From Macrostomum lignano (lineage: Eukaryota), in the NCBI GenBank assembly GCA_002269645.1, contig NIVC01001606.1, positions 1-64,000 on the forward strand: DNA of 64,000 nt, given 5' to 3'. The notes under the pieces were generated by a model. It was not told where the DNA came from and ran no database searches. It worked only from the letters and a program-made list of their open reading frames with translations. The position numbers and the translations under genes are program-made. Each line of letters opens with the position of its first letter. Within the stretch, counting starts at the first letter, position 1. Positions 1-64,000 of the stretch are shown piece after piece.

Positions 1-1678
1 GTACCATGGTTTGGTCGTATTTCCTCGCGTCAATTCCACCTGTGCAGGTGTCCTCTGATCTCGTATAAGCAGCCGACACTGTGAAATCTGTAAAATATTG
101 AGAGCGGTGAGCACAGCATTGACACAAATAGCGTTGCGGATGGGATCCCAGTCTTTACAGAAGCTGTGTCGACGATCATTTCGGAGCTGCAAAAGTGAAC
201 ATCAGCCACTGTGAGAAGTTTATTAGCATCATGGCGACCGAACACTGCTTTAGCCCGTTGAGATTTGAATTGGCACGGAATGTCCAGTAGTTGAGCGCCA
301 GAATCAGTACTATTAATTGCAAGCCGCTGTCTGCAATACAAAATACCAGATCTACCAAAGCCGCAATGAATGGAGCCGAGTTGTTGGCGGATGAACCATC
401 GAAATTAACTTGTGTGGGATCTCCAATGCTCTTAACGTTGTATACAAATAAAAAATAGGTTGTAGACTGTGTCGCATACTGCAGCAGTGCACAACAGTAA
501 GATGTCGATTCCGTGACTTCTTTGAGGCTGCTGATCGGTGGAGCTCTGATTCTGATGACCAACCCTAAGAAAAAAAACCAAAGCGATCGTATTGGCAAAG
601 TGCAAGCCCATCAGAACACTGTAGAATAAGGTGTACTGATCCGTCTGGTTAAGAAAGAAAAATAAGATGGAAAGATAGCAGCTGTCGTTGGAATCAGGCC
701 AAACCCCAAGCCGCACCAATAGTGAGCCACAGTGTCAGGTACCACTGCACGATCGTGCGAATTTTGGCTCAGCAGTTGCTGCAAATCGTCTTCATTATTA
801 ACAGGATGCTCGCGCAACAGTTTAGCTAAATGCCCGATGTTGATCCAACAGAACAGGCCGAAAATGGCGCAGAGAATGGAGTATTCAGCGCTAAATGGAA
901 AAATATATGGCAGAATTGTGTTTGCCACAGAATTATTGCTTTTTGAATGATTATGATTCTTAAAGTGTTCCAGAACTTCAGAGTTAACGCTTGAGAACCA
1001 AGACGCCAAGCTGGTGACGATTAGAGGGGCCATTAGAACGGAGAATAAAATAGCAGAAAATTTGTTTGGACTTCGGTTGCCACACACTGCGAAGAATATG
1101 GTTTGGAGTATAGTGAACGCGACTTGTAGGAATGGAATCACAAACTTGTCAAGTGTCCACCAGAAATTTGGAAGCCAGCAGTCGTTTCTATGGCTTGTGA
1201 GCTGGATAATACCGTCAATAAATTTTATGCCCTTTCCAACGACATCGAAAAGGCCTAGCAGAATGCAGACGGTCAGCAGGAATGTGGAAGGCATGGAAGC
1301 GTGCCAGTCCAGCTCAGGAATACAGTCTAAGACCTCATTAGGCGACCAATGTTTGTTTCTGTTGCCTTCATTTGGCACTCTTATACTGACACATTTTTTG
1401 CAAAGCAACTGATATAACAGCGAGAGCAGAGCCAAGACTATTAGGACTAAACGAATTATTGGCGACACCAAAGGGCTGTAGTCAGCACAATTCTTGACAC
1501 TTCTCTCCAGGTTGTTGTCTTCTATGATAAAAGCTAAACTCACTAGTGCTGCAATCGCAGTGCAGACGATTAACAGGCCGAACTTAACCCAAAATGTGTC
1601 TCTGTTGTCGGTGCTGTCGGCCGGTGGCCCCACAGTCCCATTAACCAAGGGAACTGTATCGCCTCCACCTGTAGACAT
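1..1678 (-). pseudogene. Otop: Otopetrin-like proton channel, copy 1; intronless, frameshifted, runs off the window start
   Basis: ORFs 611-1678, 432-719, 176-598 and 30-341 together align with the intact 13688-15550 protein across frames, including [17 protein letters not shown] and [12 protein letters not shown] (otopetrin motifs). Some shifts lie near A-runs and could be assembly errors. Confidence 0.75.
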
Positions 1679-2297
1679 GACCGAAACTGCTATTAACTTC
1701 GTGGCAGCTCAGGATATCCCTTAAACAGCTTTTATTCTTTAAGCTTTGACGAAGCCAAAGGTAAATGAAAATAACACCGTTTTAATAACTTGGCAACTCT
1801 GTCTTTCCTAATTTGGTGAAGACTTTTAAAACAAAAATTACAGTAGGAAAGTGCAGTGCATCAGAGTTGACTGCTGATGAAGCCACCGCTCTGCAACCAT
1901 CTCATATTCCAATCTGCAGCATTGACTCACCGAGGGCTGCCGCTAACCGCAGTAGGTTGAAAGTTTCCGGTCAGTTTTTCAGATGACCGCAAAGAACCCC
2001 ACACTTCGATCAGCTGGCACCGCACTAAATGCACATCTGAAGTTCGCAGCTTCCGGTTGACCGGAAGTTCGATATCCGTGGTTGGATTTGTTTGGCAAGA
2101 GCTGCAGCGTAACAGAAGTGTAGATTGAATCTGATGCGGTCTGTCTTGACACAGGAGCAGCTGCTTTCTGTTTGCTTCTAGAAGATATTAACTATATGCA
2201 GCCACTTTCCGTCCGTAACTTGTGAATATGAAATATGAAATATGTTTTTTTACTTTCTGAAAGTATTTAGCTATCCGCGAATTTGCGCATAGAGGAC

Positions 2298-3138
2298 AGA
2301 TTCCTACTGACAGATCCCCTACTGACAGATCCCCTACTGACAGATCCCTACTGACAGATCCCCTACTGACAGATCCCCTACTGACAGATCCCCTACTGAC
2401 AGATCCCTACTGACAGATCCCCTACTGACAGATCCGCTACTGACTGATCCCATACTGACAGATCCCCTACTGACAGATCCCCTACTGACAGATCCCCTAC
2501 TGACAGATCACCTACTGACAGATCCCCTACTGACAGATCACCTAATGACAGATCCCCTACTGACGGATCCCCTACTGACAGATCCCCTACTGACAGATCC
2601 CCTACTGACAGATCCCCTACTGACAGATCCCCTACTGACAGATCCCCTACTGACGGATCCCCTACTGACAGATCCCCTACTGACAGATCACCTAATGACA
2701 GATCCCCTACTGACGGATCACCTACTGACAGATCCCCTACTGACAGATCCCCTACTGACAGATCCCCTACTGACAGATCCCCTACTGACAGATCCCCTAC
2801 TGACGGATCCCCTACTGACAGATCCCCTACTGACAGATCCCCTACTGACAGATCCCCTACTGACAGATCCCCTACTGACAGATCCCCTACTGACAGATCC
2901 CCTACTGACGGATCCCCTACTGACAGATCCCCTACTGACAGATCCCCTACTGACAGATCCCCTACTGACAGATCCCCTACTGACAGATCCCCTACTGACG
3001 GATCACCTAATGACAGATCCCCTACTGACAGATCCCCTACTGACAGATCCCCTACTGACAGATCCTCTACTGACAGACTCGCTACTGACAGATACCCTAC
3101 TGACAGATTCGCTACTGACAGATCCCCTACTGACAGAG
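2298..3138. repeat. 15-bp minisatellite (ACTGACAGATCCCCT)n
   Basis: Direct tandem periodicity; explains the (LTDPL)n ORF. Same family at 47480-47975. Confidence 0.97.
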
Positions 3139-4823
3139 CATCCCGAAGAGGAACGGCGCTAGCGTGTCACTCTGAAGAACTCCTGATGAAGTGTCGAACA
3201 GGTCAGACAGGCCGTCTGCCGTCACCACAGCAGCTCGAGTATCGCATACAGCGCCATGACAGCGTCGATTAGCTGCTGGGGTACCCGGTAGGCTCGAGGG
3301 ACAAAGGGGAGCGCCGCTCTCAACACCGAGTCAAACGCCTTTCGAAAGTCAACGAAGACAATGACCAGCGTAGACTGTCGGATGCGCGCCTCCTCGATGA
3401 CACGGCGGAGTGCGAGGATCTGTTTCACTGCACCGCGTTGCGGCCGGAATCCGTTCTGCTCGTACCGCAGGTGCGGGTCCAGCACCGACTGCAGACGATC
3501 GAGCAGCAGCCGGTTGAAGAGCTTCGCGGTGCAGGACATCAGCGAGATCCGCCGTGGTCTTCTTTCCGCGTTGTCCCTGCCTTCTTCGGGATCGGCACGA
3601 TGTGCGCGACGGTTTACTCGGTAGGCGCAGGAGCGCCGTCGAGCTCGCGCTTCATGACGCCTGTGACCTGGGAGGCCACACAGCGGAGCCGCAGCGCTTC
3701 GACCGGGACTTCGTCGGGGTAGAGCGCCTTGCCGCCTGATGTTTTCCGAGCGAACAGCACAACGTCCTCCGTGTTGACTGGTCTGGTGCAGAAGTCCTCC
3801 TCAGCTGGGAGCGGCGTGTCCAGTGGGAGCGCAATGCTGGCGGGCAGCGGCGACGGGAGCGCGTTCACGATGCCGGCGAAGAAGTTGCGCAATTCATTCC
3901 TGCGCTCCTCCGGAGTGTCGCCGGCCAGGTTTAGCACCACGCGCTTTTTGCGCCCCGTCAGAGTCCGGACGGCCGTCCACACTGCGCGGCTCTTCACGTC
4001 GGGCCGGCTGCAGTGATGTACCGGACGGCGTCATCGACAGCAGGCTGCTGCCGCTCATCTAGAAGACGCTCAAACGCGTCTTCAGTGTCGCCCGTAAGTC
4101 GCCGGTTTCTGCGGAGTCGCTCAAAGTTGAGCCGCGCCTGCCTGATAGACAGGTCGCTCTGCCAGACAAGCAGCGATTTCTGCGCTGGCCGCATCAGCGG
4201 GACCGTCTGCTCTGCAGCGGCTCTAACGGCGGTGCTGATGTCGGAATAATCCGCCTCGCGCTGGTCTCTAAGCGCGCCGACGAAGCCGCCCGCGAATTGA
4301 CGCTTCACGCGGATGTCCAACGCGGGTAGAGCTGGTCGCGCAGCCGCAAGTCGCAGATCAGGAGTCGGTGGTCTGACCGGAGAGCCAGCGGAGCCATGGT
4401 GTCGCAGTTGGTGACGCGGCGGGACTGCGTTCAGGTCTCCGAGCACTGCCATCGTGTCGCGGTTTGGCACCTCTTCCAGCTGCCCAGCCAGGAATTCGAA
4501 GAAGGCACGATCCTCCTCGGGGTGAGCAGCGGTGGGTGCGTACGCGCAGAACAGCCGGATGCAGCGGGCGCGAAGTCGCAGGTCGACCCGCATCAGTCGC
4601 GGGGACAGCGAGATGCAGTGCACGCTCTGCTGGAGGCGCGATCCGATCAGCACGCTGACACCGCCCCGGCCGCGGTTGTCTGCCGACGTGTACAGGAGGC
4701 TCCAGCCGGCTCCGAGGTAGGTCCTCAGAGTGGAGCCCCGGCTCAGCCACGATAGAGACCTCCTGCAGCGAGACGAGGTCCAGCTGTAGGTCGTAGGCCA
4801 GCTGGACAAGGATGGTGCGACGA
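3139..4823 (-). mobile_element. RTE-like non-LTR retrotransposon, 5' half (AP endonuclease plus RT N-terminal part), frameshifted
   Basis: LAYDLQLDLVSLQE, ..AYAPT.., GDLNA (APE); [46 protein letters not shown] (RT). Begins right after TCACAGAGCCA on the minus strand (4824-4834). Confidence 0.88.
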
Positions 4824-5159
4824 TGGCTCTGTGAGTTCCCCAGCTGTGCTCATGCAGAGCTCTGACAGGCATTGTAGGTTTCTTAGAAAGATCTGCCATA
4901 AGGGCTTGCGGCAATAAGTTTTGTTAACCCCCCAAACTTACATTGTGTAGCACCATGTGAGGCTTATAGCCAGGAATTTTACAGACTGAAGTCTCATGAG
5001 TTTCACACAACAGGAATAAATATTCATTATATCAAATATATGGCCGATTTCTGTCTGAGGTTTGCAGGAACCCCCCCCCTCAGAGCCATGAGTGAATAAA
5101 ATTGAGCAGTCTTGATCACCCAAGTAATTGTGCTCAAACAGCTGCTTCTGATTTTTTTT

Positions 5160-5272
5160 TGCACGGATCTTATTTGCACATGTATTTGCACGGCTCTTAT
5201 TTGCACATGTATTTGCACGGCTCTTATTTGCACACGTATTTGCACGGCTCTTATTTGCACACGTATTTGCAC
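5160..5272. repeat. 27-bp minisatellite (inverted, short version of the 30165-31165 array)
   Basis: ATTTGCACGGCTCTTATTTGCACATGT units. Confidence 0.9.
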
Positions 5273-5924
5273 GTTCTTCAGTTCACAAACCCCAAATATC
5301 ACAGTCTTCAGTTCACGATCCTCAAGTAAATACTTTCGTCACTTCGGTAGAGTTCTGTTCAAGCGTATTTCCCTTCGCTTGCAAACATGACTTACTCAGT
5401 TTTGCCTACACTAACAAGAACCGTGGCGACCTTCTCTCAGCACACTAGCACCTGCTACACCGTTTTCTAGAACAAAGTTCTTGCCATCAGCTCCGGCGCC
5501 ATGGAGCTGTACAATCAGCGTGTCGGGGAAAGGAGACTATCCTCGACTCGGACTGTCAAGCGGCAATCCACCCCCTTGAGAGCACCACAACCTGCTCGCG
5601 TACAGTCCTCGACTGCATCGGGCAGCTCAAACACGTAGGCACTTCCAACAAGGTGTCCCTAGGGTGGATCCCGAGCACTCGAGCCACCCCATCAAGTTGG
5701 CCGATACCTTGGCCAAGGCTAGCTCGACTGGTTCTTTCTCTGGTCCCCTGCCCGTGGCTCCAACCCCACCACGTCGTCACCACTCGGATCAACCAGTGGG
5801 TGGCTTCAAAGCACAGGGAGAGAAGAGATAACGCCCACGACTGCCGGAAATCCAGCGCGGCTGTCTCCTGTCATTCCCCCGCCCTGCGCAGGGCGCTGCT
5901 TGGACTCAACCGAGGAGCGCTCAC

Positions 5925-7310
5925 CTGTCTGCAGCCTCTCCGACCGAATTCGGTCGCTCATCGCCCGTCAGCGCACGGTGGTGAAGAATTTGGGCAGATC
6001 GCTCACTGCGGAACTCGATTGCACGGCTGAGAGCAGACTCAAGTGACTCTCGAGATCCAGCCAAAGCGGAGGCTTTGAGAAGTGACTCAACCAAGTGATG
6101 GTGGTCGTTTTGTGCCGCAATGTAGAGAGGTGACTCGCCAGTGTTTCGTTGAAGATTGACGTCGGCTCGTGCTTTGAGGAGTCGATCTGCTCTCCCTCAT
6201 GGTGGCCATTTCGTGATGCAATGTAGAGAGGTCTACAATGTAGCGTTGGTCTTTTACATTGTATTATAGAATTGAGTAGTTAGGTCGAACGATGTACATT
6301 GCGAAGAAGTACTGTATGTATAAATAGAAATCGATCAGCTCAGTGGAGGGAGAGGGTCTAAAATGGCAATTTAAATTGAGCAGCCACACGCACAAAGCAG
6401 TGCAGTTCAAATCGATATAAGATAGCCAATTCACAGCCACATGTGTAGATATGAATAGAATTGGAATCGAGGACATTACTCGTACGCTGCAAAAATAAAC
6501 ATCACTCAGTTACCCACCTACTTGTAGTGTGAGCATCTTTTGCGCTGGTTTGTAGTTAGTTTTGTATTATTGTTGTTAATTATTGTATTTTGCTTCAATT
6601 TAGTCACGCGTTTCCATGTACTTTTTTCTCTTAGTTTAGAGTTTGTTTTGTGTAAACAGGTTAGAGTTAGACGCCAATTTTGTGACTCAGCGGAGGGTTG
6701 AGTTTTCTGCGTACCCCAAGCTTTGCGCGGCCAACCAATCAGAATCGGCCTGGACCCCGGCACGCGGCAAATCCAAGTCTACCCGGCGCCGCGGGTCCAG
6801 TGCAAGTCGGCTTAGCGAGCGGCCGGCCAGACACCCACCACCCGGCTTGAGGGGGGTTTTGAGGGGTTTGACTCAGACTACAGTGAGGTGACTCGCCAGT
6901 GTTTCGTTGAAGATTGACGTCGGCTAGTGCTTTGAGGAGTCCGTCTACTACCTCATGGTGGCCATTTTGTGATGCAATGTACACAGGTGACGAGCCAGTG
7001 TTTCGTTGAAGATTGACGTCGGCTTGTGCTTGGATTAGTAAATCAGCAGCCTTACGATGGCCTTGTTGACATCCAACATACACTGCCGAGAATCCCTCAC
7101 TGTTCTGTTTGTTGAGGTCGACGCTCTCTCGAATCAGCCTCACCAAGATGCCGATTCCGCCCAGGTAGCATGCCAACATCAGCGGTGTCCACTCAATTCC
7201 TCTCCAAGTGAGAATCGTGTCGACACTCCTCCCACTGGCAACGAAGTTCTCCACCGCCTGCAGTCGTCCGCTTCAATCGCCTCAAAGAGCTCTTCATCGG
7301 CTGCAGCCAT
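5925..7310 (-). pseudogene. Inverted paralog D of the ankyrin exon (2 internal repeats plus terminal cap), frameshifted and interrupted
   Basis: DEELFEAIEA, ENFVASGRSVDTILTWRG, DVNLQRNTGSSP, and the terminal ..EAADR with conserved donor AG|GTGAG at 5925/5924. 1-nt shift near 7260 and an insertion of about 650 bp. Confidence 0.85.
6232..6885. other. Insertion of about 650 bp inside an ankyrin repeat of copy D
   Basis: Interrupts GAGTCA-CCT-CTCTAC with an apparent 3-bp duplication (CCT/AGG); one end reads CACTGTAG; no clean matching TIR. Confidence 0.5.
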
Positions 7311-7609
7311 GTCTGATGTCGGAACAAAGAATACTTAGAAAGTTTTGATGATACTTAGAAAGAATAAACAATATTTGAGTCGTCCTTCTGGATTTCTCCA
7401 AGTGCACTCAGAGTGAGCTGCTGTTCATTTTAACCCCAGCGCTGAAGGCTTTTGCTGCTGAGAGCCAATCGGCTTTTCCTGGTTCTCAACCTCATTCGCG
7501 AACTGCTGCCCAGCCAGTGCTGCTCAGTAGCATGCTTCGGAGCGAGCTGCTAAAATTAGAAACTCCTGTGGGCAAATGAGAGAGTGCCTGCAGCTGACAG
7601 AGGTGTCAG

Positions 7610-8090
7610 AAAGGCAGTGAGGCGCCAGGGAAGCAGTGAAGCGCCAAAGAGGCAGTGAGGCGCCAGGGAGGCAGTGAAGCGCCAAAGAGGCAATGAGGCG
7701 CCAGGGAGGCAGTGAAGCGCCAAAGAGGCAATGAGGCGCCAGGGAGGCAGTGAAGCGCCAGGGAGGCAGTGAAGCGCCAGGGAGGCAGTGAAGCGCCAGG
7801 GAGGCAGTGAAGCGCCAGGGAGGCAGTGAAGCGCCAGGGAGGCAGTGAAGCGCCAGGGAGGCAGTGAAGCGCCAGGGAGGCAGTGAAGCGCCAGGGAGGC
7901 AGTGAAGCGCCAGGGAGGCAGTGAAGCGCCAGAGAGGCAATGAGGCGCCAGGGAGGCAGTGAAGCGCCAGGGAGGCAGTGAAGCGCCAGGGAGGCAGTGA
8001 AGCGCCAGGGAGGCAGTGAAGCGCCAGGGAGGCAGTGAAGCGCCAGGGAGGCAGTGAAACGCCAGGGAGGCAGTGAAGCGCCAGGGAAGT
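7610..8090. repeat. 19-bp minisatellite (GGGAGGCAGTGAAGCGCCA)n
   Basis: Direct periodicity. Confidence 0.95.
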
Positions 8091-8348
8091 GTCATATGAG
8101 GGCATCGTGCCATTTCCCGACATCTCACAACCAAATAAGCAAGGTTTCTCGTTCGTTAGAAAAAAGCGCTCTAATTGCTCCACCCGAATGTTACTCATGT
8201 GTACTCGTTTATAAAACGCGGCTCACAATATTCGGGCAAAATGGCCCCAGGCGGTCTCCAGGAGGCGCGCACCGAGGCAAATTTTGTTCGGGCAGCAGGA
8301 TATCAGACTTTTTCTTCTGCCTGTGCGCATCGCATAGCCAGGATTTCG

Positions 8349-8362
8349 GTTGCCATGGTTAC
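8349..8362. promoter_or_regulatory. RFX X-box-like motif upstream of ankyrin copy D
   Basis: GTTGCCATGGTTAC, at the position paralogous to 19804, 33739 and 48191. Confidence 0.55.
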
Positions 8363-8764
8363 GATCAACAACTCGATAATTAATAGCGGTTTATCATATC
8401 GAGCCTCGCCCCATCCTACTTACAGTAGTCTGTGATAAATGCGCATTTTATTCAAACTCTGAGTTGTGCGCCAGCGACTGCAGCATCTTAGGCTACTTGA
8501 TGACGCAAGATTTGAGTTAATTCATGCACTTTTACCGTACGTGGACACTGGTTAATCAAACATAATGATCAGCTGCGACTCCAGCCAGCCAGTCCAGGCT
8601 GCAGGCTCGGCTGCCTGCAAGTCGCTCGGGAGGCCCTCTTTGTCCGGGGGGAATTCCAGTAGGTTTCCGACTTCTGAACCAGCTCGAAACTGCACGAGCC
8701 AACAGTCTTCTAAGTGTAAATAAGTTCGGCAAAGGGAAACTCCGTGCTTGTGAATCTCGACGCT

Positions 8765-9780
8765 TGGGCGCCCCTGTCTCTTTGTGGGCGCCCCTGTCTC
8801 TTGGTGGGCGCCCCTGTCTCTTGGTGGGCGCCCCTGTCTCTTGGTGGGCGCCCTGTCTCTTGGTAGGCGCCCTGTCTCTTAATGGGCGCCCTGTCTCTTG
8901 GTGGGCGCCCTGTCTCTTGGTGGGTGCCCCTGTCTCTTAGTGGGCGTCCCTGTCTCTTGGTGGGCGCCCCTGTCTCTTGGTGGGTGCCCCTGTCTCTTGG
9001 CGGGTGCCCCTGTCTCTTGGTGGGTGCCCCTGTCTCTTGGTGGGCGCCCCTGTCTCTTGGTGGGTGCCCCTGTCTCTTGGTGGGTGCCCCTGTCTCTTGG
9101 TGAGGGCCCCTGTCTCTTGGTGGGTGCCCCTGTCTCTTGGTGGGCGCCCCTGTCTCTTGGTGGGTGCCCCTGTCTCTTGGCGGGTGCCCCTGTCTCTTGG
9201 TGGGTGCCCCTGTCTCTTGGTGGGCGCCCCTGTCTCTTGGTGGGTGCCCCTGTCTCTTGGTGGGTGCCCCTGTCTCTTGGTGAGGGCCCCTGTCTCTTGG
9301 TGGGTGCCCCTGTCTCTTGGTGGGCGCCCCTGTCTCTTGGTGGGTGCCCTGTCTCTTGGTGGGTGCCCCTGTCTCTTAGTGGGCGTCCCTGTCTCTTGGT
9401 GGGTGCCCCTGTCTCTTAGTGGGCGTCCCTGTCTCTTGGTGGGCGCCCCTGTCTCTTGGTGGGTGCCCCTGTCTCTTGGTGGGTGCCCCTGTCTCTTGGT
9501 GGGCGCCCCTGTCTCTTGGTGGGTGCCCCTGTCTCTTGGTGGGTGCCCCTGTCTCTTGGTGAGGGCCCCTGTCTCTTGGTGGGTGCCCCTGTCTCTTGGT
9601 GGGTGCCCCTGTCTCTTGGTGGGTGCCCCTGTCTCTTGGTGGGCGTCCCTGTCTCTTGGTGGGTGCCCCTGTCTCTTGGTTGGTGCCCCTGTCTCTTGGT
9701 TGGTGCCCCCTGTCTCTTGGTGGGTGCCCCTGTCTCTTGGTGGGCGTCCCTGTCTCTTGGTGGGTGCCCCTGTCTCCTGG
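8765..9780. repeat. 20-bp minisatellite (GTGGGTGCCCCTGTCTCTTG)n
   Basis: Direct periodicity. Confidence 0.96.
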
Positions 9781-10516
9781 CAGGCGGCTCTGTCCCTGTC
9801 TGCCACGTCCAAGAAGTAGCAAAAGTTGAGCTCCTGTCTTGGTTCCCCTCCATCATTCCATTTTTGGAGGAGCGCAATGTTTCAATGCCTTTGAAGGTGA
9901 GCTATCCAGGCCCCCTTCTGCGTGGTCCCTCCCGCTGATGGCCCGGCGCCTTCCTGCGGCGGTCCCGGTAGTCGTCGTTCACCGCATCTCTCGTCTCGCT
10001 CGGTAAAGAGCAACTCCGCAACACCACAAGTGGAGCAACAGGTAAGGTTGGCGAGCGCACCTGGCTCCCTGATGAGTGCAACTTAATTTACAGTTTAACT
10101 GCCCCCAACCTGACTACTTGTTCGAACTTCTTTTTTTCCATTTCAACTTGAATTTCTTATCTGGAAGACAACAGATAAAAAAGCCACAGTTTGCGGTTTT
10201 TCCGATCTTCAAATTGCTCGCATTGAAGCAGTGACACTTCAGGCTGCAATCTAATCGCAAATAAAATCCAATGCTGCAAGCAAAACTTTGAGCGTTTGAG
10301 CCACAGAGAGACATTCTCTCTCTATTCGAAAAGTTTCTTATCATGCCGACCCCTGACATAAGCCCACGTCGACCTTTGGCTTAGCAGAGCAGACACAATT
10401 GAGTCCTGGTTTTATCTGCGCTCAGAAATGGGTCTTGACTCTGTCTGTTGAAAACTGAACTACTGTGAGCAGATCAGAGTCACTGAGCTTGCTTGCAAGT
10501 ACTCGATCTGGTAGTC

Positions 10517-10702
10517 AGGATCAGGTACTCGATCAGGTTCTCGATCAGGTACTCGATCAGGTTCTCGATCAGGTACTCGATCAGGTTCTCGATCAGATTC
10601 TCAATCAGGTACTCGATCAGGTACTCGATCAGGTACTCGATCAGGTACTCGATCAGGATCAGGTACTCGATCAGGTTCTCGATCAGGTTCTCGATCAGGT
10701 AT
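10517..10702. repeat. 12-bp minisatellite (GATCAGGTWCTC)n
   Basis: Direct periodicity. Confidence 0.95.
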
Positions 10703-10802
10703 TCGAAACTGACTTTTTTACCTCAGTATTGCTACAGAGGAAAAGTTTTTGAAGGTTGCAATCATATAGGTATTTAAAAGCATTTTTATTGAAAATTATA
10801 TT

Positions 10803-11142
10803 TAACACAGCATTGGTGAACACAGCATTGGTGAACACAGCATTGGTGAACACAGCATTGGTGAACACAGCATTGGTGAACACAGCATTGGTGAACACAG
10901 CATTGGTGAACACAGCATTGGTGAACACAGCATTGGTGAACACAGCATTGGTGAACACAGCATTGGTGAACACAGCATTGGTGAACACAGCATTGGTGAA
11001 CACAGCATTGGTGAACACAGCATTGGTGAACACAGCATTGGTGAACACAGCATTGGTGAACACAGCATTGGTAAACACAGCATTGGTGAACACAGCATTG
11101 GTGAACACAGCATTGGTGAACACAGCATTGGTGAACACAGCA
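10803..11142. repeat. 15-bp minisatellite (AACACAGCATTGGTG)n, nearly homogeneous
   Basis: Direct periodicity. Confidence 0.97.
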
Positions 11143-11769
11143 TACGAGTATTTATGAATACAGGAAGATCCATCATTATAGACATTACAATGAGGCTGTC
11201 ACACAGTTGAATTCTCAACAATATTAAATGCGATATTCTTGAGGTTCAGCGACACAAAAGTGAAACTTAACACTAAATTATAACTTTATGTCTAAATTAT
11301 GAATATAAATTATGTCTGTGGCTCCTGCGGTGGCATCTTCACAGTTGTGGCAGCCACTACACAGAGCGAAGTAGCGAAAACTCTGAGGCAGCTGTCTTTG
11401 AGCGTGAGATGCGACAGGGTGCACTGCAGCAGCTCGTTTGCACAGTGCTGCTACCTCGGCTGAAACTTCTGCGGGAACTGTAGCCTCACTGCTGCCAGCA
11501 GACTGCCGACTGAGCCAGGACCAGTTGCCCGGGCAGTCAGCAGACTGCGAAGCGAGTTTTGGATTTCACTGCCTCGTCTTTGCTCGATGATTTGAGCCTC
11601 TCGATCCAGGCAGTGAAACAGCTGAGTCCTGGGTCAAGTTGAAGGGGTTGGCACTGAAAACTGGTCACTTGTAGTTGAGGGTTCCATTTATTCCTCAAGT
11701 AATTAATAGGCCAATTTAAATTGTGTTGGAAGTGTCATGCACGAATAGTTATTCATGCAATATTTTTAA

Positions 11770-13341
11770 TGCAAGAAAGTCTGACTGGCAAATGGCTGCC
11801 TGGCCAACGAAGATCCCATAAAATCGCTGCAAATTTCACACCAGAAGCCAGCAGTGACTGCAGCAACGCCCACCGCCTTAGACAGCCAGTTGAAATGGTA
11901 CACCGAGGCCACAGCGCTGAAGCTCAGCCAGGTGTCGACCAGGTAGGTAGGCTCGCTGTCGCCGCTGAATTGCCATTCGATGCCCAGAGCGTCGAGAGAA
12001 GAAGGATGAACACCCACTGAGCGATACACCTCCGAGATCGATCTTAGCCGTAAAGTTACCGGGCTTGAGTTGTGAGAAGAGGCCGCTAACCGTCTCAAAC
12101 TTAATCTTGTGGTCTGCGATCAAGAGACTGACACATACCGCCCGCTGGTGATCTCACGCTGCAATTTCTCTTCGACCAACGTCTTGTACTCAATAGCCGA
12201 CTAGTAGTTCTCAACTTCGGAAGGCTTAAAATCGGTTTCAGTAGTGAGCGCGAAGCTCCTTCGCCCAGGCATTTGAGTCAAGGGAGCCACTCGGATTGTA
12301 ATTGATGTCGCGAATGGAGTAAAAACTTGTGGTTAAAACTTACGGCTGCCAGCTTGCCGAGGCCACTGGAGCCGCGGCTATTCGTTTTTTGCCGCGTGTT
12401 GCATCTCGCCGTGGTCCGAGCGCAAGCAGACCAGGCACGCATGAGTGTGCTTGTAATTATGGAACTTGCAGCCACCACGGCTGTTGAACTTGAGGCAGAT
12501 GGGCGCTCATTGAACCACCGGAATCTTCCTGTCCAGGCGAGAGCGGGCATGTTGTGGAGTCTGCTGGGGGTGATGAGGTGCCGTGCCACCAGCAAGAAAC
12601 TCGGCCGCGCCCAGTCTTGCATGCCCGCCTGCTGCTCTCGTCGTTGAACTGCGCATGATCCTGTTGGTGTCGAAACCTGCCTCGACCAGCTCACCGATCT
12701 TCACATTGTACTGCAAGTGCTGCCGAACGCCTTCCAGGTCGAGCTGTCTCCTAGAGATCAGGGCGTCGAGGATGCGCGCGTTGCCGACTATCCACTCACC
12801 GATTCAAAGCGATTCGGGTTTAGGCTGATTGGCGGTTGGATGCAGCACCTTTTCCCTGCGACTCGTCGACGCCGTCCGAAGGTCGCAAGCGCAGAAATCC
12901 GCAACAACGAGTGGCGCCGCCCGTAGCCTTGGTTGAGTTACTGAGGGCTCGAGCCTGGCCTCGAAGCCTCTTAGCATACTCGGGATATTCATGTTGCTAC
13001 TACAATCAGAGGGCTCATTAAAAAGCTGATGGTCCACCTCACCTGGTCTAAATCGGCCTTCCAGCTGCTCCTGTCTCCGATTCCAGGCTAGCTATCTTCC
13101 GCCGGAGCTCTGCTAGGTCCAGCGCCTCCCCTGCCTGCAGCCGTTGTTGCTGCTGCTGCCGCCGCCCCGCTTCGCTGTCGGACTCCGCGGAGTTTGAAGT
13201 CACTTGTTCCTGCCGACTAGCTGCTTCGCTCTGGCTCATCGCAATGGAGAGTCTGCTGACCAGGTCTTTCTTAAAGAAGTGCGTGCTCAGGCCCCTATCT
13301 CTCAATTCTTCACGTAGCTGATTTACATTCATCCTGCGCAA
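11770..13341 (-). mobile_element. Degenerate gag/protease-like LTR-retroelement remnant with an N-terminal SAP-like domain
   Basis: MNVNQLREELRDRGLSTHFFKKDLVSRL matches the SAP consensus; LVDTWLSFSAV resembles a retropepsin D-T-G motif; many stops and frameshifts. Confidence 0.45.
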
Positions 13342-13687
13342 ACTGAATAAGTTTGGCTAGCCAAAAATCTCTGAGCAGCCTCAGCACTATCGAACTGAAG
13401 CATCAGTTGGAATGAACTCGGGTCTACAAGTTTGTCAGCCGGATATTTACCAACCAAGAGGGAGGTAAAGAGGGCATTGGGTGCACAAGCGCAGTCAACT
13501 CTACACTTTTCTACTGCACTTTTTGTTTTATAAGTCTACACCGAAATTCGAAAGGCAGATTAGAAAGCCAAGAAGTACCTTATCGTAAGAGAGTATTCTC
13601 ATTTATATCTTCGTCTAAGCTTAACGAATTACGAACTGTTTAAGCGATATCCTGAGCTACCACGGCGTTATTGCAGCAGTTTTGGTC

Positions 13688-15550
13688 ATGTCATCATGTG
13701 GAAGCGAAGCCGACCCCTTGCTTCATAAGAGTGAGGATGAGCAAACTGAAGTTAGACAAACAAGCAGCAGAATGAATGACTTCAAGCTCACCCTCCAGTG
13801 GATAGTGTTCATCATCAGCTTAATGATCTTACCACTGGTGAGTCTATTTCTCATACAAAGAGACAACAACATGGAGAGAGGTGACGAGAATTGTGCTGAC
13901 TTCAAGCTATTATGGTCGGAAATGTTTCGTTTAGTCCTTTTAGTCTTGGCTCTGGCCTTGCTGTCTTCGTTGTTTTATTTGTATCGGTTGTTTAGCAAAA
14001 AGAAGCTTGACAATGTCAGAGTGTCAGTGGAAGGCAAAAATTGGTTGCTTCAAGGGCTCTCATACTGGATTCCTGTGCTGGATAAGCACGCTTCCGTGCC
14101 CTCTACATTCCTGCTAGCCGCCTGCATTTTGCTGGGCCTGTTCGTCGTCGTTGGAAATGGCATAAAATTTATTGACGGTTTTATCCAGCTTATCCACTGC
14201 AGCTCGCATCCAAGTTTCTCGTGGATACTTGACAAGCTTCTAATTCCAATCCTACAAGTCGCGTTTACTATACTGCAGACCATATTCTTTGCATTGTATG
14301 GCAACCAGAGTCCGAATAAATTCTCAATTTTATTCTTTTTTCTAATGGCCAATCTAATCAGCACAAACCTTGTGTCTTGGATATTAAGCGTTAACTCTGA
14401 AGTCTTTGAACAGTTCAGCAATCATTCAACAAGCGAATCGTCTGCATCAGAAAAACTTCTGCCATACATCGTTCCGTTAACCGCTGAATATTCCATTCTC
14501 TGCGCCATTTTCGGCATTTTCTGGGCGATAAACATTCGTCATTTGGCTAAACTATTTCGAGAGCATCGTGTCGCAAATGAAGACGATTTGCAGAGATTGC
14601 TGAGCCAAAATTTGCACGAAAATTTGCACGATCGGGCAGTGGAAACCGACACCGTGGCCCAGTATTGGTGCGGCTTGGGGCTTGGCCTGATCCCACTGAC
14701 AGCTGCTATCATTTACATTTTCTATTTCCGGTCTCTTAACCATATGCAGCAGTACATCTTATTCTACTTTGTTATGATGTTCTTGCACATTGCCAATGCG
14801 TTCCCTTTGATTTATTGTTTTCGAGTTGGCTATCAGAATCCGGAGTCCAATGTTCTAAGACAAAATTTGAATATTTTAGGCAGACTCTTTCTTTGCAGGC
14901 AGCCTCAGAACCCTGCTGATAAACAGAGGCTAAGACGTCACGCAGTGGACATCAATCTATTGTACATAACTGCATATACTGACATATTTTTTACCAATTC
15001 TTTTTTATTGGTATACAACGTTCAGAGCATTATCGATCCCACGCAAGTTAATTTCAATGGTGCACCCGCCAATAACTCCGCTCCATTTGTTGTGGCTCTG
15101 GTAGACCTGCCATTTGGTATAATTGACACCTTCTTGCAATTTGAAGTATTAGCACTGACTCTGGCGTTCGACTGGACAATCCATGACAATTCAAATATTT
15201 ACTGGTTAAAGCAGTGTTCTGTCGCCATGATGCTGATCAACTTGTCAGAGTGGCTGATGTTCACTTTTTCCAGCTTCGTAATGATTTTCGACAGAGATCC
15301 TATCAAGGATTGGACTTCATTTCTTCCACGTGGAGCACAGATCCTATATAGCTTGCCGTACTCAATATTGTACAGATTCCACAGTGTCGGCTGCTTGGAC
15401 GAGATCAGAAGACACCTGCCAAAGTTGGAATTGAGGCAAGATAATACGACCTACATCGAAAGTGTTCGTCTTCTTGATGCTGCTGACAATAACGGAGGAG
15501 ATATTCAAGAAATACCTGATCTACCGGGTCCCTCCAGTACTCCAACTTGA
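13688..15550 (+). CDS. Otop: Otopetrin-like proton channel, copy 2; intact, intronless, about 620 aa
   Basis: Open 622-codon ORF (first ATG at 13688, whose context is conserved with copy 1); many hydrophobic helices; [19 protein letters not shown] and [13 protein letters not shown] motifs. Confidence 0.85.
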
Positions 15551-15554
15551 AGCG

Positions 15555-16585
15555 CCTGCTCATCCGCATCCTCCTTATGCGCCACATCTCGGATCCAGTC
15601 TTGAGCAATGGAGTCTCCTGCTTCTATCAGATCGAAGCGGAGCGCACAAAGCAGAGCGTCGAAGTTCACGAAGAAGTAATTGTCATAGTTTTCCAGCTGA
15701 AGCGGAATAAAATCTGTGACAAACCAATTTCCGATCGGCAGCTCCGGCCGCTTGTCGATGCGAAAGAAGAACTTCCACGCGGAGTCTCGGCTCCTCAGGT
15801 GCCCCCACACCAAGTCTGCAGTCGCCTCACTCGCCGACCTCTCAGCGGACCAGTCGATGCCTCTGCTCGCGCTGAACTGCCTGCAGTCGCTTACGACTCC
15901 CGCTGCAGCCTCTTGGTCGCCGAATTTCAGGCAGCTCAGCGCTCTGAGAGACTCTCTCGCCGAGCGGGCGCAGTCTGGCAGCTTGCCGATCAGCTCCGAG
16001 AGACGCTGTCGGGACTCTGGGCTTCGGTCTCCGTCTGACACTCCGAGAAGCGACTCTCTCACAATGCTGTAGATCTCGTGGTACTCACAGGTCTTCGATG
16101 CTGACACTGGAGCTGGGAAGTCCATGATTGGCAGAATGAGAAACGGGTGGAAGTGGAATCGGCCCGAGTCGGTGACGGGTCGCAGGCTGTGCTCGAACTC
16201 CAGCAGCAGCTCAGGCAGCCTATCGATCGCCTCTCGAACTGCATCGGCTGCCTCATTCAACGCTCGAGTCGCCTTCTCAGCTGATGTGGTGTCCACGCCT
16301 CTCAGGTACACAGCGGCATCGCCAAGGAAGAAGTGGTCCATGATCCTGGCGTCAGGTCTGCCTGATCTGCAGTCGCTCTCGAGCATCTTCAGCGAGCGTC
16401 TGGTGAGACTCACGAGATTCCGAGCCTCGTTCCACTGCTCAGCCGGTGTTTGCTCGAGTATTCGGACGCGATGGTCTTTGCGTGATACGACTTGAAGCCG
16501 TTGTGTCGGACGGCCTTCTTCAGCAGCCACTTGAGCGTGACGAACAGCTGGCCCTGCAGAGTGGTGAGACTCCGCAGCAGCCGGT
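15555..16585 (-). pseudogene. cGLR/Mab-21 exon-3 fragment C, truncated at both ends, 1-nt frameshift
   Basis: Near-identical to exon 3 of copies A and B ([20 protein letters not shown] ... EDADEQ); bounded by the otopetrin stop codon and the RTE 3' half. Confidence 0.9.
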
Positions 16586-16587
16586 CC

Positions 16588-17249
16588 TGACGTGCCGCGG
16601 CGCAGACGGGCAGATGACAAAGCTCGTACGCTGCCAGCGGTTCACCTACCTCGGCGGTCTGGTGCCCCACGTGGAAGAGGACCTACGGTGGCGCAGAGGA
16701 CTTGCCTGGGCGGCCTTTCGCTCGATCCGAGCCGTCCTCCAGTCCGAAGCGCTGCCCGACCGCCAGAGGGCTCGGCTGTGGCAGGCGGTGGTCGAAACCG
16801 TCCTGCTATACAACGCCGAGACGTGGACGCTGACGGCTACGCTAGAGCGGCAGCTGGACTCGGTGCAGTCAGGGCTGCTCCGTGCGGCCTTTCGAGTTGA
16901 CGAGAGCTTCGGGACCGAGGCCCTGTACGATCGGGCCAAGCTGCAGCGCCCGTCCACCATCCTTCGCCGGCGGCGACCTCAACTGGCGGGTCATGTGATC
17001 CGGGCCGAGGGCTACTGCCCCCAACCTGTTCAGGACGCCTTGCTGCTCACCTTGCAGGGCCCGTTCAGGCGGGGTCAGGCCCGAACCCGTCGATACGTGC
17101 ACTGCCTGCTGTGCGATGCTGGGGGGCCCGACACTGCCAACGGAGCGGACTTCGTTCGCTCCCAGGCTCTGCAGCGCGCCATCTGACGCGCCCTGCTCTA
17201 ACTGTGACCTTGAATGCGGGGTCGCGTACTTTGTTGTTGTTGTTGTTGT
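16588..17249 (+). mobile_element. RTE-like non-LTR retrotransposon, 3' half with (GTT)n tail
   Basis: FTYLG, VETVLLYNAETWTL, LAGHVIR; stop at 17186, short 3' UTR, (TTG)n tail, then TCACAGAGCCA (17249-17259). Confidence 0.88.
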
Positions 17250-17848
17250 CACAGAGCCAGGAGCTCAGCAGAGACCCGAGCGCTCGCAGCCTCAACTCTC
17301 AGATCGAACTCACAATCGATGAGAACTGCTCAATGCTAAACTGGCAGCCCCTCCCCAACTTATTGATCAGCCGTGAAACTGCGAATGCAATTCATACAGT
17401 AAGAAGCAGTCACTGAGCTGCCCAGAGTCCCTTCAGCTGCAATCGCCACCAAGTCAGCATTTTCAAGTCTTGCATTCACTGGGAGAGCTCAGGAAATGCA
17501 GCAGAACCCTGCCTCGGTCTGAGGATAAAAATAATTGATTTTTTAGCAGCCGAACGGTTCGGGCAGAGAAGAAGGGCTGAGAAATGAACTCAGCTCGGTA
17601 ATTCTTTAACATTTGGAAAAATTAGTAAAGACCATTGAGTCAGCGCAGCCACCTGCTGTGATAATTGACTGAGAAATTGCAGACTGGCTTTAGAGGTGAG
17701 AAATGGCTCCGCAGCTCACGGCATTGAGTGCCAATCAATATTTAGCGATCGATATTGGGGTGGGTGGAGCTGATGAATCACAGCGTGCCGTTCGTCCGTT
17801 GAGAAGAGCTCAGCTAACCTGCCACCTGAGGAATGTGAGCGTCATATC

Positions 17849-17862
17849 GTTTCCCTAGCAAC
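17849..17862. promoter_or_regulatory. X-box-like motif GTTTCCCTAGCAAC (also at 32039-32052)
   Basis: Fits GTNRCC/GTTNCC-N2-RGYAAC. Confidence 0.35.
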
Positions 17863-17934
17863 TGGGAGAACTCCGCAGGTGTGATCGAGGAAAACGTTTT
17901 TTTCACTAATTCTCAAAGCTCAGCAGCTCAGTGT

Positions 17935-18320
17935 TAGTTTTGCATAGCAACCGCTCAGATACACATGGAGACAGCAGCAGTTTTGCATAGCAACCGCTAA
18001 GATACACATGGAGACAGCAGCAGTTTTGCATAGCAACCGCTCAGATAGACATAGAGACAGCAGCAGTTTTGCATAGCAACCGCTCAGATACACATAGAGA
18101 CAGCAGCAGTTTTGCATAGCAACAGCTCAGATACACATGGAGACAGCAGCAGTTTTGCATAGCAACCGCTCAGATACACATAGAGACAGCAGCAGTTTTG
18201 CATAGCAACAGCTCAGATACACATGGAGACAGCAGCAGTTTTGCATAGCAACAGCTCAGATACACATGGAGACAGCAGCAGTTTTGCATAGCAACAGCTC
18301 AGATACACACGGAGACAGCA
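17935..18320. repeat. 43-bp minisatellite (about 9 copies) containing GTTTTGCATAGCAAC
   Basis: Period of 43 measured from recurrences of GAGACAG; about 4 copies in unit B (32080-32250). Confidence 0.9.
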
Positions 18321-18405
18321 GGACCCGTCAGATCCGGGATGCTTACACCAGTCTTCCCGTTTCCATGACGTCGGCATCATCGAGCTGCCGGTCTCCTGCC
18401 TGCAG

Positions 18406-18833
18406 GGCCGACGAGCTGCCCGACGGTCAGGACTTCATCGCCGTCACCGTCACCAGCCGCGGCCTCCTGCGGCTGGACTGCGACTTCACCGTCGGCTCCG
18501 CGCAGCTGCTGACGGCGCTGGAGGCGTCGCTGCAGTCGCCCAGAATCGACGACGGCTTGGGACGTCGGTTTCGACTGGTCGCTCGGCGTCGAAAGTCCGA
18601 CATTGAGCTGCAGATGCTCGTCAAGGAGAGCGCCGCGGCCTCTGCGACGCGGCGTCGGCTTCGTCGGCGGCCTGCCGGACGGCGGCGCCCTGGCGGCCTC
18701 GATGTCGGCGACTGCGGCCGGTCGACTCAGCGACTTCCGGGGCTGCCTGTGGAGTCTGCGGATGCAGAGCTCCGCGCCGGTGAACTTCATGGCCGAGAGT
18801 CTGCGGGGACTGGGCGTTGAGCAGTGCAGCTGA
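18406..18833 (+). pseudogene. Laminin-G domain terminal exon, frameshifted (copy A)
   Basis: DFIAVTV..GLLRLDCDF.VG...IDDG..RFRLVARR, then in the +1 frame FVGGLP...FRGCLWSL...GVEQC*; acceptor CTCCTGCCTGCAG|G at 18405/18406. Confidence 0.65.
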
Positions 18834-19214
18834 TGGAGAGCCGAGAGTCTGCGGGGACTGAGCGTTGAGCAGTGCAGCTGATGGAGAGCTGAGAGTCTGC
18901 GGGGGACTCAGAGCTCTCACTCCCAGCTGCAGAACTGGCCCAGCAGTTCAGGGACAGACTTTATAAAATTGAGTTTTGCTGCTCATTGTACTTTTATGCC
19001 AACCCATTTTGCTTGATTGTACTGTAATTAAAAACATAAATTTTCAATATTTTGCACCTGTTTCCTCATACGGTTCAGCTCTTCATCCCTCAAGCAGCCT
19101 TCAATTCTGTCAAAAATATCAGCGATGCCATCTGACCGGATGCTGAGCCCCCTGACCCGAATTCCTGGCGCAATTGTGAGCAATTTTGTTATAATCAGCC
19201 ACTGTGCGCATGTG

Positions 19215-19595
19215 GTCAATGGAGTAGCACTCTGAATGGAGTAGCACTCTGAATGGAGTAGCACTCTGAATGGAGTAGCACTCTGAATGGAGTAGCACTC
19301 TGAATAGAGTAGCACTCTGAATGGAGTAGCATTCTGAATGGAGTAGCACTCTGAATGGAGTAGCATTCTGAATGGAGTAGCACTCTGAATGGAGTAGCAC
19401 TCTGAATGGAGTAGCACTCTGAATGGAGTAGCATTCTGAATGGAGTAGCACTCTGAATGGAGTAGCATTCTGAATGGAGTAGCACTCTGAATGGAGTAGC
19501 ACTCTGAATGGAGTAGCACTCTGAATGGAGTAGGACTCTGAATGGAGTAGCACTCTGAATGGAGTAGCACTCTGAATGAAGTAGCACTCTGATAA
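19215..19595. repeat. 17-bp minisatellite (TGGAGTAGCACTCTGAA)n
   Basis: Direct periodicity; paralog at 33152-33530. Confidence 0.96.
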
Positions 19596-19803
19596 ATGGA
19601 GCATCACTCTTGTACACGTACTGTAAAAGTGCATGAATGAACTCAAGTCTTGCGTCATCAATTAGCCTAGGATGCAGCAGTCACTGGTGCGCAACTCAAA
19701 GTGTAAATAAAATGCTCATTTATCACAGACTACTGTTAGTAGGATTGGACGAAACCTCCTTCCGGCACAATGTAACAAACTGCTATTATTCGAGTTGTTA
19801 ATC

Positions 19804-19817
19804 GTTACCATGGCAAC
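19804..19817. promoter_or_regulatory. RFX X-box upstream of ANK-cGLR copy A
   Basis: GTTACCATGGCAAC, a canonical near-palindromic X-box. Confidence 0.6.
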
Positions 19818-20760
19818 CCATATCCTGGCTTTGCGATGTACACAGGCAGTAGAAAACTTCTCATAACCTGCTCCCGACCAAAAGGTATTTGAAAAAAATT
19901 TGTCACAAAGAGAGACGGGAGCCCCGGTGCGGGCCCTCCTAGAATCCGCTTAGGGCCATTTTATCAAAATATTGTGAGCCCTAGTAAATAAACTAATGGG
20001 AAACCTCGGTCATTTGATTGTGAGATAGCACAAATGCCACGATGTCCTCGTATGGCACCTCACTGGCGCCTGACTGCTTCCGTAGCGCATCACTTCCTCG
20101 CTGGCGCCTCACTACACCATGATTTTGGCTAGTGTTTTAAGTGATTTTTCACCTAGCGATTAAATTACATTTTGCATTTTGCATCAATTGCATTCTGCAA
20201 CGGTCTGAGCTATTCGTGGATTTAAACTGGAAACTCTGACTCAGGGACTACTCAAACACCGGGACGGGAAACTAGGAATTTTTTACGAGGCTGGTCTTTT
20301 ATCAGCAGTAGAAAATAACCATAGACAACAAAGTAACACAGCATCTCTCTAATGCAAATAATTGCCAGCCAGCCTCGTAAAAAATTTTAGTTTCCCGTCC
20401 CGGTGTTTGAGTAGTCCCTGCTCTGACTGAATTTATTCGTGCAGAAGCCGCGTCTCTGCCAGCTGCAGGCATTCTCTCATTTACCACAGCAGTTTCCAAT
20501 TTTTGCAGCTCGCTCCCACAGATATTACTGAGCAGCACTGGGCAGCAGTTCGCGAATGAAGTTGAGAACCGCGCGAAGCTGATTGGCTCTCAGCAGCAAA
20601 AGCCTTCAGCACTGGGGTTAAAATGGACAGCAGCTCGCTCTGAGTGCACTTGGAGAAATCCGAGTGAGCTCCGAAACAAGGACGACTTGAGTACTAATTA
20701 TTTCTTTCTTCTAAGCATCTTAAGTACTTTCTTCAGGCATTCCTTGCTTCGAAATCTGAC

Positions 20761-22370
20761 ATGGGATTTCTGCAGCGACTCTTCAGCGCGGTGGCCGCCT
20801 GCTGCTTGCGGGTTTTCGGCCGCAGGGCGAGCCGGGATGCCGCAGCCGAGCCCATAGATGAAGAGCTCTTTGAGGCGATTGAAGCGGACCGCCTGCAGGC
20901 GGTGGAGAACTTCGTTGCCAGTGGGAGGAGTGTCGACACGATTCTGACTTGGAGAGGAAGTGAGTGCACACCGCTGATGTGGGCTTGCTACCTGAGCAGA
21001 ATCGGCATCTTGGCGAGGCTGATTCGAGAGAGTGTTGATGTCAACAAACAGAACAGTGAGGGATTCTCGGCAGTGCATATTGGATGTCAACAAGGCCATC
21101 GTGAGGCTGTCGATTTACTAATTCAAGCACGAGCCGACGTCAATCTTCAACGAAACACTGGCTCGTCACCTCTCTACATTGCATCACAAAATGGCCACCA
21201 TGAGGTAGTCGATCGACTCCTCAAAGCACGAGCCGACGTCAATCTTCAAGAGAAGGTCAGTGGCTCGTCACCTCTCTACATTGCATCACAAAATGGCCAC
21301 CATGAGGTAGTCGATCGACTCCTCAAAGCACGAGCCGACGTCAATCTTCAAGAGAAGGTCAGTGGCTCGTCACCTCTCTACATTGCATCACAAAATGGCC
21401 ACCATGAGGTAGTCGATCGACTCCTCAAAGCACGAGCCGACGTCAATCTTCAACGAAACACTGGCTCGTCACCTCTCTACATTGCATCACAAAATGGCCA
21501 CCATGAGGTAGTCGATCGACTCCTCAAAGCACGAGCCGACGTCAATCTTCAAGAGAAGGTCAGTGGCTCGTCACCTCTCTACATTGCATCACAAAATGGC
21601 CACCATGAGGTAGTCGATCGACTCCTCAAAGCACGAGCCGACGTCAATCTTCAACGAAACACTGGCGAGTCACCTCTCTACATTGCATCACAAAATGGCC
21701 ACCATGAGGTAGTCGATCGACTCCTCAAAGCACGAGCCGACGTCAATCTTCAACGAAACACTGGCTCGTCACCTCTCTACATTGCATCACAGCAAGGCCA
21801 CCATGAGGTAGTCGATCGACTCCTCAAAGCACGAGCCGACGTCAATCTTCAACTCAACACTGGCGAGTCACCTCTCTACATTGCATCACAAAATGGCCAC
21901 CATGAGGTAGTCGATCGACTCCTCAAAGCACGAGCCGACGTCAATCTTCAACGAAACACTGGCTCGTCACCTCTCTACATTGCATCACAAAATGGCCACC
22001 ATGAGGTAGTCGATCGACTCCTCAAAGCACGAGCCGACGTCAATCTTCAACGAAACACTGGCTCGTCACCTCTCTACATTGCATCACAAAATGGCCACCA
22101 TGAGGTAGTCGATCGACTCCTCAAAGCACGAGCCGACGTCAATCTTCAAGGAAACACTGGCTCGTCACCTCTCTACATTGCGGCACAAAACGACCACCAT
22201 CACGTGGTTGAGTCACTTCTCAAGGCCTCCGCTTTGGCTGGATCTCGAGAGTCACTTCAGTCTGCTCTCAGCCGTGCCATCGAGTTCCGCAGTGAGCGAT
22301 CTGCCCAAATTCTGCACCGTGCGCTGACGGGCGATGAGCGACCGAATTCGGTCCGAGAGGCTGCAGACAG
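20761..22370 (+). CDS. ANK-cGLR copy A, coding exon 1: ankyrin array (2 divergent, 10 near-identical and 1 terminal repeat)
   Basis: 33/34-aa SPLYIASxxGHHEVVDRLLKARADVNLQ units; the ORF stop lies inside the donor CAG|GTGAGC (22370/22371), phase 2. Confidence 0.9.
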
Positions 22371-22957
22371 GTGAGCGAGCGCTTCTGAGCAACTTGGTTA
22401 CTCAACTTGGTGACTACTTTAATTCAAAATTGGTGTTCATGTATATCAATTAGGTTTCCATTCCAAGCAGCAGGTGTCTGTATCAAGGTACCTGGCAGAG
22501 TTTTGTAAAGAATCCATTTTGAATGGCGGGATTTGCAGATCACTCGGTTGCTAGATGATGATGAAACACAAATACACCTTACTTATGGGAATTTTATTTC
22601 ATTTGAATTGAGTGTCGAGTAGCTGAGCTGCTCACTGAAGCTCTGATCTTGCAGCTGCAGAGGCGGCAGCGGGAAAAACTGAAGTCTGAACTAAAGCTTA
22701 AACTCTGCAGATTTTGTCACTGATTGAGTGGCAGAGAGTCTGAGGGGATCAAACACAGTTGCGGTTCTCGTACTCAGTTTTCCCTCCTCCCATCTAGATT
22801 GTTCCTCATGAGCCTTTTGAGCAGTCAAGCTTGAGCAGATTTCCATGCCACTCTCTGGGGTACGAATTGAGTTTTCGATAAGTTCCTCATGAAACATGCA
22901 TCTGATCTCAGCCAATCATAGTGAATCACAGCAGCTCCCACTCCTCCCATCATCCAG

Positions 22958-23307
22958 ACTTGCTCCCAGCGACAATGACCTCAGCCAGCAGCTGCACTCA
23001 GCGCTGACCCGCTCGGGATTCGTGGACTCCAGAGCCGCCTTGCAGAGCGCCGCGGCTGATGTCCTGCAGGATGTTCTGAGGAGAAGACTGAATGATGATG
23101 AAATTTTCGTGGTGGGCAGCTTTTCAGAGGGCTGGGGCAACAGCCTGGTCACTCTGGATGGCAGAACTGGCATCGAGTCCGACATTGACGTGATTAGGCT
23201 ATTTGGAAGAAGTCTGATTCACCCGATCGATCTGTGCGAGTGCACTGGAGTGACGACTCAGACAAAAGTGGAGTACCGCAACGGACACGTCTTGAGTCCC
23301 GGATACG
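22958..23307 (+). CDS. ANK-cGLR copy A, exon 2: nucleotidyltransferase N-terminal core
   Basis: Acceptor CTCCCACTCCTCCCATCATCCAG|A (phase 2, in frame); [10 protein letters not shown]...ESDIDV (GS...DxD); donor TACG|GTGAGA, phase 1. Confidence 0.85.
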
Positions 23308-23324
23308 GTGAGAGACAGCCTGTC

Positions 23325-24330
<1,006 letters not shown>

Positions 24331-24482
24331 GTGAGTTATTCTGGCTAATTTAAATTTCGATAAAAAGATGGATAAAGATACTGTTTTGATAAACTGTTAT
24401 TTAATTGCTTGCAGTGAATGTTTTTTTCGTTAGAAAAAACTTTTTCTTCACTACTCGTCTCTTCATCACCCGCGCATTGCAG

Positions 24483-25918
24483 CATCCAGGCCAGCCCGTC
24501 AAGAAAGAGGCTCAATCCTGAGACCGGCTGTCGATAAAGTTGACGCCCGCCGCCTCTGCCGCTACCCGCCAATCACGCCGCTGCTTGAGAACCGAGTCTC
24601 CGACTCAAACATCCCCCAATCCGTGCTGCAGTCGCTCCAGCATCTCCTCACCTCTGCTTCATCGCCCTGTCACGTGGTGCACGCAGCGCCTCCCGGAAAA
24701 GGAGGCCAGCAGCTCCGAGTGAGCACCAGCTTCCTGGAGAGGCGACTGCTGCGGAGTCTCACCACTCTGCAGGGCCAGCTGTTCGTCACGCTCAAGTGGC
24801 TGCTGAAGAAGGCCGTCCGACACAACGGCTTCAAGTCGTATCACGCAAAGACCATCGCGTTCCGAATGCTCGAGCAGACACCGGCTGAGCAGTGGAACGA
24901 CGCTCGGAATCTCGTGAGTCTCACCAGACGCTCGCTGCAGATGCTTGAGAGCGACTGCAGATCAGGCGGACCTGACGCCAGGATCATGGACCACTTCTTC
25001 CTTGGCGATGCCGCTGTGTATCTGAGAGGCGTGGACACCACATCAGCTGAGAAGGCGACTCGAGCGTTGAATGAGGCAGCTGATGCAGTGAGAGAGGCGA
25101 TCGATAGGCTGCCTGAGCTGCTGCTGGAGTTCGAGCACAGCCTGCGACCCGTCACCGACTCGGGCCGATTCCACTTCCACCCGTTCCTCATTCTGCCAAT
25201 CATGGACTTCCCAGCTCCAGTGTCAGCAGCGAACGTATGCGAGTACCACGAGATCTACAGCATTGTGAGAGAGTCGCTTCTCGGAGTGTCAGACGGAGAC
25301 CGAAGCCCAGAGTCCCGACAGCGTCTCTCGGAGCTGATCGGCCAGCTGCCAGACTGCGCCTTCTCAACGCGAGAGTCTCTCAGAGCGCTGATCTGCCTGA
25401 AGTTCGGCGACCGAGAGGCTGCAGCGAAAGTCGTTAGCGACTGCAGGCAGTTCAGCGCGAGCAGAGGCATCGACTGGCCCGCTGAGAGGTCGGCGAGTGA
25501 GGCGACTGCGGACTTGGTGTGGCGGCACCTGAGGAGCCGAGACTCGGCGTGGAAGTTCTGCTTCGTGTTTGACAAGCGGCCGCAGCTGCCGATCGGAAAT
25601 CGGATTGTCGCAGAGTTCATTCCGCTACAGCTGAAAAACTACGGCACTTACTTCTTCGTGAACTTCGACGCTCTGCTTTGTGCGCTCCGCTTCGATCTGA
25701 TAGAAGCAGGAGACTCCATTGCTCAAGACTGGATCCGGGATGTGGTGCTCAGTGAGGATGCGGATGAGCAGGAGCTGATGGTGGCTGCAGTTTTCTGTCA
25801 AGATCTGGAGCTGCTGCAGCAGTTGCGTAGGAGAAGCTCCAGGATGCTCGGCTACGTGCCTCGGTGGCTGGAGAGCAAAGTGGAAGAGCGGCTGCAGGAG
25901 CTGCGGGCACCGAAATAA
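24483..25918 (+). CDS. ANK-cGLR copy A, exon 3: third catalytic Asp, Mab-21 C-lobe and unknown C-terminal domain
   Basis: Acceptor CATTGCAG|CA (phase 1, in frame); [35 protein letters not shown] match the cGAS/Mab-21 pattern. Spliced total 3396 nt = 1131 aa. Confidence 0.87.
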
Positions 25919-26209
25919 AAAAAGTGAGAATGTCCTGAGCCGAGTGCCAGATGCGACTGCGGTTGCACCGGTGGGTGACTGCCTTCATGGCTTCTTGGCA
26001 CCATTGGATTGCTTTGTAATCGAGCAACTTGATGGCTTATTAATGTTTGTTTTCTACCAGTAGCTGCGTGACTCAGTGATCTGCTCATGCAGCACGCCTA
26101 AACCCTCCGTTTTTTCTGCTGTGACGTCCTCGCTTCAAATGCTATTCATGTACATCCCTTGCTTCTGATGTCAAATCTGAAGCCATTCTTATGGGATACT
26201 TAGGTTTGC

Positions 26210-26895
26210 AAGCCAGACATTTTCCAGCCAGATATTTGCCAGCCAGATATTTGCCAGCCAGATTTTTGCCAGCCCGATATTTGCCAGCCAGATACTTGCC
26301 AGCCAGATATTTGCCAGCCAGACATTTTCCAGCCAGACATTTTCCAGCCAGACATTTTCCAGCCAGACAATTTCCAGCCAGAAATTTTCCAGCCAGATAT
26401 TTGCCAGCCAGATACTTGCCAGCCCGATATTTGCCAGCCAGATATTTGCCAGCCCGATATTTGCTAGCCAGACATTTTCCAGCCAGACATTTTCCAGCCA
26501 GACAATTTCCAGCCAGAAATTTTCCAGCCAGATATTTGCCAGCCAGATACTTGCCAGCCCGATATTTGCCAGCCAGATATTTGCCAGCCCGATATTTGCT
26601 AGCCAGACATTTTGCCAGCCAGACATTTTCCAGCCAGATATTTGCCGCCAGATACTTGCTAACCAGATATTTGCCAGCCAGATATTTGCCAGTTAGATAT
26701 TTGCCAGCCAGACATTTTCCAGCCAGATATTAGCCAGCCACATATTTGCCAGCCAGATTTTTGCCAGCCAGATATGTGCCTGCCAGATATTTGCCAGTAA
26801 GACATTTTCCAGCCAGATATTTGCCAGCCAGATATTTGGCAGCCAGATATTTGCCAGCCCGATATTTGCAAGTAAGACATTTTCCAGCCAGATTC
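26210..26895. repeat. 15-bp minisatellite (CCAGCCAGATATTTG)n
   Basis: Direct periodicity; paralog at 40460-41075. Confidence 0.96.
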
Positions 26896-26904
26896 TCGCG
26901 TGTT

Positions 26905-27560
26905 CTCGCGTGTGTGCATTGCTTTTGAGTTGTGAGGCTGCTTAAATAGTGTCTTTCGCTCTCTTTCATCTTTGCTGCTCCATGGTGCATACTTGGCAGG
27001 TGTTCGAGCACCTCTCGTCTCATCTCTCCCGGTATCAATAATCTCTTTCCAACCAGCATTAGTTCTTCTTCAACATTGAGCTTCTTACGCAAGCTCTAGT
27101 AGGGCTTCAGAGACAGTCGCTGCAACCTTGGGTTGTCGATCTGGTCTAAAGCGTACTTATTTGAGATCGGCCCCAGCGGTCCGTGATCGATTACTATTTC
27201 GAAGTGTTTCAATCTTTCGAGAAAAATACAAGATATTTTTCACTCTTCAAGCAACAGCCAGCAGATCAAGTTCGATCGTTGCGCAACGACGCTCGGCCTC
27301 CAAAACGAATCTTGAGCCGGCTTGGACGACTCGCCATGAGCAGTCGCTCTGCTTCTGCTTCAGGTTAGAGCGGAGATAATTGGGTCTGGAAGCATCCGTG
27401 TGCCATGCAGATACGAGAGGTAAATAAGAGAGGTTGATCATAAAAGGCCATCGTATGGTCGCTGCTCAGCTCCCTTGTCATCTATCGGAACGCTTCATCA
27501 TGCTGTTGGCTCCAGATGAAGTCATTCTTGGCCTTCAGTAGGTTCCGCAGTGGCTGTCAA
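26905..27560 (-). mobile_element. Degenerate Gypsy-type pol fragment (RNase H and start of integrase)
   Basis: HTDASR..QKQ..W.VVQAGSRF..E.R.ATIELDLLAVAW; RLLIPGEMRREVLEHL..MHHGAAKMK. Confidence 0.75.
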
Positions 27561-27889
27561 ATGGCTGGCTAGCAAATTTTTTGGCTGAAATTCAAATGAG
27601 TTGAATTTTGCTGTCGCTGATGATGCGGCATGGGTGCTGCATCTCAGACTGTTTGATTTGCCTTGCCATTCTTATCTCCCCCAACTCAGTTTTCCCTTCT
27701 GAAACTCAATGATTCTGTTGTGTTTGCACATTTGCATCATTTCATAATGCTGCTCTTTATTGTGTATTTGTCATCCTTCTGGTGAATTGTGCACAGGTTT
27801 TACTGCCTTTTAGCTCGATTTTGGTTCCGTTTGGTAATTGTCTGACACCAAAGTTTTTGCAGCCCAGGCCAGGCAGATTGAAGATATTG

Positions 27890-28865
27890 GGGATTTTTAG
27901 GCTTGGGGATTGTGAAGTTTAGGGATTGTGACATATGGGATTGTAAAGTTTAGGGATTGTGACATATGGGATTGTAAAGTTTGGGGATTGTGACACTTGG
28001 GATTGTGAAGTTTGGGGATTGTGACATTTGAGATTGTGAAGTTTGGGGATTGTGAAATTTGTGATTGTGAAGTTTGGGGATTGTGACATATGGGATTGTA
28101 AAGTTTAGGGATTGTGACATATGGGATTGTAAAGTTTGGGGATTGTGACACTTGGGATTGTGAAGTTTGGGGATTGTGACATTTGAGATTGTGAAGTTTG
28201 GGGATTGTGAAATTTGTGATTGTGAAGTTTGGGGATTGTGACATTTGTGATTGTGAAGTTTGGGGATTGTGACATTTTGGATTGTGAAATTTGGGGATTG
28301 TGAAATTTGGGATTGTGAGAATTGGGGATTGTTAAGTATGCAGATTGTGACATTTGGGATTGTAAAGTTTAGGGATTGTGACATATGGGATTGTAAAGTT
28401 TGGGGATTGTGACACTTGGGATTGTGAAGTTTGGGGATTGTGACATTTGAGATTGTGAAGTTTGGGGATTGTGAAATTTGTGATTGTGAAGTTTGGGGAT
28501 TGTGACATATGGGATTGTAAAGTTTAGGGATTGTGACATATGGGATTGTAAAGTTTGGGGATTGTGACACTTGGGATTGTGAAGTTTGGGGATTGTGACA
28601 TTTGAGATTGTGAAGTTTGGGGATTGTGAAATTTGTGATTGTGAAGTTTGGGGATTGTGACATTTGTGATTGTGAAGTTTGGGGATTGTGACATTTTGGA
28701 TTGTGAAATTTGGGGATTGTGAAATTTGGGATTGTGAGAATTGGGGATTGTTAAGTATGCAGATTGTGACATTTGGGATTGTAAAGTTTGGGGATTGTGA
28801 CATTTGGTATTGTGAAGTTTAGGGATGATGGAGTTCAGGGAGGTGAATTGAAGTTTGGGAATTAT
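27890..28865. repeat. GGGATTGTGA-based satellite (about 15-17-bp subunits) with a 419-bp higher-order repeat
   Basis: Identical translated segments recur at an offset of 419 (28105 vs 28524). Confidence 0.9.
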
Positions 28866-28879
28866 AAAAGCTTTGGAAT

Positions 28880-29890
28880 GTGATATCTGAGGATCGTGAA
28901 CTGAAGAATTTGATTTTTTGGGATTGTGAACTAAAGAATGTGATATTTGAGGATCGTGAACTGAAGAATGGGATATTTAGGGATCGTGAACTGAAGAATG
29001 GGATATTTGGGGATCGTGAACTGAAGAATGGGATATTTGGGGATCGTGAACTGAATAGGTGATATATGGGGATCGTGAACTGAAGAAATGTGATATTTGG
29101 GATCCTGAACTGAAGAATGTGATTTTTTGGGATTGTGAACTAAAAAATGTGATATTTGAGGATCGTGAACTGAAGAATGGGATATTTGGGGATCGTGAAC
29201 TGAAGAATGGGATATTTGGGGATCGTGAACTGAAGAATGGGATATTTGGGGATCGTGAACTGAATAGGTGATATATGGGGATCGTGAACTGAAGAAATGT
29301 GATATTTGGGATCGTGAACTAAAGAATGGGATATTTGGGGATCGTGAACTGAAGAATGGGATATTTGGGGATCGTGAATTTAAGAATGAGATATTTGGGG
29401 ATCGTGAACTGAAGAATGTGATATATGGGGATCGTGAACTGAAGAATGAGATATTTGGGATCGTGAACTGAAGAATGTGATATTTGGGGATCGTGAACTG
29501 AAGAATGGGATACTTGGGGATCGTGAACTGAAGAATGTGATATTTGGGGATCCTGAACTGAAAAATGGGATATTTAGGGATCGTGAACTGAAGAATGTGA
29601 TATTTGGGGATCCTGAACTGAAGAATGGGATATTTGGGGATCTTGAACTGAAGAATGTGATATTTGGGGATCCTGAACTGAAGAATGGGATATTTGGGGA
29701 TCGTGAACTGAAGAAAGGGATATTTGAGAATCCTGAACTGAAGAATGTGATATTTGGGGATCGTGAACTGAAGAATGGGATATTTGGGGATCGTGAACTG
29801 AAGAAAGGGATATTTGAGAATCCTGAACTGAAGAATGTGATATTTGGGGATCGTGAACTGAAGAATGGGATATTTGGGGATCGTGAACTC
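28880..29890. repeat. 30-bp minisatellite (GGGGATCGTGAACTGAAGAATGGGATATTT)n
   Basis: Direct periodicity. Confidence 0.95.
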
Positions 29891-30164
29891 AGCAGTGCCA
29901 AGCGAAGCGGCAAAAGCTGTTCCCCAAACTGGCTGCAGCCCGGAGTCGGTGAGGGCAGTTCACGCTGATTTCAAAATTAGCAAAATTCAGTCGCGCTGCC
30001 TCAGCCGTTTCTTAGAAACGCTCAGCCAGCCGCAGCCGCCAGTGCGGTGAGCAACAAGACGGCAGTGTGGCACAGGCAGTTGGCGCATTGCAAACTATTT
30101 GAGTCTTTTTTGACTTGAGAATGGCTGTCTGTCACGCATTTACTGTGCATGATTCATTGGCTTT

Positions 30165-31165
30165 AAATACATGTGCAAATAAGAGCCGTGCAAATGCATG
30201 TGCAAATAAGAGCCGTGCAAATACTTGTGCAAATAAGAGCCATGCAAATGCATGTGCAAATAAGAGCCGTGTAAATACGTGTGCAAATAAGAGCCGTGCA
30301 AATGCATGTGCAAATAAGAGCCGTGCAAATGCATGTGCAAATTAGAGCCGTGCAAATACGTGTGCAAATAAGAGCCATGCAAATGCATGTGCAAATAAGA
30401 GCCGTGCAAATGCATGTGCAAATAAGAGCCATGCAAATGCATGTGCAAATAAGAGCCGTGCAAATGCATGTGCAAATTAGAGCCGTGCAAATACGTGTGC
30501 AAATAAGAGCCGTGCAAATTCATGTGCAAATTAGAGCCGTGCAAATACGTGTGCAAATAAGAGCCGTGCAAATGCATGTGCAAATAAGAGCCGTGCAAAT
30601 GCATGTGCAAATAAGAGCCGTGCAAATGCATGTGCAAATAAGAGCCGTGCAAATGCATGTGCAAATAAGAGCCGTGCAAATACATGTGCAAATAAGAGCC
30701 GTGCAAATACGTGTGCAAATAAGAGCCGTGCAAATGCATGTGCAAATAAGAGCCGTGCAAATACATGTGCAAATAAGAGCCATGCAAATACTTGGGCAAA
30801 TAAGAGCCGTGCAAATACGTGTGCAAATAAGAGCCGTGCAAATGCATGTGCAAATAAGAGCCGTGCAAATGCATGTGCAAATAAGAGCCGTGCAAATGCA
30901 TGTGCAAATAAGAGCCGTGCAAATGCATGTGCAAATAAGAGCCATGCAAATGCATGTGCAAATAAGAGCCGTGCAAATACTTGTGCAAATAAGAGCCGTG
31001 CAAATGCATGTGCAAATAAGAGCCGTGCAAATACCTGTGCAAATAAGAGCCATGCAAATACTTGTGCAAATAAGAGCCGTGCAAATACATGTGCAAATAA
31101 GAGCCGTGCAAATACATGTGCAAATAAGAGCCGTGCAAATACATGTGCAAATAAGAGCCGTGCAA
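30165..31165. repeat. 27-bp minisatellite (GTGCAAATAAGAGCCGTGCAAATRCAT)n
   Basis: Direct periodicity. Confidence 0.96.
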
Positions 31166-32341
31166 GATGAACTCAGAAGCAGCTCTTTAAGCACAATTAA
31201 TTGGGTGATTAATTGCTCAATTTTATTCACTCATGGCTCTGAGGGGTCTTTCCTGCAAGCCTCAGACAGAAATGAGCCATTTATTTGTTATAATGAATAT
31301 TTATTCCTATAGTGGGAAACTCACGGGACTTCAGCATATAAAATTGCAGGCTATAAGCCTCACATGACGCTACACAATGCCAGTTTAGGGGGTTATAAAA
31401 CTCATTGCCACAAGCCCTCATGACAGATCTGTAAAATAAACTACAATGCCTGTCAGAGTCCTGCTTGAGCACAACTGGGAAACTCACAGAGCCAGCAGCT
31501 CAGCAGAGACCCGAGCGCTCGCAGCCCCCAACTCCCAGATCGAACTCACAATTGAGAACTGCTCAATGCTACAATAGCAGCCCCTCCCCAACTTATCGAT
31601 CAGCTGTGAAACCGCCAATGCAACTCATACAGTAAGAAGCAGTCACTGAGCTGCCCAGAGTCCATTCAGCTTCAATTGCCACCAAGTCAGCATTTTGCAA
31701 GTCTTGCATTCACTGGGAGAGCTCAGGAAATGCAGGAGGAGAACCCTGCCTCGGTGGTCTGTGGATAAAAATAATTGATTTTTCAGCAGCCGATCGATAT
31801 TGGGTTAGGGGGAGCGATCGATATATTTTTATATATTTAGCGATCGATATTGGGTTAGGGGGAGCTGATGGATCAGAAGCATGCGAGCTGATTGGCTGCA
31901 GGGTGAGGGGAGGAAATGTACATCTGAGGGGCAGGGAGTTGAGCGGTGTGCGGCCAGCAGTCACTGCATTCTAGATCAGAGCTGTCCGTTGAGAACAGCT
32001 CAACCAACCTGCCACCTGAGCATTGTGAGCGGCATCTCGTTTCCCTAGCAACTGGGAGAATTCTCAAAGCTCAGCAGCTCAGTGTTAGTTTTCCATAGCA
32101 ACCGCTCAGATACAAATGGAGACAGCAGCAGTTTTGCATAGCAACCGCTAAGATACACATGGAGACAGCAGCAGTTTTGCATAGCAACAGCTCAGATAGA
32201 CATAGAGACAGCAGCAGTTTTGCATAGCAACCGCTCAGATACACACGGAGACAGCAGGACCCGTCAGATCCGGGATGCTTACACCAGTCTTCCCGTTTCC
32301 ATGACGTCGGCATCATCGAGCTGCCGGTCTCCTGCCTGCAG

Positions 32342-32769
32342 GGCCGACGAGCTGCCCGACGGTCAGGACTTCATCGCCGTCACCGTCACCAGCCGCGGCC
32401 TCCTGCGGCTGGACTGCGACTTCACCGTTGGCTCCGCGCAGCTGCTGACGGCGCTGGAGGCGTCGCTGCAGTCGCCCAGAATCGACGACGGCTTGGGACG
32501 TCGGTTTCGACTGGTCGCTCGGCGTCGAAAGTCCGACATTGAGCTGCAGATGCTCGTCAAGGAGAGCGCCGCGGCCTCTGCGACGCGGCGTCGGCTTCGT
32601 CGGCGGCCTGCCGGACGGCGGCGCCCTGGCGGCCTCGATGTCGGCGACTGCGGCCGGTCGACTCAGCGACTTCCGGGGCTGCCTGTGGAGTCTGCGGATG
32701 CAGAGCTCCGCGCCGGTGAACTTCATGGCCGAGAGTCTGCGGGGACTGGGCGTTGAGCAGTGCAGCTGA
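32342..32769 (+). pseudogene. Laminin-G domain terminal exon, frameshifted (copy B)
   Basis: Same sequence and same frameshift as 18406-18833. Confidence 0.65.
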
Positions 32770-33151
32770 TGGAGAGCCGAGAGTCTGCGGGGACTGAGCG
32801 TTGAGCAGTGCAGCTGATGGAGAGCTGAGAGTCTGCGGGGGACTCAGAGCTCTCACTCCCAGCTGCAGAACTGGCCCAGCAGTTCAGGGACAGACTTTAT
32901 AAAATTGAGTTTTGCTGCTCATTGTACTTTTATGCCAACCCATTTTGCTTGATTGTGCTGTAATTAAAAACATAAATTTTCAATATTTTGCACCTGTTTC
33001 CTCATACGGTTCAGCTCTTCATCCCTCAAGCAGCCTTCAATTCTGTCAAAAATATCAGCGATGCCATCTGACCGGATGCTGAGCCCCCTGACCCGAATTC
33101 CTGGCGCAATTGTGAGCAATTTTGTTATAATCAGCCACTGTGCGCATGTGG

Positions 33152-33530
33152 TCAATGGAGTAGCACTCTGAATGGAGTAGCACTCTGAATGGAGTAGCAC
33201 TCTGAATGGAGTAGCACTCTGAATGGAGTAGCACTCTGAATGGAGTAGCACTCTGAATGGAGTAGCATTCTGAATGGAGTAGCACTCTGAATGGAGTAGC
33301 ACTCTGAATGGAGTAGCACTCTGAATGGAGTAGCACTCTGAATGGAGTAGCACTCTGAATAGAGTAGCATTCTGAATGGAGTAGCACTCTGAATGGAGTA
33401 GCATTCTGAATGGAGTAGCACTCTGAATGGAGTAGCACTCTGAATGGAGTAGCACTCTGAATGGGGTAGCACTCTGAATGGAGTAGCACTCTGAATGGAG
33501 TAGCACTCTGAATGAAGTAGCACTCTGATA
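33152..33530. repeat. 17-bp minisatellite (TGGAGTAGCACTCTGAA)n
   Basis: Direct periodicity. Confidence 0.96.
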
Positions 33531-33738
33531 AATGGAGCATCACTCTTGTACACGTACTGTAAAAGTGCATGAATGAACTCAAGTCTTGCGTCATCAATTA
33601 GCCTAGGATGCAGCAGTCACTGGTGCGCAACTCAAAGTGTAAATAAAATGCTCATTTATCACAGACTACTGTTAGTAGTATTGGACGAAACTCCTTCCGG
33701 CACACTGTAACAAACTGCTATTATTCGAGTTGTTAATC

Positions 33739-33752
33739 GTTACCATGGCAAC
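33739..33752. promoter_or_regulatory. RFX X-box upstream of ANK-cGLR copy B
   Basis: GTTACCATGGCAAC. Confidence 0.6.
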
Positions 33753-34694
33753 CCATATCCTGGCTTTGCGATGTACACAGGCAGTAGAAAACTTCTCATA
33801 ACCTGCTCCCGACCAAAAGGTATTTGAAAAAATTTGTCACAAAGAGAGACGGGAGCCCCGGTGCGGGCCCTCCTAGAATCCGCTTAGGGCCATTTTGACA
33901 AAATATTGTGAGCCCTAGTAAATAAACTAATGGGAAACCTCGGTCATTTGATTGTGAGATAGCACAAATGCCACGATGTCCTCGTATGGCACCTCACTGG
34001 CGCCTGACTGCTTCCGTAGCGCATCACTTCCTCGCTGGCGCCTCACTACACCATGATTTTGGCTAGTGTTTTAAAGTGATTTTTCACCTAGCGATTAAAT
34101 TACATTTTGCATTTTGCATAAATTGCATTCTGCAACGGTCTGAGCTATTCGTGGATTTAAACTGGAAACTCTGACTCAGGGACTACTCAAACACCGGGAC
34201 GGGAAACTAGGAATTTTTTACGAGGCTGGTCTTTTATCAGCAGTAGAAAATAACCATAGACAACAAAGTAATACAGCATCTCTCTAATGCAAATAATTGC
34301 CAGCCAGCCTCGTAAAAAATTTTAGTTTCCCGTCCCGGTGTTTGAGTAGTCCCTGCTCTGACTGAATTTATTCGTGCAGAAGCCGCGTCTCTGCCAGCTG
34401 CAGGCATTCTCTCATTTACCACAGCAGTTTCCAATTTTTGCAGCTCGCTCCCACAGATATTACTGAGCAGCACTGGGCAGCAGTTCGCGAATGAAGTTGA
34501 GAACCGCGCGAAGCTGATTGGCTCTCAGCAGCAAAAGCCTTCAGCACTGGGGTTAAATTGACAGCATTTCGCTCTGAGTGCACTTGGAGAAATCCGAGTG
34601 AGCTCCGAAACAAGGACGACTTGAGTACTAATTATTTCTTTCTTCTAAGCATCTTAAGTACTTTCTTCAGGTATTCCTTGCTTCGAAATCTGAC

Positions 34695-36799
34695 ATGGGA
34701 TTTCTGCAGCGACTCTTCAGCGCGGTGGCCGCCTGCTGCTTGCGGGTTTTCGGCCGCAGGGCGAGCCGGGTTGCCGCAGCCGAGCCCATAGATGAAGAGC
34801 TCTTTGAGGCGATTGAAGCTGACCGCCTGCAGGCGGTGGAGAACTTCGTTGCCAGTGGGAGGAGTGTCGACACGATTCTCACTTGGAGAGGAAGTGAGTG
34901 GACACCGCTGATGTGGGCTTGCTACCTGAGCAGAATCGGCATCTTGGCGAGGCTGATTCGAGAGAGTGTTGATGTCAACAAACAGGACAGTGAGGGATTC
35001 TCGGCAGTGCATATTGGATGTCAACAAGGCCATCGTGAGGCTGTCGATTTACTAATTCAAGCACAAGCTGACGTCAATCTTCAAGAGAAGGTCAGTGGCT
35101 CGTCACCTCTCTACATTGCATCAGCCTATGGCCACCATGAGGTAGTCGATCGACTCCTCAAAGCACGAGCCGACGTCAATCTTCAACGAAACACTGGCGA
35201 GTCACCTCTCTACATTGCATCAGCCTATGGCCACCATGAGGTAGTCGATCGACTCCTCAAAGCACGAGCCGACGTCAATCTTCAAGAAGTCGATGGCTGC
35301 TCACCTCTCTACATTGCATCACAAAATGGCCACCATGAGGTAGTCGATCGACTCCTCAAAGCACGAGCCGATGTCAATCTTCAAGAAGTCGATGGCTGCT
35401 CACCTCTCTACATTGCATCAGCCTATGGCCACCATGAGGTAGTCGATCGACTCCTCAAAGCACGAGCCGACGTCAATCTTCAACTCAACACTGGCGAGTC
35501 ACCTCTCTACATTGCATCAGCCTATGGCCACCATGAGGTAGTCGATCGACTCCTCAAAGCACGAGCCGACGTCAATCTTCAACGAAACACTGGCTCGTCA
35601 CCTCTCTACATTGCATCAGCCTATGGCCACCATGAGGTAGTCGATCGACTCCTCAAAGCACGAGCCGACGTCAATCTTCAACGAAACACTGGCGAGTCAC
35701 CTCTCTACATTGCATCAGCCTATGGCCACCATGAGGTAGTCGATCGACTCCTCAAAGCACGAGCCGACGTCAATCTTCAAGAAGTCGATGGCTGCTCACC
35801 TCTCTACATTGCATCACAAAATGGCCACCATGAGGTAGTCGATCGACTCCTCAAAGCACGAGCCGATGTCAATCTTCAAGAAGTCGATGGCTGCTCACCT
35901 CTCTACATTGCATCACAAAATGGCCACCATGAGGTAGTCGATCGACTCCTCAAAGCACGAGCCGATGTCAATCTTCAAGAAGTCGATGGCTGCTCACCTC
36001 TCTACATTGCATCAGCCTATGGCCACCATGAGGTAGTCGATCGACTCCTCAAAGCACGAGCCGACGTCAATCTTCAACGAAACACTGGCGAGTCACCTCT
36101 CTACATTGCATCAGCCTATGGCCACCATGAGGTAGTCGATCGACTCCTCAAAGCACGAGCCGACGTCAATCTTCAACTCAACACTGGCTCGTCACCTCTC
36201 TACATTGCATCAGCGGCAGGCCACCATGAGGTAGTCGATCGACTCCTCAAAGCACGAGCCGACGTCAATCTTCAAGTAGTCGATGGCTGCTCACCTCTCT
36301 ACATTGCATCACAAAATGGCCACCATGAGGTAGTCGATCGACTCCTCAAAGCACGAGCCGACGTCAATCTTCAAGAGAAGGTCAGTGGCTCGTCACCTCT
36401 CTACATTGCATCAGCCTATGGCCACCATGAGGTAGTCGATCGACTCCTCAAAGCACGAGCCGACGTCAATCTTCAAGAGAAGGTCAGTGGCTCGTCACCT
36501 CTCTACATTGCATCACAAAATGGCCACCATGAGGTAGTCGATCGACTCCTCAAAGCACGAGCCGACGTCAATCTTCAACGAAACACTGGCGAGTCACCTC
36601 TCTACATTGCGGCACAAAACGACCACCATCACGTGGTTGAGTCACTTCTTAAAGCCTCCGCTTTGGCTGGATCTCGAGAGTCACTTCAGTCTGCTCTCAG
36701 CCGTGCCATCGAGTTCCGCAGTGAGCGATCTGCCCAAATTCTGCACCGTGCGCTGACGGGCGATGAGCGACCGAATTCGGTCCGAGAGGCTGCAGACAG
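34695..36799 (+). CDS. ANK-cGLR copy B, coding exon 1: ankyrin array (2 divergent, 15 near-identical and 1 terminal repeat)
   Basis: 165 aa longer than copy A, equal to 5 x 33; donor CAG|GTGAGC at 36799/36800, phase 2. Confidence 0.9.
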
Positions 36800-37386
36800 G
36801 TGAGCGAGCGCTTCTGAGCAACTTGGTTACTCAACTTGGTGACTACTTTAATTCAAAATTGGTGTTCATGTATATCAATTAGGTTTCCATTCCAAGCAGC
36901 AGGTGTCTGTATCAAGGTACCTGGCAGAGTTTTGTAAAGCATCCATTTTGAATGGCGGGATTTGCAGATCACTCGGTTGCTAGATGATGATGAAACACAA
37001 ATACACCTTACTTATGGGAATTTTATTTCATTTGAATTGAGTGTCGAGTAGCTGAGCTGCTCACTGAAGCTCTGATCTTGCAGCTGCAGAGGCGGCAGCG
37101 GGAAAAACTGAAGTCTGAACTAAAGCTTAAACTCTGCAGATTTTGTCACTGATTGAGTGGCAGAGAGTCTGAGGGGATCAAACACAGTTGCGGTTCTCGT
37201 ACTCAGTTTTCCCTCCTCCCATCTAGATTGTTCCTCATGAGCCTTTTGAGCAGTCAAGCTTGAGCAGATTTCCATGCCACTCTCTGGGGTACGAATTGAG
37301 TTTTCGATAAGTTCCTCATGAAACATGCATCTGATCTCAGCCAATCATAGTGAATCACAGCAGCTCCCACTCCTCCCATCATCCAG

Positions 37387-37736
37387 ACTTGCTCCCAGCG
37401 ACAATGACCTCAGCCAGCAGCTGCACTCAGCGCTGACCCGCTCGGGATTCGTGGACTCCAGAGCCGCCTTGCAGAGCGCCGCGGCTGATGTCCTGCAGGA
37501 TGTTCTGAGGAGAAGACTGAATGATGATGAAATTTTCGTGGTGGGCAGCTTTTCAGAGGGCTGGGGCAACAGCCTGGTCACTCTGGACGGCAGAACTGGC
37601 ATCGAGTCCGACATTGACGTGATTAGGCTATTTGGAAGAAGTCTGATTCACCCGATCGATCTGTGCGAGTGCACTGGAGTGACGACTCAGACAAAAGTGG
37701 AGTACCGCAACGGACACGTCTTGAGTCCCGGATACG
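37387..37736 (+). CDS. ANK-cGLR copy B, exon 2: NTase core
   Basis: Same splice sites and protein sequence as copy A exon 2 (GSFSEG...SDID). Confidence 0.85.
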
Positions 37737-37754
37737 GTGAGAGACAGCCTGTCA

Positions 37755-38605
<851 letters not shown>

Positions 38606-38751
38606 GTTATTCTGGCTAATTTAAATTTCGATAAAAAGATTGATAAAGATACTGTATTGATAAACCTATTTCATTGCTTGCAATGAATGTTTTTTTCGTT
38701 AGAAAAAACTTTTTCTTCACTTCTCGTCTCTTCATCACCCGCGCATTGCAG

Positions 38752-40205
38752 CATCCAGGCCGGCCGATCAATTCAAGGGCTCAATCCTGAGACCGGCTGT
38801 CGACTTAGTCTCCTCCCGCCGCCTCTGCCGCTACCCGCCCATCGCGCCGCTGCTTGAGAACCGAGTCTCCGACTCAAACATACCCCAGTCCGTGCTGCAG
38901 TCGCTCCAGCATCTCCTCACCTCTGCCTCATCGCCCTGTCACGTGGTGCACGCAGCGCCTCCCGGAAAAGAAGGCCAGCAGCTCCGAGTGAGCACCAGCT
39001 TCCTGGAGAACCGGCTGCTGCGGAGTCTCACCACTCTGCAGGGCCAGCTGTTCGTCACGCTCAAGTGGCTGCTGAAGAAGGCCGTCCGACACAACGGCTT
39101 CAAGTCGTATCACGCAAAGACCATCGCGTTCCGAATACTCGAGCAAACACCGGCAGAGCAGTGGAACGACGCTCGGAATCTCGTGAGTCTCACCAGACGC
39201 TCGCTGCAGATGCTTGAGAGCGACTGCAGATCAGGCAGACCTGACGCCAGGATCATGGACCACTTCTTCCTTGGCGATGCCGCTGTGTATCTGAGAGGCG
39301 TGGACACCTCATCAGCTGAGAAGGCGACTCGAGCGTTGACTGAGGCAGCTGATGCAGTGAGAGAGGCGATCGATAGGCTGCCAGAGCTGCTGCTGGAGTT
39401 CGAGCACAGCCTGCGACCCGTCACCGACTCGGGCCGATTCCACTTCCACCCGTTTCTCATTTTGCCAGTCATAGAATACCAAGCTCCAGTGTCAGCAGCG
39501 AACGTATGCGAGTACCACGAGATCTACAGCATCGTGAGAGAGTCGCTTCTCGGAGTGTCAGACGGAGACCAAAGCCCAGAGTCCCGACAGCGTCTCTCGG
39601 AGCTGATCGGCAAGCTGCCAGACTGCGCCCGCTCGGCGAGAGAGTCTCTCAGAGCGCTGAGCTGCCTGAAATTCGGCGACCAAGAGGCTGCAGCGGGAGT
39701 CGTAAGCGACTGCAGGCAGTTCAGCGCGAGCAGAGGCATCGACTGGTCCGCTGAGAGGTCGGCGAGTGAGGCGACTGCAGACTTGGTGTGGGGGCACCTG
39801 AGGAGCCGAGACTCCGCGTGGAAGTTCTTCTTTCGCATCGACAAGCGGCCGGAGCTGCCGATCGGAAATTGGTTTGTCACAGATTTTATTCCGCTTCAGC
39901 TGGAAAACTATGACAATTACTTCTTCGTGAACTTCGACGCTCTGCTTTGTGCGCTCCGCTTCGATCTGATAGAAGCAGGAGACTCCATTGCTCAAGACTG
40001 GATCCGAGATGTGGCGCATAAGGAGGATGCGGATGAGCAGGAGCTGGTGGTGGCTGCAGTTTTCTGTCAAGATCTGGAGCTGCTGCGGCAACTGCGTAGG
40101 AGAAGCTCCAGGATGCTCGGCGACGTGCCTTGGTGGCTGGAGAGCAAAGTGGAAGAGCGGCTGCAGGAGCTGCGGGCACCGAAAAAAAAAGTGAGAATGT
40201 CCTGA
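38752..40205 (+). CDS. ANK-cGLR copy B, exon 3
   Basis: Acceptor CATTGCAG|CA; [16 protein letters not shown]. Spliced total 3909 nt = 1302 aa. Confidence 0.87.
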
Positions 40206-40459
40206 GCCGAGTGCCAGATGCGACTCCGGTTGCACCGGTCGGTGACTGCCTTCATGGCTTCTTGGCACCATTGGATTGCTTTGTAATCGAGCAACTTGAT
40301 GGCTTATTAATGTTTGTTTTCTACCAGTAGCTGCGTGACTCAGTGATCTGCTCATGCAGCACGCCTGTTGTGACGTCCTCGCTTCAAATGCTATTCATGT
40401 TCATCCCCCTTGCTTCTGATGTCAAATCTGAAGCCATTCTTATGGGATACTTAGGTTTG

Positions 40460-41075
40460 CAAGCCAGACATTTTCCAGCCAGATATTTGCCAGCCAGATA
40501 TTTGCCAGCCAGATATTTGCCAGCCAGATATTTGCCAGCCCGATATTTGCCAGCCAGATACTTGCCAGCCCGATATTTGCTAGCCAGACATTTTGCCAGC
40601 CAGACATTTTCCAGCCAGATATTTGCCAGCCAGATATTTGCCAGTTAGATATTTGCCAGCCAGACATTTTCCAGCCAGACATTTGCCAGCCAGACATTTT
40701 CCAGCCAGACATTTGCCAGCCAGACATTTGCCAGCCAGACACTTGCCAGCCAGACATTTGCCAGCCAGACATTTTCCAGCCAGATATTTGCCAGCCAGAT
40801 ATTTGCCAGTCAGATATTTTACAGCCAGATATTTGCCAGCCAGATATTTGCCAGTCAGACATTTTCCAGCCAGAAATTTGCCAGCCAGATATTTGCCAGT
40901 CCGATATTTGCCAGCCAGACATTTTCCAGACAGATATTTTCCAGCCAGACATTTGCCAGCCAGACATTTGCCAGCCAGACATTTTCCAGCCAGATATTTG
41001 CCAGCCAGACATTTGCCAGCCAGAAATTTGCCAGCCAGACATTTTCCAGCCAGACATTTGCCAGCCAGACATTGC
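40460..41075. repeat. 15-bp minisatellite (CCAGCCAGAYATTTG)n
   Basis: Direct periodicity. Confidence 0.96.
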
Positions 41076-41324
41076 CAGACAGACTGTATTGCAGTGAAAA
41101 TGATGCGTGACTAACTACTGTTACATGAAGTAAAACCGCAATTTGTATGGGCGATTGCCTCAGGTCATGTACTCCTCTCGATGAGTCATCGACTCCACAC
41201 GACTGATGTAAAAAGGAATGAGCATTTTTGTAAAAATTGTGTTGTCAATCGAAATTTCGCCTAGCTTTATGGCGATGTAAAAAAGAAGCTGTCTTTAGCT
41301 GACACTGCATTTGCACTGTGAGCT

Positions 41325-42035
41325 CTTCTCGCGTGTGTGCATTGCTTTTGAGTTGTGAGGCTGCTTAAGTGTGTCTTTTGAGTGTCTTTCGCTCTCTTTC
41401 ATCTTTGCTGCTCCATGGTGCATACTTGGCAGGTGTTCGAGCACCTCTCGTCTCATCTCTCCCGGTATCAATAATCTCTTTCCAACCAGCATTAGTTCTT
41501 CTTCAACATTGAGCTTCTTACGCAAGCTCTAGTAGGGCTTCAGAGACAGTCGCTGCAACCTTGGGTTGTCGATCTGGTCTAAAGCGTGCTTATTTGAGAT
41601 CGGCCCCAGCGGTCCGTGATCGATTACTTATTTCGAAGTGTTTCAATCTTTCGAGAAAAATACAAGATATTTTTCACTCTCCAAGCAACAGCCAGCAGAT
41701 CAAGTTCGATCGTTGCGCAACGACGCTCGGCCTCCAAAACGAATCTTGAGCCGGCTTGGACGACTCGCCATGAGCAGTCGCTCTGCTTCTGCTTCAGGTT
41801 AGAGCGGAGATAATTGGGTCTGGAAGCATCCGTGTGCCATGCAGATACGAGAGGTAAATAAGAGAGGTTGATCATAAAAGGCCATCGTAGGGGCACGCTC
41901 AGCTCCCTCGTCATCTTTCGGAACGCTTCATCATGCTGCTGACTCCAGATGAAGTCATTCTTGGTAGGTCCCGCAGTGGCTCTCAAATATCTGGCTGGCA
42001 AATGGCTTGCTGGAAAACTGGTAGACCCCATTTCA
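41325..42035 (-). mobile_element. Degenerate Gypsy-type pol fragment (paralog of 26905-27560)
   Basis: KNDFIWSQQHDEAF.., HTDASR, TIELDLLAVAW, LLIPGEMRREVL. Confidence 0.75.
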
Positions 42036-43324
42036 TTCCAATTGAGCTGAGGCAATCTACCGATATGTAGTGAAAAAAGCGTCTATTTTTACTTTTATTT
42101 CTTTGTGCCGCCAATATTTATTCTGTTGCAAATAATTTTCTTCCTTAGATTTTCACTTGTGTTGATTTTAGTTTCAGAGCGGTTCTTTCAGAACTGTAGC
42201 TAGTTTTCAAATTTTCTCATTTGTCAAATTTGCATGCACTTTCTGCTAACGAACTGAAATTCTTGATGGCGTACACACTGCACTGTTTTACGATTTGATT
42301 CTATCTAAATGCCCAATTGTCTGATAAGCCTAGCTGCATATCAATTTCCAAATTTTCAAATTGCCTAATTCCCTAATTGTCTAACTGATTTATTTTGACT
42401 GAATTGCTTATTTTATAATTAATAATTAGTCTAATTTCTTGTGTTTCGATCGCATTTGTTTGGTTACAATATCTAATTGTGTTGACTCTTTCATTAATGT
42501 AGTTGCTAACTAGCTAATTGTTCTAAATATATATTCTAATTATATTGGTAAGTATTGGTAATTATATTGGTAAGTATTTATACTAAATGGCTGCTGTGGA
42601 GTTGATACAAATTTACCTAAACTATGATGTGATAATCTACTTGTTAATCCGAGTGATTTTGGCGTTGATAACCCACTCAATCGTTGTATTACTGTAGAGT
42701 AAAATTGCATATGCTTTTTTTTAAGTTCTCTAAAATTCCTGATTTTTTATTTCAATTTTAATTGTGTAGCTTGTTGTAAAAATTGTATTAGTAGGCCGTA
42801 ATTCTGTCATTTTTCCATGACGCATTTTGTTATAAATTGCTGTAATATGATTTGCATATTTATTAGCTGGCCTGATCTGTTAAACTGACTAATAGAGGTA
42901 GTTTTTGGTCACAATAATTACTTTGCTAATTCAGACTAATAGTCTAACTATCTAATAGTCTACTAATTGCCTAATAGCAGACTAGGCGCATTAGCTGCCT
43001 CCAAAGTGTGACTCTAATATTGGCTTCAACAATTGGCATTTATTGATCAGTCATTTCACGTGAATTAAAATATTTTCATTATATTTTTTCACCGCTATGC
43101 GAGTTGAAATTTTGCAAAGTCACTAGAGTCATTTAATTAGCAAAAAATATAAAATATTTGTTTAATCCGAGCATGGGCTTCTGCCTTATGCGGTAGGAAA
43201 ATGCAGTCTGAGAAAATAATACTAGCTAAGAATAGCTATGGAGATTCAATTAAGAGAAAAGTTTACTTTATTCATTTTCGTTCAGTTTTGTATTTTGTAC
43301 TTAAAAAGCTGGACGGTGATCCAG

Positions 43325-44500
43325 TAGATAAAGAGATGAAGAGGGAGAGTCAGGGAGGTAGATAAGGGAGGGAGAGGGAGAGTCAGAGAGGTAGATAAAT
43401 GAGGGAGAGGGAGAGTCAAAGAGGTAGATAAATGAGGGAGAGGGGTATTCAAAGAGGTAGATTAGGGAGGGAGAGGGGGTATTCAAAGAGGTAGATTAGG
43501 GAGGGAGAGGGGTATTCAAAGAGGTAGACAAGGGAGGGAGAGGGGTATTCAAAGAGGTAGATTAGGGAGGGAGAGGGAGAGTCAAAGAGGTAGATAAATG
43601 AGGGAGAGGGGTATTCAAAGAGGTAGATTAGGGAGGGAGAGGGGGTATTCAAAGAGGTAGACAAGGGAGGGAGAGGGGGTATTCAAAGAGGTAGATAAGT
43701 GAGGGAGAGGGAGAGTCAAAGAGGTAGATAAGTGAGGGAGAGGGGGTATTCAAAGAGGTAGATAAATGAGGGAGAGGGGTATTCAAAGAGGTAGATTAGA
43801 GAGGGAGAGGGGTATTCAAAGAGGTAGACAAGGGAGGGAGAGGGGTATTCAAAGAGGTAGATTAGGGAGGGAGAGGGGTATTCAAAGAGGTAGATTAGGG
43901 AGGGAGAGGGGTATTCAAAGAGGTAGACAAGGGAGGGAGAGGGGTATTCAAAGAGGTAGATTAGGGAGGGAGAGGGAGAGTCAAAGAGGTAGATAAATGA
44001 GGGAGAGGGGTATTCAAAGAGGTAGATTAGGGAGGGAGAGGGGGTATTCAAAGAGGTAGACAAGGGAGGGAGAGGGGTATTCAAAGAGGTAGATTAGGGA
44101 GGGAGAGGGAGAGTCAAAGAGGTAGATAAATGAGGGAGAGGGGTATTCAAAGAGGTAGATTAGGGAGGGAGAGGGGGTATTCAAAGAGGTAGACAAGGGA
44201 GGGAGAGGGGTATTCAAAGAGGTAGACAAGGGAGGGAGAGGGGGTATTCAAAGAGGTAGATAAGGGAGGGAGAGGGGGTATTCAAAGAGGTAGATAAGGG
44301 AGGGAGAGGGGGTATTCAAAGAGGTAGATAAGGGAGGGAGAGGGGGTATTCAAAGAGGTAGATAAGGGAGGGAGAGGGGTATTCAAAGAGGTAGATAAGG
44401 GAGGGAGAGGGGTATTCAAAGAGGTAGATAAGGGAGGGAGAGGGGGTATTCAAAGAGGTAGATAAATGAGGGAGATGGCCGTCAGAGTGGTAGATAAGGG
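43325..44500. repeat. Purine-rich minisatellite of about 33 bp (GGGAGGGAGAGGGGTATTCAAAGAGGTAGATTA)n
   Basis: Direct periodicity; strong strand asymmetry. Confidence 0.95.
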
Positions 44501-44829
44501 AGGAAGAGCCGCAGTGCCCCAACGCACACAGAGAGAAAGATAGACAGAAGAGGCCCATAGCAGGCCACTGAGCAGTGCTCAGCCTCTGCAGCTCTTGCCA
44601 ATTGCTTTTCATACCTGCTGAGCTTCTGCCGCCAATGCAGGGTAGCCAGGCACCTGTGGCGGCTCAGATGTTAATGCCTTAATTGCATGGCAACCAGGTT
44701 TACCTGACTGCATCTTGAATTACTGCATCTGCACATCGGGTCTTGCTTAATTTTACATTTTTGAGATACTCTAAACCGTACTTAGAGTTACTATAATAAA
44801 CTAGAAATTCGATGGGCTGGGTATTGATG

Positions 44830-45716
44830 GCACCTGCCAATGCAACAAACCATCAGGAAATATTTTATGATTATATTATTATGAAAATTTTATGATTATG
44901 AAAAAACTAACGAATGTGCAAGCACTCAAGTAATATAAGAAATACTGCTTCATTGGACAGATTTGACAATAAGCTGGGACAACGAGAGCCCCCGAGAGAT
45001 GGGCAGTAACAGGTTTTATTTTCTTGTTGTCTTCTCTGCTTGCATGTCAGAAAGACTCTCACAAACACTTGGCCTCTGAAGGCATATTATGAGTGAGGCT
45101 CACATCTCAAAGCTCGCAGCACCGAATATTATTCAAGGCAGGGTGTATTTTCTAGTCAAAGAGAGGGCATGGGCACAACTGCAAAGCAATGAGTGGTTTT
45201 AGTAGGGCTAGCGCTTAAGCTCTCTCTGCACCGTTGCTAGGCAACCTTCAACCCCTCCCTTTGGGTCTTCTGTGTCACGCGTTCGCAAGCTGCTGGTTTG
45301 GCTCTCAAACCTCATCTTCGTTATTTTCCTTTGGGCATTGAGGTCGGCTGCTTGGCTTGCTGGGGTCGAGACGAGTAGAGGTTGTTGTTTTTCCGCTCCG
45401 ATGCTGAGCACTTTCCCAGTGGCTTCGAGCGACTGTTCTGAGAAATTTCAATTCAACACGGTCAGTGAAGCGAAACAGTTCAGAGCTGCGGCTCTGTGCT
45501 GCTCAGTAATTGCTCCTACTGATGAAGCACTTATTGCAGCTTCCATTGTTAAATCGAGTCTGTCCAACCACTCGAAAAGCTCTAAAAAATTGGCCCATTC
45601 AATAATTGATGAAGCTTATGCAGCAGCTGCAGCACTGCTCCGAGCCTGAGACTGGGTGCGCCATCAACCCCCCGCCCTCCTCCATCTCGTGTTTCGCCGA
45701 AGCTGGACAGCAACGT

Positions 45717-45764
<48 letters not shown>

Positions 45765-47279
45765 GTTTGTTATTCTTGCCACTTGGCAACCGGGTGAGAT
45801 TGAAAATGCTGGGCTGGGCTCGGATTATTCTTGATGAACTTTCTAAATGATGCAGAATATCAGCTTAACGTCAGACCTGAAACACTGATAGATGACCTAC
45901 TAACATACATGTATAGGGTTATGCAGACATGTGTGTTATGCAGACATGTGTGTTTTGCAGACATGTGTTTTATGCAGGCGTGTGTGTTATGCAGGCGTGT
46001 GTGTTATGCAGGCGTGTGTGTTATGCAGACATGTGTGTTATGCAGGCATGTGTGTTATGCAGACATGTGTGTTATGCAAGCATGTGTGTTATGCAGGCGT
46101 GTGTGTTATGTAGGCGTGTGTGTTATGCAGACATGTGTGTTATGCAGGCATGTGTGTTATGCAGACATGTGTGTTATGCAGGCGTGTGTGTTATGCAGGC
46201 GTGTGTGTTATGCAGGCATATGTGTTATGCAGGCGTGTGTGTTATGCAGACGTGTGTGTTATGCAGGTGTGTGTGTTATGCAGGCGTGTGTGTTATGCAG
46301 GCATGTGTGTTATGCAGACATGTGTGTTATGCAGACATGTGTGTTATGCAGGCGTGTGTGTTATGCAGGCGTGTGTGTTATGCAGGTATATGTGTTATGC
46401 AGGCGTGTGTGTTATGCAGACGTGTGTGTTATGCAGACATGTGTGTTATGCAGACATGTGTGTTATGCAGGCGTGTGTGTTATGCAGGCGTGTGTGTTAT
46501 GCAGGTATATGTGTTATGCAGGCGTGTGTGTTATGCAGACGTGTGTGTTATGCAGACGTATGTGTTATGCAGACGTGTGTGTTATGCAGGCCTGTGTGTT
46601 ATGCAGGCGTGTGTGCTATGCAGGCATGTGTGTTATGCAAACATGTGTGTTATGCAGGCGTGTGTGTTATGCAGGCGTGTGTGTTATGCAGCCAGAAATG
46701 TGTTATACATACACAGAGTTGAATTATTTCAGCCTAAAAGGATTATTGACACTGACATTTGATGCCCTGCATTTTAATAGCATCTGCTAATGCAACACAC
46801 CACCCAGCAATATTTTATGATTAAAACCAAAAAACCAACGAATACGCAAACACTCTGCATGGACAGGAAAGAAATTCAACTTTTCCGAATCTTTACGAGC
46901 ATAGAAGAAAGTAGATTCATAAGGTAGAATTCAAAATAAGCTGGGACAATGGGAACCTCTGACAGATGAGGCAGAGAGATGAAGCACTCAGTGGCTTCGA
47001 GCAGCTGCTGAGAGAAACTTCAATTCAACACAATCAGCGAACCGAAACGGCTCTGTGCTGCTCATTAATTCTGGGTTTTAATTGCTGCACCAGTTATTGC
47101 AGCTTCCATTGTTAATGCGGGGCTGTCAGACACTCGAATAGCTCTCAAAATGTGGCCCCTATTCAATAATTGATCCAGCTTATGCAGTAACTGCAGCAAT
47201 GCTCCGAGCCTCAGACTGGGTGCGCCATCAACGCCCGCCCTCCTCCATCTCGTGTTTCGCTGTTGCAGGGCTGCAACGT

Positions 47280-47313
<34 letters not shown>

Positions 47314-47470
47314 GTTTGTTATTCTTGCCACTTTGGCAACCGGGTGAGACTGGAATGCTGGCCTGGGTATAGCTGCTCTTGCGTACAGTGGGGCTGGGGA
47401 GCTTGAGATCAAATATAAGTAGTATGTCTGGCCTAGCTTATTCTTGATGAGCTCTAAAATTATGCAGAAT
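44830..47470. repeat. Diverged local direct duplication (about 44830-45900 vs 46780-47470), each copy with a (GA)n tract
   Basis: Shared blocks CTGCYAATGCAAC..ATATTTTATGATT, TAAGCTGGGACAA, GTGGCTTCGAGC, CTGGGTGCGCCATCAAC, (GA)n-GTTGTTTGTTATTCTTGCCAC. Confidence 0.75.
45915..46690. repeat. 17-bp minisatellite (ATGCAGRCRTGTGTGTT)n
   Basis: Direct periodicity. Confidence 0.95.
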
Positions 47471-47479
47471 ATCTGCTCT

Positions 47480-47975
47480 ACTGGCAGATCCCCTCTACTG
47501 ACATTACCCTACTGACTGACAGATCCCCTACTGACAGATCCCCCACTGACAGATCCCCTACTGACTGACAGATCCCCTACTGACAGATCCCCCACTGACA
47601 GATCCCCTACTGACTGACAGATCCCCTACTGACAGATCCCCTACTGACAGATCCCCTACTGACTGACAGATCCCCTACTGACAGATCCCCTGCTGACAGA
47701 TCCCCTACTGACAGATCCCCTGCTGACAGATCCCCTACTGACAGATCCCCTGCTGACAGATCCCCTGCTGACAGATCCCTACTGACAGATCCCCTACTGA
47801 CTGACAGATCCCTACTGACAGATCCCCTACTGACAGATCCCCTACTGACAGATCCCCCACTGACAGATCCCCTACTGACAGATCCCCCACTGACAGATCC
47901 CTACTGACAGACAGATCCCCTACTGACAGATCCCCTACTGACAGATCCCCTACTGATCGTTCCTCTACTGACAGA
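47480..47975. repeat. 15-bp minisatellite (ACTGACAGATCCCCT)n
   Basis: Same unit as 2298-3138. Confidence 0.95.
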
Positions 47976-48190
47976 TCTGTGCTGACATACACGTACTGTA
48001 CAAATGCATAAATAGACTCAAGTGTTTAAGTCATCTTAACTCATCAAGTAGCCTCAGGTGCTGCAGTCGCTGGTGCGCAAGTCAAAGTTTAAAGAAGATT
48101 CTCATTTATCTCAGTCTACTGTTAGTAGGGTGGGGCGAGGCCTCCTTTTAATCTCCATATAGCGAATCGCAATTAATCGAGTCTTTAACC

Positions 48191-48204
48191 GTTACCATGG
48201 CAAC
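48191..48204. promoter_or_regulatory. RFX X-box upstream of ankyrin remnant E
   Basis: GTTACCATGGCAAC retained within a diverged paralogous block. Confidence 0.55.
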
Positions 48205-48409
48205 CGAAATCCAGGTTTTGCGATGCACACAAGCAGTAGAACACATCTCATAACCTTATTAGGCACTTTATGAATGGTTAAATATTTGGTTATATGGTTG
48301 CCTCCCTGGCGTCTCACTACACAAAAATTTCGGTTTATCGTTTCTGAGTGATTTTAACCTGACGTTTAAATTATTTTCACCTGTGGATTTAAACTCGAAA
48401 ACTCTGAGC

Positions 48410-48620
48410 AAGCCGAGCCCACAGACGAAGAGCTCATCGAGTCGATTGAAGCGGACGACTTGCAAGCGGTGGAGAACCTCTGCCGGTGGGAGGGGTGTCG
48501 ACACGATTCTCACTTGGAGAGGAACAGAGTGCACACCACTGATGCTGGCATGCAACCTGAGCACAATCGGCATCTTGGTGAGGCTGATTCGAGAGAGCAT
48601 CGACCCAAACAAGCATGCAG
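48410..48620 (+). pseudogene. Remnant E of the ANK-cGLR first exon (N-terminal ankyrin only)
   Basis: EPTDEELIESIEADDLQAVEN..DTILTWRGTECTPLMLAC..ILVRLIRES, frameshifted. Confidence 0.8.
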
Positions 48621-48889
48621 AACGTAATCGAGTGATGAATTATCGGCAGTTGATATTGGACTGAACAAACATTAAATCCATGCTAGACGAGCACACGGAC
48701 CCCTCGCTGGACCCTAAGAGCCCAAGGAGGCAAATGCCGGCCTCCCCCTAGATGGAAGCAGCAATCGAAAAGATTCGGGAGTTCTCAAATCGAAATCTGC
48801 GCCATTGACAAGTGTACCAAGCCCCTGCTCCAGGCGAACATCAGCGGATATCCGAAACCTTCGCGCCTTCTCATGAGATTCAGTTATTG

Positions 48890-49830
48890 ACAGAATCATT
48901 ATCTATCTCGTTGCAAAAAGTGAACATCGATCAGTCCTTTTGAGAAGTTTGTCAGCAATACCAGTAGATAATTTGAATTGGCACGGAATGTCAAGTACTT
49001 GTAAGTCCAACAAGTCAGTAGACGTGTTTATTATTACTTTCTGCAAGACGTTGTCCATTGCACCAAATGGCCGGTCTATCAGAGCCACAACGAATGGAGC
49101 TGAGTGATTGGCGAGTGTACGAGTATTATCGAAATTAACTCGCTTAAGATTGTGAATACCAGCGTACTGTCAGCTTTGTATACCGATACCTGTGCCGGAT
49201 AATGCAGCAGTGTACAACAGAGCGACGTCAATTTTGTGACATCTTCGAAACTGCTGCTCAGTGGCAGTGGAGTTCTGAGGCTGCTGACCAGTGGCAGTGG
49301 AGTTCTGAGGCTGCTGCTCAGTGGCAGTGGAGTTCTGAGGCTGCTGACCAGTGGCAGTGGAGTTCTGAGGCTGCTGACCAGTGGCAGTGGAGTTCTGAGG
49401 CTGCTGACCAGTGGCAGTGGAGTTCTGAGGCTGCTGACCAGTGGCAGTGGAGTTCTGAGGCTGCTGACCAGTGGCAGTGGAGTTCCGAGGCTGCTGACCA
49501 GTGGCAGTGGAGTTCTGAGGCTGCTGACCAGTGGCAGTGGAGTTCTGAGGCTGCTGACCAGTGGCAGTGGAGTTCTGAGGCTGCTGACCAGTGGCAGTGG
49601 AGTTCTGAGGCTGCTGACCAGTGGCAGTGGAGTTCTGAGGCTGCTGACCAGTGGCAGTGGAGTTCTGAGGCTGCTGACCAGTGGCAGTGGAGTTCTGAGG
49701 CTGCTGACCAGTGGCAGTGGAGTTCTGGTGCTGCTGACCAGCGGCAGTGGAGTTCTGAGGCTGCTGACCAGTGGCAGTGGGATTCTGAGGCTGCTGACCA
49801 GTCGAGTTCTGGTGCTGCTGACCAGCGGTG
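48890..49830 (-). pseudogene. Otop: Otopetrin-like remnant (copy 3) with a 30-bp repeat expansion in a loop
   Basis: (GQQPQNSTAT)n-EQQFRRCHKIDVALLYTAA and VNFD...[17 protein letters not shown] align with copies 1 and 2; frameshifts and stops. Confidence 0.75.
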
Positions 49831-50409
49831 CCCAGTCACTCCAGATCATTTAGTCTTTTTAAGCCTACATTATTAAGCTACAATATTTAGGACTGTAGCA
49901 TCCACTTCAGAACATAAAAAAAGCATCGAAAACATTAAAATACTTCAATTTTTTATTTTCTGTAAGATGAAAGTCCAACTGATTTATTTAATGCTAATTT
50001 TGAAATTATTGTTCGGAAAAAAAACTTGTTACATTTAAACTTGGAATTTAAAAAAATAAAATACACTACCTGTATAGCTGGACAGGAATCCGGGTCTGCC
50101 GATACGTTTAAAAGTTCTAGTAAATCCGAATCTACGGAGTATCTTTAATAGTTTTAATTAACTTGTAAAAATTTGCCTTTGAATTATTCGCATCATTGAA
50201 TTATTTTAGCGGCAAACTTAGAATAAAAAAGTAATCAATATTTGAAGAAGTTGACTACACATTTTAACACAATCAAATTTTCTAATCTGAGTCTAGTTCT
50301 AGTCAATACGACGTAATTAATCAGATATAGAGACACTAGAATGTAAAAACTTCATCTATGAAGAAACTACACAAGTACAGAATAATAATGAGCCTAAATT
50401 GATTAATCA

Positions 50410-50715
50410 CACTAATAGCCTAATTGAACAGACTGTCTAATAGCCTGTCTAATGGCCTCATTTAACAGCCTGTCTAATGACCTAATTGAATAGCCTGTCT
50501 AATGGCCTAATTGAACAGCCGGTCTAATAGCCTAATTGAACAGACTGTCTAATAGCCTGATTGAACACTGTCTAATAGCCTGATTGAACAGACTGTCTAA
50601 TAGCCTAATTGAACAGACTGTCTAATAGCCTAATTGAGCAGACTGTCTAATAGCCTGATTGAACAGACTGTCTAATAGCCTAATAGAACAGACTGTCTAA
50701 TAGCCTACCTAATTT
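50410..50715. repeat. 25-bp minisatellite (CTGTCTAATAGCCTAATTGAACAGA)n
   Basis: Direct periodicity. Confidence 0.9.
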
Positions 50716-50785
50716 AACACCGTCTAATATTATAGCAGTATAAAACGTAATCAAAACCATCACCAAAAAGATTTGTCAACAATCC

Positions 50786-53700
50786 TCAATCGAAAATCGC
50801 GGCAATATTCGGACCGCCTTGGTCTGGCCCAGCAACCGAGCCGGACCCCTCGCCGTCCTCGGTGACCTGGATGACGCGCAGGGTGTTGGTGAAGCCGGTG
50901 CCGGCCTTCCAGCCGGTCACCATGACGACAAAGTCGCCGCGATTGATGAAGCCGCGCTGCCGACCGTAGGCAATGGCGAACTCGATGCGCTTGTCCATGT
51001 CCTCCGTCCACTGGTCGCTGCGAGTCTCTGGGGGAGTGACAAGTTTATTTAAAAGTGCACAATAAAATTGAGCTTAATTGGCGATAAGAATAGGATACAG
51101 AAAATCCCATTTAGGATTGAAATCGAAGATCAACTCAATTTCTTAGTAGAACAACAAGCATTTTCTACTAAGTTTACTTAACCTACTCTAACAAACCCAC
51201 CAGAACCTACTCTACCAAACCGACAAGAACCTACTCTACAAAATCTACCAGAACCTACTGTACCAAATCTACCAGAACCTACTGTATCAAATCTACCAGA
51301 ACCTACTGTACCAAATCTACCAAAACCTACTCCACCAAATCTACCAGAACCTACTGTACCAAATCTACCAGAACCTACTGTACCAAATCTACCAGAACCT
51401 ACTGTACCAAATCTACCAGAACCTACTGTATCAAATCTACCAGAACCTACTGTACCAAATCTACCAAAACCTACTCCACCAAATCTACCAGAACCTACTG
51501 TACCAAATCTACCAGAACCTACTCTACCAAATAAACCCGAACCTATTCTACCAAACCTACCGAAACCTATTCTACCAATCCTACCGGAACCTATTCTACC
51601 AAACCTACCAGAATCTACTTCACCAAACCACCAGAACCTATTCTGCCAAACCCCTACCAGAATTTACTCTATCAAACCTACCAGAATCAACTCTACCAAA
51701 TCTACCAAACCTAATCTATCAAACCCTACCAGAACCTATTCTACCAAAATACCAGAATCCAATCTTCCAGAGCAACAGCAAGCCGAGTCTCACTCACCGT
51801 CGAAGAACAGCGGGTGCAGTCCGCGCCACAGATGCGCCTGACGGCAAGTTTGCGCCAGGCGGCTCACCGTGAGTATGGGGCAGCGTGGCCGGTGCCTGGC
51901 AACCAGCTGAGCAGATCTGCCAGTGGTCGTGATCACGATGATCGCGGCAGCTCGGCACCGGTTCGCGGCCTCGCTAGCAGCAATGGCGGTGGTGTGAGTG
52001 ATATCTGTTGGCTCCAGCAGCTCGGCTTTGAGGTCCTCGAACAGCTGGCTGGTGTACATGGCCGACTCGGCCTCCCGGCACACCTGGTGCATGGTCCGGA
52101 CAGCTTCTAGCGGGAAGTCGCCTTTGGCGGTCTCGCCGGACAGCATGACACAGTCGGCACCGTCAAGTACGGCGTTAGCAACGTCGGAGATCTCGGCCCG
52201 GGTCGGTCGGGGCTTGCTGATCATGGACTCCAGCATCTGGGTGGCGCAGATCACCGGCTTGCCGGCCCGGTTGCACCTGCGGGTGAAGGTGGTGAGGGGC
52301 GGGAATTCTATGGCTGTTGGTGTGCTGATCTTGCACTGTGTGTGTGTGCTGATCTTGCACTGTGTGTGTGTGCTGATCTTGCACAGTGTGTGCTGATCTT
52401 GCACTGTGTGTGTGTGCTGATCTTGCACAGTGTGTGCTGATCTTGCACTGTGTGTGTGTGCTGATCTTGCACTGTGTGTGTGTGCTGATCTTGCACTGTG
52501 TGTGTGTGCTGATCTTGCACTGTGTGTGTGTGCTGATCTTGCACAGTGTGTGCTGATCTTGCACTGTGTGTGCTGATCTTGCACTGTGTGTGTGTGCTGA
52601 TCTTGCACTGTGTGTGTGCTTATCTTGCACTGTGTGTGTGCTTATCTTGCACTGTATGCCAAGCTACCAGAATCTACTGTACCAAACCTACCAAAATCTA
52701 CTCTAACAAGCCCACCAGAACCTACTCTACCAAACCGACAAGAACCTACTGTACCAAATCTACCAGAACCTACTCTACCAAACCTACCAGAATCTACTCT
52801 ACCAGAACATACTCTACCAAACCTACCAGAACATATTCTACCAAACCTACTAGAACATATTCTACCAAACCTACCAGAACATAGTCTACCAAACCTACCA
52901 GAAAATACTCTACCAGAACATACTCTACCAAACCCACCAGAACATACTCCACCAAACCTACCAGAACATAAATCTACCAAACCTACCAGAACATAAATCT
53001 ACCAAACCTACCAGAACATAAATCTACCAAACCTACCAAAACATAAATCTACCAAACCTACCAGAACATAAATCTACCAAACCTACCAGAACATAAATCT
53101 ACCAAACTTATCAGAACCTACTCTACCAAACCCACCAGAACATACTCTACCAAACCCACCAGAACATACTCTACCAAACCCACCAGAACATAAATCTACC
53201 AAACCTACCAGAACATAAATCTACCAAACCTACCAGAACATAAATCTACCAAACCTACCAGAACATAAATCTACCAAACCTACCAGAACATAAATCTACC
53301 AAACTTATCAGAACCTACTCTACCAAACCCACCAGAACATACTCTACCAAACCCACCAGAACATACTCTACCAAACCCACCAGAACATAAATCTACCAAA
53401 CCTACCAGAACATAAATCTACCAAACCTACCAGAACATAAATCTACCAAACCTACCAGAACATAAATCTACCAAACCTACCAGAACATAAATCTACCAAA
53501 CCTACCAGAACATAAATCTACCAAACCCACCAGAACATAAATCTACCAAACCTACCAGAACATAAATCTACCAAACCTACCAGAACATAAATCTACCAAA
53601 CCTACCAGAACATAAATCTACCAAACCTACCAGAACATAAATCTACCAAACTTATCAGAACCTACTCTACCAAACCCACCAGAACATACTCTACCAAACC

Positions 53701-56700
53701 CACCAGAACATACTCTACCAAACCCACCAGAACATAAATCTACCAAACCTACCAGAACATAAATCTACCAAACCTACCAGAACATAAATCTACCAAACCT
53801 ACCAGAACATAAATCTACCAAACCTACCAGAACATAAATCTACCAAACCTACCTGAACATAAATCTACCAAACCTACCAGAACATAAATCTACCAAACCT
53901 ACCAGAACATAAATCTACCAAACCTACCTGAACATACTCTACTAAACTAACAAGAGCATACTCTACCAAATATACCATTATTTACTCTACCAAACCTACC
54001 AAAATGTATCTAATCTGACTGATCTAACCACCAGATTAAATTCTAGTTAAAACTTTGTTGCCTCACCTGCCAATCATCATCTTCTGGGCCAGAAAGACCT
54101 TCTCCGGCGGAATCTCGATGCCCAGGTCGCCTCTAGCAACCATAATACCGTCGGCAGCCTCCATAATCTCGTCAAAGCGTCGAACGCCTTCGTGATTCTC
54201 AATTTTGGCAATAATTTTTATATTCTTGCCAGCCTCGCCAAGAATATGCCGGATCTCACGGATGGCATCCGCATTCCGGATGAAGGAGGCGAACACCATG
54301 TCCAGGCCGAGGTCAACCGCGAATTTCAAATCCTCGCGATCCTTCTCCGACACCGCCGGCAGGTCCACAGGCGACCCCGGCAGGTTGACGCCCTTCTTTG
54401 ACCCCAGCTTGCCGCCGTTCTCGACTTCGCAGAGCAGCGATTTGTCGCGAATCTCCTTCACCAGCAAGCTGATCAGGCCGTCGTCTATGAATACCCGGCC
54501 GCCTTCGTTGATCACCTGGAAAGGGTTGGTGAATGGGGCTGTTGTATGTTGGTGAATGGGGCTGTTGTATGTTGGTGAATGGGGCTTTTGTGGGGCTGTT
54601 GAGTGTTGGTGAATGGGGCTGTTGAGTGTTGGTGAATGGGGCTGTTGAGTGTTGGTGAATGGGGCTGTTGAGTGTTGGTGAATGATGCTGTTGAGTGTTG
54701 GTGAATGGGGCTGTTGTATGTTGGTGAATGGGGCTGTTGAGGGTTGGTGAATGGGGCTGTTGAGTGTTGGTGAATGGGGCTGTTGAGTGTTGGTGAATAG
54801 GGCTGTTGTATGTTGGTGAATGGGCCTGTTGAGGGTTGGTGAATGGGGCTGTTGAGTGTTGGTGAATGGGGCTGTTGAGTTTTGGTGAATGGGGCTGTTG
54901 AGTGTTGGTGAATGGGGCTGTTGTATGTTGGTGAATGGGCCTGTTGAGGGTTGGTGAATGGGGCTGTTGAGTGTTGGTGAATGGGGCTGTTGAATGTTGG
55001 TGAATGGGGCTGTTGAGTGTTGGTGAATGGGGCTGTTGTATGTTGGTGAATGGGCCTGTTGAGGGTTGGTGAATGGGGCTGTTGAGTGTTGGTGAATGGG
55101 GCTGTTGAGTTTTGGTGAATTAGGCTGTTGAGTGTTGGTGAATGATGCTGTTGAGTGTTGGTGAATGCATCTGCTGAGTGTTGGTGAATGCATCTGCTGA
55201 GTGTTGGTGAATGCATCTGCTGAGTGTTGGTGAATGCATCTGCTGAGTGTTGGTGAATGCATCTGCTGAGTGTTGGTGAATGCATCTGCTGAGTGTTGGT
55301 GAATGCATCTGCTGGGTGTTGGTGAATGCATCTGCTGAGTGTTGGTGAATGCATCTGCTGAGTGTTGGTGAATGATGCTGTTGAGTGTTGGTGAATGATG
55401 CTGTTGAGTGTTGGTGAATGCATCTGCTGAGTGTTGGTGAATGCATCTGCTGGGTGTTGGTGAATGTATCTGCTGAGGGTTGGTGAATGCATCTGTTGAG
55501 GGTTGGTGAATGGGCCTGAGTGTTGGTGAATGAGTCACTGAAGAGTGAGTACTTAGTGAATGCGTCAATCAAATATAGGTGATAATCGCAAACCCTAGTA
55601 GTCAGTACTCACCTTAACAATATTCGGATAATCAACCCAAAGAGTGTCCTTTGAGCAGTTCTCAGCAAACGCAGAGTCAATGGTGACCGTGATTGGCTCG
55701 CCCCGAACCAGCTCCACTTCGGCTGTCCCAGAGCCCCCGATCAGGCCTGTGCGAATCTCGGGGCCCTTCGTGTCCAAGGCGATGCCAACAGGCCGACTCC
55801 ATGGCTTGAAGGTCTCAGCGGCTTGACGGACCAGCTCAACAGTTTGCCTGCCGATGGGAGTGAAGATTGAGAGCCCATTGTCTGTCTCTGATCTCGGTCT
55901 GTTTATCTCTGTGATCTCAGTCTGTTTATCTCTGATCTCAATCTGTTTATCTTTGATCCCATGGTCTTTGTCCTATCGCTATCTCAGAGTCCTATCTCTG
56001 ATCTCAGTACCCCATCTCTGATCTCAGAGTCCCATCTCTGATCTCAGTACCCCATCTCTGATCTCAGTACCCCATCTCTGATCTCAGTACCCCATCTCTG
56101 ATCTCAGTACCCCATCTCTGATCTCAATGCTCTATCTCTGATCTCAGTATCTGAACTTTTTTTATTATTAGAGGCAGGGGGATTGTGTGCACCCTGGCGC
56201 ACTTTAAGCGACACTGGCACACAACCGGCGAGAGGCATTACTACCCATTCCGCCGACTCTCCTGAGCAGGCATACAAGCGCGCGGATACGTACGCAGGCA
56301 CACACTCACACAGGAGTGTACAGCGGCACTAACTTTATTTTTATCGTTAGGCATGTACACTTCACTGCGCCTTAAGGGGTTGGCTCTCAAGGCCGTTAAT
56401 TGCACGAGCAGAGCCAAGCTGAGATTCCAATTCAGCCCCAAATCAATGTGACTGCACTTGGAATCGAGCCTGGGTCGCTGGCACACCAGAGCCTGCGCTA
56501 GACCGCTGGGCTACGGCCCCCGTATCTGAACTTTTAGTCTGTCTTGAATTTCATTTCATATTTCTAGCTGGCAATGGCTGTAATCTACATGTGTACATTG
56601 CACATAATTCATAAGCTCTCACCTGTGATATTCGTGTGTACCATGGGAAAAATTCATCCTAGCAATATTCATGCCATTGGCAATCATTTTGTGTAGAATG

Positions 56701-56891
56701 GCTACAGACTTGCAGGCTGGACCAATAGTGCAAATGATGCCAGTATTGCGAACATATGCTGGCTCAGAGTCCACATCCAAATGGCACAGGTGTTCAAGGT
56801 GTGACCTAGCATTGCTGGCTTGCAACTGTTGCTTTTGGATGAAGTATTGATTGGCAAATGAGCCCAGCGATTCTGCTTCACCGCGTTGCAT
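50786..56891 (-). CDS. PK: Pyruvate kinase, 5 coding exons: 56623-56891, 55613-55847, 54067-54515, 51798-52276, 50786-51027 (557 aa)
   Basis: [96 protein letters not shown]; all introns GT-AG with consistent phases (2,0,2,1). Confidence 0.95.
51180..51770. repeat. 24-bp satellite (CTACCAGAACCTACTGTACCAAAT)n in PK intron 4
   Basis: Direct periodicity. Confidence 0.92.
52320..52655. repeat. Satellite of about 24 bp (TGCTGATCTTGCACTGTGTGTGTG)n in PK intron 3
   Basis: Direct periodicity. Confidence 0.93.
52660..54000. repeat. 24/25-bp satellite (CTACCAAACCTACCAGAACATAAAT)n in PK intron 3
   Basis: Direct periodicity; same family as the intron 4 array. Confidence 0.93.
54520..55545. repeat. 23-bp satellite (GTTGGTGAATGGGGCTGTTGAGT / GTTGGTGAATGCATCTGCTGAGT)n in PK intron 2
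   Basis: Direct periodicity; two variant domains. Confidence 0.94.
55880..56150. repeat. 20-bp satellite (ATCTCTGATCTCAGTACCCC)n in PK intron 1
   Basis: Direct periodicity. Confidence 0.9.
56161..56521 (-). mobile_element. tRNA-derived SINE of about 360 bp
   Basis: Head GGGGGCCGTAGCCCAGCGGTCTAGCG (A box) ... GGCTCGATTCC (B box); TAATAATAAA tail; 14-bp TSD GTATCTGAACTTTT at 56147-56160 and 56522-56535. Confidence 0.85.
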
Positions 56892-58991
56892 ATTTTCAAT
56901 TGTGTTAATTGGGTTGCAACTGCATGAATGGAGCAAGTTAAATATTTATTTTGATTTTGTCACTTCTTAGAATATTGATCCCTAATTTACTCACACTAAA
57001 TCCAAATATACTAAATCTCTATAAATTATTATAAGGTGATCATTGTATAGTTGACTGTATTATCAGCGTTTTACATTTCAGTTCTTATGTGGTATCTGGG
57101 GAGGGGGATGCTTGCTATCTGGGGTGCTTGCTATTGGGGGGATTATTTCAATTTAGGGCCCTAGGGAAATGTCTTTTAACTTTTCAATGGCTTTATTTTG
57201 TTGGGTCCTTATTTTTAAAAGATAGGTTCTTAGTAACCATCTTTGTCCAAGACAATTTTACTCAAATAAGGCGATTTATAAAACTGAAAAAGGAATTGTT
57301 TCTTAACAAAATCTTAGATTGAGTCTGCTTTTGAAATTAATACCTTTAAAGGCCAAGCCCCAAGGCAAAATAAAGTGTATATGCCAGACAATTGAAAATT
57401 CAAGGCCACTATAAATCCCTATGTATATCTGCCTAGGGGACTTAGCAAAATGGGCAATAATGCCTAGCACTAGTTGCTTGACATTGTTTTTTATAATGTA
57501 ATAAGGTGCATACACAATTTTTATAAATAAATACAATATTTAACCATTGTTATTCTGGTCTATGGCAATATTCTAAAGAATGTCCTATGTAAAAAAGCAG
57601 TGCTCTATCTATATAGACTATATAGATAGAGATATATAGACTATAAAGATAAACAAAAAAACTTTAATATATATAAACCTTTCAATCAAGGTTTTTAAAG
57701 CATCAAAATTGCATTTGGTAATCTGGAATCTATGGCGGCCAGACTACTGACCGGTAGCACCAGTGCAGCCACACTGGAAACCCCCTGCCTCTGTCTAGCT
57801 GAGGTGGGGTGGGTGCGCGCCAAGCTAGCCGGCTTGCTAAGCTGGGGGGTTAGTGTAGCCAATCATGCCACGCCACCTTTTTGCACCTCCCTTGGCCCCT
57901 TAATCTCGCACTGTTTGTTATAATCATATAAATACATGCGCAACGCAGTGCAGAATCTTCACTGCCATTCTATCTATTGAACTAATTAAGGCCTTCCGCC
58001 TCATTGGTGAGCCCGACTCCCAGCGCGGAATGCTGGGCCTACCTGGGCCTACCTTGTTGGCCCTGTGCAGTCCTGGTAGCCAACCGCCTTGGCCGACCGC
58101 AACAGCAGCACAACAGCTCCGCAGCACAGCAGTACCCTGCAGCACGAATTGGCCAAGTCAGCCCGCCCCCCGGTAGCTCCTGGTGTCTTGCCTTTCGGCC
58201 CCCGCGTTGGACCAACCAGCGCCACACGCTGCAGCAAATTTTAGGTTTGCACTGCTGCTACTAGCCTAACGTCCCCAGCCTCTGTGCAGGAGCATTGACC
58301 TGGCTCACGGCAGCAACTGACTGTCGATTGCCTTGGGTATGGTCTGGCCATGCGCCCCTGCTGCTGCCTTTTTCACCCGCCTGGCACCCTGCGGTTGCCT
58401 TCGGCGCCCACCTGATACCCTGCTGCCTTCGGCGCCCGCTCGGCAACCTGCTGCTTTTGGCGCCCACCTGGCACCTTGCTGCCGTCGGCGCATGCTCGGC
58501 ACCCTGCTGCCATCGGCGCCTGCTCGGCGCTAGGGATTCCATTTTTTTGGGGATTGAATCCCGGGATTTTTTAATCCCGGGATTGCAAAAGTCCGGGATC
58601 GGGATCCCGGGATTTCAAGGCCTTAATCCCGGGATTGGTCCGGGATTAGAACAACGTTTCAATGCCTAAATTAGATAGTTTAAAGTCTAAACGTTTATTT
58701 GAATAATAAAACATTTATTTGTTTTTGCTGTTTCTCAATGAAACGTTAAACATTTGCAAAGCTCCTGTCCTAATTGAGCTAAAAATTGTTAATGTGAACT
58801 GTAAATGATAGATAATTTAAAATTTTTTTCGTTTTCCACCACGAGACGAGACTGAGACTCTGAGAGTCGCGAGACCATGACTACTGCACGCGGCACGCCG
58901 CACAGTCCGTCATGTATTATAATTTAAATTTTAATATTTTGACAATCACCCACAAAGATTTTACTCTTGTTAGTTGTTACTTAGTCTTGTA

Positions 58992-59398
58992 CTCGGGCAT
59001 CTTGAAGTTTAGGTATTTAAAATATTCCAAATTGTGCAAAAATCATGAGATTGCACAGAGACATCTTTCTAGGATACAGTAACAAAAGTCAACAATAAAA
59101 ACTTACAAAATTTAGCTATATACCTAATCTTCAAGACACCTATGAAGCCCTATTGAAGTTTAGGTATATTAATTCCTCAATATTAACTTCAATATCATCC
59201 TCACCCAAAACCTTTGATTCTCATTGACATTGTCCCATTGGCTTTGTAAAGTTAAGTATTTTATAACTTAAAAATGTATTGGAATTTAAAATAAGCTTTT
59301 AAATTTAGAATCAAGACCCCTGAAAACCCTTTTGACATGATTTATTGTCAAAAACCAATTGGAAATATTTTATATACCTAAACTTCAAGAAGCCCTTG
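58992..59398. mobile_element. MITE with imperfect TIRs of about 40 bp and TA target, nested in the hAT
   Basis: C..GGGC.TCTTGAAGTTTAGGTAT.TAAAATATT at both ends in inverted orientation (31/35 match); flanked by TA; two internal copies of the TIR core. Confidence 0.7.
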
Positions 59399-60125
59399 TA
59401 CTTTTCTTTAATTGGATAGGGTAAAACATCATCAACTGAACAAGAAGGTGGATCACTTTCATATTAGCCTATTTTTTCTTATGCCTACAGTATTATTGAT
59501 TTCTTTATTATTTATTATTTAACAAGCATGGTCTAAACAAGTTATCTTAAAAATTATCTAGTTATTCAATGTCATTAGACAATTACTAATCTATACATAT
59601 TTAGAGCTATATATAGATATTATTTAAATTGCCCCCCCCTATTCAGTGCTCCTACTCTGACCCAGGTTTGGGCTTGGCCCTAAAATGAAAAAACTGGCCT
59701 GAATGCCCAAATTCTGCAACCTGGCCAAAACTTTTGAATTTCACAAAGTCAGGCTGTATTTTATAGAAAAAAGTTTTTATTGATTTTGGTCTTTGGATCA
59801 TTTAATACTCAGATTACTCAATGATAAATGTTATTAAATAACTACATTAGTTCACTTTCTCCTAGAACAGATATTTAGATAGCTTTTCTGCTTTCTGGTC
59901 AACATTTTGAATCACTGTATATTTTAAGTTGCTCTTTTAGCAGAACTTTTTCAACTATAAGACCTTGTTCTGGCAGCCATGATAGCCCAAATTTCATCAT
60001 GCCAGTTGCATGATGATGTATCTTAGTCTATTTAATTGATGCCATGATAATAAGTGACACATCATGAAATATAGTACTATAGCTACATATACATCTTCCT
60101 TTCAAATTTCAGAAGTGATTCAAAA

Positions 60126-62411
60126 ATGGCACAGAAATCTGAAGCATGGCAGTTCTTCAAAAAACGTGACAATTCCCGTGCCATTTGTACTCTGTGTGAA
60201 GGATCAATTTTGACTGCTGGTGGTTCTACAAAAGGCCTCCTGACTCATCTTCGGGCAAAGCATGCATCAGTCCTTGGCCAGCAGCCACAGCCTGGCAGTG
60301 CTTGCTCTTCTGCAAGTTTGGCTCCTAACTTAAGTTCAGACAGTTCAGTGTCTGAGGATCAGGAGGTTGCTGTGTCACAGTCAGTAACTTCATCTGTAGT
60401 CCCTTCTAAAATCATAAAAATTACTGACTTCTACCAATCTGACAATGACTCAGCTACTGTTCTGGCTCGTATGGTAGCCAAGGATGGCATGTCCTTCAGG
60501 ATATTCACAAAATCCATGGACCTCAGGTTGGCCTTGCAAGCACGGAGAGTTTCAGTGCCCAAATCAACTACAACAATTCGCAACCAAGTCATGGGAGTTG
60601 CTACTACATTGGAAAATAAAATTCGTGAGGAAGTGGCTCTCCGAAAATCCCGTGGAGAACACTTCTCCATTTCACTAGATGAATGGACATCTGTAAACAA
60701 CCGGCGCTTCCTGAACATTAACCTGCACACAGAATATCATGCTGCTTCAGGATCAGAAAACTCAGCTTCTGCTACAAACTTAGAAGCAACTGTCGTCAAC
60801 CTTGGCCTGTCGCGCATTACTGGCTCTGCAACTGCTGAAGCCTTGCAGCAGCTAGTAACTAATCGGCTTGAGAATTTTGGCATAGTTGTTCCGCAAGATG
60901 TAATTGCTTGTACTACAGATGGTGCATCTGTCATGGTGAAACTGGCCAGCCTGCTAAGGGTCGAGCACCAACTTTGCCATGCCCATGGCATCCACCTGTC
61001 TGTGTCAGATGTAGTCTATGATCGAAGTTCATCTCAGACCATTGCCTCTGAGTTTGACAGTGGCGCAATCGAAGTGCCAGATGTAGAATTTGCTGACAAT
61101 GATGAAGACATGGAAGCTGATGGTGTCGAATGGGCTGTGGATCAGGATGATGGCCGCGATTCTGAGATTGAGTTCAGTAGTGACATTCGAGTCTCACTGA
61201 GTCGTCTTCGTGAAGTGGTTCTTACTTTCCGTCGTAGCACAACACGAAATGACATTCTTCAGAACTTTGTGCGAGCTCAGCATGGCAAAGAGCTGAAGCT
61301 CATTCTAGATGTTAAAACACGCTGGAACTCTTTGCTTGATATGGTGCAGCGTTTTGTTCTGTTGGAAGCATCTGTGCGCAATGCTATGCTCTATCTTGGA
61401 CTAGTTTTGCCACTTCAGCAAGGAGATGTACAGCAGCTTCGAGAATTGTGTGCTGCACTCCAGCCTCTGAGTCTTGCAATAACCATGCTTTCAAGCCGCA
61501 GCTATAACTTACTCAAGGCTGGTGCTACATTTAGTTTCGCTGTGAAGGAGCTTCAGACACAGAACACCATGCTGGCCAACAAGTTGCTGGTGGCTTTAGA
61601 GAAGCGATTTTTTCAAAGGCAGGGAAGCACCGCTTTGGCACTGCAGTTTCTAAAGCGGAAGGGTTACGTCGCCAATAGTACTTCAGAACTGAATGCAGCA
61701 AAGTATACGCTAATTTCTATTGCCGAAAACCTTTCACTGGTATCTGCCTGTGCAACCGCCTCTGCAACCGCGTCTGCAACCGCGTCTGCCAGTACTGCCA
61801 CTGAAGACCAAAGAGAGGCATCTGGAAATCCTTCTAACAGGTAATTAAATTGTGTGGATGTATTATATATTACATACGAGGGAGGGATAATTTAAATAAT
61901 TTAAAAACAAGAATTTTCCTATAATTTTTATTGGATAATTCCACCGAATCCTACATTTTATTGATTCAATTTCCTGTAATCTGTAAAAATATGACCACAG
62001 GTTCCCTGTGTTGCAAATAATTTAATTCCATGCTATATTCTCACCTACAGTGACACTGACGCATCCCTGCTGTTAATGCCAAGTACCACAATGGCGGAAC
62101 GTCTCAATGCAGAGTTGGAGAAGCTGGACAGCGAGTCTTCTCATGCCATCCTACAGTCAGGCACAGGACTTCATATTGAACGCGAAGTCGGTCGTGAGAT
62201 CGAATTCATGCGGTCAACTGGCCAACTCGGCAAGCTGCTGCAGACAATGAACAGTGCCCTTCTGTCCATTCCTCCTACAAGCGTCGAGGCAGAGAGAGCT
62301 TTTTCTGCTGCTGCTATCCTGATGAATCGGATCCGTTCGCGCTTGGCTGATGAGACGCTATCAAAATTGTGCATGCTTCGATCGTATTTTCAGAAGCAGT
62401 CGACATCCTAA
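60126..62411 (+). CDS. hAT transposase, 2 exons 60126-61840 and 62051-62411 (691 aa)
   Basis: BED finger (W..F...C.LC...THL..KH), SLDEWTS, TTDGAS, CHAH, DVKTRWNS, PPTSVEAERAFS; phase-2 GT-AG intron keeps the frame. Confidence 0.93.
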
Positions 62412-62436
62412 ACTGACTTGTCACATTGGACTCAAT

Positions 62437-62560
62437 GGGATGATAGAAATCGCGCTACTGGATTTTGCGCGACCTTGCTTTCGCGCATCCTGTTCGTGCA
62501 TAATCCAGTCGCACGAAAGCCAGGTCTCGCGAAATCCAGTAGCGCGATTTCTATCATCCC
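62437..62560. mobile_element. 124-bp hairpin MITE in the transposase 3' region
   Basis: 38-bp arms GGGATGATAGAAATCGCGCTACTGGATTT.. (35/38 match); flanks GACTCAAT/GACTCCAT form an 8-bp TSD with one mismatch. Confidence 0.75.
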
Positions 62561-64000
62561 GACTCCATGAATGGCAACAATGCTATAAGTAGTATTTTCT
62601 TACACTACTGTAAGTAAAAATTGCAGTATCATTAATTAACCAAATAATTTCGAAATAAATTGCATGCGGAAGAGCCCCCCCCCCCCGGGCTGACCCGCTG
62701 GGCCGTTCGGCCGAAATCGTTCGACAACAAGTAGTATTTTCTTCTGTCAAGGTCAAGCCTTTAGCACGGACTGCAATTATTTGTATGATTTTGCACTTCT
62801 CTTTTGTTGCAGGCTCTGAGTTCTCAGCTAACCAGAACTTGAAATTTTGTTTTTAAGTCATTCGGACTCGGACCTCGGGTCGGGATCCCGGGATCCCGGG
62901 ATTTCTGAAACTTTTAAACGGGATCCCGGGATTTCAAAAGCACCGGGATTCCGGGATTTTGAATCCCGGGATTTCAACAGCATCGGGATTTCGGGACTAT
63001 TCAATCCCGGGATTGTAAAATGTCGGGATTTTGGAATCCCTACTCGGCGCCCTGCTGCCATCGGTGCCTGCCTCGCGCCCCTGCCACTTTTGGCACCTGC
63101 CTTGCACCCCTGCCACCTTTGGCGCCCGCCTCGCACCCCTGCCGCCTTTGGCACCCGCCTCGCGCCCCTGCGGTCTTTGGTGCCCGCTCCTCAGCAGCTC
63201 CATGGTCTTTGGCGCTTAGCTTTCGGCGCCTACTCCTTGGCACTCTCGCGGCCTTGGCTACCACCCGATGTTCGGGGCCTAGCTCGGTGCTGGGGGGAGC
63301 TGTGTGGTGGCCAGACTACGCGACCGGCAGCACCAGTGCAGCCGCACTGGAAACCCCCCCACCTCTGTCTAGCTGAGGCGGGGTAGGTGCACGCCAAGCT
63401 AGCCGGCTTGCTAAGCCGGGGGGTTGGCATAGCCAATCACGCCACGCCACCTTTTCACACCTCCCTTGGCCCCTCAATCTTGCATTGTTTGTTATAATCA
63501 TATAAATACATGCGCAACGCAGTGCAGAATCTTCGCTGCCATTCCATCTATTGAACTAATTAAGGCCTTCCACCTCAAATCTAAATTAATCACCTAGTTT
63601 CTTAAAATTCTTCCCTCGCCACACACCTTGACCTTTAACCCTTTTTATGGTTTATAAAGCTACAAAAAGTAAATCATTACAATAAAAATTTAAAAATTTT
63701 AAACATAAACCATTTTAGTTTATGTTGATTCTAGAATAGTCAGTTTCAAAGGTGATATAAACAAGCAGTTTTTGAAATTGCATTTTTTATTTTAATATTG
63801 CATTTTGGCAACAGTGAATAATTACTATATCTATAACAAATTACTTGAACATTTGATGTAGTGTACCTCATTTTTTTATATAGAAAACCTTCCAGTAGGC
63901 CTATACATATTAATTACAAAAACTTTTCTTAGAAAATACTGTATTTGAATTTATGAAAAAAAGAAATTAGTATAGTTTTTGTTTAAATGTTGTGGATGCA

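Follow-up and report, generated by a model that had tools for sequence, protein, structure and literature searches.

A tandem pair of ankyrin and cGAS-like genes in Macrostomum lignano with near-identical repeat units that differ at a few codons

Layout of the gene pair

The window, a 64,000-nucleotide stretch of Macrostomum lignano DNA (assembly GCA_002269645.1, contig NIVC01001606.1, positions 1 to 64,000), contains two tandem paralogs, gene A and gene B, which have three exons each and are apparently intact (Table 1). Both lie within one tandem segmental duplication, whose copies are offset by ~13.9 kb, and the two segments also have upstream minisatellites in common (TRF). TRF reported 99-nt arrays at 21125-22200 (10.8 copies, 95% matches) and at 35059-36610 (15.6 copies), each inside a long ORF that Pfam scores as ankyrin. 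In gene A, exon 1 encodes 124 N-terminal amino acids with two diverged ankyrin repeats, followed by the ankyrin array and a short linker, and ends at a phase 2 donor (AG/GTGAGC). Exon 2 begins after an acceptor (AG/A) that completes the phase 2 codon and ends at a second donor (TACG/GTGAGA). The spliced products, 1131 aa for gene A and 1302 aa for gene B, are intact across the three exons.

Two partial copies are also found in the window. One is a truncated pseudogene of exon 1 with the N-terminal region, one complete ankyrin unit, and one broken unit. The other is an inverted fragment of exon 3, which adjoins a retroelement-like ORF without a Pfam match.

Table 1. Positions of the two genes, their repeat arrays, and related copies in the window
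Feature	Positions	Strand	Content or evidence
Truncated exon 1 pseudogene fragment	6739..7298	-	91% identity to 34791-35208 (self-BLAST)
Inverted exon 3 fragment	15551..16588	-	identity 97.3% to gene B, 94.4% to gene A
Tandem duplication segment A	18151..27577	+	self-BLAST to 32087-42003, 91-97% identity; common TRF arrays
Gene A exon 1	20761..22370	+	ORF 20761-22374; Pfam Ank_2 E 2.4e-166
Array A, 10 near-identical 99/102-nt ankyrin units	21133..22131	+	mean aa identity 0.925; 5 distinct aa units
Array A diverged C-terminal cap unit (GNT-S...AAQNDHHHVVESLLKAS)	22132..22230	+	unit extraction
Gene A exon 2	22958..23307	+	nucleotidyltransferase core start; GS loop and DID catalytic motif (VVGS-X20-DIDV)
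(CTGT)n microsatellite, ~1 kb, within gene A intron 2	23320..24332	+	TRF
Gene A exon 3, stop codon included	24483..25918	+	remaining nucleotidyltransferase core, Mab21-type helical lobe, C-terminal helical extension
Tandem duplication segment B	32087..42003	+	self-BLAST; common TRF arrays
Gene B exon 1, paralog of gene A exon 1	34695..36799	+	ORF 34695-36803; Pfam Ank_2 E 1.1e-236
Array B, 15 near-identical ankyrin units	35067..36560	+	mean aa identity 0.879; 9 distinct units
Array B diverged cap unit (RNT-E...AAQNDHHHVVESLLKAS)	36561..36659	+	unit extraction
Gene B exon 2	37387..37736	+	1/350 nt different from gene A exon 2
Gene B exon 3, stop codon included	38752..40205	+	pS 0.089, pN 0.051 vs gene A

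Exons 2 and 3 encode a cGAS/Mab21-like nucleotidyltransferase, for which AlphaFold2 gave a pLDDT of 91.7 and a pTM of 0.92 (27-sequence alignment). The best 50 Foldseek matches are cGAS, Sp-cGLR1 (8gjy), and MAB21L1 (5eom), with E values of 1e-7 to 1e-5 and target-normalised TM scores of 0.46-0.58. At the sequence level, cGAS is matched only marginally (phmmer E 0.07), and the weak match of gene A to Pfam Mab-21_C (E 0.0095) is below the cut-off. The catalytic motif, VVGS-X20-DIDV-X54-VDK, includes the GS and D-x-D...D residues, which are conserved in the family alignment (G53, 27/27; S54, 26/27; D75, 26/27; D77, 24/27; D134, 23/27); the third Asp sits in RPAVD of gene A exon 3. Relative to the strict cGLR motif h[QT]GS, both genes have V in place of Q/T, and the 20 residues that separate GS from DxD are the most that the motif permits. 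This half may be an active enzyme that yields a nucleotide second messenger. We found no evidence of a STING partner in this analysis. The C-terminal helical extension of gene A (~200 aa) is family specific. The earlier note on this DNA, which dealt with the repeats, had mentioned neither the three-exon structure with the array as exon 1 nor the cGAS/Mab21-like half.

Judged from sequence matches, the pair is part of an ANK-cGLR expansion in Macrostomum, whose proteins Li et al. (2023, PMC9980059) had catalogued before. Overall, 118 cluster representatives match at E<1e-3, and among the 17 clusters looked up, those with an organism name are all M. lignano. Some family members contain a caspase domain. 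That paper lists ANK-cGLR as a known architecture and includes M. lignano family members in its catalogue and its 140-enzyme screen, among them PAA45980.1, which belongs to a cluster matched by our query. Near-identical repeats occur only in gene A, gene B, and P0004, a database protein of M. lignano; the other family members compared have ordinary, diverged ankyrin repeats. In its matched C-terminal stretch, P0004 shows 98% identity to gene A, and it has the same 10+1 unit layout, with three units that differ, at hypervariable positions only; it comes from an older assembly, and these three units could represent consensus errors. Neither the segmental duplication nor the restriction of near-identical repeats to this pair within a large family was part of the earlier note.

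Variation among the repeat units

Unit-by-unit extraction reproduced exactly the unit lists reported previously for both arrays. With each unit named by its beta-turn, the residue at position 5, and the helix-1 dipeptide, array A reads RNT-S-QN, EKVS-S-QN x2, RNT-S-QN, EKVS-S-QN, RNT-E-QN, RNT-S-QQ, LNT-E-QN, RNT-S-QN x2, and then the GNT-S cap. The 15 internal units of array B combine EKVS-S, RNT-E/S, EVD-C, LNT-E/S, and VVD-C with AY, QN, or AA ahead of its cap. Of the loop types noted earlier, GNT is found only in the array A cap. The pooled internal units (n = 25) have a mean pairwise aa identity of 0.881, with 13 distinct aa units and 15 distinct nucleotide units. Array B also contains a higher-order duplication with an offset of 5 units: its self-match at offset 498 is 93.8%, the highest among all offsets. 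A synonymous GAT marker is found in units B4, B9, and B10.

Alignment of all units, a check that the earlier note had proposed, places the variation in seven codons, where 18 of 21 nucleotide sites vary, versus 2 of 81 in the framework (25 units; Fisher p = 5.2e-15). Among the 34 codon columns, the amino acid is invariant in 27 and the nucleotides are invariant in 25. The two variable framework sites are both synonymous third positions (GCC/GCT in one unit and GAC/GAT in three), bearing out the claim that the repeats are near-identical even at synonymous sites. The framework has a pS of 0.018 and a pN of 0, whereas the hypervariable codons have a pN/pS of 1.26 and a pS of 0.41. The unit variants take the form of multi-nucleotide codon blocks (CAAAAT, GCCTAT, CAGCAA, and GCGGCA; TCG, GAG, and TGC), which seem to be old or acquired from elsewhere and not fresh mutations. 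Positions 9, 10, 17, 18, 21, 22, 25, and 27 have an entropy of 2.0-3.4 bits in a reference of 168 repeats from 20 diverged paralogs but are invariant in A and B. The uniformity of the framework thus reflects recent homogenisation and not structural constraint. Selection may favour diversity at the hypervariable codons.

This variation is in register with that of designed ankyrin repeat proteins (DARPins). phmmer alignments to DARPin modules (E down to 6e-138) are gap-free apart from the one-residue EKVS insertion, and the variable codons align to positions 1, 2, 3, 5, 13, and 14, which are those beta-turn and helix-1 positions at which selected DARPin binders differ from one another. The chance of obtaining exactly this set is 1/3003 for 6 random picks from the 14 most variable paralog positions (position 13, at 1.68 bits, and 13 others that exceed 2 bits). 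The positions that Binz and colleagues are said to have randomised in work from 2003 include 2, 3, 5, 13, and 14, so the earlier equation of the two sets stands for five of the six natural variable positions. It fails for position 1, which is kept as Asp in DARPins and varies here, and for position 33, which is randomised there and is an invariant Q here. Both systems repeat an identical consensus framework and confine diversity to the beta-turn and helix 1; however, DARPins have 2-3 internal units versus 10-15, and the flatworm arrays have a 34-residue loop variant among their units, with no more than 2-5 states at each position. The beta-turns and first helices form the canonical binding face seen in ankyrin and DARPin complexes, and by this alignment, the variable residues are predicted to lie on the ligand-binding face. 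Single-sequence AlphaFold2 modeling of the array was of low confidence (pLDDT 48), which leaves this placement to the alignment.

The arrays also retain a record of exchange between units. The loop types RNT-S, RNT-E, LNT-E, EKVS-S, and EVD-C are each paired with both QN (CAAAAT) and AY (GCCTAT), as the earlier note had said of several loop types. Because QN and AY differ at four nucleotides, recurrent mutation is implausible and exchange of loop and helix modules is required, with one breakpoint or conversion-tract end within the 21-nt spacer TCACCTCTCTACATTGCATCA. This stretch, where recombination had been proposed, is constant in 25/25 internal units. The unit count differs as well (10 in array A and 15 in array B).

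Origin and possible role of the arrays

We consider it probable (roughly 70%) that these genes are an ANK-cGLR pair in which a coding-minisatellite array serves as the recognition module of an immune-type sensor. The 99-nt units would act as the minisatellite, with unequal crossover and gene conversion within an array, and possibly between arrays, holding the framework identical down to synonymous sites while altering unit number and duplicating multi-unit blocks. Six positions (beta-turn positions 1-3 with the optional one-residue insertion, position 5, and helix-1 positions 13-14) would be kept different between units as codon blocks, and exchanges ending within the spacer would re-assort loop blocks with helix blocks. 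The array may then bind a ligand, most likely a protein, with specificity set by the arrangement of units, and binding would regulate the attached cGAS-like enzyme and hence production of a nucleotide second messenger in innate immunity.

It is unlikely that the arrays instead represent a neutral, young amplification, in which a recent unequal-crossover expansion from a few founders left residual divergence or relaxed loops, with neither selection for diversity nor a role in specificity. A pN/pS not clearly above 1 and a high pS do fit old variants carried along, and EKV[ST]G-S, xVDG-C, and RNTG-E/Q loops are present also in diverged paralogs, among them P0002, P0003, and P0009. Furthermore, the genome is extremely minisatellite rich (TRF), which makes tandem expansion mechanistically cheap. 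However, founders at paralog-level divergence (~50% identity) should differ at the eight positions of high paralog entropy, and none do. A single founder with neutral mutation should show changes scattered over 99 nt, as does the complete unit of the pseudogene, which serves as a neutral control and has 6 substitutions in the framework and 0 in hypervariable codons. Both genes have also kept long intact ORFs.

Slightly less likely is a structural or regulatory array, one that scaffolds, spaces, or autoinhibits the enzyme, for instance to oligomerise or localise it, and in which the variable positions are simply the only free ones in a homogenised array. Ankyrin domains are often scaffolds, no ligand is known to date, and paralogs differ in array length without obvious cost. 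Yet other surface positions that are equally free in the paralogs are invariant in A and B, and the variable set coincides with the canonical binding face in the DARPin alignment. The caspase fusions in the family also suggest a sensor-effector logic.

Mis-assembly or consensus polishing is very improbable as the source of the arrays or their unit order. Short reads can mis-reconstruct arrays of high internal conservation (PMC11761791), and P0004 has chimeric-looking loops (ENT and GNT-E) that are possible consensus errors. However, the two independent arrays (1.0 and 1.5 kb) contain 0 frameshifts or stops, all differences are whole-codon blocks (a clean 3-nt insertion among them), and the arrays have unique flanks and splice into intact genes; the 10+1 layout also recurs in P0004, an independent database protein. 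Just as improbable is programmed diversification, in which the hypervariable codon blocks would be rewritten by a dedicated templated or somatic mechanism (e.g., gene conversion directed from donor repeats). Variants in blocks of 2-6 adjacent nucleotides, synonymous changes included, are more like patch conversion than stepwise point mutation. However, the identical pattern is explained by ordinary gene conversion, meiotic or mitotic, among repeats and paralogs, and the window has no donor cassette library (the sole extra copy, at 6739-7298, has just RNT-S-QN and RNT-E) and no visible associated enzyme gene.

Comparison with known systems

The fungal precedent invoked in the earlier note is accurate: NLRs with highly internally conserved (HIC) ANK, TPR, or WD40 repeats are known from Podospora HNWD/het-e/het-d (Dyrka et al. 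2014, PMC4986451; Ament-Velasquez et al. 2025, PMC11761791). Among metazoan ANK, TPR, and WD proteins, HIC repeats made up only 0.8% (Dyrka et al. 2014, PMC4986451). Like the flatworm arrays, the fungal repeats are >85% identical over >100 aa (PMC4986451, PMC11761791), with a few hypervariable codons on the interaction surface (in the flatworm, by alignment) and with changes in repeat number and order that arise from unequal crossover or from recombination between paralogs. The two would also have their proposed role in common, namely to diversify an intracellular receptor rapidly. In contrast, the flatworm genes lack NACHT or NB-ARC domains (Pfam), and their putative signalling domain is a cGAS-like nucleotidyltransferase located C-terminal to the repeats, in an animal host. 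Positive selection and repeat-number polymorphism have been demonstrated in Podospora but are at most putative in the flatworm pair.

With animal cGLRs (PMC9980059), the pair shares a cGAS/Mab21 fold together with the G[S/G] loop and an acidic triad. That paper describes immune cGLRs as lacking in most platyhelminths. It gives the ANK fusion as a domain architecture only, and near-identical repeats with hypervariable contact codons are not mentioned in the text consulted. The pair further differs from animal cGLRs in having VVGS and not h[QT]GS, a 20-residue loop from GS to DxD, and an extra C-terminal helical extension of ~200 aa.

PRDM9 binds DNA in meiosis through C2H2 zinc fingers, the 84-nt units of its array, which are near-identical in nucleotides except at a few ligand-contact codons. 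Unequal crossover and gene conversion act on the PRDM9 array, and unit number and order turn over rapidly. It is likewise an animal coding minisatellite with rapidly turning-over units (e.g., PMC8925151). However, fold, ligand class, and biology are unrelated to those of the flatworm arrays, making PRDM9 a mechanistic analogue only. The best reading of array evolution is concerted evolution with diversity retained at contact positions, convergent with that of fungal NLRs and PRDM9. The gene pair resembles a type of innate immune sensor that evolves fast and has been described so far mainly in fungi.

The array-bearing genes and their surroundings

In the reading best supported by this analysis, genes A and B, tandem three-exon paralogs in M. 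lignano, are both of the ANK-cGLR type, each with an ankyrin array that forms a coding minisatellite. The 33-residue helix-turn-helix/beta-turn repeat matches Ank, Ank_2, and related Pfam models (Ank_2 E values of 2.4e-166 for A and 1.1e-236 for B; Ank E values of 1e-100 and 7e-139). A canonical GT donor closes exon 1 in phase 2, the frame is restored by an AG acceptor at 22957/22958, and gene B, spliced via the same junctions, encodes 1302 aa.

Features located in the window
Feature	Position	Strand	Remarks
99-nt-period arrays (array A; array B)	21125-22200; 35059-36610	+	TRF
Tandem segmental duplication	18151-27577 vs 32087-42003		91-97% identity, offset ~13.9 kb (self-comparison)
ORFs holding the arrays	20761-22374 (A); 34695-36803 (B)		overwhelmingly ankyrin by Pfam
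Gene A exon 2	22958-23307	+	ends in phase 1
Gene A exon 3	24483-25918	+	completes 1131-aa protein
(CTGT)n microsatellite, intron 2 of each gene	23320-24332; 37749-38604		~0.9-1 kb
Dead truncated copy	6739-7298	-	one complete unit
Inverted exon-3 fragment	15551-16588		97.3% to B, 94.4% to A
Otopetrin-like gene	13682-15550	+	622-aa single ORF; Pfam Otopetrin
Otopetrin-like gene	176-1678	-	split ORFs 611-1678 and 176-598; Pfam Otopetrin
Pyruvate kinase exons	51790-52400; 54063-54530	-	Pfam PK E 1e-64, PK_C E 3e-18
Intact 572-aa ORF	60126-61844	+	N-terminal BED zinc finger E 6e-7
Non-LTR retroelement-like fragment	3614-4914	-	weak endonuclease/exonuclease/phosphatase match
Non-LTR retroelement-like fragment	16446-17186	+	reverse-transcriptase-like by eye; no Pfam match

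The 594-aa C-terminal half has a single, weak Pfam match, to Mab-21_C (E 0.0095; 16.5 bits against a cut-off of 24.1), which one relative, P0086, attains with 24.7 bits. The phmmer match to cGAS chains is also weak (E 0.07, residues 268-338 only). An AlphaFold2 model built on a 27-sequence alignment is confident (pLDDT 91.7, pTM 0.92), and its best PDB match in Foldseek is cGAS (E 1.3e-7, probability 1.00, target-normalised TM up to 0.58), with further matches to coral Sp-cGLR1 (8gjy, E 3.9e-6) and MAB21L1 (5eom). The predicted fold is homologous in structure to cGAS and the CD-NTases, and the full C-terminal half is modelled as a cGAS-like part plus a helical extension. This extension of ~200 aa (residues ~370-594; exon 3, about 25250-25915) is confidently modelled and is conserved across the family, with W473, F475, N510, and F511 near-invariant.

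The relaxed cGLR signature of Li et al. 2023 (PMC9980059) consists of a G[S/G] loop and an [E/D]h[E/D]...X50-90...[E/D] triad. Both genes carry it, as VVGS-X20-DIDV-X54-VDK in A and with VDL in B, and its residues are conserved in the family (G53 in 27/27 members, S54 in 26/27, D75 in 26/27, D77 in 24/27, and D134 in 23/27). The strict h[QT]GS motif is absent, V preceding GS in both genes; among the 27 members, 18 have V at this site and 3 have T. Genes A and B are thus cGLRs by the relaxed and structural criteria of Li et al. 2023 but not by the strict h[QT]GS motif. An assignment to the NLR/STAND proteins, which have a central NACHT or NB-ARC, was rejected because this NOD domain is absent: Pfam finds ankyrin families and the weak Mab-21_C match in the products of all three exons, and nothing else.

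The minisatellite density of this eukaryotic window is extraordinarily high (68 TRF rows). Other minisatellites, with 43-, 48-, 17-, and 15-nt units, were copied together with the ANK-cGLR genes, and 24-25-nt minisatellites fill the introns of the pyruvate kinase gene, whose exon ORFs extend into them. The two otopetrin-like genes are inverted relative to each other and share ~76% nucleotide identity (Otopetrin E values of 3e-9 and 6e-8). No domain besides the BED zinc finger was detected in the 572-aa ORF, which may be a hAT-type or domesticated transposase. Two fragments look like non-LTR retroelement remains; the one on the forward strand adjoins the inverted exon-3 fragment, which is nearer to B than to A.

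Variation within the ankyrin units

Splitting both array ORFs at each ADVNLQ gave 10 internal units and a diverged cap in array A and 15 internal units and a cap in array B. This unit-wise extraction reproduced exactly the succession of loop, position-5, and helix variants given in the earlier note. Across all 25 internal units, 25 of the 34 codon columns are identical in nucleotides and 2 more carry a single synonymous change each (GCC/GCT and GAC/GAT); amino-acid variation is confined to seven codons. These comprise three codons of the loop, to which a fourth may be added (RNT, LNT, EKVS, EVD, or VVD), the codon following Gly (S, E, or C), and a helix-1 codon pair (QN, AY, QQ, or AA). The near-invariant scaffold with few variable codons that had been described is borne out by the distribution of variable nucleotide sites, with 18/21 in the hypervariable codons versus 2/81 elsewhere (Fisher p = 5e-15). 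Amino-acid identity between pairs of units averages 0.925 in A (10 units) and 0.879 in B (15 units), self-identity at offset 33 is 0.95 over 132 aa, and 13 distinct amino-acid units occur among the 25. Both arrays fall within the identity range of HIC repeats as defined by Dyrka et al. 2014 (at least 85% identical over at least 100 aa; PMC4986451), and the few hypervariable codons that are also part of that definition fall at positions 1-3, 5, 13, and 14, the predicted interaction surface.

A four-unit query aligned with chains of designed ankyrin repeat proteins (DARPins) with E values down to 6e-138, the sole gap being the one-residue EKVS insertion. Numbered as in DARPins, the sites that vary in the natural units are 1, 2, 3, 5, 13, and 14; the last five of these are also sites at which selected DARPin binders differ from one another in the same alignments. 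Binz et al., in 2003, reportedly randomised their DARPin library at 2, 3, 5, 13, 14, and 33. The proposal that the variable positions are those randomised in DARPins holds by alignment for 2, 3, 5, 13, and 14 and fails for two others: position 33, a randomised site in DARPins, is always Q in the natural arrays, whereas position 1, fixed as D in DARPins, varies in them. By homology, the variable residues, which align with the beta-turn and helix-1 paratope positions of DARPins, are predicted to lie on the concave face. The natural units would amount to an existing consensus ankyrin scaffold together with a set of paratope residues that are tolerated in nature.

Comparison with 168 ankyrin repeats from 20 diverged members of the same family indicates which positions tolerate change. 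These paralogs vary strongly at positions 1, 2, 3, 5, and 14 and more modestly at 13, and they vary too at positions 9, 10, 17, 18, 21, 22, 25, and 27 (entropy 2.0-3.4 bits). A random draw of six from the 14 most variable paralog positions (position 13 at 1.68 bits and 13 others above 2 bits) would yield precisely 1, 2, 3, 5, 13, and 14 with a probability of 1/3003. In the arrays, variation survives on one predicted face of the repeat only. The dead truncated copy is a natural neutral control within the window, with 6 framework substitutions and none in the hypervariable codons of its complete unit. The hypervariable codons of the arrays have a pN/pS of 1.26 and a pS of 0.41 (Nei-Gojobori), values that come from saturated block substitutions. 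The argument for selection rests on the spatial pattern rather than on dN/dS, and neutral amplification, in which the units would have multiplied free of selection, is ranked below the reading as a receptor array.

The eight tolerant positions that vary outside the predicted contact face in the paralogs are fully invariant in genes A and B, whose framework has a pS of 0.018 and a pN of 0. Because tolerant framework positions and synonymous sites alike are invariant, the uniformity of the units reflects recent concerted evolution; it is homogenisation and not structural constraint. A purely structural array is ranked below the receptor reading. The variants differ by 2-3 nt per codon and as adjacent-codon blocks, synonymous changes included (CAAAAT, GCCTAT, CAGCAA, and GCGGCA; TCG, GAG, and TGC), and the loop types EKV[ST]G-S, xVDG-C, and RNTG-E/Q are found in diverged paralogs as well. 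The blocks therefore resemble long-standing variants that were kept, or brought in by patch conversion, amid framework homogenisation, and do not look like new point mutations.

Recombination and relatives in Macrostomum

Every one of the combinations RNT-S, RNT-E, LNT-E, EKVS-S, and EVD-C is paired with both QN and AY. Recurrent mutation is an implausible source of both pairings because QN and AY are four nucleotides apart. A breakpoint or conversion-tract end within the 21-nt spacer is required to part the loop from the helix block, in agreement with the exchange that the earlier note placed there. In array B, units B2-B4 are similar to B7-B10, the best self-match of all offsets is at 5 units (93.8%), and a synonymous GAT marker is common to B4, B9, and B10; this higher-order structure is what unequal crossover of multi-unit blocks leaves behind. 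The divergence between A and B is a mosaic, amounting to 0.3% in exon 2 (1/350 nt), 1.6-2.1% in the exon-1 flanks, and a pS of 0.089 in exon 3, where divergence from the gene B counterpart (38752-40205) peaks at both ends. This mosaic suggests that sequence outside the array has also been converted between the paralogs. Arrays A and B show 0 fixed framework differences where ~1.5 would be expected from the flank divergence; with P(0) about 0.22 this is not significant, and conversion between the arrays is therefore not demonstrated.

A HMMER search of 1.84 billion cluster representatives found 118 relatives, 68 of them at E<1e-30, most being 900-1400 aa long and matched at the C-terminal end. 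All organism-labelled clusters among the 17 looked up are from M. lignano, and several of the 17 are named Mab-21-like or NTP_transf_2 by the source databases. A homologous-protein search with a 299-aa query gave 12 matches, all fragmentary M. lignano gene models; the N-terminus plus two units as a query returned generic ankyrin proteins only and no close relatives, and an exact-sequence look-up of the exon-1 ORFs found no identical entry. In Li et al. 2023 (PMC9980059), ANK-cGLR is among the architectures listed, and the screen includes M. lignano proteins, among them PAA45980.1, which was accepted as a cGLR. PAA45980.1 is a member of a cluster matched by the gene A C-terminal query. Two M. 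lignano relatives of the cGAS-like domain, P0063 (PAA59752.1) and P0086 (PAA93319.1), are also fused to further ankyrin repeats and carry a C-terminal caspase domain (Peptidase_C14; E values of 3e-25 and 3e-27), which is in keeping with an immune or cell-death role. In another relative, P0001, the cGAS-like domain occurs twice in tandem.

Of the 23 family proteins in which four or more repeats can be recognised, only those of gene A and gene B and the M. lignano database protein P0004 exceed a mean repeat identity of 0.8 (median 0.52), and an offset scan agrees in limiting near-identical repeats to these three. P0055 was rejected as a further high-identity array, its tail being a translated 17-aa minisatellite and hence a gene-model artefact, as were P0054 and P0062, with an internal identity of only about 70%. 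The latter two have a different 33-residue ankyrin-like N-terminal array (KRDQCCIEAAESAA..GQWEVVKFLV) and represent an intermediate degree of homogenisation in another family branch.

Over the C-terminal stretch that was matched, P0004 shares 98% identity with gene A; it has the same 10+1 units, three of which differ, at hypervariable positions only (EKVS to ENT, RNT-E to GNT-E, and QQ to QN). It mixes A-like and B-like residues, two exon-3 residues being B-like. Its differences hint at allelic or homeolog variation, or could be errors of an older assembly. Unit number differs between the paralogs (10 vs 15), and P0004, a possible homeolog or assembly-error carrier, equals A. Assembly artefact as an explanation of the arrays themselves is ranked lower than a coding minisatellite.

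Proposed mechanism and known systems

For an ANK-cGLR pair with a coding minisatellite, unequal crossover and gene conversion would homogenise the framework and alter unit number and order, with diversity kept at the predicted ligand-contact codons and re-assorted by exchange in the short spacer. By analogy, the array may act as the sensor that sets the specificity of an innate-immune-type receptor with signalling via the cGAS-like enzyme. It is possible, though on balance doubtful, that the arrays constitute a germline-encoded, individually polymorphic cGLR repertoire, in which unit shuffling and turnover would give new protein-ligand specificities with a second-messenger readout. The ligands would be pathogen effectors or those of allorecognition, and the readout would come from the cGAS-like second-messenger synthase. 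If true, such a repertoire would give animals an equivalent of fungal HIC-NLRs, and cGLRs their first fast-evolving sensor module akin to an antibody mimetic. Rearrangement of the array in somatic cells, a more extreme version of the repertoire, has no support, and programmed diversification, in which a dedicated process would vary the units, is ranked below the coding minisatellite.

Known cGLRs sense nucleic acids via the enzyme's own surface, and some invertebrate cGLRs carry appended ankyrin or TPR modules. The gene pair, whose ankyrin module bears the mark of a fast-diversifying binding surface, offers a concrete, testable case for protein-ligand-sensing cGLRs with such an appended module, and RNAi and transgenesis, both available in the laboratory model M. 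lignano, put its predictions within reach of tests.

Fungal HIC repeats with hypervariable surface codons, invertebrate ANK-cGLR fusions, and PRDM9-type coding minisatellites are already known separately; the literature searched contained no description of an animal cGLR that combines them. Metazoan ANK, TPR, and WD proteins seldom have HIC repeats (0.8%; Dyrka et al., PMC4986451). The regime proposed for arrays A and B matches the one described in fungal NLRs whose ANK, TPR, or WD40 repeats have high internal conservation, and the parallel drawn to them earlier fits the high-identity repeats described in PMC4986451 and PMC11761791. The PRDM9 zinc-finger array has a mechanistic likeness to arrays A and B, being a coding minisatellite with variable contact residues. 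With genes A and B, the conjunction of concerted evolution and hypervariable contact codons known from fungal NLRs and PRDM9 would be extended to a receptor of immune type in an animal.
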